DNA of 63,591 nt, the filler included, from Malassezia furfur (taxonomy: Eukaryota): NCBI GenBank assembly GCA_052055015.1. It is 20 parts of 20 records of this genome, joined end to end, with 100 filler letters (N's around TTAATTAATTAA, not from the genome) between each part and the next. Parts side by side here need not be neighbours in the genome. Positions count along the whole stretch, not along the records: positions 48,015 to 51,061 come from JBQJIT010000816.1; 19 more parts are not named here. The stretch is one strand, 5' to 3'. The notes beneath the pieces were generated by a model. That model saw only the letters and a program-made list of their open reading frames with translations. It was not told where the DNA came from and did no database searches. Positions 1 through 63,591 of the stretch are shown piece after piece; the stretch's first letter is position 1, and each line of letters opens with the position of its first letter. The translations under genes were made by a program, and so were the position numbers.

Positions 1-2
1 TC

Positions 3-680
3 AAGTTCCAGATCCGCGCCACGAAGCAAGAGTCGCTCAGCAGCACGCGCAACGCGCTGCGTCTCGCGCGCGAGACCGAGGAGACGGCGACCAACACCAT
101 GATCAAGCTCGGCGAGCAGAGCGACACGATTGGCGACACGGAGCGCCACCTCGACATTGCGAAGGCGCATGCGTCGCGCGCCGAGGACAATGCGCGCGAG
201 ATCAAGCAGCTGAACAAGTCCATCCTGCGCCCCAAGATCATCCGCAACAAGCGCGCCAAGCGGCAGGCGCAGGAGGAAAAGGCGCTGCAGCGCCACGTCG
301 ACGAGCGCACCGAGCGCGAGCTGACGCGCGAAGAGGTGCTCTCGTCGCAGCGCCGCGTCGACGATGCAGTGAACGACAGCGGGCCGTTCAACCGGCTGCG
401 GAACAAGTTCCAGGGCACGCAGGCGGAGCTGACCGACCCCAAGGCGCAGCGCGCGCGCTACCAGTTCGAGGCGACGCAGAGCGACGACGAGCTGGAGGAC
501 GAGCTGGACGCGAACCTGGACGACATCTCGGCGCTGAGCGCGCGCATGAACCTCCTCTCCAAGGCGATGGGCCAGGAGGTCAATGCGCAGAACAAGCGCC
601 TCGAGCGCGTCTCGGACAAGACCTCGGCACTCGACACGCGCATCTACGCCGGCACGCAGCGCCTGGCGAACCTCAGGTAG
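3..680 (+). CDS. SEC9: SNAP-25-family t-SNARE Sec9, 5' truncated by the window start
   Basis: Open from nt 3 (KFQIRATKQESLSSTRNALRLARETEE...). Two SNARE heptad motifs, the second being 'EDELDANLDDISALSARMNLLSKAMGQEVNAQNKRLERVSDK'. Stop TAG at 678-680. Confidence 0.88.
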   Translation, partial: KFQIRATKQESLSSTRNALRLARETEETATNTMIKLGEQSDTIGDTERHLDIAKAHASRAEDNAREIKQLNKSILRPKIIRNKRAKRQAQEEKALQRHVDERTERELTREEVLSSQRRVDDAVNDSGPFNRLRNKFQGTQAELTDPKAQRARYQFEATQSDDELEDELDANLDDISALSARMNLLSKAMGQEVNAQNKRLERVSDKTSALDTRIYAGTQRLANLR

Positions 681-699
681 TGTACAGCTACGGCGTCTC

Positions 700-1428
700 T
701 TAGTAGATCTCATCAAACGGCCGGGTATCGTGAAAGCAGCTGTCCCACACCTCGTCGACGACGCGCGCGGCGGTCGCCTCGTCGGGGCACGCCGCATTGC
801 CGCGCACCGACAGAATCGCACGGCGCCGCGCACAGTTCTGCAGCTGGCGCAAAAACGTGTAGTTGTGCCGGTTGATCTCGCGCGTCCAGCGGCAGTCGCC
901 CGAGAGCGTCGCGGCGCGGATCTCGCTGCAGGCGTGGTGCCGCAGGTCGCTCCAGTCCACCTTGAAGCGGCAGTGGTCCCACCAGTGCACCATCTCGTGC
1001 GCGAGCGTGTCCTCGAGGTGCGTCTTGCTGTAGATGCGGTTTGCGCACAGCAAGATGCCTGCCTCGCTCGGCGGGCGCCCTGGCGGCGACGGCGAGAAGC
1101 CGCCGGCGATGTCGGGCGGGCACGACGCGATGAGCAGCTTCGGCGGGACAGAGAGCGTCCCGGCATCGCTCGACGCGCGCGGCGTCACGGGGTCGCAGTC
1201 GAGCAGCGTGAGGTGCTTGACCATGAAGCGCACCATGGGGCTCGAGCGGAGCAGGTCGTCCTGCCACTTTTCCACACGCCGCTTCGCCGCGAGGTCTTCG
1301 GGCGACTCGACCGGCGGCGCATCCACCACCTTCTCTGTCGTGTCCACCACCGAATGCACCGGGTACGGCCGCAGCACGCGCGCGCACCACGCGCGCCAGC
1401 GGCGCACCTCCGCTGCGCGCTCGTCCAT
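700..1428 (-). CDS. ATP23: Mitochondrial inner-membrane metalloprotease / ATP synthase chaperone Atp23 (peptidase M76)
   Basis: HExxH motif 'LAHEMVHWWDHCRF', 'HHACSEIRAATLSGDC' and C-terminal 'CFHDTRPFDEIY'. First ATG at 1428 (MDERAA). Confidence 0.92.
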   Translation of the reverse strand: MDERAAEVRRWRAWCARVLRPYPVHSVVDTTEKVVDAPPVESPEDLAAKRRVEKWQDDLLRSSPMVRFMVKHLTLLDCDPVTPRASSDAGTLSVPPKLLIASCPPDIAGGFSPSPPGRPPSEAGILLCANRIYSKTHLEDTLAHEMVHWWDHCRFKVDWSDLRHHACSEIRAATLSGDCRWTREINRHNYTFLRQLQNCARRRAILSVRGNAACPDEATAARVVDEVWDSCFHDTRPFDEIY

Positions 1429-1569
1429 GGCGATCCGTGCGACGTTCGCGATGGAGGTGCGTCCTATCACGTGCACAACTATACACGGCACGTGAGCGGT
1501 GCGCGCAGGTTTTCGCGAGGCGCCGCGCCGGCGGACCTACACCTTCCACTGCCGTGAGTCCACTGCAAG

Positions 1570-1619
1570 GTAAGCGGGCGCCGTCGTCGTCGTCGTGCGA
1601 GCAGCACTAACACCAACAG
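1570..1619 (+). other. 50-nt 5'-UTR intron of RPL13
   Basis: GTAAGC...CACTAAC-ACCAACAG, ending 1 nt before the ATG at 1621. Confidence 0.75.
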
Positions 1620-1620
1620 A

Positions 1621-2250
1621 ATGGGTTTCCGCCACAACAATATCCTCTTTAACAACCACTTCCACAAGGACTGGCAGCGTCGGGTGAAGGTCTGGTTCGA
1701 CCAGCCCGGCCAGAAGAAGAGGAGGCGCAATGTGCGTGCCGCCAAGGCGGCCGCCCTCGGCATGCGCCCCGTCCAGCCGCTCCGCCCTGCGGTGCGCGCC
1801 CCGACTCTGCGCTACAATACCAAGCTGCGCGCGGGCCGCGGCTTCACCGTCGAGGAGCTCAAGGCGGCGGGCATCCGCAAGAAGGAGGCGCGCTCGATCG
1901 GCATCCCCGTCGACCACCGCCGGAAGAACAAGAGCGAGGAGAGCCTCAAGCTCAACGCGGACCGCCTGAAGGCGTACAAGGAGCGCCTCGTGGTCCTGCC
2001 CCGCCGCACCAAGCAGAACAAGGGCAAGCAGACTGACCTCTCGTCGCTCCAGACGGTGCGCTCGACCGTCAGCGCCTTCCCCATCCCTGCGGGCACCACC
2101 CTGGAGGGCCCGCGCACCATCACCGCCGAGGAGAAGGACTTCGAGGCGTTCCGTACGCTCCGCATGGCTCGTGCCAACCACCGCGCCGAGGGCCAGCGCA
2201 AGGCGCGCCAGGCCAAGAAGGACGAGGAGGCTGCGCAGGCCAAGAAGTAA
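1621..2250 (+). CDS. RPL13: 60S ribosomal protein L13 (eL13)
   Basis: 'HFHKDWQRRVKVWFDQPG', 'RYNTKLRAGRGFTVEELKAAGI', 'IPVDHRRKNKSEESL'. Confidence 0.97.
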   Translation: MGFRHNNILFNNHFHKDWQRRVKVWFDQPGQKKRRRNVRAAKAAALGMRPVQPLRPAVRAPTLRYNTKLRAGRGFTVEELKAAGIRKKEARSIGIPVDHRRKNKSEESLKLNADRLKAYKERLVVLPRRTKQNKGKQTDLSSLQTVRSTVSAFPIPAGTTLEGPRTITAEEKDFEAFRTLRMARANHRAEGQRKARQAKKDEEAAQAKK

Positions 2251-2365
2251 TTGTGCTCGCTTGCAGGCTGCCGTGATGTACACAGAGGATGTTCCCTTAC
2301 CAAAAAATGATTTTGTGAGCGGTCCGGCTCCGAGCACGGAGGCACCGCTCGCCCTTGCGAACGGT

Positions 2366-2398
2366 CTGTGTGTGTATGTGTTTGTGTGTGTGTGTGTG
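2366..2398. repeat. Imperfect (TG)n microsatellite between convergent RPL13 and RasGAP 3' ends
   Basis: tgtgtgtgtatgtgtttgtgtgtgtgtgtg read directly. Confidence 0.85.
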
Positions 2399-2451
2399 CC
2401 AAACGATAGACAGGGGGGACCTCGCCATGGCTCCCACAGGGTATATACAAG

Positions 2452-3159
2452 CTATGGCTTCGCGCGCCGCGTGGGGCGTAGATAGAGGCGCGCGAGCAGC
2501 GCGTGCAGCCGCGCGAGGTTCAGCTGCACGTACTCGAACGGGAGCTGCTCGTGGCCCTCGCGCAGCTGCTCCAACACGTCGTCAAGACGCAGATCCATCT
2601 CGAGCACCGGGTCCGCGCGGCCCTTGTAGTGCAGCGTGATGACAAACGTCCCGGGGCTCGGCGAGCGGAACGCAAAAAAGATTTGCGGGCGCCTGGCGGT
2701 CAGTGCGGGGGCGCGGGTACGTACCGGTCCTCGGGAATGAGGCTCTCGTCAAACAGGTGCTCGCGCTCGAGCTGGTAGTAGGTGAACCGGTGGCTCGTGC
2801 TCAGGCCGCTCCCGGGCGGCCACACCAGCGCACGCCGGCTGCGCGAGATGACGCCCAGCGCGCCCTTGACGCCGCCCAGCGCGCCGGTGTGCGACGAGAC
2901 GCGCGCGTTCTGCAGATAGCTCTGGTACGTCGCGAGCTGTGCAAGCAGGTCGGTGTGCTGCGCCTCGAGCGAGTCGAGCACCCCGCGCAGACTGTGCAGC
3001 TCGCGCGCCACCTCGTCCTGTGCGTCGCCGAGCAGCGCCAGCTCGGTGCGCACCTCGTCGGCGAGCGGCGCCCAGGTCGCGGCCTCGACGGCGCCCAACG
3101 CGACGAGCTCGTCTACGAGCGCACGCGCACGCGCAGCCTGCTGCGCAAGGGGCGCGTGC
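2452..3159 (-). CDS. Ras GTPase-activating protein (Gap1/Sar1-type), C-terminal RasGAP_C part, 5' truncated; 32-nt intron at 2693-2724
   Basis: Removing GTACGT...CTGACCGCCAG gives 'HRFTYYQLEREHLFDESLIPEDRRPQIFFAFRSPSPGTFVITLHYKGRADPVLEMDLRLDDVLE', the conserved fungal Gap1 C-terminus. Stop TAG at 2454-2452. Confidence 0.8.
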
Positions 3160-3259
3160 NNNNNNNNNNNNNNNNNNNNNNNNNNNNNNNNNNNNNNNNN
3201 NNNTTAATTAATTAANNNNNNNNNNNNNNNNNNNNNNNNNNNNNNNNNNNNNNNNNNNN
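3160..3259. other. Artificial contig linker N44-TTAATTAATTAA-N44 (first of 19)
   Basis: Identical 100-nt linkers start at 3160, 6416, 9668, 12903, 16135, 19362, 22567, 25760, 28940, 32110, 35278, 38445, 41607, 44765, 47915, 51062, 54209, 57355 and 60498. The 12-mer has stops in all six frames. Confidence 0.99.
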
Positions 3260-3261
3260 GC

Positions 3262-4596
3262 CACGCCGACGCGGCGCCCGCGGCGCGAGCGACGCCGCTC
3301 GGCGGCCTGCGTGCGGACCCTGCGACGCTGGCGCTTGCGAACCCGTGCTCGCCCGCGGACCCCGACGTGGTGCGTGCGCTGCTCGCGAACCTGGCGACGC
3401 CCGTCTCGTCGCTGGTCGGCTTTGTGGATGCGCGCGCCTCGTCGTCGACCTTCCTCGCGGACCTCGACCGCCGCGTCAAGGCGCACGCGCGGCGCTCGGT
3501 CAGTGGGCTGCACGCCGCGAGCGCCGTGTGCGAGATCGAGGTGGCCGACATGGTGCTGGCCATCCACCAAAAGATCGGGCAGGGCGGCTACGGCGCCGTG
3601 TTCCTCGCGCAGGACGCCAACGGAAGCGTGCCGCTGCCCGGCGAGGAGGCGCCGTGCTACGACGAGCTCGGCGAGGACGACGTCGAGGAGCTCGAGCGCC
3701 GGCAGCTGCTCGCGCTCAAGATCGAGCGCCCCGCCAACTGGTGGGAGTTTTACGTACTGCACGAGCTGCACGGCCGTCTGCCGCCCGCGCTGCGTGCGTC
3801 GGTGGTGGGTGCGCGGCGGTTCGTGGCGTTTGCGGACGAGTCGATGCTGCTGCTGACGTACGGCGCACAAGGCACGCTGCTCGAGCTCGTGAACCACGCG
3901 CGCAGCGCCGGCGTCGGCGCCGTGCCGAGCACGGCCGGCGGCACGACGGGCGGCGTCGAAGAGGTGCTCGCCATGTTCTTTATGATCGATCTGCTGCAGC
4001 TCGTCGAGGCGATGCACCGCGCCGACGTGCTGCACGGCGACCTGAAGATTGACAACTGCCTCGTGCGGGCGCAGCCGGTGCCCGAGGGCACCGCGTGGCC
4101 CAGCGCGTACGACCCGACGAACGCGGCGTGGCGCAGCCGCGGCGTGATGCTGATCGACTTTGGGCGCGCGATCGACCTGCGGTGCTTTCCCGAGGGCCAG
4201 ACGTTCTTGGCGGACTGGACGCCGGGCACGCAGGACTGTGTCGAGATGCACGAGATGCGCCCGTGGACGTACCAGGCGGACTACTACGGGCTCGCGAGCA
4301 TTGCGTACTGCCTGCTGTTTGGCAAGTACATCGAGACGACGTCGTTCGTCGACGAGCGCGGCCGCAAGACGTACAAGATCCAGCAGCCGCTGCGGCGCTA
4401 CTGGCACACGGCGCTCTGGACGCGCTTCTTCCACGTGCTGCTCAACCCGCGGCACGAGGGCGCATGGCCGATCCACGACACGCTCGCGTCGCTGCGCGAG
4501 GAGATGCAGACGTGGCTCGCCGCGAACTCGTTCCGCGCGGGCAAGAACCTCAAGGGCCTGTTGAAAAAGATGGACATTTGGGCGCTACAGACCTAG
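3262..4596 (+). CDS. BUB1: Spindle checkpoint kinase Bub1, C-terminal kinase domain, 5' truncated
   Basis: 'KIGQGGYGAVFLA', 'ALKIERPANWWEFYVL', 'HGDLKIDN', 'LIDFGRAIDL', 'RPWTYQADYYGLA'. Confidence 0.92.
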   Translation, partial: HADAAPAARATPLGGLRADPATLALANPCSPADPDVVRALLANLATPVSSLVGFVDARASSSTFLADLDRRVKAHARRSVSGLHAASAVCEIEVADMVLAIHQKIGQGGYGAVFLAQDANGSVPLPGEEAPCYDELGEDDVEELERRQLLALKIERPANWWEFYVLHELHGRLPPALRASVVGARRFVAFADESMLLLTYGAQGTLLELVNHARSAGVGAVPSTAGGTTGGVEEVLAMFFMIDLLQLVEAMHRADVLHGDLKIDNCLVRAQPVPEGTAWPSAYDPTNAAWRSRGVMLIDFGRAIDLRCFPEGQTFLADWTPGTQDCVEMHEMRPWTYQADYYGLASIAYCLLFGKYIETTSFVDERGRKTYKIQQPLRRYWHTALWTRFFHVLLNPRHEGAWPIHDTLASLREEMQTWLAANSFRAGKNLKGLLKKMDIWALQT

Positions 4597-6206
4597 GACG
4601 CGCGCGCAATCGCCGCGCGCTGGTAGCCGTGCGTGCTGATCTCGCTCAGACGCGACAAGAGACGCGCAAACGCAAACATCTCCTCCTCGCCGCTAAAGAT
4701 GGACGAGCTGCCGATGTCGTCGACGGTCATCTTGAGGTCGTCCATCAGCGCGCGCATCTGGTCCGACGGCTTCTTGTTCGTCTTGTCCATAGCCGTCTCG
4801 CCGCTAAACACCTTCATGATCTCCACCTCGGAGGTGCAAAAGAGCCGTGTCTTGCTCTCGTACACGGCGTCCACAAACGTGATAAAGCGGCGCGCAACGT
4901 CGCGCATGTCAAAGCTCATCAGCGGGATGTCATCAATAAAGATCGTGTGGAAGGCCTGGCACAACGCAATGTAGTCTGCGGCGCTCCGCGGCTCGCCGCA
5001 CAGGTCGTGGAACGAGAAGCGCGCGACGTGCTTGGTGCTCTGGGGCACGACGAAGCGCCGGCCCCACACCTCGATCACGCGGTCGCGGCGCACCGTCTCG
5101 TGGGCCACGAGGCCTTCCCACTGCTTCTCGTACTCGGCCTTCTCTGCGGGGTTCGTGGCGACAAAGTACACCTGGTCACGCGCCTGCTCCATCTTGCGGT
5201 AGTCGGTGCCCGAGTTGAGGTCGATCACCTGGTACTGCGTGTCGAGCAGGTGGATGCACGGCAGGAAACTCGAGCGCTGAATCCCGTTCTTGTACAGCTC
5301 CGAGGGCATACGGTTCGACGTCATGACGCTCACCACACCGTAGCGCATCAGACCCTCGAGGATGCGGCGCAGAATCATCGCATCCACAATGTCCACCACT
5401 TGGAACTCGTCAAAGCACAGCACCTCGACCTGTTGCGCAATCTCGCGGACCACGGGCTCAATGGGGTCAATCTCGCCCTCGTGCTCAGGGCCCGCCGCGG
5501 CAGGCGCGGACGCAGCCGGCCCACTCGCCGGCTTGGCCATCCCCGCCTGGCCGACGATGCCCGAGGCACGGTGGTATTTGGACTTGTAGAAGTGCGAGCG
5601 CTTGTGCACATCAATCATGAACTGGTGAAAGTGGATGCGGCGTTTGCGGGTAATGTTGGAAGGGAGCGTCTTGTAGAAGAGATCCATTAGCATACTCTTG
5701 CCGGTGCCGACATCGCCGTACAGGTAAATACCCATCGGCGCGCCCTCCGGGCGCACCGGCTCCGTTTCCACCTCCTTGCGTTTCGAAAAGGCCGACGCAA
5801 GCTTGCCAAACACGCTCTGCGAGCGCATCTGCTCGCTCACGCCGAGCATTTTGGACTGCTCGAGCTTGCCAGCCTCCTGCTCGGGCAGCGGCAGCAGCGA
5901 AATCAGCGAACCAAGCAGACCAGGCTTCTTCTTCACCGTCTCGACCAGTCCATCCTCAGGGTCGGGCACGGGCGGCTGCTGATAAGTGCGCAGCTTATCG
6001 TGCAGGTGCTGCAACTTCGCAACGATCCGCCGCTGGTAGTCGTCGTCCCTCAGCGCCTGGGAATCCACGAGTCGCTGGTACATCTTTTCCGGATCATCCT
6101 CCTCCCGCTGCACAGCACTGCTGCTCAGCCACGCACGCTGCGGTGCATACGAGCACCGCGCGATACGCAGCACGCTGCCGGCCGGCCGCGGAATAAAGGT
6201 TCGCAT
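4593..6206 (-). CDS. AFG1: Mitochondrial AFG1/LACE1 (ZapE-like) AAA+ ATPase
   Basis: Walker A 'GIYLYGDVGTGKS', 'RIHFHQFM', Walker B 'LCFDEFQV', 'TSNRMPSELYKNGIQR', 'RRFITFVDAVYE'. Presequence-like start MRTFIPRP at 6206. Confidence 0.93.
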   Translation of the reverse strand: MRTFIPRPAGSVLRIARCSYAPQRAWLSSSAVQREEDDPEKMYQRLVDSQALRDDDYQRRIVAKLQHLHDKLRTYQQPPVPDPEDGLVETVKKKPGLLGSLISLLPLPEQEAGKLEQSKMLGVSEQMRSQSVFGKLASAFSKRKEVETEPVRPEGAPMGIYLYGDVGTGKSMLMDLFYKTLPSNITRKRRIHFHQFMIDVHKRSHFYKSKYHRASGIVGQAGMAKPASGPAASAPAAAGPEHEGEIDPIEPVVREIAQQVEVLCFDEFQVVDIVDAMILRRILEGLMRYGVVSVMTSNRMPSELYKNGIQRSSFLPCIHLLDTQYQVIDLNSGTDYRKMEQARDQVYFVATNPAEKAEYEKQWEGLVAHETVRRDRVIEVWGRRFVVPQSTKHVARFSFHDLCGEPRSAADYIALCQAFHTIFIDDIPLMSFDMRDVARRFITFVDAVYESKTRLFCTSEVEIMKVFSGETAMDKTNKKPSDQMRALMDDLKMTVDDIGSSSIFSGEEEMFAFARLLSRLSEISTHGYQRAAIARAS

Positions 6207-6659
6207 CGTCGCGAGAAGCACGTGGCCTTCCACACAACAAATGTTGGAGTGGGTGCTGCCGGCGCCAGGCGCGACGCGTCTCGCGCGCGTCGCGCAGGCG
6301 CCCGAGACACCACCGGCACTGCGCGAGGCGCTAAAAACACACATGCAACCATACCGCGATGCGTCGAGCAGTGCCTCGCTCGACGGGGCCACCGCCGTGC
6401 GCGTGCCTCGCGAGANNNNNNNNNNNNNNNNNNNNNNNNNNNNNNNNNNNNNNNNNNNNTTAATTAATTAANNNNNNNNNNNNNNNNNNNNNNNNNNNNN
6501 NNNNNNNNNNNNNNNCGCGGGACAGTTTGTAATGGATAGGTCGCGAATGCTACGGAGCGCCCGCGAACACGACCGTGGCTGGCCGCAGCGGACGGGGGAC
6601 GGGGTGGGGGACTGGGTATACGGCCTCGCGGCCCTGGGCCGACGCACGGCGGTTGGTAT

Positions 6660-7697
6660 CTAGGCGCGGTCGGGCGAGATGCTCCTTGCGCGGTCGGGCG
6701 AGAGGCTCATGGCGCGGTCGGGCGAGATGCTCCTTGCGCGGTCGGGCGAGATGCTCCTTGCGCGGTCGGGCGAGATGCTGCGGCGGTCGGGCGAGATGCT
6801 GCGGCGATCCGGGGAGATGCTGCGGCGATCCGGCGAGATGCTGCGGTCGGACCCTGCTGCGCGATCGGGCGAGACACTGCGATCGGGCGAGACGCTGCGC
6901 GAGCGCATGTACCGTGCGCGCAGGCGCTCCTCGTCGGACTCGGACTGCTGCGAGCCGAACTCGTCCTCGTCGTCCTCGTCATCGCTGCGCATGCCGCGCG
7001 CGTGCGCCTCGATCCGCCGGCGCGCTGCGCGCGTTTCGTCGGCGTGCGCGCGCTTTTCGTCGCGCTCGCGACGCAGCCGGTCGAGACTGTCGTCGCTGTC
7101 GTAGCCGCGCTCGAGGCCCGGCGCGTCGCCCAGGACGAGCGCCTCCTCGAGCTTCGAGGTGCGTGGCCGGAGCCCCTCGTTTTCTTCGAGCACGGAGCGT
7201 TTCGTGAGGCGTGGCATGATGAGGTCGCACACGCGCTCCTCGTTGAGCAGCTGATCCACAAACTCGTCCATGTACGAGAGCGAGTACTGCCCTGTGGTGT
7301 CGCGGTACCGCAGCTTGTGGTAGTCGTTGAGGAGCGGCTCGAGCAGCTCGTACACCTCGATCGAAGGGAATGTCATGCGGACGTACATCGCTGCGAGCGC
7401 GCGCAAGTACTTGAGGTCGCCTGCGGCCAGGTACTCGAGCACGATCTCGCGGTCCGGCTGGATCTGGAGCAGCTTGCACACGAGGCACAGGAACGGGCTC
7501 GGGCGCAGCATGCCATAGGTCCCGCCGACGTACTCGAGTTCGACGGCCTTGTCGATGAGCGTCTCGGCAGTGAGCGCAAAGCACTCGTGCTTCCAATACA
7601 TGGAGTCGTAGATACGCGCACGCACCACGCGCTCGATCAAGAACTGCGGATTCGTCCCATGGATCGTGTGCGCGCCGCGCACGGTCGTGTTCGCCAT
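6660..7697 (-). CDS. PRP38: Pre-mRNA splicing factor Prp38 (PRPF38A) with RS/SP-repeat tail
   Basis: 'MANTTVRGAHTIHGTNPQFLIERVVRARIYDSMYWKHECFALTAETL', 'FLCLVCKLLQIQP', 'KYLRALAAMYVR'. Confidence 0.95.
   Translation of the reverse strand: MANTTVRGAHTIHGTNPQFLIERVVRARIYDSMYWKHECFALTAETLIDKAVELEYVGGTYGMLRPSPFLCLVCKLLQIQPDREIVLEYLAAGDLKYLRALAAMYVRMTFPSIEVYELLEPLLNDYHKLRYRDTTGQYSLSYMDEFVDQLLNEERVCDLIMPRLTKRSVLEENEGLRPRTSKLEEALVLGDAPGLERGYDSDDSLDRLRRERDEKRAHADETRAARRRIEAHARGMRSDDEDDEDEFGSQQSESDEERLRARYMRSRSVSPDRSVSPDRAAGSDRSISPDRRSISPDRRSISPDRRSISPDRARSISPDRARSISPDRAMSLSPDRARSISPDRA
6663..6900 (-). repeat. Coding 21/24-nt tandem repeat encoding about 10 copies of (A/R)RSISPDR at the Prp38 C-terminus
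   Basis: Repeated gcggtcgggcgagatgct(cctt) units on the + strand. Confidence 0.9.
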
Positions 7698-7826
7698 CGC
7701 GTCGTGCGCCGGGGGAGAAGCGAGGCGTCACGTGGCCAAAAAAGGGTCCAAGGCTGCGAGCGGCGCGACGTGGAGATCTCACGCTTGGCCCCCACGCGCA
7801 GGCCGTCCGAAGCAGAACGGGCCGCC

Positions 7827-9667
7827 ATGTCACGGTTTGTGTCTGCGGGCGAGGCGGACTACGAGTCGCTCGAGCAGAAGCTGCTCCTGCGGCAGTCGGT
7901 CGAAGAGTCCGGTGACGCGCCCCGCGCGCAGCCCGGCGCATTTGATACGCAGGACGCCGACTTGGAGGCGCAGGCGTCCCCCACGACGTCGTCGCCCACG
8001 TCGATGCGGTCGGCGAGCCGGCACACGCGCAAGTCGGCGCGGCCCATGTCGCACCGGCGCAACTCGGACGTGGACGCGGCGCCACCTATGCCGGCGTCCG
8101 ACGACCGCACGACCGACGGCGCGGGCGATGTGAGCCACAGCACGGCCGCTGGGCGGCGCGTGTCGGGTGCGGCGCCGCACGGTGCCGAGGGCGTGCCGCG
8201 CAAGCTCGGGACGTGGGACGGCGTGTTTATGCCGGTGACGCTCAACGTGCTGGGCATTATCCTGTTCCTGCGCTTTGGCTTCATCCTGGGCCAGGCGGGC
8301 CTGCTTGGCTCGCTGCTGCTGCTCGTGCTGAGCTACGGCGTGGACACGCTGACCGTGCTGAGTCTGAACGCGATCAGCACGAACGGCCAGGTGCGCGGCG
8401 GTGGCGCGTACTATCTGATCTCGCGGTCGCTCGGCCCCGAGTTTGGCGGGTCGATTGGCCTGGTGTTCTTTTTCGGGCAGGCGTTCAATGCGGCGATGAA
8501 CGTGCTGGGCTGCGTCGAGAGTCTCGTGGGCGCGATCGGCGTGTCGCGCGGCGGGCACGGGTTTTTGCCCGAGGGCTCGTGGTACTTGTACCTGTACGGG
8601 ACGCTGGTGCTGTGGATCAGCACCCTGGTGTGCCTGTTTGGCTCGTCGCTGTTTTCGCGCGCGACGCTGATCTTGGCCGTGGTGCTGAGCATGGCGGTGA
8701 TCAGCATCCCCGTGTCGGCGCTGCTGGTGCCGCCGTTTGAGGACGCGGCGCGCGACGTGTACTACTCGAGCTGGTCCTGGGCGACGTTTTCCGAGAACCT
8801 CTGGCCGCACTTTACGTCGAACGCCGCGGGCTCCTCGACGGCGCCCGCGCGCGAGTCGTGGCGCTCCGTGTTTGGCGTGCTGTTCCCCGCGGTGTGCGGC
8901 ATACTCGCCGGGGCGTCCATGTCGGGCGATCTGCGCAAGCCGAGCAAGAGCATCCCCAAGGGCACCAACTGGTCGCTGGTGTTCACCTTTGCGCTGTACG
9001 TGTTTGCGTTTGTGATCATGGCCGCGACGATCCCGCGCGAGTCGCTCTACCGCGACGTGGGCATCGTCGGCGACGTGGCGCTCTGGCCCGCGGTCGTCGT
9101 GTTTGGCGAGCTGGCGTCGTGCGCGTTTTCGGCGCTGATGGGCGTCATGGCGTGCGCCAAGGTGCTGCAGGCGATTGCGCGCGACGACCTCCTGCCGCTG
9201 CTCACCGTGTTTGCGCAGGGCACCGCGCGCGGCGACGTGCCGGTCGCGGCGCTGTTTGCGACGGCGCTCGTGTGCCAGCTCGTGCTGATGCTCGACTCGA
9301 TCAACCTGATTGCGCAGCTCGTGACCATGACGACGCTGCTCACGTTTGCGGTGCTGTGTGCGGCGACGTTTGCGCTCAAGGCCGGCGGCGCGCCGTCGTT
9401 CCGCCCGTCGTTCCGCTACTGGAACATCTGGACGGCGGGCGCCGGCACCGTCGTGTCGTTTGGCGCGATGGTGTTCGCGGACGCGTACGTCGCGCTGGTG
9501 TGCGTCGCGGTGACCGCGCTGCTGTTCATCATGATCCAGGTGTTCTGCCCGCCGAAGCCGTGGGGCGACGTGTCGCACAACGTCACCTACCACTTTGTGC
9601 GCAAGTACCTGCTGCGCCTCGACGAGCGCAAGGGCCACGTCAAGTACTGGCGCCCGCAGATCCTGCT
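7827..9667 (+). CDS. VHC1: SLC12 cation-chloride cotransporter (Vhc1-like), 3' truncated
   Basis: 'KLGTWDGVFMPVTLNVLGIILFLRFG', 'AISTNGQVRGGGAYYLISRSLGPEFGGSIG', 'GASMSGDLRKPSKSIPKGT', 'HVKYWRPQIL'. ATG at 7827. Confidence 0.92.
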
Positions 9668-9769
9668 NNNNNNNNNNNNNNNNNNNNNNNNNNNNNNNNN
9701 NNNNNNNNNNNTTAATTAATTAANNNNNNNNNNNNNNNNNNNNNNNNNNNNNNNNNNNNNNNNNNNNGG

Positions 9770-12700
9770 CGCAGCGGCAACTCGGACGACGGTGGCGACG
9801 ATGCCGCGCCGCCGAGCGAGCGGGGCACGTCGTCGTCGTCGCTCGTGTCCCGCAACACGGTCCCCGCTGTATACCCCCAGGTGCTTGCGCTGCCGATCAC
9901 GCGGCGCCCGCTGTTCCCCGGCTTCTACAAGGCGGTGGTGATCAAGAACCCGCAGGTGTGTGCGGCCATCAAGGAGGCCATGAAGCGCGGGCAGCCGTAC
10001 GTCGGTGCGTTTTTGCTGAAGGACGAGGAGGAGGACTCGGACGTGATCACGAGCCTCGACCGCGTGCACAAGGTGGGTGTCTTTGCGCAGATCACGAGCA
10101 TCTTCCCCGCGCAGTCCGGCGGCAAGGACGCCAAGGGCGAGGAGGAGGGCATCACCGCGGTGCTGTACCCCCACCGGCGCATCCGCATCGACGAGCTGAT
10201 TACGCCGATGCCCGAGGGCGCTGGCCACGCGGCGGTGCGTGTGGCGGACGCCGAGGCGCCTGCACGTGGCGCGCCCTCGATTGAGCACGAGCAGGCGGTC
10301 GTCGACGAGGTGGGTGTGCGCGGCAGCAAGCCGGACGCTGCGCCGGGCAGCAACGCGACGACGAACGCCGAGGCGCCGAGCGAGGAGCGCGTCGCCGAGA
10401 AGCTCGACACCGAGGTCGGTGCGGACCGCGGCACGACGCGCGTCACGGACAAGGCGGCGGCGGACAAGACGTACCGCGAGTCGCCGGACGTGCCCCACCC
10501 CAGTGCGGCGGAGGACCGTGTGGCGGACGATGTGTCGCTCGGCGACCATCGGCCCGTGGACCGGGACGTGGTGGCGGACGACGTGGCGGTGGAGCGCCCC
10601 GGTGCGATGCCGTCGCACAGTGTGCCGTTCCAGACGTCGTTCCTGCACAACTACGAGGTGTCGCTGGTGAACGTGAGCAACCTGGAGATGGAGCCGTACG
10701 ACAAGAAGCCGAACCAGTACATCCGCGCGGTGATGTCGGAGCTGATCAGTGTGTTCAAGGACATTGCGAACCTGAACCCGCTGTTCCGCGACCAGATTGC
10801 CAACTTTAGCATCTCGCAGGGAGCGGGCAACGTGTTTGAGGAGCCCGAGAAGCTCGCCGACTTTGCGGCGGCGGTGTCGAGCAGCGAGGTGGACGAGCTG
10901 CAGGGTGTGCTGCAGTCGATGAACGTCGAGGACCGCCTGCAGAAGGCGCTGCTTGTGCTCAAAAAGGAGCTGATGAACGCGCAGCTCCAGTCGAAGATCA
11001 GCAAGGACGTCGAGAGCAAGATCCAGAAGCGCCAGCGCGAGTACTACCTCATGGAGCAGCTCAAGGGCATCAAGAAGGAGCTTGGCCTCGAGAGCGACGG
11101 CAAGGACAAGATGGTGGAGAAGTTCAAGGAGAAGGCGAGCCAGTTGCGCATGCCCGAGGCGGTGCGCAAGGTGTTTGACGAGGAGCTGAACAAGCTGCAG
11201 ACGCTCGAGCCGGCCGCGAGCGAGTTCAACGTGACGCGCGGCTACCTCGACTGGCTGACGCACATCCCGTGGGGCGTGCACTCGCCGGAGAACTATGCGA
11301 TCAAGCACGCGACGCAGGTGCTCGACGAGGACCACTACGGGCTGAACGACGTCAAGGACCGCATCCTCGAGTTCCTCGCGATCGGCAAGCTGCGCGGCAC
11401 GGTGCAGGGCAAGATTCTGTGCCTGGTCGGCCCGCCGGGCGTCGGCAAGACGTCGATCGGCAAGTCGATTGCGCGCGCGCTCGACCGCCAGTTCTTCCGG
11501 TTCAGCGTGGGCGGCCTGAGCGACGTCGCGGAGATCAAGGGGCACCGGCGCACGTACGTCGGTGCGATGCCCGGCAAGGCGATCCAGGCGCTCAAAAAGG
11601 TCGGCACCGAGAACCCGCTGATCCTGATCGACGAGGTGGACAAGGTGGGCCGCGGGTACAATGGCGACCCGAGCTCGGCGCTGCTCGAGATGCTCGACCC
11701 CGAGCAGAATGCGTCATTCATGGACCACTACCTCGACGTGCCCGTCGACCTGAGCCGCGTGCTGTTTGTGTGCACGGCGAACACGCTCGAGACGATCCCG
11801 CAGCCGCTGCTCGACCGCATGGAGGTGATCGAGGTCTCGTCGTACACCGCGGAGGAGAAGCGGTACATTGCGCGCGACTACCTCGCGCCGCAGGCCAAGG
11901 AGGCGAGCGGGCTGCAGGACGCCGACATCGTGCTGCCCGACGCGTCGATCGACTTCCTGATCAAAAAGTACGCGCGCGAGAGCGGCGTGCGTGGGCTGCG
12001 CAAGCTGCTCGAAAAGGTGTACCGCAAGGTGGCGTTCGACATCGTCAAGGAGCACGGCGAGGAGGTGTTCCCCGAGCCGCCCGCCGAGGGCGCGCAGCGT
12101 GCGTCGCCCGCCGAGGACGCGTTTGCGCCCGCGGACGACGCGCACGTCAAGGTCACGACGCAGCCGCGCGCGCCGATGGCCGTGCCCAAGTCGGTGCACA
12201 TCGAGCTGACGCCCGCGCTGCTGCAGCGCTACCTCGGCCCGCCCGTGTACCAGCAGGACCGCCTGTACACGGACACGATGCCCGCGGGCGTCGCGCTCGG
12301 GCTCGGCTACCTCGGCAACGGCGCGGGGAGCCTCATGCCCGTCGAGACGACGCTCATGCCCGGCAAGGGCCGCCTGCAGCTCACGGGCAAGCTGGGCGAG
12401 GTGATCAAGGAGAGCGCGTCGATTGCGCTCTCGTGGATCAAGACGAACGCGCACGAGCTCGGCCTGACCTCGGACGCGGGCGAGTCGCTCCTCGAGCACC
12501 GCGACGTGCACGTGCACATGCCCGAGGGCGCCGTCGGCAAGGAGGGGCCGTCGGCCGGCGTGGCGTTCTGCACGAGCCTCATCAGCCTGCTGACGGGCCG
12601 CGCGCTGCCGACGACGCTCGCCATGACCGGCGAGGTGTCGCTGCACGGCATGGTGATGCCCGTCGGCGGGCTCAAGGAAAAGCTGCTCGCGGCGCACCGC

Positions 12701-12902
12701 GCCAACGTGCGCACGGTGCTGCTCCCCGCCGCGAACCGCCCGAGCGTCGAGGCGGACGTGCCCAAGAGCGTGCTGGACGACCTCGAGGTGCACTACGTCA
12801 CGAACGTGTGGTCTGCGCTGCAGATCGCGCTCGGCGACGGCCCGTGGAGCGCGCGTGCGGCCGCGGCGCCCGCGGCGCCCGCGTCCGACGACGCGGTGCC
12901 CG
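9770..12902 (+). CDS. PIM1: Mitochondrial Lon protease Pim1, both ends truncated
   Basis: '[15 protein letters not shown]', Walker A 'GPPGVGKTS', 'LIDEVDK', '[15 protein letters not shown]', catalytic Ser 'GPSAG', Lys 'VGGLKEK'. Confidence 0.96.
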
Positions 12903-13002
12903 NNNNNNNNNNNNNNNNNNNNNNNNNNNNNNNNNNNNNNNNNNNNTTAATTAATTAANNNNNNNNNNNNNNNNNNNNNNNNNNNNNNNNNNNNNNNNNN
13001 NN

Positions 13003-14496
13003 CCCAGCGGGCCGGGGCTCCGTGGCCCGTCGTGCAGGTGCAGCGCATGGTGGAGCTGCTCGTGCAGCGCCTGCGGCACCGCGACGCTCTGGCGCGCGCC
13101 GTCGTCAGACACGCGGCGCGGCGACGTCGACGAAGACGTATGGGGCGACGCCTGCACGCCGCGCGGCGTCGCCGCCCCCGGCTCGCTCACGAGGCCGGGC
13201 ACGTTGGCGTGCGGCACGAGTTTGGAGCGCGGGTGGAGGAGCGGCGCCTCGACCGCAAAGTAGGCGTGCAGCAGACAGTCGCTCGGCACGACCCGCGCCG
13301 CGGGGTCGTAGCGCAACATGCTGAACACGAGATGCACCAGCTTGCGCGACACGTGTGCGGGAAAGAGCGGCGCAAACGGCGGCGCATCCGTGTCGGGGAA
13401 ACGAAAACCGAGCGGCGCAGCGAGCGCCGCCGCGTCGCTCCACGGCCCGCCGCCGCGGAAGAGCGAGCCGGCGTCGTCGTGTGCCGAGGCGCGCAGCGGA
13501 TTGCCGAGCAGCGCGGCAATGCGCAGCACCTGGTCCATCTCGCTCGCGCCCGGGAACAGCGGCTCGAGCATGACGAGCTCGGCGGCGATCGTGCCGAGCG
13601 CCCACACGTCGACGGCAGGCGAGTAGTATGGCGAATGCAGCAGGATCTCGGGGGCGCGGTACCATCGCGTGGACACGTACTCGGTGTACGGCGGGGCGCT
13701 GGTAATCTCGCGCGCGAGCCCAAAGTCGGCAATCTTGACCACCACGAGCACGTCCTGCTCGACGGGCGCGTGTGCGTCGCCCGTGGGCGCCGCGGGGTAG
13801 TCGGCGAGCCCCGTCGTGGTGATGAGCAGGTTCTCGGGCTTGAGGTCGCGGTGGAAGAAGCCGTGGGAGTGCACATGGTGCAGGCCCTCGAGCACCTGGT
13901 GCAAAATGGAGGCGACCAGTCCCTGCGCCAAAGGTCGGCCCCGGCGTGTCTTGGTGAGCTGGTACAAATTGCCCTCCATGCACTCAAACACAATGTGCAA
14001 CTCGTGGGTCTGTGGCGGGAGGAATACATCGTAGAGGGGGATGATATGTTCGTGAGGGGGGATCAACAAAAGAGACTGCGTCAGCGGCCGCACGTACGCG
14101 TAGTTCGTTCAGTTTAATACAGTCTTCCCACGCGGCAAACGGCTTCTTCATGCGCTTGATCGCGACGAGCCGCTTGCCCGCATACGCGGGGCGCGTGAGA
14201 CTGTGCTGCATCGCCGGCACCATGGCGCCGCTCGGCAGCGGACTTTGCCAGTCCGCGACGTAGACGGTGCCGAACGAGCCAGTGCCGAGGCTTTTGATAA
14301 TGGTATAGTCGCGCGGCTCGCGAAAGTGTCTTTTGTGGTCTAGGTTTGCGTCCAGCAGGTCGGTCACGCGGCGCGAGTCGGCAGTGTGCGGTGCCAGCGG
14401 CTCCGAGAGCCCACTGAGCACCTTGAACGACTCGCGCGCACCGGCAGGAAGATGCATCTCGGAAGAAGACCCGCCATATAAGGGCGGGGTGGCCAT
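13003..14496 (-). CDS. Ime2/Crk1 (MAK/ICK-like) protein kinase, 3' truncated; 22-nt intron at 14076-14097
   Basis: 'LGTGSFGTV', 'VAIKRMKK...KLNELR|SLLLIPPHEHII', 'HRDLKPEN', 'DFGLARE', activation loop 'PYTEYVSTRWYRAPE'. The intron joins two ORFs in different frames. Confidence 0.88.
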
Positions 14497-14837
14497 ATGC
14501 GTCCAGGACGCACCGCGAAGAATGCGTCCGCCGTGTGCCTAGGTGTCAAATGCACCGATTCGAACACGGCAAATGACACCTACACTGGGCGCATAGGTCC
14601 CCACCTGAAAAAAGTTCCGGGCAGCGCCGCGGGGCTGGGTGCGGTTTCGGCCTCACCGAAGCGAGACAAAACGCGCCGCGCCCATCACGAGATCCAGCCA
14701 ATCTACGTGCGAATCTGCCACATAACACGTGGCCTAGCCCTGTTCGCCTGACGCCTGCATCGCCACGCGTTTGCCTGATTCGCCCGGGCCTCCTGGGCCT
14801 CCGCACTTGACCAGCGAAATGACGCAGGTTGCATAAT

Positions 14838-16134
14838 CTACAGCGTCTAGATGCAAGTGTTAGCCATCGGACCTGGCAGCGGTGTGCAAACCTACCCTGT
14901 GAATGCAGTCGGGGTCTTCCTGGTAGTCCTCCGCAGAGACCCACAGCTGCGCGCGGTCAGTCGCGTGCGGCTCCGACATACCTTGCGAAAGGTGCTCAGC
15001 CCCGCAAAAATGCTCCCGCCGATCCACGTCGAGTACTTGCGCTCTGGCGGCGCCGAGATCTTGATCTTGAGATCGGGCGGGGCAAGCCGTTTCGTCTCGT
15101 GCAGCAGCCGATCGCCGTAGCCTGTGGAGGGTCAGCCGCGCGTGCTTGCTTACCTTTGGTGAGCGTCGTGCCGCCGCTCAGTACAATGTTTCCGTAGAGT
15201 CCACGCCTTAAGTCCATGTCTGCGCGCGCAATGGCGTCCGCAAGGATCTGGTGCGCGCCGACGTCCTCAAGCCCCACCAGCTCCGGGCGGAAGAGCACCT
15301 CGGGCGCCCGGAAGCGCTCCGCGCCGAGCTTGATCACGTTGCCGTCCGGCAGCGCAAACTCGACGGGCCGCTTGGCGTCGTGGTCGTCGTGCCCTGGGAG
15401 TGCGAGTTGGCACCGCTGCTCCTTGATGGCGCGCACAATTTCGCGCTCCGCCGAGGTGTGCAGGTAGTACCCCGCGCGGCGCAGGAGCGTCTGCAGGTGC
15501 TGCGCGACGTCGCGCCCCGCGACGTCGATGCGCTGGATCGCATGCGGCATCGCAAAGCCCTCGTAGACAGGTACGGCGTGCGTTACGCCGTCGCCCGAGT
15601 CGAGCACGACGCCGGTGGTGCGCCCCGACGCGTACAAGCTGAGAATCGCCTGGATGCTCACGTACATGGCCGGCACGTTGAACGTCTCAAAGAAGATCTG
15701 TGCGGCCTGCTCGCGGTTCGCGCGCGGGTTGAGAGGCGCCTCGGTGAGGAGCACGGGGTGCTCCTCGCTGAGGGTCTTGAGCTCGTCGGCATACATGTGG
15801 CTCCAGATGCGCTCCATGTCTGCCCAGTCGGTCACGATGCCGTGCTCCATCGGGTACCGGATTTTCAGCAGGCCCCGCAGCTCCTGTGCAGAGCGCCCGA
15901 TGAACCGGTCGCCCTCGGCGGCGCCGGCCATGGCGCGCACATGCTTGGGCCGTCCGACGCTGGGTGAGCATGCGCGGGGAAGCGGGCGACGTACAAGTTC
16001 GGGAAGAAGCACTTGGGCGTGTCCTGTCCCGCGAAGCCCGCCTTGATGGTGCCCGAGCCCTGTGGTGAGCGGTGCGGCAGCGTACATTGTCGATCACCAC
16101 CGGCTGGTTCGTCAGCACGTCCGCATACTCGGAC
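14838..16134 (-). CDS. ARP1: Dynactin actin-related protein Arp1 (centractin); introns at 16060-16085 (26 nt), 15960-15994 (35), 15122-15153 (32), 14947-14981 (35) and probably 14847-14895 (49); ATG clipped by the contig edge
   Basis: Spliced: '(M)[51 protein letters not shown]...[13 protein letters not shown]...TLTKG|YGDRLL...[24 protein letters not shown]'. Without the last intron the stop is at 14860. Confidence 0.92.
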
Positions 16135-16439
16135 NNNNNNNNNNNNNNNNNNNNNNNNNNNNNNNNNNNNNNNNNNNNTTAATTAATTAANNNNNNNNNN
16201 NNNNNNNNNNNNNNNNNNNNNNNNNNNNNNNNNNGCAGGCGCCGGCGAGGCGGGCGCCGCAGTGGGCGCCGGCGCAGCGGTCGGCTTCGTGGGCGTCTGC
16301 CCTTTGCGCCGCCACCACGGCCCGCGCTTCTGCGGCGTGCCTTCGTTGGCCATGTACTTGGTGTGCACCTTTTTGCCCTTGCGCTTTTCGGCGCCGCGCA
16401 CGTCGACCTCGACGTCGGCCACCGCGAAGCACGCGCGGC

Positions 16440-16738
16440 GCACGGGCCCGCCCGGCTTTGAGCCGACGCAGCCCGGCAAGTACTGTCTGGCCGGCACGGT
16501 GTCCTTGCCGACGCTCAACATTGCGCGCACGCCCGAGCAGCGTGCGCGCAACGAGACGGGCCTGCCCGAGACCGAGCCGGCGCTGATCCAGTCGCTGCTG
16601 GCTGCGCCGTCGAGCTCGACGGTGCGTGCGCGCGCGGGCATCATCAAGACGCTGCCGTTTACCGAAGACGTTGTGCCGCCGCTCGGCCAGGTGCTGGTGG
16701 CCGAGGAGCGCAAGATCCTTGTGCGACCCGTGATGTAG
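16440..16738 (+). CDS. C-terminal fragment of an unidentified protein; the 5' part of the contig looks inverted
   Basis: Normal codon and amino-acid usage on + from about 16440 ('KYCLAGTVSLPTLNIARTPEQRARNETGLP...VVPPLGQVLVAEERKILVRPVM*'). Start boundary is approximate. Confidence 0.55.
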
Positions 16739-16787
16739 TTTCCGTACGTGAATCGTGAGAAGGGCCTGGTGTGTGTAGGTGTGTACG

Positions 16788-18840
16788 CTATGGGGCGCCG
16801 CTGCGCGCGGCGAGCTTCTTGAGGAGCTCCTCGGCGACGAGCGACAGGTCGGTGCCTGCGTCCATGACCTTTTGCAGGTACGCCTGCGCCAGCGCGAGGT
16901 CGCCGCGCGGCGCGGGCGCAGGCGCAGGCGGCACGCCTGCGCGCGCCGCGCGCTGCTCGGCGCGCGAGTGGAAGAGCTTGCCGTGCAGCTCGCCCATCTC
17001 GTAGCGCGCGGCCACCACGAACGAGAAGGCGTACCGTGCGACGAGCGCCGGGTCGAGCTGCGCGGCGTTCTTGTCGATGACCTGCGCAAGCAGGCCGTGG
17101 AAGAGGGTCGCGTGCACTGTGTCGCCCTCGCGCTCGTACAGGTCGACGATGCGCGCGATGGCGTCCACCGACTCGGCCTCGGTCAGGGGGCACGTGAGGT
17201 GCCGCTTGAAGCAGGCGATCGCGTCGGTGGTGCGTCCCAGGCGCTCGTAGCACACGCCGAGCGACGCCCACATGCGTGCGTCGTACGGGCGGATCGCGGC
17301 GCATTTCTGGTAGTAGTGGATCGCGTAGGACCATGCCTCGTTCAGCTCGTACACCTGGCCGAGGCCGTGCCACGGGCGGTAGTCCTGCGGGTTGATCTCG
17401 AGCGCGCGGCGGTACATTTCCGCGGCGGCGTGGCTGTTTTTCAGCTCGAGGTACTCGTGCCCGAGCAGGATCCACGCCGCGACGTACTCGCTGTCGAGGC
17501 GCAGCGCGCGCTTGAACGACTCGATCGCACGGAAGTGGTCGCTGCGCTGGTTGTAGTAGTTGCCGATCAGGCAGCACACCTCGGGGCGGTCCTTGCCGAG
17601 GCGCGCAAACTGCTGCACGAGCTGCGCGAGCGCCTCGGCGTGGTCGAGCACGTACAGAGTATTCGAGTACTCGCTCACGCCCTCGAGGCGGTACGGATCG
17701 CGCGCGAGCGCCTCCTGAAAGGTCTCGGCGGCCTCCTCGAGCTCCTGCAGCAGGTAGAGCGTCTGCGCACGGCACGTCAGCAAGTACGTCGAGCCGGGGA
17801 AGTGCGTGAGGAGCGCGTCGATCCGGTCGAGGTTCGCGGCGTCGGCCTGCGTCGCCTGGCGCGTCGCGTACTCGAGGAAGAAGGCGGACATGAACGAGTC
17901 GGGGAGCAAGTCGAGGATCTGCTCGCGCTCGTTGTTCGCGTTGTTCAGCGTGCGGCTCAGCTCCTGCCAGGCGCTCCAGTTGTACGGAAAGGCACGCACG
18001 CTCATCAGCAGGCAGTCCATCGCCTCGACGCGCTTGTGCAGCCGCGAAAACAACACACCCTTCAGGAACAGGAGGAAGGCGTCCGTCGGATCAACGAGGT
18101 GCGCGAGCAGCGGCACGAGCGACGGGTCCTGCGCGCCCTGGGCGTACGGCAGCGGCGCCAGTGCGCCCTCCTCGTCGAGCTCGCGCTGGAACACGAGGAA
18201 GCGGGCGTACAGCTGGAGGAAGCGCCCCTTGTCGGACAGCTGCGGCTCCTTCTCGAGGAGCCACGCACACCGGTCGTACTCGCGCTGGTCGAAGCACGAC
18301 TTCGCAAGCGCATACGTCTCGGCGTCTTCGCCGCCGTCCGGCGCGGGCGCAAACGGCGCGGGCGTCGCCGCAGGCGCGGGCGTCGCGGCGTCGAGGTGCA
18401 CATGCACGGGCGGCGCACGCTCGGGCGACGACATCGACGTGAGCGGCGCGGCGTCGTGCGCACGCGCGCCGCCCGGCACCGGCGACTCGTGCGTCGCGGT
18501 GTGCCAGGGCCATGCGGACCCGTCCGAGGCGCTGCGGCTCGTGCTGGCATGTTGGTCCCATGCGGGCGAGCCGAGGTTCAGGGCGGGCGTCGAGTGCGTC
18601 GGGAACCGCATGGGCTCAGCGCCCTTGGGCGTCGCGCGCGTGTCGGCTGCCCCCGGTCCGGGTCGGGGCAGCGCGTGGAGCAGCTCGAGGGCCCTGCGTG
18701 TGAGCGGGCGCGCAAACGTACCAGTGGGAGGCCGAGGTGAGCCCGCGGTCCACGAGCTGTGTCGCGGCGCCGCGCAGCGCCGCGCGTGCGGTGCTCGGCG
18801 CGAGGTCCGCGGCGGACTCGAGCGCCGCGCAGCCGCTCAT
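16788..18840 (-). CDS. CDC23: APC/C TPR subunit Cdc23/Apc8; 28-nt intron at 18694-18721
   Basis: Spliced N-terminus 'LRGAATQLVDRGLTSASHW|ALELL', 'LAKSCFDQREYDRCA', 'DPYRLE', 'RPEVCCLIGNYY', 'AWILLGHEYLELKNSHAA', 'DYRPWHGLGQVYE'. Confidence 0.94.
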
Positions 18841-18887
18841 CCTTCGACGCGTCGAAGAAGCCACGTGGCGTGTCGTTCGACGCGAGG
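18841..18887. promoter_or_regulatory. 47-bp bidirectional promoter between CDC23 and RDH54 with an MCB-containing palindrome and an E-box
   Basis: Perfect palindrome CTTCGACGCGTCGAAG at 18842-18857 (ACGCGT core) and CACGTG at 18862-18867. Confidence 0.6.
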
Positions 18888-19361
18888 ATGGCGTACGCAT
18901 CGGAGGCCGCGCACGCGAAGCTCCGCGCGCAGTTCCACACGCCGCTCAAGCGCAAGGCGGATGCGGATGCGGCGCCGGCGCGCGCTGCGCCGCTCGTCCC
19001 GCTCGCGCACGAGCCGAGCTTTTTGTGCCAGTGGCGCGCGCCGCAGATGCGCAAGCACAAGACGTGGCAGGGCGACGCGATCCTCGTGCTGCACACGAAC
19101 CGCACGACGTGCTCGCTGCGCTCCGTGCACGACGGCAAGATGCTGGTGACGAATGCCGCGTTCCGGCGGCAGGACGCGCGCGAGGGCGACGAGCTGTACG
19201 TCGGCGGCAAGGAGATTCTCATCGAGAAGGCGCTCGACGCGTCCGCGGCCGAGGACGCGTCCGCGGAGGACGCGCCGCCGCCCAGCAGCGCGCCGCCGCC
19301 TGTGCGCCGTGCACGCACGGGCGCGATCCCTGCGGCGCAGTTCTACGCGTCGCCTGCGAAG
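18888..19361 (+). CDS. RDH54: Rdh54/RAD54B-like translocase, N-terminal domain only, 3' truncated
   Basis: 'FLCQWRAPQMRKHKTWQGDAILV...GDELYVGGKEILIE' matches the RAD54B/Rdh54 N-terminal motif. Confidence 0.75.
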
Positions 19362-19461
19362 NNNNNNNNNNNNNNNNNNNNNNNNNNNNNNNNNNNNNNN
19401 NNNNNTTAATTAATTAANNNNNNNNNNNNNNNNNNNNNNNNNNNNNNNNNNNNNNNNNNNN

Positions 19462-21124
19462 ACCACCTGCGTCATCTGGCGGAGGTGGGCGTCGTCGGCG
19501 ACGTGCACGGCCGGCGCCGCACGTGCCGCGCGCCCGTTCTCCTTGTCGTGCGTGGGCTGCAGCGAGAGCTGCCCGAGCTTCTGCGAGAGCGCCGCGGCGC
19601 CGCCCGCGGGGGGCGCAGGCACCGGCGCCTTGACCAGCGGCTGGCGGCCGACCTTGAGCAGCGTCGAGATCGGGCTGCCGGGGTGGATCGCCTGCTGGAA
19701 CTCGCGGTCGATCCGGTCGCGGTTCTCCTCGACGGCCTCGAGCACGCGCAGCTCGTCGCGCGTCGACTTGGCGGGCACCTGCGGCGGCTCCTCCTCGACG
19801 ATCGACTGCCAGTCGGCGGCCTTCTTGAGCTGCTCAAAGTTGCGCAGCGACTCGGTGTGCGTCAGGGTGGGGATGTACGGCTGCTGGTACACGGCGTCGC
19901 TCGGGACGTGCATCGGCACGGTGCCCACGCGGAACCACGGGTGGTCCATGATCTCGGCAAGCGAGGGGCGCTCGGCTGGGGTCAGTGGAAGAGGCACGTA
20001 CATGGACGCTGCGACAGAATCTGGCGGATGAGCTGCTGCGCCTCGGGCGACAGGTTCGCCTCGGGCGGGATCTCGTACTCGTTGCGGCGGATGCGGTCGT
20101 AGATCTTCTGCACGTTGCTCGTCTGGAACGGCGGGCGGCCGACGAGCAGCGTGTACAGAATCACGCCGACGGACCACACGTCGACCTCGAACGAGTGGCC
20201 CTCGCCCTGGTCGTAGAGGATCTCGGGTGCGATGTAGTTCGGCGTGCCACACACCGTCTTCTTGCGCTCCTCGGGGTACTTGAGCAGCGCCGCAAGCCCA
20301 AAGTCGCCAATCTTGACCTGCATGTTTTTGTCGAGGAACACGTTGCCGAGCTTGAGGTCGCGGTGGATGATCGAGTTGTTGTGCATGTGCTGCACGCCCG
20401 CAAGGATCTGGATCATAAAGTAGCGCGCCTCGGACTCGAGGTAGCGCCCACGCCGCTTGACAATGTCGTTCATGTTGCCGTTGTGGCACAGCTCGAGCGC
20501 AAAGTAGACGTTCTCGGCGTCCTCAAACACGTCCTCAAACTGCACAATGTGGACGTGCTTCAGCGAGCGATGGATCATGATCTCCGCAAGAATCTTCTGC
20601 CGATTCTTCTTCGACTGCATGATGGCGCTCTTGGCAATCACCTTGAACGCCTTGTCCTGGCCGTGCCGGTCGGTGACGTGGAACACACGCGCAAAGCCGC
20701 CCTGGCCCAGCATCGCATGCCGCTCGTACTCGTTCCCCGCGGGGTCGACGATCGTGCGCGGCGGCGTGGGCAGCTGCGGCTTCTTGCTCGTGTGCGACAC
20801 CGTCTCCTTGGTCACGGGCGGCGCCGGCGCCTCGGTGGTGCGCTTCGGCGACGGCGGCTGCTGCGCGGCAGGCACAATGTTGCCGACGCCCGCGAGCGGG
20901 GCAAACTGGCGCCGCTGCCCGGTGCGCAGGTGCGCCTGGGCGGCATGCGCCGCCTCGGCATGCATCATATTCTCCGACACCTTGTAGGGGTCGGCGTCCT
21001 GCGAGGTATGGCGCTGAACGGGGACCGACTCTTGCGCTGAGATCGACTGCAGTACGGCGCGGCGTGGCGCAGAGGGCAGCGCCAACGACGGATCCAATCC
21101 GTACCGAGGGACGTCCGAGGACAT
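19462..21124 (-). CDS. CDC5: Polo-like kinase Cdc5, 3' truncated before the polo boxes; 26-nt intron at 19976-20001
   Basis: 'LGQGGFARVF', 'KILAEIMIHRSL', 'HRDLKLGNVFL', 'DFGLAA...ERKKTVCGTPNYIAPE', 'GHSFEVDVWS'. Spliced 'QRPS|ERPSL'. Confidence 0.93.
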
Positions 21125-21228
21125 CGCAATCCACACACACACCGAAGCGGAAGCAGCCGGCGTGTGTATTTCTCGCTGCACACAACCAACACTAAACTCT
21201 CGCCGCGTGCGCCGCGCGTGGCGCGTGG

Positions 21229-22566
21229 TCACGTGCTATGTACGGCGTGCCAGCGCGTGGCCCTGGTCGTCGCCAAGAAGACGTCGGCCTCCACCTCGCG
21301 CGCGCGCCAAGACGCGCGCTGCGTGGGGACGAGCCGCGTGACGAGGTAGCGCGCGCCGACCGCCAGCGCCGGCGGGTCCCACACGGTGAGCTGCACAGTG
21401 CGGGGCGACACACGGCGCGTCGGCCGCGCGTCGTGGAAGCGCACAATGCACAGCGACCGCACGACCCGCGCGGGGCACAGCGCATCGAGCGCCGCCGCAT
21501 ACGCCTCGCTCTCGGGCGCGGACAGCACGGCGTCGCGCAGGCGCGCACACCACAGCAGCTGCCGCTGCCGCTGCGGCGCGTCGGGCGCCCCGGCATCCGC
21601 GGCGAGGCGCGCAGCGGGGTCTTCACACTGCTCGAGCTCGGCGAGGTAGGCTTGCGTCGCTGGGTAAGGCGCGGCATACGTACCTTGGGCGTGGCTCGGC
21701 TCGAGCGCCTCGCACGCGAGCACACGCGCCTCGAGCCATGCCAGCACCGCCTGCACGCGCCGCGCGGCGGTGCGGAGCTGCGCCTCGGCGTCGTGCCGCG
21801 CAGTCTGCCACCGAGCGGCGCGCTCCGCCTCTTCCTCGGCGCTGTGCTCGGCGTGGGGGAAGACGGGCAGGCCGCGCACGTCGCGGTGGCCCTCTTGGTA
21901 GCCGGTCGGGTAGATGCGATGTAGCACCACGTCCATGGCGCCGACGATGCCGCCGTCGCTCGTGAGCCGCGACAAGCTCGACACGAACGGCGCGCGCTGG
22001 AAGCCGAGGCGCGCATCCCACGGCACCAGCGCCGTCGAGTTGGCCGCAAGCACGAGGTCGGACGTCGGCAGCGCATCGAGCGCCGGTGTGCCGTCGCCAA
22101 ACGCGTGCAGCTGTGCGGCACAGATGCCGAGCTTGTGGCCGCGCCGGATCTTGCCGGCGTCGACGGCGCGCTGCAGCGGCGCATCGAGCTCGGCACGGAT
22201 CAAATACCACCCGTCGGTGAGGTGCAGCACCGTCGACGGCCCCTCGTCGGGGTCGGTGTGGGCCAAGCGCTGCACCGCGTATACACACAACACCATGGCG
22301 CGGTCCGCGGGCGCGGTACGCTCCTGGATACGCTTGACGCAGCTGTGCGCACCGCGGTGCACCTCGCGCTCGTAGCGGTACCGCAGCGCGTTCAGCACGT
22401 GCTCCCAGCGCCACCACGACACGGGATCCGACGAGCTCGACACCGCATAGCCCGCGAGCTTCCACAGGATGAGCGCATAGTGGTGCTGCACCCATTTGCG
22501 CGTCGCGCGCCGCGCGCCGAGCGCGTGCAGCGCCGCGAGCGCCTCGTCGACGCCGTGCGTGCCAGA
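21229..22566 (-). CDS. BRH2: BRCA2 homologue Brh2, DNA-binding domain (helical + OB folds), 5' truncated
   Basis: 'WVQHHYALILWKLA', 'LRYRYEREV', 'MVLCV', 'LTDGWY', 'LAANST...WDARLGF', 'DGGIVGAMDVVLHRIYP'. Confidence 0.9.
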   Translation of the reverse strand, partial: SGTHGVDEALAALHALGARRATRKWVQHHYALILWKLAGYAVSSSSDPVSWWRWEHVLNALRYRYEREVHRGAHSCVKRIQERTAPADRAMVLCVYAVQRLAHTDPDEGPSTVLHLTDGWYLIRAELDAPLQRAVDAGKIRRGHKLGICAAQLHAFGDGTPALDALPTSDLVLAANSTALVPWDARLGFQRAPFVSSLSRLTSDGGIVGAMDVVLHRIYPTGYQEGHRDVRGLPVFPHAEHSAEEEAERAARWQTARHDAEAQLRTAARRVQAVLAWLEARVLACEALEPSHAQGTYAAPYPATQAYLAELEQCEDPAARLAADAGAPDAPQRQRQLLWCARLRDAVLSAPESEAYAAALDALCPARVVRSLCIVRFHDARPTRRVSPRTVQLTVWDPPALAVGARYLVTRLVPTQRASWRAREVEADVFLATTRATRWHAVHST

Positions 22567-22666
22567 NNNNNNNNNNNNNNNNNNNNNNNNNNNNNNNNNN
22601 NNNNNNNNNNTTAATTAATTAANNNNNNNNNNNNNNNNNNNNNNNNNNNNNNNNNNNNNNNNNNNN

Positions 22667-23638
22667 TGGCGAGTGGACGGGCCGCGCTGGACTCGAACCC
22701 GTTTGACGACCCGAGCGTGCAAAGCGCCGTGCACGGCTCGCTCGATGATGACCTAGAGGCTTCTCCGTTTGACACGGACTCGCTGAACGCCAAGGGTGGC
22801 CTTGGCTACGCCGAAACGCTCGACGAGGACGAGGAGGAACTCTACCCCACGAGCACACACGGCACGGCGCCCGCACACGCCATGCGCGAAGACGATATTG
22901 CACGCCGCGAACGCGAGTTGGCGGAGCGCGAGCGCGAGCTTGACGCGCGGACCGAGCACATGCGCAAGTTTGGGCGCAACAATTGGCCGCCGTTCTATCC
23001 CCTCGTGTACCACGACATTGACGCCGAGATTCCGCCCGATGCACAGGAGACGATGCGGCACATTTACTATCTGTGGCTGCTGCTTACCGCCACATTAATA
23101 TGGAACGTGCCCACGATGATAGTGATGGCGCTTTTCAATGTGCCCAACGCGAACTTCATCGGCGCCATCATCTATCTCGTCTTCATCCCCCCCCTCAGTT
23201 TCACGCTGTGGTACCGCCCGGTGTACAACGGTTTGATGAAGGAGCACTCGCTGTTTTACTATGTGTATTTCTTGTTTGGCGGCTTCCACCTGCTCTTCTC
23301 CCTGTACGCTGTCGTTGGCTATGCGTCCACGGGCTGCGCCGGCCTGCTGAGCGTGATTTCCGCGTTCTACAACGGGAAGTGGGTCAGCGGAGCACTGGCC
23401 ATTGTATCAAGCCTCGGGTTCGTGGTGCAAGGCGCCGGCAACCTGTGGTACTACCGAATCGTACGTCGCTACCGCAACTCACCCAGATCTACCAGCACAA
23501 CCAAGAGAGTAGGTCGCAACACTTACCCCAGAGGGACACACCTTTGCGCAGGCCAAGGCCGAGCTTGCCTCGCACGGCGCACGCGCCTATTTGTACGTGT
23601 CATCGCTCACCGGTAGCTTGCGCGGCTCGCGGGTTTGA
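22667..23638 (+). CDS. Secretory carrier membrane protein (SCAMP); introns at 23461-23486 (26 nt), 23509-23531 (23) and 23593-23616 (24); A of the ATG clipped
   Basis: NPF motif, 'RERELAERERE', 'NNWPPFYPLVYHDIDAEIP', four TM segments, 'WYRPVYN'. Spliced C-terminus 'YYRI|IYQHNQEK|GHTFAQAKAELASHGARAYF|LRGSRV*'. Confidence 0.9.
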
Positions 23639-23720
23639 TAGTTCTCTGTACGTCGGTGCGTGTACGTCGAAAGCCAGAAGTACGTTGCACACTATGGAAT
23701 CGCTAGGGGGAAGGGGGCAC

Positions 23721-24750
23721 CTATGCGGCCTGCGCCGAGGGCGCCGCAGTGCTCGCGTACTGCGCCTGCTGATGGTGCGCCTGCTGCTGCGCCTGCTGCT
23801 TCGCACTGCTCTCCTTGAGCGCGAGGAGCTGCTTGGAGCGGAACGACTCGTAGAACGTGCTGCCCGTTGTTTCGATCAGGTCGTGCAGGTTGGTGCGCAG
23901 CATAAAGTCGCGCAGCTGCAAAAACTCGCAGTGCGACTTGTTTTCCACGTTGATCAGACCACTGCCGACCTGGCGCACACGCACCGGCCTGCCGTCCACC
24001 TCGACCGTCTTCTCTGCAGTGACCACCGCGAAAGGCAGAAGCGACTGCACCAGCGAGTTCAGCTCGCGGTCCTCCTCGTCGTGGTCTTCGTGGTCAAAGG
24101 GGTAGACGCGGATGCCGTTGGACTGCAGCGAGGCACGAATCCGCTTTTTGAACAGCTCGCGCTCGCCGAGCGTCAGCGCATCTGCCTTGGCGATGACAGG
24201 GATGACGTTGGCAATGTCGCCAAGCTTCTTGAGCACCTGAATGTCGATCGAGCGCAGCGAGTGACCGGACGGGTCGATGAAGAAGAGCACGGCGTGCACG
24301 CGCGTGTCGGGGATATTACGCTCACGCACCGCAGTCAGCTCCTTGCGCAAGTAGATGCTGTACTGGTCTTTGATGTATTTCACAATCGGCTCCCAGCAGT
24401 GCTCGTTGTTGATCAGGTCGCCGTAGCCGGGGGTGTCGATGAGGTTCAGCTTGAGCTTGACGCCATTCTCGACAATGGCTGCGTCAGCAAAAATACGTAC
24501 TGTGCGAAGAGGTCGTGATGCTCGTCGTCTGGCGCACCTCGTCCGACGGCTCCATACGGCCCTTGGACGAGAGCAGGTTCGACGAAAAGAGCGTGTTGAT
24601 GAGCGAGCTCTTGCCGAGACCCGACTGGCCCACGACCATCACATTGAACTGGAACCCGCGCCGGAGCAGCTTCGACTCGATTTGCTTCGTGAGCGTGTCG
24701 AAGCCGACATAGCCATGCAGGGGCGTAGGCACTGGCTCATTCACAGACAT
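23721..24750 (-). CDS. CDC10: Septin, Cdc10 group; 22-nt intron at 24479-24500
   Basis: 'YVGFDTL', P-loop 'GQSGLGKS', spliced 'SSHT|IVENGVKLKLNLIDTPGYGD', 'AKAD', 'YESFRSKQLLALKE'. No C-terminal coiled coil. Confidence 0.92.
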
Positions 24751-24879
24751 CCTGGCAAACGGTGGCAGGTCTCGCTGCGCGGCACCGCTCCCTCCCCCCG
24801 ACGCGTAATCACGTGACACCCCCTCGCGCGCACGGCCGGCGCGTGCGCACGGCTTGGCCCCCGCACTGATCGTTTCGAT

Positions 24880-25545
24880 ATGTCAATGCTGCGACAACTC
24901 CCCCGTGCTCTGCGTCCAGCGCTGCGCGCGCGTGCAGGAATGAACAGTGAGCGTACGATGCTCAGCGGTGTGCGCGCCACGCGCGCATACTCCAGCAAGG
25001 CGGGGCACGGTCCGAAGGCGCAGAACGACGCGCCCTGGGTGATTTCGTCGATCGCCGTGTTCGGTCCGCTGTTTGCGTACGTGACAAGCCTGGATATGGG
25101 TGGCGATCACCACGACGCGCATGGCAGCAAGGGTCATGTAAAGAGCGGCGATGACGATGCCGCCGACGAGGGCGAGCAAGAAGAGCCGAAGGCTTCGGAC
25201 GCGGGTGACGACGCGAAGGAGGATGGTGACGACGAGAAGGGGGCTCCGAAGGATGAGAAGGAAGAGGAGTCGAAGGAGGAGTCGAAGGAGGAGGAGCCGA
25301 AGGAGGAGGAGCCGAAGGAGGAGGAATCCGACAAGGAGGAGTCGAAGGACGAGAAGCCGAAGGACGATAAGCCCAAGGAGGCTTCCCAAGAGGACGACTC
25401 GTCGAAGGACAGCTCATCGGATGCCAAGGGCGCGAGCGAGGCCAAGTCGGACCAGTCGCAACAATCTGGGGAAGATGCTAAGGAGTCGTCTACGGATGCA
25501 TCGGACGACGCCTCGAAGGATTCGTCGGACGACGACGCCAAGTGA
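24880..25545 (+). CDS. Hypothetical mitochondrially targeted single-TM protein with a long acidic tail
   Basis: Arg-rich presequence ending 'TRAYS', hydrophobic 'PWVISSIAVFGPLFAYVTS', then an E/D/K/S-rich region with (KEEE[S/P]) repeats. Confidence 0.75.
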   Translation: MSMLRQLPRALRPALRARAGMNSERTMLSGVRATRAYSSKAGHGPKAQNDAPWVISSIAVFGPLFAYVTSLDMGGDHHDAHGSKGHVKSGDDDAADEGEQEEPKASDAGDDAKEDGDDEKGAPKDEKEEESKEESKEEEPKEEEPKEEESDKEESKDEKPKDDKPKEASQEDDSSKDSSSDAKGASEAKSDQSQQSGEDAKESSTDASDDASKDSSDDDAK

Positions 25546-25859
25546 TTTCGGGTTAGCCGAATATCTCTTTGCAACGGGTGAGCCACAGAGCCATGGCCGT
25601 CTTCTTGGTGCGCACCCTGGACGCGCAGCCGTAGCGTGTAGATCTTGGACGATGCTGCGCGCACGGCGCACTTCCATTCGGCCGAGTGATGGCATCGATC
25701 GGCAGGCGGGGCGATTCGGGAAATATGATGTGCGTGCGGCGGCCGCGCGCGGCAGGCCCNNNNNNNNNNNNNNNNNNNNNNNNNNNNNNNNNNNNNNNNN
25801 NNNTTAATTAATTAANNNNNNNNNNNNNNNNNNNNNNNNNNNNNNNNNNNNNNNNNNNN

Positions 25860-27471
25860 CGGGTGCGCCGCTGTGCCCCTGCGCCCACTGCACGCGCGCG
25901 TCGTCGGCGCCCCCGAGCCAGTACGGCCGCAGCGCCGCAGGGAGCACCAGCCGCCCTTCTACATGCCCATAGGTCTCGAGGAGCGCGACAATCAGGCGCG
26001 GGATGGCCGCGGCCGTCGCGTTCAGCGTGTGTGCGTACGCGAGCTTCGCGCGCTCGCCGTCGCGCGCCGCAGGGCGGTACTTGATCGCGAGGCGGTGCGC
26101 CTGGTAGTCGGTGCAGTTCGACGCAGAGCAAATCTCGCCCCACCCCCCGCGCCCGGGCATCCACGCCTCGACGTCGTACTTGCGGTAGGCACTCGCGCCC
26201 AGCTCCTCGGTCGGCATATCGAGCACGCGGTACAGCAGGCCAAGCCCCTGCGCCATCTCCTCCTGGATCGCACGCAGCTCCTCGAGCATGGCATCGCTCG
26301 CGTCCGACGCCGTCACGGCAAACATCTCGACCTTGGAGAACTGGTGGATGCGGTACAGCCCGCGCGTGTCGGTGCCGCGCGCGCCCGCCTCGGCACGGAA
26401 CGCGTGCCCGAGGGCAACGAGCTTGACGGGCAGCGGCAGCGCACCCACCGATCCCCCGGCGGCGCCGCCGGCCGCCTCGCTCGCAAACGTGCGGTTCGCA
26501 ACGAACGCCGCGAGCGGGATCTCGGCGGTGCCCGCGAGGCACAGCGCCGCATCGGACGCATCGCGCTGCGTGTCCACAAAGTACGTCTGCGCCGACGCCT
26601 CGTCGCGCGGCCGGAATCCACACCGTTCGGCCACGTCCGTCTTGACGACATCGGGCACGCTCGCCAGCACAAACCCGTGCCGCAGCGCGGTCGCGAGCGC
26701 GTACTGCGTCAGCGCATGCTCCAGCATCGACAGCGTCCCGAGCAGGTACGGCCACGAGGGGCCCGTCGTCACGATGCCGGCCGACATGTCGACGCCGCCG
26801 GACGGCAGCGTCTCGGCGATGTGCAGGTGGTCGTGTGCGGACGACGTCGGGAGCGCCGCACGCAGGTCATCAGGCAGCTCGGCCGCCGCGCACGGCAGCG
26901 CGACGTCGGGCAGCGGCGCGGCGCCGATGCGCGCGTCGTGCAGCGCAACTACCCGCGCTTCGCTCTCGGGGCCATACGGCACGGCCGCATGCATCCGGTT
27001 CGGCCACGCGTCGCGGATCGCCGTCGAGCGCGTGTTGGCCTCGTCGATGCTCTGCTGCAGCGTGCGCAGCTCGGTGCGCAGCGCGCGCGCGCGCGTGCGG
27101 GCGGCCTCGAGCGCGTCGTGCGCCGACGCATCGGCCTTGGCGGTCTTGGCGAGCGCGGGGATCTGTGCGCCGACCTCGCGCTGCTCGCGCTCGAGTGTGC
27201 GCGTCGTGCGGTGCAGCTCGGCGAGGCGCGCATGCAGCGTGCGCAGCTCGTCGGCGGCCGCGTCGTCAAACGGCATGTGCCGTGCGTGCGCACTGTGCTT
27301 GGCGGCCTGCAGATCGTCGTCGCTCGCGCCCCACGACACGGAAATGTCGGGCAGCGGGCGGTAGAATGCAGTGGACGACGCTTTGTGTGCCCACCGTACG
27401 CCGCGCGCATGCGCTGCCGCGCCGCGCGCCACGCCCGGCACGAGCGCCCACGATCTTCGCAGCATGGTCAT
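25860..27471 (-). CDS. DIA4: Mitochondrial seryl-tRNA synthetase (Dia4-like), extreme 3' end truncated
   Basis: Presequence, coiled-coil arm, 'LAGTAEIPL', motif 2 'FRAEAGARGTDTRGLYRIHQFSKVE', 'KYDVEAWMPG', 'EICSASNCTDYQ', motif 3 'HTLNATAAAIPRLIVALLE'. Confidence 0.93.
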
Positions 27472-27623
27472 CAGGTGGAGGCACGTGAGAAGGAGCCGCG
27501 GCGGAGCGGCGGTCCAGCGGTAGCGCCTGCGGCCGCCGCGCCTCGGCGCGTGCGCGCACGCACCTGCGCATGTCTGCCGTGCACACACAACCCTCACGGC
27601 ACCACGCATCTCCCTACTATACA

Positions 27624-28153
27624 CTACGCAAGTCGTGCGCGTTTGGGCGACGACGCATCGTCGTCGCCGAGCGACGCGAGCACGTCGTCATCGACCTCGC
27701 TCGTGCCCGGCGTGCTGCGTACGCGCTTGGCGTGCCCGGCCGCCTCGTCGGACGCGTCGGTCTGCGCGGCCAGCGGCGCCGAAGCCGCCGGCGGCTCGTC
27801 GTCCTCGTCGTCCGAGTACGCGACGGCGCGGCGCGGCGCGCGTCCCTTGGGCGTGCGTACCTCGGCAGGCGCCGCCGCCGCGCGCTCGGTATGTATCTCC
27901 GACGCGGCGCGCGCGTGGATCTCGGCGATGGCGTCGAGCAGGAAACTGCGTGAGCGGTCCGCGACGTACTCCACTTCTTCCTGCAGCGCCTGCTGCATCT
28001 GCATCGCCTTGGTGGCGGCCGCCTCCATCTCGGTTTGGCGCTGCATCGTCAGTAGCACACACGTACCGCCGTCACCTTGTCGTACGCGAGGCGCGTCCGC
28101 GTAAAGTGCGCCTTGTAGTCGTGCGGACGCCCGGCGCTCGCACTCCTCGGCAT
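27624..28153 (-). CDS. Small coiled-coil protein, possibly INO80E/Iec3-like; introns at 28041-28066 (26 nt) and 27946-27969 (24)
   Basis: Spliced 'DYKAHFTRTRLAYDKVTA|RQTEMEAAATKAMQMQQALQEEVD|FLLDAIAE'. Basic NLS-like C-terminus 'PKRARLA'. Family call is tentative. Confidence 0.6.
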
Positions 28154-28207
28154 GGCGGAGGGAGGGTGCTGACTAAATGTACGCGCGGCGTCGTCTTCCC
28201 CCGCGCC

Positions 28208-28939
28208 ATGACCGACGCTCGGACGGCGCCGCACGCGGAGCCGCAGGCCGTGCCGCCGCTCAAGGACGAGGCGCCGGACGTGTCGGGGTCCAAATCCACC
28301 CCGGATGCTGGGCCCCGCCCGAAGCGCAGCGCCCTGGACGGGATCCAGCCAGCCTACTTCTACCCCGTCGACGCGTACGCCGCCGACGAGCGCGCGGGTG
28401 GCGCAGCGGCGCACGCAAGCGACAGCGAAAGCGACGAGGGCGCCGACGCCATCCAGGGCGTGCCCGTGTTCACGCCGACGATGGAGCAGTTTGCCGACTT
28501 TTACGCGTTCTGCCAGGCGATCGATGCGTGGGGCATGCAGAGCGGCATCGTCAAAGTCGTCCCCCCGCGCGAGTGGGTCGATGCGCTGCCCGACCTCGGT
28601 ACGCACGCGTCGACCGCCGCGCCGGACGCCGCGCGTATCGACCGCGTGCGCATCAAGAACGCCATCACGCAGCACTTTCTCTCGGCGGGCCCCGGGCGCT
28701 GGAAGCAGACCAACGTGACGCGCGCCAAGCAGTGGGACGCGAAGCAGTGGGCGGACATGTGTGCAGACGCGAAGCAGCGCGGCCCGCCGATGCGCCGCGT
28801 GCGCGCCAAGGCCGAAGCGGCGATCGCCGCCGAGCAGGCCACGGCACAGAGCCGGCGGTATACCCCCTCTACGGAGCCCGTAGTGAGCGTCGCGCCGCGG
28901 CCGCCACCCGCGTCGGCGGTCGCGCGGCGTGCGCCCGCG
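28208..28939 (+). CDS. JmjN/JmjC histone demethylase (Rph1/KDM4-like), N-terminal part, 3' truncated
   Basis: JmjN 'GVPVFTPTMEQFADFYAFCQAIDAWGMQSGIVKVVPPREW' followed by 'VRIKNAITQH'. Confidence 0.85.
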
Positions 28940-29094
28940 NNNNNNNNNNNNNNNNNNNNNNNNNNNNNNNNNNNNNNNNNNNNTTAATTAATTAANNNNN
29001 NNNNNNNNNNNNNNNNNNNNNNNNNNNNNNNNNNNNNNNGGCCGCAAAAAGGCTCACATCTCCTTCAAGAAGGACGAGTCGGTGGTGCGCGGCG

Positions 29095-32000
29095 CCGGGG
29101 CGCTGCTTGGCCCGCCGGGGCGCAGCAGCTTGCCCGTGGTCACGGGCCGCACGACGCCCGGCTTCTTCCGGGCGGGCGGGCGCGAGACGCTGTTGGACGG
29201 CTCGCCCGAGGCGACCGACACGGTGGAGCTCTTGTACACGTCGCCGCGCACCACCGACTCGTCCTTCTTGAACGTGACGTGGGCCTTTTTGCGGCCCTTG
29301 CGCTGGTACTCGAGCTGGTTGGCAATGTTGACGTGCGTGTTGCCGCGCGTCAGCTGCAGGATACGCGCGACGAACTCCGTCTTGAAGTCGAGGTGGAGGA
29401 GGGGGTCCCCCTCGTCGTCGCCCGTGTTGAGGATGACCCAGTCGTCGCGCAAGCCGGAGAGACCGACGGTGCGGATGGACGAGAGTGCGATGCGCCGCTC
29501 GAGCAAGGTCTGTGGCACCTTGTTCACCAGCTGCGTCACCAGAATGTACACGCTGCGCTCGGTCATCAGCAAGAAGCGCGGGCTCGGCCGGCTCGAGCGG
29601 CCCAGGCGCGAGACGAGCAGCTGGGCCCGCGAGCTGAACGCCACCGGCTCGTTCCCCGCGAGGCCCGCGGCGGCGCGCAGCATGCGCCCCTCGGGCGCCG
29701 AGCCGTTCACGTCGAGGTAGTCGCCCATAAAGCGGCGCATGCTCACCAGACTGAAGCGGCGGCGCTCCTTGCGCCCCGCGAGCACCTGGTGGCCGTAGTC
29801 GCGCATCACGAGGAAGTCGTGGCCCTCGCGACTGCGGCGCCACGCGCGCTGGATGCGCCGCGCACACTCGTGCTTGTAGCGCATGTACGCACGGAAGGCG
29901 CGCTGGATGCGCATCGCCATATTGTGCCAGTAGCGGTCGCGCATCGTTTCGAGGGCAAAGAGCGTCTCGGGGTTTTTGATGAAGCCCTTGGTGGCGCCCA
30001 GCTGCCACTCGTCGCGGGCGATGCCCGTGTCGAGGAAGATCCGTTCGCACCCGCTGCGCGCGTCGCCCTGCCAGGTGTACTCACCCGCGTACGACGTCGC
30101 GGGCGACAGCAGGTAGAAGCGCTGCACAATCTTTTCAAACGTGTTGCGGTACGCAAAGCCCGCGCGGCGCACGCGGATGTTTTCCTTCAGGCCAAGGTAC
30201 TTGATCTGGTGCAGGATCGCCTGCGCGTCGTACTCGCTCGGGCTCTTGTTCTGGTTGGGCTTGATGGTGCGGATGTACGACGGCTGCGCGCGCATCAAGT
30301 TCTGCACGAGCAGGTTGGCGCTCGCCTTGATGCGGTCGCCCGCGCTCGGCGGGCGCTTCTTGCTGTCCGGATCGGGGCGATCGGGGAAGAGCGCGACGAG
30401 GAAGCCGTTCGCGGAGGAGTCGACGAGGTTCAGGATGTCCTTCTGCAGCGCATCCTTGTTTTTGTCAGTCATGCCCTGCACGTTGTACATCACGTCTCCG
30501 GCGTAGTGGCGCACGAGGAACTTGTTGCCACGTGCCTCAAAGTGCGGGTTGCTCGCGAGCATCGACGTGCGCTGCACAAACGAGTTGTCCGCCGCCGCAG
30601 GGTCGGCGTGCGCGGTGGCCATCGCGTCGTTCAGCGCGCTGAAGATGCCCGGCGGCCGGCGCTCCTCGATCAGGTCACACACAATCTTGTTGTTGAAGTA
30701 CTTGATCGGCGTCCACTGGATCTGCTCCTGCGCATACTCCTCCTGCTCCTTCTTCAGCGTGAGCTCGATAAAGATTTGCTGCAGCTTTTCGTTGACGTAG
30801 TTGATGCACAGCTGCTCGAACGAGTTGTTCTCAAAGATCTCGAACCCGTAAATGTCCAGCACACCGATCACGTTCGCCGCCGTACTGCGGAGGTTCAGCG
30901 AGGTGTTGAGGCGCTGCACAATCCACTCAAACAGATTGTTGTAGATCGCCTTGGCGAGCGCATCGCGCACCGCCGCCGCCTGCGTGCAGTTCAGCGGCAC
31001 CTCGTACACCGACCCGCGCCGCCCGCCGCGCTGCGTCTCCATGATGCGCTGCGTCAGCGCACGCACCACCGCGCCGCTGTCGACCTCGAGCAGGTACGCC
31101 ACAAACGCGGGGGTGTCGGCGTTGGCAATCTCGGCATCGCCCTGCGCGTTCTCAACAAACTGCACGTTGCCGAGCCACAGGATCGCAGCGAGCATGCGGA
31201 AGATGCTCGTCTGCTCCGCGTCGCTCAGCCCAATGATGCGCATCGCCTCGACCGCCCCAGCGTAGTCGGCGTGGTCATCGATGCCAGGCACATCCAGGCA
31301 CCCGCTGTTGGCCGTGTACGCATAGGCCTCGGGGCCCTGCAGGCCAAACATCTCGCGCTGCTGCGGCGTGGCAGCCTTGGTGAGCTGGTAAAAGATGTGG
31401 AAGTTGCGCTCGTTGCGGATCTGCCCCACGACACGCCCCTTTTCGAGGAGGTAGTTGGTGATGTTGGCGCCGATCGGCGTGCCGTTCGCGTCAAACATGA
31501 TCTCGAGGTACTTTCCGTGGCGCGACGAGTTGTTGTTGCGCAGCGTCTTGGCGCACCCGAAGCTCTCGAGCAGCGGGTTGGTCGCCAGCACCATGTCCTT
31601 GATGTCATGGATTCCGCCCGATCCGCCGCCATCGCCGCTGACCGCCGCGATGTACTGCATGATCCGCTTCGCGGCCTCCGTCTTGCCCGCGCCCGACTCG
31701 CCCGAGATGATCACGCACTGGTTCTCCTTGTACGCAAGCATGTTGTAGTACGCGCCCTCCGCGATCGCGTACACGTGCGGCGGCATCTCGAGGCGGTTCT
31801 TGCCGCGGTACGACGCGAGCACCTCGTCCGTGTAGATGCCCAAATCGCGGAACGGATTCACCGAGATAAGCACATTGCCGATATATGTCTGGCGTCAGCA
31901 TGGGCCACACGTACATAAATCTCGCCGTTCGCGAAGCGCTTCTGCAGGTTGCTGTTGATCGCCTCGTCGGTGATCTGTGTAAGAAGCGTCATATCGGACA

Positions 32001-32109
32001 CGCCGGCCTGCGGCTTCTTGAAGCCCTCGCGCCAGTCGGCCTTGACGATGCCGCGGCTCGACGGCGCCGCGGCGGGCGCGCCCGCCGCGCGCCCGGCCTT
32101 CTTCGCACC
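29095..32109 (-). CDS. MYO1: Class I myosin (motor, IQ, TH1), both ends truncated; 26-nt intron at 31889-31914
   Basis: '[21 protein letters not shown]', spliced '[17 protein letters not shown]', 'GESGAGKT', '[10 protein letters not shown]', 'LDIYGFE', 'ERRRFSL', TH1 domain. SH3 and acidic tail are absent because of the chimeric end. Confidence 0.96.
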
Positions 32110-32526
32110 NNNNNNNNNNNNNNNNNNNNNNNNNNNNNNNNNNNNNNNNNNNNTTAATTAATTAANNNNNNNNNNNNNNNNNNNNNNNNNNNNNNNNNNN
32201 NNNNNNNNNAGGGGGCCGGTGGGTATCCGCGATCGGCGGGGTATCCCCGATTTCATGACGTGCTGCGGAATCGGCTGCAACGTGCTCAGTTGAGGCAAGA
32301 TGGTGTCATCCGGTCGCAAGGTCCGGACCGGTGTGGTGGACCCGAGGTGGTGCATGGGCCAGCAGCTGTGATGTGTGCTTGGGTGAGGCCATGCTTGCCT
32401 ATGTGAGGTAGGGCATGGGAGCCACTGGGCCGATGGGGCCAAGTGGGGAGGGAGCTCGGTGCCGCAGACGATGGAGCAGAGGCCACGGTGTGAGGACGGG
32501 GTCTGTTGCGGTCTATCTTGTCAGGT

Positions 32527-32621
32527 GTATGGCTGGGGACGACTCTTTGGTGGGTTGCAAATGACGGGTATGGCAGGAGACAACTCCTTGGTGGGTTGCG
32601 TATGACGGGTATGGTATGGGA
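32527..32621. repeat. Imperfect tandem duplication, about 41-bp unit, about 2.3 copies
   Basis: gacgactctttggtgggttgcaaatgacgggtatggcagga followed by gacaactccttggtgggttgcgtatgacgggtatggtatgg. Confidence 0.8.
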
Positions 32622-33573
32622 CAGGGTCTTGGCAAGGAGGGATTGGGCCAGCTGGCCCCGGCCTTTCGAGAAAGGGTGCGGGGGAGCGTGGCCTAACGTG
32701 TGGGGATATGTGTGCGACGCGATGCGTGATGGTTGGGCGCGTCTGGACGGGTCAGTCGATATGGTAGGGTAACCCGGTAGGGGACCCCATCCGGGTTTGG
32801 GATCTTTCGCGGCCTCAGCACCTTGCACGCCCATGTGCGGGGCTCTGTTTGTTGCAAGCGGCGTTGTCATTCGTGCGCCGTGCTCGTGTATATCGGCTGA
32901 GTGACAGGACCGTTCCTATGCCAGGGTGCTATGTCGGCACCTGCGCTCCGGAGCCGCCCGCCGTACGTCTGTTGCAAAGCATGCCTCTGCCTCGCACACG
33001 GTATCTGCGGCCGCCATACCTGACCTGTGTCTGTGTGCCTTGACCGGTGCAGACACTGGGGACTTGGTCGTTGGTCTGCCGAACGCTGGCCGACTCGCTC
33101 GCGTGAGGAACCGCCTGCTCCTGTTCCGCCAAGTGCACACTCAGCTGTGGCCCCGCAGCACAGGTCGCCGTCTTGCTTGGCAAAGATGCTGTGCGTGCGG
33201 GGCCATGAATATGTGCCCAGGCGTGGCCGCCTTGGACGTCTGCGAGTCCTATGCATGTCAGGCCGCGATGGAAGGGTACGCTGCCATGCGAGACGAAGCA
33301 GATGGTCGATAGACAGGCAGGCCTTTTGTACTATGGAACTGGCGGCGTTTTACGGCGGGCGTGCTGGGTCGCCGCCGACGACTCTGGTGAGCAGGCTAGG
33401 TAGGAACTCGGCATGTCCAGGGCGCTGCGTAGACTCGGCCCTTTTTCTCCCGCCCGGCACCGCATGGGGACCCTGAGCGCCCCCCGCCGACGTGTGCGGC
33501 GCAGCAGCCCCATCCTTCCCCCGGGCCGAGCGCCCCCTATTGATCCGTATCCTTTTCCTTCTATGCATTTTGT

Positions 33574-35277
33574 TTACAGCCACGGGATCCACGTCGGGTC
33601 CTGGAGCGCGAGCTTGCTGGGGTGGCTCGCGTAGTTGATCAGGTCGAGCACCGCCTGGTTGACGGGGGTCGCCGACGTCTTGTCCTGGCCGTAGTGGCAC
33701 GACATGAGCCGTGCGCGCTTGACGATCTCGAGCACGTTCTGCATCACGAGCTCGATCGACGGCTCGACGTTCTTGGGCACCTGGCGCTGGATGCCGCTGA
33801 ACCAAAAGTGCAGTTCGTCGCGCACAAAGATCCCGAGGTAGTCCTGCAGGCCGTGTTCCGAGAGCGCCAGCGCGCTGCCGAGTGCCGTGAAGCTGCTCGT
33901 GACGATGCCCTCGATGCCCACGGCGCCGATAAAGTGCTGGATGTTGGGGCTCAAGCGGAACGGCGTGGGGTCGGGCGACTTGAAGTGCGGGGCGGTGGGC
34001 GAGAAGGTCGGGACGACGTCCGACATGATCACGGCGCCGCTTGCGCGCGACACGTGGATGCGGCCCGGGAAGCGTGCGCTGATGAACAGGATGTACGTCA
34101 GGAACATGGTCGTGGCCATCTGCAGCGTGAATTGCTTGCGCAGGAGCCACAGGTCGGCGGGCGACGACATGGTGCGCGTCATGTAGTTCGTCAGGATGTT
34201 GTCCGAGATCATCTTGACGCTGATCTCCTCCATGAGCTCCATGCGCAGGTTCGCAAAGTCGACGTTCGTGCGGCTGTGCGAGCCGCCGTCCCACGTCGCG
34301 CGCATCTTCTCCACCCACGCCACGATCGGGTCGTCTTTCCCGATCCCGATCTCCTTGCAGTGCCGCTCGTAGACGTCCTGCAGGCTGACAAACGCCTCGT
34401 CGTAGTTGAGCAGGCGCAGCTGCGGCGAGATCGGCACGGCCGTCGGCACGTTGAACGCCAGCCCGCGCTTGCGCGTCTGGATCTTGCGCTCGAGCACCGT
34501 GTTGAGCAGGCGCAGCAGCTGGAAGATGCGCTCCTCCCGGCGGCAGTAGCGCGCCGAGGGCAGCTGCACCGCAAACGCATAGCGCGCGCCCTTGTTGCTC
34601 AGGATCGTGATGCGCCGGTTGCACATGCCGTTCGAGCGGAGCAGGCCGTACTCGGGCAGGAAGCGGCTGATGCGCTCAAAGTGCGCGTTGTTGTCCGCCA
34701 GCTGCAGGTACTGCCCGGGGATCTCCACCTCGTCAAACTTCTGGTGCTGGAACTCCACGAGGTAGTGGCTGCAGTGCTCGAGGTGCTGCCGCTTCGGGCG
34801 GCGGTCGAGCGACTCCTCGTACCGGTCGCGCCAGCGCTGCAGCCGCGCGACGTACTCGCGCAGCGTCGGCTTGCTCCGCACAAAGTCGTTCTCGAACGCC
34901 GTCTTGAGCGGGCCCGGCGGCAGGTTCTCCGCAAAGAGCGTCACGTTCATCTGCGACGTCTGCGGCAGCTGCCCGTTGTCGGTGGTGAGCGGCGCGCGGT
35001 GGATGTACTGCTGCAGCGCATCGTTCAGCAGCGCGTTCGTCAGCCGGTAGATGTCCTCGTCGTTGCTCGGCTTGAAGCGCTGCTGCAGCTGGTCCGCCAT
35101 GTTTTCCATCGTGAGCGCCAGCAGGGGGAACGCCGTCTTGAGGATGTTGAGCACCTCGTCGATGTGGTCCCACGGGTTGCGCTGCGTCTCTTTGTCGTCC
35201 GTGGGGGGGGCCGGCGCCGCGGACTGCCCGCCGGGCTGTTCGGCAGCGCCGCTCGGCTGCCCCGCAGGCGGCCCCGC
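33574..35277 (-). CDS. TRA1: Tra1/TRRAP PIKK pseudokinase, C-terminal part, 5' truncated
   Basis: 'ILKTAFPLLALTME', 'FQHQKFDEVEIPGQYL', 'RYCRREERIFQL', 'PFRLSPNIQ', FATC 'LALQDPTWIPWL'. Confidence 0.95.
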   Translation of the reverse strand, partial: AGPPAGQPSGAAEQPGGQSAAPAPPTDDKETQRNPWDHIDEVLNILKTAFPLLALTMENMADQLQQRFKPSNDEDIYRLTNALLNDALQQYIHRAPLTTDNGQLPQTSQMNVTLFAENLPPGPLKTAFENDFVRSKPTLREYVARLQRWRDRYEESLDRRPKRQHLEHCSHYLVEFQHQKFDEVEIPGQYLQLADNNAHFERISRFLPEYGLLRSNGMCNRRITILSNKGARYAFAVQLPSARYCRREERIFQLLRLLNTVLERKIQTRKRGLAFNVPTAVPISPQLRLLNYDEAFVSLQDVYERHCKEIGIGKDDPIVAWVEKMRATWDGGSHSRTNVDFANLRMELMEEISVKMISDNILTNYMTRTMSSPADLWLLRKQFTLQMATTMFLTYILFISARFPGRIHVSRASGAVIMSDVVPTFSPTAPHFKSPDPTPFRLSPNIQHFIGAVGIEGIVTSSFTALGSALALSEHGLQDYLGIFVRDELHFWFSGIQRQVPKNVEPSIELVMQNVLEIVKRARLMSCHYGQDKTSATPVNQAVLDLINYASHPSKLALQDPTWIPWL

Positions 35278-35377
35278 NNNNNNNNNNNNNNNNNNNNNNN
35301 NNNNNNNNNNNNNNNNNNNNNTTAATTAATTAANNNNNNNNNNNNNNNNNNNNNNNNNNNNNNNNNNNNNNNNNNNN

Positions 35378-35857
35378 CGCCGGACCAGCCGCCTTGGGCG
35401 GCGCGTCACCGGCGGGTGTGCGTGCCGCGCCGCGCCGAAAGGCAATGCCGAGATCCTTGGCCATGCGGCGCTGGCGCTTTTCCTCGCGCGTGAGCGCAGC
35501 GTCGCTCGGCTTCGTGAGCTGTGCGCGCTTCTCCGCGGCATGTGCCTTGGCCTTTTGCAGCGCAGGCGGCTTCGCGCGCTCTTTGCCCTTGGCCTTTTCG
35601 ATCGCAGCCTTCTCGGTGCGTGCGGCGGCGGCGGCGCGGCGCTCGGCGAGCGCGGCGTCGCGCACGGCCGCGCGCTGTGCTTCCTGCGCACGCTGCCGTT
35701 CCTTGGCGAGCCAGCGCGCGCGCTCCTCCTGCCGGCGCTGCGCCTCGCGCTGCGCCTCGTTCTTCTTCGCCTCGCTCTCGGCGATTTTGCGCGCGACCTC
35801 CTCGCGCTGCGCAGCCGCGCGCTCCTGTGCCTGGCGCTTGAGCGCCTCAAACTGCAT
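35378..35857 (-). CDS. Probable Spt2 chromatin protein, N-terminal coiled coil, 3' truncated
   Basis: 'MQFEALK', long charged coiled coil and 'ALTREEKRQRR', resembling basidiomycete SPT2 N-termini. The diagnostic C-terminal domain is not in the contig. Confidence 0.55.
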
Positions 35858-35949
35858 CGCGCGCGGACGAGTGGAGGAACCTCGCAAGGCCGGCGCGGCG
35901 CGTGTTGCCAACACGTGCGACACGCCGCACGCGCCGATCCACACCCACC

Positions 35950-38389
35950 ATGCCCCGCACGCCGTCGGCGGACGACCCCGCGCCGCACGCGCCGTGGCAC
36001 GCGCCGTGTGCGCTGTTCGTTGCGACGGGCGCGCTGCAGCGGCCCACCGCACACACGCAGGCGCTGCAGACCGTGCCGGAGGACGCCGACGAGGCGCGCA
36101 CCGCAGCGCCCGCCGCACCGCGCAGCGCCGTCGAGCAGTGCCGCGCGCACGCGCGCGCCGAGGGCTACGACACGATCGCGATCGAGCTCACGAACGCGCG
36201 GTGGCGCGAGCGCTGGGAACGCCTGTGCCTCGTGCCGGACACGGAGCCGGGCGGCGCCGCGCTGCCGCGCAGCAGCAGCCGCGCGACGATGGCCTCGGCG
36301 ACGGCCGTGCCGCGCAGTGCGTCGCACACGCGCCTCGAGGCCGAGGCGTGGCGCGCGCACCCGCACTTTGCGCGCGCAGAGCTGCACCTCGTGCGCGCCG
36401 ACGAGGCGCGCGACGCCGTCGTCGTGCTGAGCCAGTGGCTCGAGCTCGACGCGCTCGACGAGGGCGTGCGTCTCGACGCGGAGCTTGCGCTGCAGCAGGA
36501 GGTCGCGTACGCGTCGTACCTCGGCGCGTCGCACGTCGTGCTGCCGCCACCGAGCAGCGACCCGGCGCGGCGTGTGCACCTCGCGGACTATGCGCGCGCC
36601 GTCCACAACGTGCTGACGGGCGTCGCAGGCGGCGCGGCACCGGTGCTGCCGACGATGCGCGTGTCGGTGCGCCTGCCGGTGAGCTCGCCGCACATCCTTG
36701 CATCGATGCTCGTGCGCCAGGCGACGCGCTCGGCGCGCGGCACGCCGGCGATGCCGGCCGCCGCCTACCTGCGCACCAACGACAACTGGGCGTGGGAGAC
36801 GTGGGAGGCGGTCCAGACGCTGTGCCACTACCACCCGCAGCTGCACGTCGCGCTCGACCTGTCGATGCCGCTCCCGCCCACGACCGCCATGGTGCGCTGG
36901 CGCGCCGAGCCCGTCGCGCTCGTGTGGCTGCCCTCGACGTCGTTCCTCGCGAACGCACGCGGCTACCCCGTGCTGTCCAAGTCGGCGCAGCGCCTCGTGC
37001 ACGAGCTGCTGCCGCGCGCGCCGACCATCGTGCTCAGCGACACACACGCACCGCCCGCACAGCACACGCGCGGCGGGCCGGGCGCCTACCTGCAGTACCT
37101 GCACCACCTGCTCCGCACGGCGCCGCCGCCGCCCAAGATCGCCGCGTTCGCGCACGGCTACGCGGACCAGCTGCAGGCGCCGCTGCAGCCCATGTCAGTC
37201 GACCTCGGCGCCGCGACGTACGACGTGTTCGAGGCGGACCCGGTCAAGTACGACGCGTACGAGCACGCGCTCTTCCAGGCGCTCACGCACCACGCCACGC
37301 CGCAGCGCACCGCGCGCGTCTGGGTCGTGGGCGCGGGGCAGGGCGCGCTCGTCACGCGCACGCTCGCGGCCGCCGAGCGCGCGTCGCGCGTCGTGCACAT
37401 CACCGCGCTCGAGAAGAACGGCGGCGCATGCATCGCGCTGCAGGACCGCGCGCTGCACGAGTGGGGCACGGAGCGCGTCGCCGTCGTCCAGGGCGACATG
37501 CGCACGCTGCCGGTGCCCGAGCGCGTCGAGGACCGCGCAGACATCGTGGTGAGCGAGCTGCTCGGCAGCTTTGCGGACAACGAGCTGGCACCCGAGTGCC
37601 TCGACGGCGCGATGCGCTTCCTGAAACGTACGTGTGCGACTGACCCAGCGGACGGCATCTCGATCCCGCGCGCCTACGTGCCGTACCTCGCGCCGGTCGC
37701 CGCCGCCAAGCTGCATGCGACCATCGGGCACGCCCAGAGCGGCGCAGCGCCCGCAGCGGGCACGGGCATGGGCACAAGCGTCGCACACACGACGTTCGAT
37801 GCGCCGTACGTCGTGCTCCTGCAGTCCGCCAACGTGCTCTCCGCGGACGACGGCGAGCACCTGGCCGTGCAGCCGTGCTGGCGCTTCGAGCACGGGCCGA
37901 TGGACACGAGCGGGCTGGTGTGCACCGCGGCCGGCCTGCCCGAGACGAACCAGCACAACGTGCGCACCGCCGCGCACACGTTTGCCATCCCGCACGCGGG
38001 CATCTGCCACGGCCTCGCGGGCTTCTTCGAGGCACACCTGTACGGCGACACGGTGCTCTCCATCCACCCGGACCCCGCGCGCGCGACGCCGGACATGATC
38101 AGCTGGTTCCCGCTGTTCTTCCCGTTCCGCACGCCGCTCTACCTGCCGGACCACAGCGAACTCGAGGTGCACATGTGGCGCCTCACCGACCAGCGCCGCG
38201 TGTGGTACGAGTGGAGCGCCGAGGCGTTCCTCGTGCTCGACCCCCGGCCCACGCCGCCCGCCGCCGCGCCCGCCGTAACCACGCCGCCCGCCGTGCCCGA
38301 CACGCACGGCGGCGCGTTCAGCAACGCGATGCACACGCCGAGCATGCCGTCCACGTCGACGTTCCTCGCGCCGCCCGACGCGCCCGAGC
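35950..38389 (+). CDS. HSL7: Protein arginine methyltransferase PRMT5/Skb1/Hsl7, 3' truncated; in-frame 21-nt intron at 37628-37648
   Basis: 'ALQQEVAYASYLG', 'YADQLQAPLQPM', 'TYDVFEADPVKY', 'VVGAGQGALV', 'DIVVSELLGSFADNELAPECLDG', spliced 'RFLKP|DGISIP', 'MISWFPLFFP', 'VWYEW'. Confidence 0.94.
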
Positions 38390-38668
38390 CGCGCGCGCAG
38401 GGATCGAGTACGAGTTCCCAGGATACCAATCGTGACTGTAGAGGNNNNNNNNNNNNNNNNNNNNNNNNNNNNNNNNNNNNNNNNNNNNTTAATTAATTAA
38501 NNNNNNNNNNNNNNNNNNNNNNNNNNNNNNNNNNNNNNNNNNNNCCTCCTCCTGCATCGTGGATGCCAGGGAGGACCAAAAAAGTTTCTGCACGTGACCT
38601 CATCGATCTCGGTATCGGGCACACTGCAACGCCGAGACTCACGTGGTGACACGCTGTACGACGCTTCG

Positions 38669-41606
38669 ATGGCGAGTGCCGCGCAAGCGACGGTGCTCCC
38701 ACCGAGCAACACCGGCTTGGTGGGCCAGGGGATGACGTACCTTGGTGCCCACGAGCTGAGCAAGCCATCGGAGCGTTATGTGTACATTTTCTGGATCCTG
38801 CTGGCGTGCATGGGCCTGATGCTGGGACTCGAGCACCTCGTGGGCCTCACGGACCGCACGTTTTTCGGCGCATTGTGGTGCAAGTGGTCGACGTCGAACC
38901 GCGTCGCGCGGCTCTTGCGTGCGCCGCGCCCTGCTGCGCAGGGTGCGGCGCTGCCACACACGCGCTCGCTCTTCCGACGCACAGTGTCGTTCCTGCAGCG
39001 CCATGCCTTTCTCTCGTTTAATCTCGGGCGGCTCACGGCGATCGTCGTCATACTGCTTCCTGTGCTGTGCCTGACGTTTATTGGATACGACTACATTGAT
39101 CCGCGCCGTGGCGTGTTTGAGATGGACACGTCGACCAAGACGACGCTCACGAAGCGCAGCGTGGCGTGGGGCATCGGCGACCACACGCCCATCTCGTTCC
39201 AGAAGCCGAACGGCACGCTGCCCTACCACACGTGGTGGACGATCGGGAGCCGCACGGGCGACATGTCGAACGCGCTGACGCCGCTGGTGGTGCTGTTTGC
39301 GCTGAAGCAGGTGCCGTTTGCACTGCTGGCGCTGCCCATCTTTGGCGGCTTCTCGCTCGACTCGCTCGGGTTCCTGCACAAGTGGGCCGGGTGCCTGCTG
39401 TGGGTGTACGCGACCGTGCACACCATCACATGGCTGATCCAAGTCGCAAAGGACGCGCACCGCATCCCCAACCTGTGGAACATTTTGCTGCACGTCCCGC
39501 GCTTCCGGTGGGCGCTGTGCGCCTACATCTTCTTGACGCTGCTTGTAATCTTTTCCGTGACGCCGTTCCGGCGCGCACACTACGAGATCTTCTACGTGAC
39601 GCACGTCGTGTGTGTGCTGGGCTTCATGATCGCGACGTGGGCGCACCACCCCCAGCTCGGGTGGTGGATGCTTGCGGCGCTGCTGCTGTGGATGCTCGAG
39701 CGGCTCACGCGCATCGTGCGCGTGATGTGGATCAACTACAGCGAGAAGCCCGCGTTCCTGCGCGACGCGAAGCACGCGCCGCTCCCCACGGCCCCGGAGC
39801 ACGAGCTGGCGCCGTACCCCAGCATGTACAGCACCGATGCGCTGAATGCGTCGCGTCTTGATCTGGGGGCGCCCGGGGGCTCTGCGACGCCCCTGTTCCC
39901 GTACGGGGCCAAGAATGCGTCCATCTCGGCGGTGGACCTCGGCGCCGAGCCGCTGCCCAAGCTCGCTCTGTCGCACAGTGCGTACAGCCTGCACGACGTC
40001 AGTGCATCGCTGCCGCCGAGCGGCACGAGCGACGGCCTCGACACGCCGCTGCACCCGCTCGCGCCCGCACCGCACGCGTACCCCCCGTCGCCGGATATGC
40101 GCAACGCATGGCGCCCCTCGGCGGCGCTCTCGCCCGTGCTGTCGGCCGCCGACACGCACGCAACCGACGCCGACAAGCGCGACGGCCATGCGGCGCCTGC
40201 GTCCGAGCGCGGCGTGACGATGGCGCTCGCCGCGCCGTTCCGCCCGGTGATCTCGCAGGATCTGCGCATGCAGCTGTTCCCCGGCTACGCGTTCATCCAG
40301 CCGCTCGCGGGGCACATGATGCGTCTCGTGCTGCGCACTGCATCGCCGCTGCGGTGGCGCCCCGGACAGTGGCTGTACCTGCAGCTCCCCCACCTCTCGT
40401 GGTTCCAGAGCCACCCGTTCACGATCGCGAGCTCGTTCACGAAGCGCAAGCGCGGGCTTGGACCCGGGGACGTCGCGGCCGAGGACGACTACGAGCAGCT
40501 CATCCTGCTGCTCATCCGCGTGCGCGGCGGCCTCACGCGCCGGCTGTGGGAGCATGTGCAGCGCGAGTGCCGGGCGCCGCAGGACGCTGCGCCGTCGCTG
40601 GCGCACTCCACGGCGTTCCCCGTGCTGGGCCGCGAAAAGGTCCCGTCGCAGGTGCGCGGTGTGTACATGCGCGCGATCATCGACGGGCCGTTTGGGAGCA
40701 GCGGGCGGATCGACTGGGGCGCGTACCAGAGCGCGGTGATTGTGTGCGGCGGCTCGGGTGTGTCGTACGGTATGTCGGTGCTCGACCACCTGTGCCGCGA
40801 GATTGCGCGCGTGCTGCGTGGCGAGGACGTGCGCGGCCTGTACGGGCGCCCCTTTCTGCTGCGCCGCGTGTGCTTTGTGTGGGTCATGCGCGAGTTTGCG
40901 CACCTGCAGTGGGCGGCGAGCGCGCTGCGTCTGTGCCTCGAGATGCTCCCGCCCGAGCACCTGCACGTGCAGATGTACGTCACGCACGTCAACCAAAAGC
41001 AGGTCGTCGAGCACCACTCGCCGACGCTCTCGGGCGCCGGCTCGCCGCCGATGCCGGCGCGGCCGAATGCGGACGCGTCGGGCACCAACACGGTGTCGTT
41101 TTCCGTGCCGGACGCTCCCGAGGACAACGTCGCGCCGCAGGTCGTCCAGGGCGACGACCTCGACCACGTTGCGCTCGGTGGCGACGACCTCACGCAGTTC
41201 GACCAGGAAGAGGACGAGCCGCTGACGCCGATGGACCGCCTCATGAACGAGCACATCATGCGCGAGGGCAAGCTGCGCCGCGCCAAGTCGCGCAAGCGCT
41301 CCATCCGCCGCCGCCAGCACGCACGCTCGCCGTCGCCGCCGCCCGCGCCGTCCGCGGGCTATGCGCGGCAGCATGCCGACTGGCAGGCACGCAACGAGCT
41401 GCAGAACGCGCGTGAGGCCCCGCGTGATACGCGCGTCGAGCGCCCCATCACGACGCCGGGCTCGCTCATGGCGTTTACGGAGCAGGCCTTTGCTGCGCCC
41501 ACGGCCGCCACGCCGGGATTTGCGGCGCTCGTGCCCCCGACGCCACTCGACGCGCCCGGCCGCGAGTCGAGTCCGGCGGGGACGCCCGGCGCGGTGCGCG
41601 CCATGA
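38669..41606 (+). CDS. Ferric reductase / NOX-superfamily membrane protein, 3' truncated
   Basis: Haem-His TM helices ('FLHKW', 'YEIFYVTH', 'WAHHP'), FAD 'WRPGQWLYL...SHPFTIAS', NADPH 'IDGPFG', 'VCGGSGVS', 'FVWVMR'. Confidence 0.9.
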
Positions 41607-41707
41607 NNNNNNNNNNNNNNNNNNNNNNNNNNNNNNNNNNNNNNNNNNNNTTAATTAATTAANNNNNNNNNNNNNNNNNNNNNNNNNNNNNNNNNNNNNN
41701 NNNNNNC

Positions 41708-44455
41708 CGCAACTACATCTCGGACGCCGAGCTTGACCAGTACCTGCCGTCCGAGGGCTACCAAATTGTGCCGCCTCCACCTGGGTACGAGCCGGTGCAG
41801 AGCGGCGCGGAGCCGGCGTCCGGCGGCTACGAGCTGCCCGCGGCCTCCGACGGCGCGCGCGCGTCCGCGGGCCTGCCCGAGATGGTCGCGGACGTGTCGA
41901 CGGAGGTGCCCGGGATCGGCGAGCTCGCGTTCCTCAAGCCCGAGGACCAGACCTACTTCCGTGCGGCGCTCGAGGAGGAGGGCCCCCAGCGCCTGCCGAA
42001 GGAGGCGCGGCGCGAGCGGCTCATCCTGCAGCTGCTGCTCAAGATCAAGAACGGGACGCCCGCGCTGCGCAAGGCGGCGCTGAAGCAGCTCACCGACAGC
42101 GCGCGCATGCTCGGCGCCGGGCCGCTGTTCGACAAGATCCTGCCGCTGCTGATGGAGCGCTCGCTCGAGGACCAGGAGCGCCACCTGCTCGTCAAGGTGG
42201 TCGACCGCGTGCTGTACCGTCTCGACGACCTCGTGCGCCCGTACGTGCACCGCATCCTCGTCGTCATCGAGCCGCTGCTCATCGACGAGGACTACTTTGT
42301 GCGCGTCGAGGGCCGCGAGATCATCAGCAACCTCGCCAAGGCCGCGGGCCTCGCGCACATGATCAGCACGATGCGGCCGGACATTGACCACGCCGACGAG
42401 TACGTGCGGAACACGACGGCGCGCGCGCTGGCGGTGGTGGCGACGTCGCTCGGTGTGCCGGCGCTGCTGCCGTTCCTGCGCGCCGTGTGCCGCTCGAAGA
42501 AGAGCTGGCACGCGCGGCACACGGCGGTGCGCGTCGTGCAGCAGATCGCGATCGCGCTCGGCGTCGGGGTGCTGCCGCACCTGCGAGCGCTCGTCGAGTG
42601 CATCGCGCACGGCCTCGAGGACGAGCAGCCGAAGGTGCGCACAATGACCGCGCTGGCGCTCGCGGCGCTTGCCGAGGCCGCGGCGCCGTACGGCATCGAG
42701 AGCTTTGAGCACGTGCTCAAGCCGCTGTGGCTCGGCGTGCGGCAGCAGCGGGGCAAGGGCCTGGCGGCGTTCCTGAAGGCGGTGGGGTTCATTGTGCCGC
42801 TCATGGACGCGGACGCGACGCTCTACTTTGTCAAAGAGATCACGCCGACGCTCGTGCGCGAGTTCGGCTCCGCGGACGACGAGATGCGGCGCATTGTGCT
42901 GCGCGTCGTGCAGCAGTGTGCGCAGGCGGAGGGCGTGAGCGGAGCGTATGTGCGCGAGGCGCTGCTGCCCGACTTCCTGCGCCACTTCTGGGTGCGGCGC
43001 ATGGCGCTCGACCGGCGCAACGTGCGCGAGGTGGTGCGGAGCACGGTGGCGGTCGCGCACAAGGTCGGCACGGCGGATGTGGTGGCGCGGCTCGTGCACC
43101 TGCTCAAGGACGACAGCGAGCCGTTCCGGCGCATGGCGCTCGATGCGATCCGCGAGGTCGTCGCGCAGCTCGGCACGGCGGGCGTCGACGAGCGGCTCGA
43201 GGCGCTGCTCGTGGACGGGATGCTGTACGCGTTCCAGGAGCAGAGCGTCGAGGACCGCGTCGTGCTCGACGGCGTGGGCACCGTCGCGGCGGGCCTCGGC
43301 ACGCGCATGCAGCCGTACCTGACGCAGATCGTGTCGACGATCCTGTGGCGCCTCAACAACAAGAACGCGCAGACGCGGCAGCAGGCGGCGGACCTCACGA
43401 CGAAGCTCGCGCCGGTGCTGCAGCAGTGTGGCGAGGAGGCGCTGCTCGCGAACCTCGGCGTGGTGCTGTTTGAGCAGCTCGGCGAGGAGTTCCCCGAGGC
43501 GCTCGCGAGCATCATCGCCGCCGAGGGCGCGATCGCCGACGCGGTCGGCATGACGCACATGAGCCCGCCGGTCAAGGACCTGCTGCCGCGCATGACGCCC
43601 ATCCTGCGCAACCGCCACGAGCGCGTGCAGGAGGCGAGCATCCAGCTGATTGGCCGGATCGCCGATCGCGGCGCCGAGTTTGTGAGCGCGCGCGAGTGGA
43701 TGCGGATCTGCTTCGAGCTGCTCGACCTGCTCAAGGCGCACCGCAAGTCGGTGCGCCGCGCGGCCGTGAACAGCTTCGGGTACATTGCCAAGGCGATCGG
43801 GCCGCAGGACGTGCTCCAGGTCCTGCTCACCAACCTGCGCGTGCAGGAGCGCCAGAGCCGCGTGTGCTCCACGGTCGCGATCGCGATCGTCGCCGAGACG
43901 TGCGGGCCGTTCACGTGCCTGCCGGCGATCCTCAACGAGTACCGCACGCCCGAGTCGAGCGTGCAGCACGGGTGCCTCAAGGCGCTCGGCTGGGTGTTTG
44001 AGTACATCGGCGAGATGAGCAAGGACTACGTGTACAGCGTCGTGACGCTCCTCGACGACGCGCTCACCGACCGCGACCCCGTGCAGCGCCAGTCGGCCGC
44101 GAGCATCGTCAAGCACCTCGCGCTCGGCACCGCGGGCCTCGGCCAGGAGGACAGCATGCAGCACCTGCTCAACCTCGTGTGGCCCAACCTCTTCGAGACG
44201 TCGCCGCACGTGATCCAGTCCGTGATGGACGCCGTCGAGGCGCTGCGCGTGTCGCTCGGGCCGGGCGTGCTGCTGTACCACACGCTCCAGGGTCTCTTCC
44301 ACCCGGCACGCAAGGTGCGCGAGGTGTACGTGCGCACGTACAACACCAACTACCTCGGCGCCCAGGACGCGCTCGTGCCCTACTACCCGCGCCTCGCCGC
44401 GTTCAACTCGGCGCGCAACGACTACACGCGCCACGCGCTCGACACCCTCCTGTAG
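41708..44455 (+). CDS. HSH155: U2 snRNP subunit SF3B1 (Hsh155/Prp10), HEAT repeats, 5' truncated
   Basis: '[10 protein letters not shown]', '[15 protein letters not shown]', '[14 protein letters not shown]', '[11 protein letters not shown]', '[12 protein letters not shown]', '[12 protein letters not shown]'. Confidence 0.97.
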
Positions 44456-44476
44456 GCTTTAGTCAGCCCCACCTCC

Positions 44477-44764
44477 ATGCACGTCCTGCCGTACCTCGCC
44501 GTGCAGCCCGACGCGGCGGACGCGTGGGCCGACGTGCGCACCGGCGCCGCGCCCAGCGCCACCGTGTGGGCCAGCGCGTACCGCGCCGCGCCGCAGCGCA
44601 CCCATGTCCACGCACACGTGCACATCGCCGACCACGGGCGCACGCTCACCTCCACCGACCCCGCCCTCGCCGTGCACGCGCGCTCCGCGTCGGGCGTGGC
44701 CGTGGCGTGCGCGCCGCTCGGCATGCCCCCCACGGACGTGCACCTCGCGACGCGCACGGGCCTG
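44477..44764 (+). CDS. N-terminus of a probable PAAF1/Rpn14 proteasome assembly chaperone, 3' truncated
   Basis: 'VLPYLAVQPDA...VWASAYR...VHAHV' resembles the PAAF1 N-terminal 'IQxD...FWVSCYK...SVHG' pattern. WD40 repeats are not reached. Confidence 0.55.
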
Positions 44765-44865
44765 NNNNNNNNNNNNNNNNNNNNNNNNNNNNNNNNNNNN
44801 NNNNNNNNTTAATTAATTAANNNNNNNNNNNNNNNNNNNNNNNNNNNNNNNNNNNNNNNNNNNNG

Positions 44866-44994
44866 GCCGGCGACGATACCCTGCCCGGCGCGGCGCCGCG
44901 TACGCCGACGTCGCGCGCACCGACGACGGCGTCGCGCTCGCTCTCGAACGCGGTGCGGCGCACGAGCGACGAGATGCGGCTATTGGGTCTATAG
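44866..44994 (+). CDS. C-terminal fragment of an unidentified protein
   Basis: Open frame 'AGDDTLPGAAPRTPTSRAPTTASRSLSNAVRRTSDEMRLLGL*' from the contig edge, converging on OTU2 with an 11-bp gap. Confidence 0.4.
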   Translation, partial: AGDDTLPGAAPRTPTSRAPTTASRSLSNAVRRTSDEMRLLGL

Positions 44995-45005
44995 ACGGGC
45001 CGTAC

Positions 45006-45714
45006 TTAGGCGGCCTGTGCGGGGCGCAGCGAATTGTAGTGCTGGGTCAGCGATGCGTGCGCAACCTACCTCGCCCAGGCCAAACTGCTTCAGATGGTAC
45101 GAGATGAGCAGCGGCGCCTTGTGCTCGCCAAACGCCTCGTCTTCGATCTTGACGATCGGCATGCCGGGCTGCACGACGTGGATCGGCGTGTGAAAGACGC
45201 GCGCGAGCGCGAGGATCTCGGGCTGGCCGCCCCACGCCGACGTCGACTCCATCGCGTCGCAGTACTGCAGAAACTTGGCCTCGCGCGAGTCGCTTCCGTC
45301 CGCCGCGACACCCGCGTGCGTCTCGTCGAGGTCCGAGATGAACGGAAGAAAGTCGGCGCTGTGCTGCCGCATGTACTGCGCCGCGGCACGGCGCAGCATG
45401 CGGTAGTCGTACGGCTCCGGCGCAGGGTACCGCACGTTGAGCTGGTCGGCAATCGCCGCATACAGGCTGCGTCAGCGGGCGCACACGCACCAGTGCCCAT
45501 CGGGCGCGATCTCGTGCAGCTCGACGTGGAGCGACGCCAGCGCGGCGTCCAGCGCACGCTTCTCGTCCTCCGCGGCATGTTCGTCGGCGTCGCGCACCTC
45601 CTGCTCGGCCTCGGCCCGCTTCTGAGCCGCGGCCGCGTCGCGGCGCGCAAGGCGCGCTTTCTGGCGGCTCATCTTCTTGGGCGGCGCATTGGGCGCGTCG
45701 GTCGACCGGTACAT
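45006..45714 (-). CDS. OTU2: OTU deubiquitinase Otu2/OTUD6; introns at 45467-45490 (24 nt) and 45042-45069 (28)
   Basis: Spliced Cys box 'IAPDGHC|LYAAIADQL', 'AWGGQPEILAL', His box 'FGLGE|HYNSLRP'. Confidence 0.9.
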
Positions 45715-45827
45715 GCTGCACGCCTGCCAAGCCACGCGCGCTCGGCCGCAGCGCCTGTATTATATGTGGAGGCGGCGCGCGCCGCGCGCCGGGTCGAGTT
45801 CGCGTGCCTGCCTGCCTGCCTGCCAGC

Positions 45828-47286
45828 CTACTTGCATCGCGCCTGCACGATGGCGCTACCGTGCTCCTCGTACTCCTGCTTGCTGATCCACAGCTGGTGG
45901 AAGGTGCCGAGACTCGCGAGGATGCTCCCACCGAGCCATGTCGCGTGCCGCCGCTCGGTGTAGTTGCCGGGCGAGTGGATCTTGATCCGCTGGCTCGGCG
46001 CCGCGACACTCAGCTCGTAGCTCAGCCGGTCGATGAAGCCGGGCACAAATGTCCCGCCGCCGACGCACACAATGTTGCTAAACATGGCCGCGCGTGCATC
46101 GACGTCCACGGCCTTGGCCGCCTCGAGGATCAGCTCGGTGAGGCCCACATAGCCGCTCTTGCGCGCAGGCAGCACGCCGGGGCTCGACGCGTACAGGCTC
46201 GGGGTGAGCACCGCCTCGGGCGCCTTGAAGCGCAGCGGGCCGTATGCATCGTTGTACCCGTCGGGGAACTCGTACATCTTGGTCGGGCGTGCCGCGGCGT
46301 GCGCAGCGTCCCAGGGCGCCTCGAGCGTCTGGCACATGGCCTCCTTGAAGTCGTCGAGCAGCCGCATCGTGTGGTATGCACGGAACGACGGCGCGCTGTG
46401 CTGCAGCCGGTCCTCGCGCAGCGTCGCCTGCGGCGGAATCCCAGGGTCCACGGGCTTCTTCGACTTGACCAGGTACTGCGGCACGAGGCTGTCGCTCAGC
46501 CACCCATGCAGGTTCTTGTCCTCGCTCTGCTCGTGCGTCAGGCCCCACAGCACCGCGCGCGACACGGCGTCGCCGCCGTTCGGCTGCGTGTGGATGCCCT
46601 TGCGCAGCACGAAGCCGTCCACGACGGGGATCGCCGAGACGTGCGACGCACCGACGTCGACGACGAGCGACGTCGGCCGCCCGCTCGCAAACGAGCTCAG
46701 CACCGTGCGGTTCGCGAGGTAGAACGCGGGCACACCCAGGCCCTCGAACGCGACCTCGGCCATCTTTTCGCGCACCGCCGTCGGATTCGTCGGCGGCTCG
46801 GTGAGCAGCAGCGGATTCTCGCGCGCATCGACGGACAACACGTCCATCGCGTGCTGCGCAAGCGCCTCAAACGCCGACGCGTCCTGCACTGCCAGTCAGC
46901 CGCGCCCAGCGGTACGCACCTATGCCGTCGGCGTCAAACGGCGTGTCAATCTCCAGATTCGGGCGCCAGTACGACACGCCCGCGTCGCCCACAAACCGCT
47001 TGCGCCCACGCGCTACATCCAGCGACACGCCGCGCGGCAGCTTCGGCTTCGCGGGCTCCTCGCCGGCCTCGGCCATCGACACGTCGCCGTCGTCCGCCGC
47101 ACCGTTCGCGCTCGGCGCCGAAGCGCCGGCCTGTGCGCGGTCCGCGTCGCTCAGCGGGAGCCAGCCGTAGTGCGACGGGAACAGCGCCCGCGGCTGGTCC
47201 TCCCCGGCCCAGCCGCCACGGAAGAGCGATGTGCCGGGGTCCAGCACAATCGCGTTGATCTCATCGCCGCCGTACACGCCAGGCAT
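45828..47286 (-). CDS. ARP4: Nuclear actin-related protein Arp4 (BAF53); 31-nt intron at 46889-46919
   Basis: 'VYGGDEINAIVLDPG', 'GWAGEDQP', spliced 'DGIV|QD', 'LLLTEP', 'YEFPDGYN', 'WLGGSILASLGTFHQLWISKQEYEEHG'. Confidence 0.94.
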
Positions 47287-47356
47287 CGTAGCGCAGGTAG
47301 CCGTGCCGACAAAGTCACGTGGCCGACGTGCGCGCCCGCGGCTCGCCTGCTGCACC

Positions 47357-47914
47357 ATGCTCCCGGCGCGCCCGCACGACGCCGGCGTGCGCGCAAGCCC
47401 GACGCGCACGCCGCATCTGCGCGCGCATGCGCCGCGCGAGAATGCGTCGCCATTCAAGCGCGAGCTCGGCAAGGCGCCGTCCGCGCCCTCGACCTCGCAC
47501 GCCGCACGCAGCGCATTCTCGGACAAGACCAACGCCTCGCCGTCGCCCGCGCGCGGCACCGCTCCGTCGCCGTCGAAGCGCAGCGGTGCAAGCCCGATCA
47601 AGGGCGCGCCCGTACCGTCCACGGCCATGAAGTCGGCGTTTGCGCGCCACAACTCGTTCGTCACGCCCGCGGCCAACATCGGCCGCGCGGGGCAGATCAA
47701 GGCGCGCCTCGGCGAGCTCCACGACGCGGCGCGCACGCCGGCCGCACAGCCAGCGCACACCGAGCCCACACAGGACGTGTCGGAGGACGAACTGTACCCG
47801 GAGATCGAGTCGATGCCTACATCGCACGCCGCGCCCTACGTCTTCCCCGCGCAGCTCGACGGACTGCCGCGCGCGGCCGACGCCGCACGCCTCCTCGCCC
47901 ACGCGCCGCTCCCG
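47357..47914 (+). CDS. Disordered protein with a D-box-like motif and a securin-like 'YPEIE' motif (candidate securin), 3' truncated
   Basis: 'PRENA' (KEN-like), 'RSAFSDKTN' (D-box-like), many S/T-P sites, acidic 'SEDELYPEIESMP'. Confidence 0.55.
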
Positions 47915-48014
47915 NNNNNNNNNNNNNNNNNNNNNNNNNNNNNNNNNNNNNNNNNNNNTTAATTAATTAANNNNNNNNNNNNNNNNNNNNNNNNNNNNNN
48001 NNNNNNNNNNNNNN

Positions 48015-48799
48015 CGGGGTGGGCGTGATGTAGAGTTTCGCGAGGGTCCTGACGCAGGGGCTGATGAGGGGGCAGGTACTGAGGCGTTGGAAGGTGCCGC
48101 AGGTGCCGTGGATTTGGAAGGTGCCGCAGGTGCCGAGGCTTCGGAAGGCGCGGAAGGTTCCGTAGGTGCAGAAGGTGCAGGAGGTTCCGACGGTTCCGAT
48201 GGTGCCGACGATGCCGACGGTGCCGAGTTGCCCGGCGCACCGCCTGACGCACCCTGCCGCGGCCCTTCCTCTGTACGTCTTCCCTCGTCCTCCTTCCCCG
48301 GCGCCTGCCGTACATATGCGAGCGAGCGCATCTGCTGCCGGAGCGAGTCCAAATCCACATCTGTATACGCAAAGTCGACCAGCTTCCCATCGTCCTGCAT
48401 AAGCCCTACACGCACCTCGAGAAGCTCGTCGAGCCGGATGGCCACTTTGGTGCGCCGAACACGCTCGGCGTGTGGATCGAGGATCCATTCGCCGTGCTCG
48501 AGCAGCGCGTGTCCACACCGCCCGCACACCGGCCATGCGGCTGTGAGAGCATGTACTGAGGGCGGCTGTGACGTGCCTTGGACCACGTCGAGGTCTGCGG
48601 GCGGCACGAGGCCAGGGCATGCACATGGCGCGGCGCCCGGCACGGTGACGGGCGGCATGCGTGCGTACGGCGATGCGTCGTCCGGCGCGAGGTGCCAACC
48701 GTGTGCACACGGTGCGTGCCGCGCGACCTTGAGGAGCGCCGATGGCTCTGTGCACGAGCGAACGTCGGCGATTCCCCCCGCGTACACAAACGGCGGCAT
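48015..48799 (-). CDS. N-terminus of a probable Gcn5 acetyltransferase (PCAF_N-like Cys/His domain), 3' truncated; in-frame 21-nt intron at 48395-48415
   Basis: 'LKVARHAPC...CACPGL...CGRCGHALLEH...RRTKVAIRLDELLE|DDGKLVDF...SLRQQM'. HAT and bromodomain are not in the contig. Confidence 0.6.
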
Positions 48800-48863
48800 G
48801 TCCGGGCGGAGGTACGCGTGTGGAGGCGCGAAGATTCGCGCGCAACTCCGCTCTCGTAAGGTC

Positions 48864-49932
48864 ATGTGGGCGCTCGTGCTGTGTGGTGTCGCGACGTGCA
48901 TTGTGAGCATGTGGATGCTAGGGAAGCGCAAGGTATGGGACCCGCGCGGCAAGGTACGTACCGTGCACTGATGCAGCGTGTGCTCGTCACGGGCGGGTCG
49001 CAAGGTCTGGGCCTGGCGCTTGCGCAGCTGCTGGCGTCGCGCGGCGCGCATGTGGTGATCTGCAGCCGCACCGAAGGCAAGCTGCAGGCGGCGCTACGGG
49101 AAGTCGAGGCTGCGCGTGTGGATGCGTCGCAGGAGCTGCAGTACGTCGCCGCGGACGTGTCGACGTTTGCCGGCGCGCAGCAGGCGCTGGCCGCGTGCGG
49201 TGCGGTGCCGGATACCGTCTTTTGCTGTGCGGGCGGCGCGAAGCCGGGCTATTTTGTCGAGCAGGTCGAGGCGGACTTTGAGGCGGCGGTGCGCACGGAC
49301 TACTTTACGGCGCTGTCGACGGCGCATGTACGTTGCACGACTGACGCAGGCGAGTGCCAAAGCGATGCGGGCGCACCACGTCGCTGGGCGTATTGTGCTG
49401 GTGAGCTCGGTGGTGGGCATGATGGGCTTGGTGGGCTATGCGCAGTATGCGCCGATGAAGTTTGCGATTCGGGGTACGTGTGGTGCTGACGGCGCAGGCC
49501 TTGCCGAGACGCTGCGTTCCGAGTTCCAGCTGTATGGACTGCAGGTGCACTGCTACTGCCCCGCGACGATCCTGTCGCCCGGGTTTGACGAGGAGCAAAA
49601 AACCAAGCCGCAGGTGACCAAGGACATTGAGGAGGGCGACGAGCAAAAGACGCCTGCGCAGTGTGCGGTGCACCTGCTGCGGGGGGTTGAGCGCGGCCGG
49701 TTTTTGATTACCGATGGGCTGGTCGGCTCGCTGCTGCGTGTCACGACGAGCGGGAGTGCACCTGGGCACGGCGTGTTGGTGGATACGCTCCTGGCGGTGC
49801 CGGCGCGGGTATGTGTGGGATCTGATGCAGGTATTGTTGCTCGGCTGGCGGCGGTTTATTGCCGACCGGATGGTGGTCAAGGCCGGGGGTGCCAAGGGTG
49901 CAGTGGGTGCCGCCGCGGGCGTCGCAAAGTAG
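48864..49932 (+). CDS. TSC10: 3-ketodihydrosphingosine reductase Tsc10/KDSR; introns at 48954-48976 (23 nt), 49328-49349 (22), 49474-49497 (24) and 49809-49830 (22)
   Basis: Spliced 'WDPRGK|RVLVTGGSQGLG...LSTAH|ASAKAM...YAPMKFAIRG|LAETLRSE...PATILSPGFDEEQKTKP...VPAR|VLLLGWRR'. N-terminal TM segment, SDR YxxxK. Confidence 0.9.
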
Positions 49933-50130
49933 AAGGTAGTCGAGGGAGGCAGCCAGAGCCCATTGCCAGGGTCTGGTGGAGAGTCGTTCAGGCCGGCTGA
50001 GGGGGGCGAGCTGAGCCGGGGTGTTGGCCGGGGTTGGCCGGCTGAGCTGAGCGTACAAGGGGGGAGTTGGTAGGTTAGGTCTGCCAGGGCCAGCCTGGGC
50101 CAGCCTGGATCTGGCATTGACCTGCATGTA

Positions 50131-50391
50131 GGCCTGCCTGGGCCTCCTTACCCTCTCTATGGGCCTGCCTGAGCCTCCCTAACTTCCCTGTGCGCTTGCC
50201 TGGCCCTTTCTCGGCCTTCCTAGGCCTGCCTGTTCCTCCTTAACCTCTCTGTGGGCTTGCCTGAGCCTCCTCCTTAACCACTCTGTGGGCCTGCCTGGGC
50301 CTCCTCAAGCCTCTCTGCGGGCCTGCCTGGGCCACCCTAACTCTCCCTGAGGGCCACCCTAGACCTCCCTAACCTCCCTAACCTCCCTGTG
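50131..50391. repeat. Degenerate ~31-bp minisatellite, about 7 units, ending in (CCTCCCTAA)n
   Basis: Units GGCCTGCCTGRGCCTCCYTAACYTCYCTGTG start at about 50131, 50162, 50193, 50223, 50254, 50288 and 50320. Confidence 0.85.
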
Positions 50392-50602
50392 CGCCTCCCT
50401 GCGCCTGCCGCGCCCGCGCCGTGCGCTCGGCTTGCGCACCATTCACACTGCATGCTGCTCCCATTCCACGGGGTGCCAGGGGTGGGTCACGTCGATCTGT
50501 AGCCCTATGTACAAATTTTTTTTTTTGGAGAAACGAGGCGCGCGCAAAAAGCGGCGCGTGGATGTGGCTCCGTGCGTGGCGCAGCAGCCCGCGCTGCACC
50601 CG

Positions 50603-51061
50603 CTATGCCGGCGTGCCCGACGAGTCGCGCGTGTCGCTCTGTGCGCCACAGGAGCCCGCCTCGCTCTTGTGGTGCCGGTTGAGTGCGTCGAGGCGCGCAA
50701 ACGTCTTGCCGCAGCTCTCGCACGCATACGGCTTGATGTTGAGGTGCAGGTTGTGGTGGCGCTTGCAGTCGTGCGTGCGCGCAAAGCTGCGGCCACACCC
50801 GGGCCAGTCGCACTTGAACGGGCGCTGGTCCATGTGCGAGCGCATGTGCCCCCGCAGGTTGTACTGCCGCGTAAACGTCGAGCCGCAGTCCGGGAACGGG
50901 CACGTGAACAGCGCCTCGGTCTTGCGGCGCAGCGCCGACGCCGCCTGTGCGGCGCTCGTGGTGACGACCGGCGTGCGCGTCTGTGCGGCGGTCTGCACCG
51001 GCGGCCTGCCTTCGGGCGACGACGCGGACGTCGAGCTGCCCGGCGACAGCTGCGGCGCCGA
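50603..51061 (-). CDS. Crz1-like C2H2 zinc-finger transcription factor, C-terminus only
   Basis: Three fingers: 'FTRQYNLRGHMRSH', 'FARTHDCKRH', 'FARLDALNRHHKSEAG'. Confidence 0.82.
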   Translation of the reverse strand, partial: SAPQLSPGSSTSASSPEGRPPVQTAAQTRTPVVTTSAAQAASALRRKTEALFTCPFPDCGSTFTRQYNLRGHMRSHMDQRPFKCDWPGCGRSFARTHDCKRHHNLHLNIKPYACESCGKTFARLDALNRHHKSEAGSCGAQSDTRDSSGTPA

Positions 51062-51162
51062 NNNNNNNNNNNNNNNNNNNNNNNNNNNNNNNNNNNNNNN
51101 NNNNNTTAATTAATTAANNNNNNNNNNNNNNNNNNNNNNNNNNNNNNNNNNNNNNNNNNNNG

Positions 51163-54100
51163 CGCCTGCGCGCCTGGCTGCACCCGCGCGGCGCGGGCGG
51201 CGACGAGGAGCTGGTCGCGGTGTCGCCCAAGAGCTTATCGCGCATTGCGTCGCGCGAGTCGTCCGTCGCGGACGCCGACGCGCCCGGCGTCGCGCCGACG
51301 CCGGCGCTCGGCGTCGCACTCGACACCAACTTTGACCGCCTCGACGACATTGTGGACATGCGGCGCGCGCATGCGGTGCCGTACGAGCAGAGCATCTCGC
51401 CGACGCAGACCGACGTGTCGCCGACGCGCACCGGCTCGCCGCTCGCACAGACGGCGTCGCCGATGCTCGTGACGCACTCGCCGCGGCTGCGCTCGCGCTG
51501 GTCGACCGACTCAGAGACGCCGCGCGTCATGTACTCGCGCCGGTCTTCGAGCAGCCAGCGCAACTCGAGCGTGGGCGCTGACGCGTGGGAGTGGCGCGCG
51601 CGCAATGCGCTCGGCGCCGACGCCGACCGCCGCGAGAGCGCCGGGTCGTATATGACGATCGACTCGCTGCGCTCCGACGCGAGCCACGCGCGCACCGACG
51701 AGGTGCGTGCGGCGCCCGCGCTTGCAAACGCGGTGCCGCGCGTGCTGCGCGCGGACGCGAACCGCTCGACGTGGGCGGCGCCGGACTCGTGGGCGGTGCG
51801 GCCGCAGGACGAGGCACAGAGCTCGCTGCGCAACGTCGGCGGCGAGTATGTGGACGGCGACGACGACGCCGCGGTGTCTGGGCGGCCTGCGGTCGAGCGC
51901 TCCGATACAGACACGTCGATGCCGACGTCGATCATCGTGTACGACCACCACCGCAGCGAGACGCCCTCGTCGCTGGGCAGCCAGACCGCAAGCAGCGCGG
52001 CGTGGCCCGACGAGCCGCACCGCCGCTCGTGGCTCTTCTCCGGGCGGCGCAGCAGCAAGTTCGACGCGCTGTTCGCGCCCGAGCTCGCCACCTCGTCGCA
52101 CGCACGCACGCGCAGCGCCGACGAGACGGCGTGGGCGTCGATCGAGGAGCCAGTGGCGCGCCCCCACGCGCACTCCCACGCGCACTCCCATGCGCACGCA
52201 CACGCACACGCGCACCCCACGCCGTCGCCGCCGCGGCACCTGCACCCGTCGGTGCAGGCGCACGCGCACCATGCGGCGCGGCGCATCCACCGGCACGTGG
52301 TGCATTCGCCGCACCTGCCGTTCCGGCGGTTTGTGCGGCGCAGCGAGGCGCCCATGCGCAGCGAGCCGGTGCACGACGCGGACGGGGATGCGCCGGTGCC
52401 GCGCGCGACGGCGTGGCACTTTTCGACGCGGCGCCGCGGCGACACGGCGGCGATCGAGGCGGATGCGACGCCGATGCCCGTGCACCACCCCGAGCCGCTC
52501 GCGGAGACGGCGGTGCCGCTGCACGCGGGCCATGCGAGCTGTTTCCTGCGCATCTACCTGCAGGACGACACGTTCCTGCGCATCTCGTGTGCGCTCGAGA
52601 CGACCGTCGCCGAGGTGGTGTATGTGCTGGCGCGCACCCTGGGCCTGGGCGACGCGCACGGCTACGGGCTGTTCCTGTACGAGAAAGGCGCGGACCGGCC
52701 GCTGGTCGCGAGCGAGCGGCCCGCGCGCATTTTGCGGCGGCGGCTGGTGCAGGCCGGCTACAACGACACGGACGAGCTCGACCTGCTCGGCGGCAAGGAC
52801 ATGAGCTATCTGCTGCGCTTCGTGTTCCGCCCCGACCGCATGCGCATGCTGCAGGGCCCGTCGCTGGATGCGCAGGAGCAGACGTACAAGCACCTGAACC
52901 TGCAGAGCATGCACCTGACGCTCATCCCCGTGCTGCTGTACAAGCACGCGGACTGGATCGTGAGCCTGGACCTGTCGATGAACCCGCTGACGGACCTGCC
53001 GCTCGACTTTGTGCAGCGGTGCACGCACCTGCGCATGCTGCGCCTCTCGGCGCTGGCGCTCAAGTGGGTGCCGCAGAGCGTCGCGTCCGCGACGACGCTG
53101 ACGCACCTCGACGTGTCGACGAACCGCATCGCCGAGCTGGCGCACATTGCGCTCAACGCGCTGCCCGAGCTCAAGGGCCTGCGCATGCTCAACAACCGGC
53201 TCGCGCAGCTCCCGCCGTACACGCCGCAGCTCTCGGCGCTCACGACGCTCAACCTGTCGAACAACTGCTTCGACACGTTCCCGGTGGCGCTGTGTGCCGT
53301 GCCGCACCTGCGCGACCTCGACCTGTCGTTCAACACCATCGCCGAGATCCCCGCCGAGATCGCGCAGCTCACGCAGCTCGAGCGCCTCGTGCTGATGGGC
53401 AACAAGCTGAGCCGCGTGCCCGACGCGGTCCTCGCGCTGCAGGCGCTGCACACGCTCGACGTGCGCAGCACCAACATCCACTGGCTCGGGCGCGTGCTGG
53501 CCCTCCCGCGGCTCACGACGGTGCTGGCGTCGCGTAACTTCATCACCACGCTCGACTCCGAGGTGGGCGGCGCGCTGCGCACGCTCGACCTCGCGCACAA
53601 CCCGTTGAGCCGCGCGCAGCTCGTCGCGCCGAGCGCCACGACGCTCACGCAGCTCGACCTGTCGCACGCGAACCTCGCGCGCCTGAGCGACAGCCTGCTC
53701 GGCTCGCTGCCCGCGCTGACGCACCTCACGCTCGACCACAACCAGTTTGCGACGCTGCCGCCGCTCGACGCGCTCGGTGCGCTCGAGCACCTGTCGTGCG
53801 CCGCGAATGCGCTCACGCACCTGCCCGAGTCCATCGGCGCGCTGCGTGCGCTGCAGCGCCTCGACGTGCAGAACAACAACCTGCGCGCGCTGCCCGCGAG
53901 CGTGTGGCAGTGCGCGAGTCTGTACGCGATCAACGCGAGCTCCAACGTGCTCGAGACCTTCCCGGCGCCGCCGCCTGCGCCGCGGCCCGCCGAGGCGGGC
54001 GCGCCGCGCGCGAACCCGCTGCGGTACAGCCTCGTGCTGCTGCGCCTCGCGGACAACCGGCTGACGGACGAGGTGTTCTCGGTGCTGGCGCTCCTGTCGG

Positions 54101-54208
54101 AGCTCGAGGTGCTGAACGTGAGCATGAACGACCTGTACGAGGTGCCGGGCGGCGCGCTGCCGCACCTCACCGAGCTGCGCGAGCTGTACCTGAGCGGCAA
54201 CAAGCTCA
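51163..54208 (+). CDS. CYR1: Fungal adenylate cyclase (Cyr1/Uac1), internal part with RA domain and LRRs
   Basis: 'WAAPDSWAV', RA domain 'FLRIY...ERPARILRRRLVQAGY...DMSYLLRFVF', many LRRs, 'LADNRLTDEVF', 'LRELYLSGNKL'. Confidence 0.92.
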
Positions 54209-54362
54209 NNNNNNNNNNNNNNNNNNNNNNNNNNNNNNNNNNNNNNNNNNNNTTAATTAATTAANNNNNNNNNNNNNNNNNNNNNNNNNNNNNNNNNNNN
54301 NNNNNNNNTGCCGGGCGCCTTGGGCGCGGGCGACGAAGAGGACGAAGAGGACGAGGAGCCGG

Positions 54363-55439
54363 CCGCGCACGCTGAGCGGCGCCGTGGCGCATGACCCTGC
54401 GCCGTGGCCGTCGGCGGCACCGCGCGCAAAAAGCAGCCAGTCGCGCCCGCGCACGGGCGGCATCATGTCGTTCAACGACCTGCGTGGGCACGAGTCGCCC
54501 GACGACGAGCGCGACGACGACCGTGATCCCGTGAACCTGTTTACCGGCGGCGAGCGCAGCGGTCTGAGCGTCGAGAATCCCGACGCGCGCCGCGGCCAGG
54601 ACGACGAGAACAGCATCGTGCGTGATATTCTGTCCAAGGCCGCGTCGGCAGCGCAGGGCTCGTCGCGTGCGCGTGAACTTGACCTGCAAGGCTCATCTTT
54701 CTCTCCGCGTGTGCAGGCGTTCAGCGGTGCGGGCCGCTCGATTGGCGGCGCGACGGTGGAGCCGGAGCGGCCGGCCGCAGGGATGCCGGGCGCCTTGGGC
54801 GCGGGCGACGAAGAGGACGAAGAGGACGAGGAGCCGGCAGTGCGCCACCTGACGTTCTGGCAGGATGGCTTCTCCATCGAGGATGGCCCACTGATGCGCT
54901 ACGATGACCCCGCGAACCGCGAGACGCTCGAGGCGATCAATTCCGGGCGTGTGCCGCTGTCGCTACTGAACGTGCGTTTTGGGCAGCCTGTCGAGCTGCT
55001 GGTTGCGCGGCGTACGAACGAGAAGTACGTGCCGCCGCCGCCGCCGCCGATGCAGCCGTTTGGCGGGTCGGGCAACCGGCTCGGTGCGCCTGCCCCCCCG
55101 CGTCCGGCGGCGGCACCGGCGGCGACGAGCAGCGCGCCTACGTCGGCGCCGCGCGATGTGCCTGCTGTGGACGAGGCAGCCCCTGTGACGCAGATCCAGG
55201 TGCGCCTGCCCGACGGCCAGCGGCTGATTGCCAAGCTGAACCACTCGCATACGGTGGGCGATCTGCGACGCTACATCCAAGCGTATGTACACTATGACTT
55301 ATCCAGGCACCGCCCCGAGCTTGCCGAACAGGCCTACACGCTGCAGACCTCCTTCCCCCCCCGCCCCCTCACGGACGAGACGCAGTCGGTCGCCGACGCG
55401 CAGCTCCTCCACTCGGTGGTCATGGTGAAGTTCACGTGA
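54363..55439 (+). CDS. SHP1: Cdc48 cofactor Shp1/Ubx1 (p47; SEP + UBX), 5' truncated; probable in-frame 24-nt intron at 55283-55306
   Basis: '[15 protein letters not shown]', SEP '[21 protein letters not shown]', 'FGGSGNRLG', UBX 'IQVRLPDG...TSFPPR'. Confidence 0.92.
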
Positions 55440-55743
55440 AGGTCTAGGTGGAGGTTGAACCAAGAGATACCCACGTGATGTATACAGCGCGGCCGTAGTG
55501 GATTGGCTGACCGGCGGCAGGGCTTGCCAGCGCATATCGCACCCGACCTGGATTCGTCCAATTATCACCGAAATCGCCCGAGCCGCATGCACAGTCGCCC
55601 GGCGCGCAGCGTGTGCGCGGCACGGCGGCCAATACTCGGGCCATGCACGGCGATTTCGGCAGGGACCTTTTCCGAAGCACCGGTCGGGTTAAAACAGGTG
55701 CAATCTTCGACAATTTTTCTTACCCTCACCCCTTCTTGATCCA
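55440..55743 (+). promoter_or_regulatory. AAC promoter region with an E-box and three CCAAT boxes
   Basis: CACGTG 55472-55477; ATTGG 55502-55506; CCAAT 55558-55562 and 55629-55633; pyrimidine-rich tract at about 55713-55740. Confidence 0.5.
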
Positions 55744-55781
55744 GTAGGTTGCCCGCGAAGACTTGCCATTCTAACCACCAG
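55744..55781 (+). other. 38-nt 5'-UTR intron of AAC
   Basis: GTAGGT...TTCTAAC-CACCAG, ending 2 nt before the ATG at 55784. Confidence 0.72.
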
Positions 55782-55783
55782 TT

Positions 55784-56743
55784 ATGTCTTCGCCGATCTC
55801 GGAAGCCAAGGCGGCTCAGCCCAAGACTGTCAGCGGTTTCGCGACCGACTTCCTGATGGGCGGTGTGTCTGCCGCCGTCTCGAAGACGGCCGCTGCCCCC
55901 ATTGAGCGTGTGAAGCTCCTGATCCAGAACCAGGACGAGATGATCAAGCAGGGTCGTCTCTCGCACCCCTACAAGGGCATTGGCGACTGCTTTGTCCGCA
56001 CCTACCAGACCGAGGGTCTCGCCTCGCTCTGGCGCGGTAACACGGCTAACGTCATCCGCTACTTCCCGACGCAGGCCCTGAACTTCGCCTTCAAGGACTA
56101 CTTCAAGTCGATGTTCGCTGTGAAGAAGACTGCTCCCTACGTGCAGAAGCTCGGTGCCAACATTGCCTCGGGTGGTGCCGCTGGTGCCTCGTCGCTGGTC
56201 TTTGTGTACTCGCTCGACTACGCCCGTACCCGTCTTGCCAACGACGCCAAGTCGGCTGCCAAGGGCGGCGGTGAGCGCCAGTTCAACGGTCTCATTGACG
56301 TGTACCGCAAGACGCTCGCTTCGGACGGTATCGCTGGTCTCTACCGTGGCTTCATCCCCTCGGTCGTGGGTATCATTGTCTACCGTGGTCTGTACTTTGG
56401 TCTCTACGACTCGCTCAAGCCCGTTGTCCTGCCTGGTGAGCTCTCGAAGAACTTCCTGGCCTCGTTCCTGCTCGGCTGGGTCGTTACTACTTCGGCTGGT
56501 CTCGCTTCGTACCCGCTCGACACGATCCGTCGTCGCATGATGATGACCTCGGGTGGTGCCGTGCACTACAAGAGCATGCTCGACGCTGCCAGCTCGATCG
56601 TCGCCAAGGAGGGCATGCGCTCGCTCTTCAAGGGTGCCGGCGCCAACATTCTCCGTGGTATCGCTGCCGCTGGTACCATCTCGGGCTACGACAAGCTCCA
56701 GGAGATCATGTTCGGCAAGGTGTACAAGGGTGGCTCGGGTTAA
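55784..56743 (+). CDS. AAC: Mitochondrial ADP/ATP carrier
   Basis: '[17 protein letters not shown]', '[21 protein letters not shown]', signature 'RRRMMM'. Strongly biased codons (GGT/GCT/CGT) typical of high expression. Confidence 0.98.
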
Positions 56744-56849
56744 ACACCCTGCTCCGGCCCATTTGTACACGCGGACGTGGTTCGATAGCTTGCTTTCGTT
56801 CTCATGTCCTTTGCGCCGTAGCACGTCAATCTACAAAACGGTTGGCGAC

Positions 56850-57354
56850 TCAACAACATCCGCCTGCGGTGGTGCGACTGCCCGCGCCGCCGCTCGTGCG
56901 CTCCTGCACGTTGACCAGCTCGTTGCGCGCCTCGGCGCCCGCGCGTGTCGCCGGCGGCTTGACCTGGTCGAGCGGGATGTGTTTCGCTGGGTGAGGGGCA
57001 AAGACGTACCAATCTCGGTGAACACTTCGAGCACATGCTCGCCCGTCTTGGCGCTCGTCTCGAAAAAGAGCAGCTGGTTCTCGTGGGCATACGCCTCGGC
57101 TTCCGCGTATGTCACCTCGCGCTGGGCCGGCGCCGGCGCCTCGTCGTCCTCGGCGTCGGTGTCGGTGTCGGCGTCCGCGGCCGGCGTTACGAGATCGATC
57201 TTGTTGCCCACGAGTGCGATCACAATGTTGGGGCTTGCCTGGCGCTGCAGCTCCTTGACCCATAGCTTGGCCTTCCCGAACGAGGTCTGTGTGAGGCGCG
57301 TGCGCACGTACCGCCTTGGTCACGTCGTAGACGACGGCGCTGGCCTGTGCATTG
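56850..57354 (-). CDS. Rab5-family GTPase (Vps21/Ypt5x), 5' truncated; introns at 57287-57311 (25 nt) and 56987-57009 (23)
   Basis: '[40 protein letters not shown]', 'FFETSAKTG', 'FTEIA|KHIP', C-terminal 'GGCC' prenylation motif. Confidence 0.92.
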
Positions 57355-57454
57355 NNNNNNNNNNNNNNNNNNNNNNNNNNNNNNNNNNNNNNNNNNNNTT
57401 AATTAATTAANNNNNNNNNNNNNNNNNNNNNNNNNNNNNNNNNNNNNNNNNNNN

Positions 57455-60400
57455 TATCTGCGTCGTCGTCGTGCGCCACATGCTCGACGTCGCCGGCCTC
57501 GGGCATCGCCTCGTCGCGCATCTGGGGCGCGTCGTCGCTCGCCTCACGGATTGCCGCGACGTCACGACGGAACTGCTCGAGCGAGTCGCCGAGGCTCTGC
57601 GTGGGGTTCGCACGTTCCTCGGCGTCGGCGTCGGCGGGCGCGTCGGGCGCGTCGGCGCCATGCGCCTCCGACGCGCCCCCTTGCTCGGGGGCCGACTGCC
57701 CGGCATCGCCCGCCCCACCGACCGCGCGCTCTTGCGCACCGGCGGCGCCGCCGGCATTGTCGCCTGCGCCGTCCGCATCGGTGTTCATCTCGGCAAGGTC
57801 GCTCAGATTGCGCTGCTCGGCACGCGGTGGGGGCGGTGCGCCGCGGCGCGGCAGCACATCGGGCTGGGCGTCGGGCGCTTCCGCCTGCTGCGGCTCGTTT
57901 CCGCCCTCGGGCCGGTCCGAGGTCTGCGCGTCCAAGGGGTCGTATGGCTCCTCCTTGGCTTGGTCGCCCGCGCGCTCCTTGGGCTCCGGCTCGGCGTCCA
58001 TGTCCTCGCCGTCGCCCTCGTCCTTGGCGCCCTCGTCGTCCGCGCCCTGTTGCTCCTCCTCGCCTTGGTCATGCTCGCTCTGTGCCTCGTCCGGCTCGCC
58101 CTCCTTGGCGTCGCCACTGACCTCGGCCGGCTCCGCGGGCTCGTCCGTCTCCGGCTCTGCCTCGCCGCCGTGCTCCGTCTTGTGGTCCGTCTCGATTTCG
58201 TCCATGGCATCGTGCTCGCCGTCCGACGCATCGCGCCGGTCTTCGGCGTCGTTGCCATCGCCATCGTCGTCGCCGTCGTCGCCGTCGTCGCTCCCACTCG
58301 CCTCGTCTTGCTCCCCATCGTCCATGTCGAGGTCATCGAGCTGCATCTCCTGCTCGTTGGCCTCCTCGTCCATCTCGCGCCCGAGGCCTTGCTGCTTCTC
58401 GGGCATCTCTTGCATCTCGGGCTCGGCCTCCGTCTCGGCCGCTTCGTCCTCGCGGTCGTCCTGGGCGTCGGCACCGGCGGCGTCGTCGCGGCCCTCGGCA
58501 CGCTCGGCGGCGTGCTCGCGGTCGTCCTGGGCGCCGCCCTGGGCCTCGCTCTCGCCCTGCGTCTCGTCGGGGGCGTCGTCGTTGCCCCACATCTTCTCGT
58601 CCACGGCGTCGGGGTCGAGCGGGTCGACATCGCCGACCTCATCTTCGATGTCCTGCTCCTCGCCCTCTTCGCCGTCGTCCGCATTGTCGTCCTGGTCTCC
58701 GTCGACGCTGTGGGCATCGCCATGGTCGAGCTGGTCCGTCTCGCGCGCATGGTCCTCGCCCTCGGCGCCGCCGTCGTCCGGCTCCGCGCCGGGCTCCTGC
58801 TGTAGCTCCTCCATCTGCTCGTCGTCTTGCAGCGTGTCGCTGATGTCCTTGGCACCCGACCCGTCGCCCAGGCCGGTGCCGCCCTCGAGCTGCTCGCCGT
58901 TCTCCTCGGCTTCGTTTGTCTGCTCGTCCTCCTCGGGCGGCGTACAGAAGCCGCGCGTCGCAAGCGTCGTCACGATGGTGCACAGCACCAGCTCGAGACG
59001 GGCCACCGCGCGGTACAGCAGCGAGAGGTGGTGCGCGTGCGCAAACACCCAGCGCGCGTACGCGGCCACAAAGGGGTATGTGGCCTGCACGCACTCGCGC
59101 GTGCCGGGCACCGTACGGAAGCGCGCAAGCATGTGCGCCGGCCGCAACACGCGCTCGACGTCCGCAAGCCGCGCCATCTCGTCGACCAGCACACGGTCCA
59201 CGAGCTCGGCGGGTGGCGGCGGGAGCGCATGCAGCTCTTGCGCAACGACCAGCACGGCATTGCACACGTCGTCGGCGTCGTGCGCCTCAGCCTGCGCCGG
59301 CATCATGGCCGGCGGCGCCGGCAGCGCCAGCGTCGCGAGATACGTGCGTGCTGGCGCCGTGAGCGCCGTGAGCGCCGGCGCCTCCTTCTCGAGCGACGTC
59401 AGCGCCACACCACAGGCCCGCACAAGCGCCGCGCTCGTCGTGAGCAGCGCCCCTTCTTCGTGCGTGCACATCTTGAGACCCGTGTTGCGCACGGCGTCGG
59501 CGACGGCCGCGAGACGCGCCGCGAGTGGCGCTGCCTCAGCGAGGAGCGGCGCAAGCGACGCACACGACGCGTCGGTGGGCATCGGGGAGGCCTGGGCCAC
59601 CGCCGGTGCCTTGTTGCGCACGTCGGTGAGCACGTCGGCGGCCACGCGCACGGCAGACGCATGCGCAGCCCACGCGTCGGGGCCATCGACAGACACGACC
59701 GCCGGCGCGGCGTGCAGCGTCGCGAGGCGCGCACACACCGCGTCGGCCGATGCCGCGTGCACGGCCGCCGTGGCAAGGCGCGTTCGTACGCGCGCTGCCA
59801 CCTCGGCACCATGCTCAATGGAGCCGAGCGCACGTTGCAAGTCCGCGGGGCTCGCGTCGCCCTGCGGCGCATGCACCGCTGCACGCACGCGCGTGAGCTG
59901 GGCAAGGAGCGCCGCCGTGTAGCTCTCGATGGCGTCGGTCGCCAGCGCATCGTTGGGCGGCAGGGCCGGTGCGCCGTACATCCGCACCGCATCGCGCAGC
60001 GCCGCAAGGCGCTCGACCGACACATGCGGCGACAGACCGAGGCGGCGGAGCTCCTTCAGCAGGTCGGCAAGCGCACGGCGCTTCTGCGCCGCGAGGCTCT
60101 TGATCTGCTTGGCATTCGCCTCGGTCGCGAGCGCCGGCGTCTGCGCGGCGAGTGCATCGGCCGACTCGAGAATGTCCGTGCCAAGCTCGCGCACGGCCGT
60201 CGCGAGGTGCGTCGCGTGCACACGGGGGAACAGGTGCGATGCGTTGCGTGCGTGCAAACTGCGCACGGTGCGCGCCGCGTCACGGAGGTGCGCAGGCGCC
60301 GACTCGGGGCGCGGCACCGGCGCCGCATCGGGCAGCGCCGGGAGCGCCGTCCATGCCTCGTCGCCCGTGCCAAGCAGGGCGCGCACCGCGACGGGCGGCC

Positions 60401-60497
60401 GCGCCTCGGCGGCGCGCGCCAGCACCTCGTTGGCCGGCTCCTGCAGCGCCGTGCGGAACTTGCGCAGCGTGCGGTGGAGGTAGGTGTGCGTCTTTTG
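57455..60497 (-). CDS. MDN1: Midasin (Rea1/Mdn1), linker end and D/E-rich region, both ends truncated
   Basis: 'KRRALADLLKELRRLGLS', 'GFCTPPEE...EGGTGLGDGSGAKDIS', 'DAVDEKMW', long acidic tract, 'NPTQSLGDSLEQF'. Confidence 0.9.
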
Positions 60498-60597
60498 NNN
60501 NNNNNNNNNNNNNNNNNNNNNNNNNNNNNNNNNNNNNNNNNTTAATTAATTAANNNNNNNNNNNNNNNNNNNNNNNNNNNNNNNNNNNNNNNNNNNN

Positions 60598-62438
60598 GAG
60601 CGACCAAAACTCTTGCCGCACGACTCGACCGGGCACTTGTGGGGGCGCTCCTGGGTGTGCGTGCGGTTGTGCCGCTTCAGGTGCTCCATCCGCTTGAAGC
60701 GCCGGCCGCAGTGGCACACGTGCAACTTGTCGGCGCTGCTCACCACGAGCGGCGGTGGCCCCGCATTGCGCCCCCGCACACGCACGGCGGTCTGCGCGGC
60801 GTCCAGATCGAGCAGCGAGGCCATCTGGTCGCCGGGCATGCTGATGCTCTCGGTCATCTGCGAGCGGCGACGGCCGCGCGCCGACGACGCGAGCGGCGAC
60901 ATGGGTCCCGGCGAGGAGAGCGCCGTCATGCTCTTAGAGGTGGGCATCCCGTTCGGCCCAAAGTACGGGTCCATCTCGAGCGGCGAGCCGTACAGCAGTG
61001 GGCTTGGCGATGCCTTGGCGTACGGCGTGAAGCACTTGCGCGCCATCGCCGTCGAGTTCACCGGCAGATTCGTGCCGACCGAGGCGGGCGACGCAGGGAA
61101 CGACATGGGTTCCTGCGTCGGCGTGTACATACCCAGGTCGTGCTCCGGCGGCCACGAGGGCATCCCGTTGGGGTACAGCGCGGGTGCTGACGCCGTGCGC
61201 CCGAGCATCTTGGGATCGGGAGTGTGTTGGTCAAAGTAGAGCAGGCCGGGCGACATGGTGAGCGGCATCGCCGGCGCGTGCGGCGACATGAACTGCTCGG
61301 GCGTGCCGAACGGCTCGTCCAGTTTGTACGGCCCAGGGGCACTCGCACGGTGCTGCATCGGCGTTGCTGGAGGCATGTTGAAGGGCATGTGCGGCGGGAA
61401 CTGCGCACCATGCCCATGCAGTGCACCATACAGCTCCGTAGCGCCGTACGGCAGCGTCGCCGCGCGGTGCGGCGACATGTCCATCTGTGTGCCGTCCAGC
61501 GGGAAGCCGGGCGAGCGAAGGTCGGCCGAGCTGGCGATGCTGTGTGTCGAGCCGTACTCGGGCGTCGCGGAGAGTGCTGAGCTCGAGCCGATGCTGGGCC
61601 CCGAGCGGTGCATGCGTGCGCCACCGGCGTGCTGGCGCGTGTCGTCGCGCACGCCACCGCGTGCATCCGTCATGGGTGTCATGGGCGGCATGCCTTGGGC
61701 GAGCATGGCTGGGGGCGTCGCGTTCAGTTCGTACAAAAAGGAGCCACGGAAGGTGTCGTCCGCGGAGGAGGCATCGGTCGTGCTCTTCATCGGCGTGTCG
61801 TCGTCCAGCGACGACACCGGTGGAGAGATATTCGTACGCGAGTCGTGGTACACGGGCCGCGGCGCAGTGGTGGATGACGCGCCCGTGGTCGTGGGGCGCA
61901 TAGGGGTCATGGGCGTGCTGGGGATGGGACGGGTGTCGGGTGCGGGGCCGCGCGCGGACGCCTCGTTGATCGTGTCCTGCGAAGAGACCGAGTCCACGGA
62001 CGGGCGCGTATGCTGCGACGAGGGCGTGTCAAGGCGCATGTCGGCGACGCTGCTCGGCAGCATCTCAGAGCCGCGGCGCTCGGGCGGAGGCGGCGCGGGC
62101 GGCGCACCGCCGCCCTGGGGTTGTGTCGAGAGCATGCTGGGCGAGTCGTAAGTGTACGACGGCCAGGCGCTTGCTTCCGGCGCAGGTTGGCGGACGTCTT
62201 GCCAGAGCATGGACGTGGACTGCGCGCCAAAGGGCGTATGCTGTACGGGCGGCTCGTGCTGCAGCGTGTCGAGTCCGAGCGAGGGGAAGATGGGTACGCC
62301 ACCGAATGGGTCACTTAACCCTCCCGGCGAGGAGCTCGGCATGCCGAACGGCGCGTCGTACGATTCACGATGCGTGCCGTTCCCAGCGTGATCGAGCAGG
62401 AGAGAGGAGTGCAGCGGCGATGCGTGCTCCGAAGCCAT
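60598..62438 (-). CDS. C2H2 zinc-finger transcription factor with a long S/P/M-rich N-terminus, 3' truncated
   Basis: 'HVCHCGRRFKRMEHLKRHNRTHTQERPHKCPVESCGKSFGR'. Fingers are Ste12/Msn2-like, with no STE domain. Confidence 0.85.
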
Positions 62439-62805
62439 GGCGGCCTAAAAGCGCACGTTCAGAGCCCTGCTAGATGAACACCACACGCGACGGACACGGT
62501 GGTGCCTGCGGTCCAGTTTCTCGCGAAGCGGACGGTGCGATGTGTGGAACAAGGTCGGACGTAGACCCCCACGCACCCGCGGCACCGTGCCACACCGCCG
62601 AGCGCGCCGTTCGACGCCGACGCGTATCGGCCGATGAACTTCCACTGCGCAGGTCGCCGTGCGGGTGATTGGGCGTAGATGTTCACGTGAGGGAGCACGC
62701 GATTGGGCGCAGCCACGGCGTCACACTCTATAGGATGGGGTGGAGGGGAACCGACCCCGGGAGGCGCCTATGGACCTCGGCCGCCGCGCGCACGCGCGCG
62801 CGCAC

Positions 62806-63591
62806 TCAGCCCCAGTACGGCGGCTGCTGCTGGCGGCCGTACGAGTAGCCGTTGTAGGCGGCGGTGCCCTGGTGGCCAAAGTTGCCCGCGTACTGCTGGT
62901 AGTACGCAGGGTGCTGTTGCGCGGGCTGCTGCTGCACGGGCTGCCCGGAGGGCGCGCCCGTCGGCGCACGGTTCGCACCGGCCGCTGGCGACTTGGCCGC
63001 GTCAAACGAGCGGTAGTCCAGCGGGCTGGACTGCGCGCCGGCATTGGGCGCGCCCGCACGGCTCTGCGGCGGGATGCCGCCCTGCTGCGCTTGGCCCGCG
63101 CTCAAAAAGTTGGACAGACCAGGCAGGCTGCCGGCATCGGCGTCCGCGTTGCCCTGCAGCTTGAAGCCGTCGCTGGCCGTCGGCTGGTTCAGCGAGGAAG
63201 GCACGCGCTGGCCAAAGCCCTGCGCATCGTACGACGCACCCACAGCCGTGTGCGGCTGGAAGTGCGGCGGCGGCGTGTGCGTGCCGTACACGGCGGCCGC
63301 GTCCGCAGGACCGCCGTGGTGCAGGTAGGGCGACGCGAGGCTGGGGCCCGTAGGAGTCGCGTCGGGCTTGGTGGGGTGCTGCGGCTGCCCGCCGTACATC
63401 TGGTACTGCCCAAAGCCGCCCGCGGGCGACGCGTAGTGCTGGAATTGGTTCGGCATGTAGTACGGGTAGTAGTAGGGCATCACATTCGGGAACGGCTGCT
63501 GCTGCTGCAGACCCGGCGCACCCGCAGGCGTCGCGGGCTGCGGCGGCTGCGCGGGCGGTGCACCGGCGCAGGCGGCGAACACCGCGGGCTT
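62806..63591 (-). CDS. Q/P/Y-rich C-terminus, probably Def1 (RNA Pol II degradation factor), 5' truncated
   Basis: 'FPNVMPYYYPYYMPNQFQHY...YGRQQQPPYWG*'. Low complexity, CUE domain not in the window. Confidence 0.6.
   Translation of the reverse strand, partial: KPAVFAACAGAPPAQPPQPATPAGAPGLQQQQPFPNVMPYYYPYYMPNQFQHYASPAGGFGQYQMYGGQPQHPTKPDATPTGPSLASPYLHHGGPADAAAVYGTHTPPPHFQPHTAVGASYDAQGFGQRVPSSLNQPTASDGFKLQGNADADAGSLPGLSNFLSAGQAQQGGIPPQSRAGAPNAGAQSSPLDYRSFDAAKSPAAGANRAPTGAPSGQPVQQQPAQQHPAYYQQYAGNFGHQGTAAYNGYSYGRQQQPPYWG

Follow-up and report, generated by a model that had tools for sequence, protein, structure and literature searches.

Ultra-short U2-type introns in Malassezia furfur and a proposed lower limit of 21 nt

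We propose that the ultra-short introns of the skin yeast Malassezia furfur are ordinary U2-type introns, old in the genus, which have been shrunk by deletion to a physical floor of 21 nt, and we assign this reading a probability of roughly 0.85. The grammar of the introns, the floor, the restoration of reading frames and the presence of U2 and U6 sequences able to pair in the canonical way can be established from DNA alone. Short introns have already been published for the genus, and the TSC10 gene analysed below is already modelled correctly; what is new here, as far as the literature searched is concerned, is the sharp wall at 21 nt and the 16 + 5 layout of the minimal intron.

Results

TSC10 and its four introns

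The window is a stretch of 63,591 nt that joins 20 separate contigs of approximately 3.1 kb with N spacers between them, and is not one stretch of a chromosome. In each of its 19 spacers, 12 bases stand between two runs of 44 N, and as the spacers carry stops, ORF ends at these sites are artefacts. The M. furfur assembly comprises 13.68 Mb in 1856 contigs. Many of its stretches occur twice, the copies being 84-95% identical, which suggests that the genome is hybrid.

TSC10 (3-dehydrosphinganine reductase, an SDR) is located on contig C816 (window 47915-51105); the name is taken from the source labels of its homologues, of which M. furfur GLX27_004505 is the best named one. A previous sequence-only reading had placed four introns of 23, 22, 24 and 22 nt in this gene and stated that their removal yields a single SDR frame, and both statements hold (Table 1). 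All four introns have GT...AG ends with an extended donor consensus. In the unspliced sequence, no frame that starts from the ATG at 48864 stays intact, as each meets a stop or a shift, and the ATG's own frame ends in intron 1. Removal of the four segments, 91 nt in total, opens a frame of 325 aa to the TAG at 49930-49932, whose product matches the Pfam adh_short SDR family (E 4e-34) and is identical in 325/325 residues to the public model of GLX27_004505 (P0002). All four introns are therefore already contained in public annotation, and their boundaries are confirmed, at the level of sequence, against an independent gene model, itself of unstated evidence. Retention of intron 3 would insert eight residues, which neither P0002 nor the named homologues possess. 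Searches of the assembly at the DNA and the protein level yielded no further copy of TSC10, whereas many other genes of the window have one.

Mis-annotation of such genes, as had been predicted, is seen in relatives: M. brasiliensis MBRA1_003874 and M. obtusa MOBT1_003389 have 10 and 7 additional residues, respectively, exactly at the position of TSC10 intron 1. Protein P0001 has additional residues at introns 1-3. Public Malassezia protein models appear to read through in-frame introns of 21, 24 and 30 nt.

Table 1. TSC10 and the intron candidates kept in the window (positions along the window; lengths in nt in brackets)
Feature	Span	Strand	Parts	Remarks
50-nt intron	1570..1619	+		motif and frame scoring
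32-nt intron	2693..2724	-		motif and frame scoring
Six introns	14076..16085	-	14076-14097 (22), 14847-14895 (49), 14947-14981 (35), 15122-15153 (32), 15960-15994 (35), 16060-16085 (26)	spliced frame outscores unspliced; second copy (L016) keeps intron ends, lengths 22, 47, 38, 26, 32, 25
Two introns, one motif-only candidate	18694..21683	-	18694-18721 (28), 19976-20001 (26); motif only: 21660-21683 (24)	
Three introns	23461..23616	+	23461-23486 (26), 23509-23531 (23), 23593-23616 (24)	CTTAC branch in 23509-23531; 23593-23616 has 23 nt in second copy
22-nt intron	24479..24500	-		23 nt in second copy; spliced score 14.3, unspliced -8.6
Two introns	27946..28066	-	27946-27969 (24), 28041-28066 (26)	28041-28066 has 21 nt in second copy
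26-nt intron	31889..31914	-		frame scoring, copy comparison
21-nt intron, minimal form	37628..37648	+		branch A at 16, 5-nt tail; in frame, no stop
Three introns, one motif-only candidate	45042..48415	-	45042-45069 (28), 45467-45490 (24), 46889-46919 (31); motif only: 48395-48415 (21)	
TSC10	48864..49932	+		3-dehydrosphinganine reductase, SDR; five exons, 325 aa
TSC10 exons		+	48864-48953, 48977-49327, 49350-49473, 49498-49808, 49831-49932	
TSC10 intron 1	48954..48976	+	(23)	phase 0, branch A at 18, 5-nt tail
TSC10 intron 2	49328..49349	+	(22)	phase 0, branch A at 17, 5-nt tail
TSC10 intron 3	49474..49497	+	(24)	in frame, no stop, branch A at 16, 8-nt tail
TSC10 intron 4	49809..49830	+	(22)	phase 0, branch A at 17, 5-nt tail
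One motif-only candidate, one intron	55283..55781	+	motif only: 55283-55306 (24); 55744-55781 (38)	
Two introns	56987..57311	-	56987-57009 (23), 57287-57311 (25)	

Introns in the remainder of the window

A scan of the window for the intron motif gave 23 raw matches of 21-26 nt, compared with 3.2 in 100 dinucleotide shuffles, the raw set including a nested duplicate and false positives. The final list is based on frame scoring and a relaxed-branch scan and holds 31 candidates with a median of 25 nt (21x2, 22x4, 23x3, 24x6, 25, 26x5, 28x2, 31, 32x2, 35x2, 38, 49, 50), three of which are supported by the motif alone. The earlier count of 30 introns with a median of 25-26 nt agrees with this list of lengths, apart from one further 24-mer. 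Frame support for the 21-nt intron at 37628-37648 is slight because its length is a multiple of three. The intron at 28041-28066 differs from its second copy by a 5-nt deletion, which lands on the floor. Six motif matches were excluded because they are coding or antisense (4629-4649, 16104-16128, 24725-24746, 31049-31066, 37183-37221 and 54840-54863); among these, the 18-nt candidate at 31049-31066 has the same sequence in both gene copies and scores better unspliced.

Comparison of gene copies and related loci

We queried 240 candidates for a second copy among the sampled DNA and obtained 36 unique pairs. Of these pairs, 35 have preserved GT..AG and all 36 have preserved G+5, and the spacers diverge by 29% as compared to 9% in the flanks. 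The two copies differ in intron length in 12/36 pairs, nine times by a non-multiple of three, whereas a gap in the 25-nt flanks occurs in only 2/36. Apart from the coding 18-mer, a length below 21 nt is found in no pair.

All four TSC10 intron positions are shared between M. furfur and two related metagenome loci, L105 and L109, with lengths of 25/24/29/24 nt and 29/32/32/40 nt for introns 1-4, respectively; the orthologous introns are shorter in M. furfur (22-24 vs 24-40 nt). L105 carries a probable extra 24-nt intron in TSC10 at 5130. The TSC10 genes of L100 and L103 give unbroken alignments with the protein, and from these two alignments all four introns appear to have been lost in the L100-L104 lineage. 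Introner-like mobile introns were also considered and rejected, as the spacers have no consensus and the four TSC10 positions are common to L105 and L109. Judged from these comparisons, the introns are old in the genus and have been shrunk by deletion, rather than being recent insertions.

The same data bear on the idea that what look like introns are errors of the assembly, or frameshifts in genes that have decayed, and that the motifs arise by chance in GC-rich DNA. The assembly is fragmented, and six motif matches in the window did turn out to be coding or antisense. However, conserved ends and free spacers in 36 copy pairs, intron positions shared with loci of other species, a public model that gives the same protein and the excess of the strict 21-nt motif over its control described below all speak against this idea, which we regard as having almost no chance of being correct.

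Genome-wide census and the floor at 21 nt

In the whole genome, the broad intron motif has 5538 matches, compared with 497 for the reversed control. The strict motif at exactly 21 nt has 684 matches and its control one; at 15-20 nt combined, there are 17 matches and 14 in the control. Ten of these 17 lie inside introns of 21-24 nt that have an upstream donor, three look coding by score on one of the two strands, two are non-coding (L093, L098) and two form a conserved 17-nt pair (L084, L090). This pair (C2:48843-48859 and C63:14898-14914, respectively) is a perfect donor-branch-acceptor motif kept in both gene copies, which is located 3' of a pyrimidine run and directly 5' of an ATG that opens a signal-peptide-like sequence. 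The motif lies in a probable 5' UTR and could be either a genuine intron shorter than the floor or the terminal part of a longer one.

In a sample of 412,573 bases (L038-L057, L068-L083 and the window), the strict class has no member at 18-20 nt, followed by 24, 33, 10, 11, 8 and 5 members at 21-26 nt. Frame restoration was assessed for matches that are not a multiple of three and whose flanks a self-trained codon model could frame confidently. The spliced frame is the intact one in 51/55 of such matches at 21-26 nt, the unspliced frame fitting instead in the other four, in 10/15 at 27-35 nt, in 7/14 at 36-60 nt and in 1/30 at 61-120 nt (Fisher p 3e-17 for 21-26 nt against 61-120 nt). By these sequence tests the short introns are confirmed as real and genome-wide in M. 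furfur, and the mode of 21-26 nt that had been noted in the window is borne out by the motif census. The census is defined by motifs and misses introns with weak signals or other geometries; the true median can therefore not be obtained from it, and its motif-limited median of 24 nt is not comparable to annotation medians.

Introns whose length is divisible by three are not depleted in this small sample (the length classes hold 27, 30 and 23 of 80 introns), and no in-frame stop is present in 19 of these 27, so that retention would silently add 7-8 residues. An NMD-type signature was not seen in the sample, as the retained segment carries a stop in 8/27 introns of this class and in 13/53 of the others. 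The lack of depletion and of in-frame stops would fit introns that are spliced poorly and often retained, with many transcripts keeping them, as in microsporidia, for whose short introns a median splicing efficiency of approximately 25% is reported (PMC13644364). On the other hand, low efficiency would compound in TSC10, because this gene has three frame-breaking introns and a single copy was found in the assembly. In addition, 5271 (99%) of 5350 curated M. sympodialis introns are RNA-seq-supported according to PMC5389616, although this shows occurrence and not efficiency. We consider frequent retention to be quite improbable.

Intron grammar and geometry

The minimal 21-nt unit has a donor of 6 nt, places the branch A at position 16, ends in a tail of 5 nt and lacks a pyrimidine tract. 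Its grammar can be written as a donor GTAYGT (+1 to +6), a free spacer, a branch (R)CTVAY and the five bases YNYAG. Donors are GTACGT, GTATGT, GTAGGT and alike, the branch motif is degenerate (CTGAC, CTCAC, CTGAT, CTCAT, CTAAC), and a purine stands four bases ahead of the branch A in 101/132 cases, which is what U2 pairing would favour. Of 189 strong-donor matches of 21-45 nt, 138 have 26 nt or less and 114 have a 5-nt tail, with most others having 6-8 nt. A fixed distance between branch and AG, as in Yarrowia or Trichomonas, is thus present, yet the tail is looser than a strict anchor.

Based on their donor and acceptor ends, a branch that could pair with U2 and the restoration of frames, we classify the segments as U2-type spliceosomal introns. 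The grammar proposed in the sequence-only reading, with a branch fused to the acceptor and no pyrimidine tract, is supported. U12-type (minor) introns have an RTATCCTT donor and a TCCTTAAC branch; the donors seen here, GTACGT, GTATGT and GTAGGT, do not agree with this type, the scan being built for U2-type donors and blind to minor introns elsewhere. IRE1-type and tRNA-type non-spliceosomal introns have hairpin-defined cut sites and occur in single special genes, and such an origin is implausible because there are thousands of GT-AG copies.

In a free-tail scan of the sample, the 28 strong-donor 21-mers are uniform, with the A at position 16 and a tail of 5 nt; branch A positions 14 and 15 are nearly empty (0 and 1), whereas positions 16 and 17 hold 38 and 41. 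Among the 189 strong-donor matches, the first branch motif lies at position 16 or later in 179, and four of the other 10 have a second branch motif at 16 or later, which leaves six with only an earlier one. Owing to the uniform 21-mers and the 179/189 matches, the floor is best read as the sum of a 15-nt span between G+1 and the branch A and the shortest tail. Alternatively, the introns could be real and the floor set by total length or the size of the lariat ring, or be an effect of the search patterns, instead of a donor-to-branch ruler. As the tail is set to 5 nt in the strict genome patterns, length and branch position are inseparable there, and the six matches with only an earlier motif are exceptions to the ruler. 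However, a limit on total length would permit a short span combined with a long tail, and the free-tail scan finds positions 14 and 15 nearly empty. The same strict patterns also allow 15-20 nt, yet yield chance levels at these lengths. We judge this alternative unlikely and prefer the 15-nt span.

Splicing machinery

U2 (one match) and U6 (two matches) were found above Rfam cut-offs in the assembly, and both the branch-pairing GUAGUA of U2 and the ACAGAGA of U6 are intact and canonical. A U2AF65-like gene is present at a contig edge, with 215.8 bits against a cut-off of 310.3. For U1 snRNA, there was no RF00003 match at E<=1 among the 41 of 173 candidates scored, and of 142 sites whose 5' end resembles that of U1, the 44 compared gave no match either; a conserved pair, L121/L137, was rejected as U1 since it resembles the donor of a 25-nt intron instead. 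No RED_N match was obtained in the genome for RED, in a search without a positive control, which makes this a weak negative, as is that for U1. A co-evolved U6 with a G facing C+4 was likewise rejected because ACAGAGA is unchanged. The survey of U1, U2AF and snRNAs that had been called for came out conventional for U2, U6 and U2AF65 and without a match for U1 and RED, and the statement that such short introns imply an adapted spliceosome is not demonstrated by the parts found.

A remodelled early spliceosome, in which U1 is strongly divergent or absent and the bridging factors of the B complex are lost, might permit the 15-nt span. The missing matches for U1 and RED would agree with this, as would the commonest donor, GTACGT (123/189), with its C at +4. 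Yet the components that were found are conventional, the U1 search was partial and the RED search lacked a control, and U2 was found only once and U6 twice in an assembly of 1856 contigs, in which a gene can simply be missing from the data. We hold such a remodelling responsible only with considerable reluctance and rank it slightly behind frequent retention.

Discussion

Holding donor and branch site at once poses a problem in an intron of 20-25 nt, as the human B complex is reported to need approximately 50 nt across this span (PMC6692369). For M. furfur, we propose that, along one short strand, U6 would hold positions +4 to +6 of the donor and U2 the branch motif. The acceptor would be the first AG, which follows the branch motif after two bases, so that a pyrimidine tract would not be needed, and deletions would be tolerated until the donor-to-branch span reaches 15 nt. 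The parallel in human cells is the Smu1/RED-dependent short introns, for which a minimum donor-to-branch distance likewise limits splicing (PMC6692369), the inferred span of 15 nt in M. furfur, where RED_N gave only the weak negative described above, being about a third of the human minimum. It is this contrast with the human value that points to an altered spliceosome. Given the requirement of the human B complex, the Malassezia spliceosome would have to shorten the extended U6/5'SS and U2/branch helices or to change the order of assembly, and it probably does so through changes in proteins and not in the pairing sequences of U2 and U6. A more far-reaching combination, namely a hard floor of 21 nt due to the 15-nt span, the shortest genome-wide mode in Dikarya, unchanged U2/U6 pairing and an early spliceosome remodelled by a divergent or missing U1 and the lack of Smu1/RED, we regard as rather doubtful, if somewhat less so than a floor set by total length. 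If true, it would provide a culturable fungus in which a short-span spliceosome can be dissected against a long-intron relative.

M. furfur shares short introns with other members of its genus. The curated M. sympodialis introns have a mean of 30 bp (PMC5389616 Table 2), and Figure S8 of the same paper, a cumulative intron length distribution, may already show a lower edge; for M. restricta, a mean of 37.2 and a median of 30 bp are given (PMC9241646 Table 1), the annotation having used a minimum intron of 15-20 (PMC6473144). As far as their available text goes, these reports of length give means and medians, whereas the present analysis gives a floor and the branch geometry. A review mentions only 'very short introns' for Malassezia in its available part (PMC7426719), and the available part of PMC3560662 contains nothing on intron length. 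An older fungal table lists 3244 introns with a total of 211,822 bp for M. sympodialis, a mean of approximately 65 bp (PMC8476143 supplement); since this row stems from a pre-RNA-seq annotation, the older tables are unfit to rank Dikarya. M. globosa is included by fitted parameters only in the supplement of PMC6157073, and Malassezia is absent from PMC11649378. Measured against curated annotations, the novelty suggested at the outset is thus reduced by the mean of 30 bp in M. sympodialis, the median of 30 bp in M. restricta and the four annotated TSC10 introns, and it persists for the floor, which is not reported in the literature searched. Neither an intron floor nor a branch geometry for Malassezia was found there, and M. 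furfur genome papers may tabulate the length distribution.

Outside the genus, introns of this size class are known from ciliates (Paramecium approximately 25 nt, Stentor 15-16 nt), microsporidia, dicyemids and myxozoans (median 22 bp) (PMC13644364, PMC5014332). According to the text available, these are, like those of M. furfur, GT-AG introns in which the pyrimidine tract is missing or very short. The same four groups are the exceptions listed in the recent literature, and Malassezia is absent from the text of PMC13644364. Like M. furfur, myxozoans are described as keeping a canonical U2, and also U2AF, to which the U2AF65-like gene of M. furfur corresponds; their branch site is represented by weakly conserved A residues, whereas the branch motif of M. 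furfur is readable and the 16 + 5 geometry legible from the DNA (PMC13644364).

A fixed spacing between branch and AG has been reported for Yarrowia lipolytica, Trichomonas vaginalis and Giardia (PMC2483917). Y. lipolytica resembles M. furfur in having no pyrimidine tract and 2 nt between the branch motif and AG, but its introns are long and its branch motif strict, while M. furfur has a degenerate motif and is minimal on the 5' side also; the row for Ustilago maydis in the same source reads 95 and 126.88, presumably median and mean (PMC2483917). The type B introns of Trichomonas (23-25 nt) have the same length and a branch fused to the acceptor (PMC12316389). There are 24 of them, as opposed to approximately 5000 motif matches above control in M. 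furfur and hundreds at 21 nt. A 23-nt Trichomonas intron is called among the shortest known in this paper, the available part of which does not name Malassezia (PMC12316389).

A sharp floor at 21 nt would make M. furfur a useful test case for minimal intron size. Although Paramecium is an existing tractable system for short introns, which limits this value, M. furfur adds a fungus with a readable branch motif, in which the two diverged gene copies represent a natural mutational scan and for which gene-deletion tools are reported (PMC5654937).

Other observations in the window

A 58-base inverted repeat is located near a contig start at approximately 29040-29300 of the window (C810:1-257), to which C840 also matches, and its 55-base end is common to C288 and C71. 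The region 3' of TSC10 (49950-50300) consists of low-complexity, repeat-like non-coding DNA with recurring short GCCT/CCTG-rich units.
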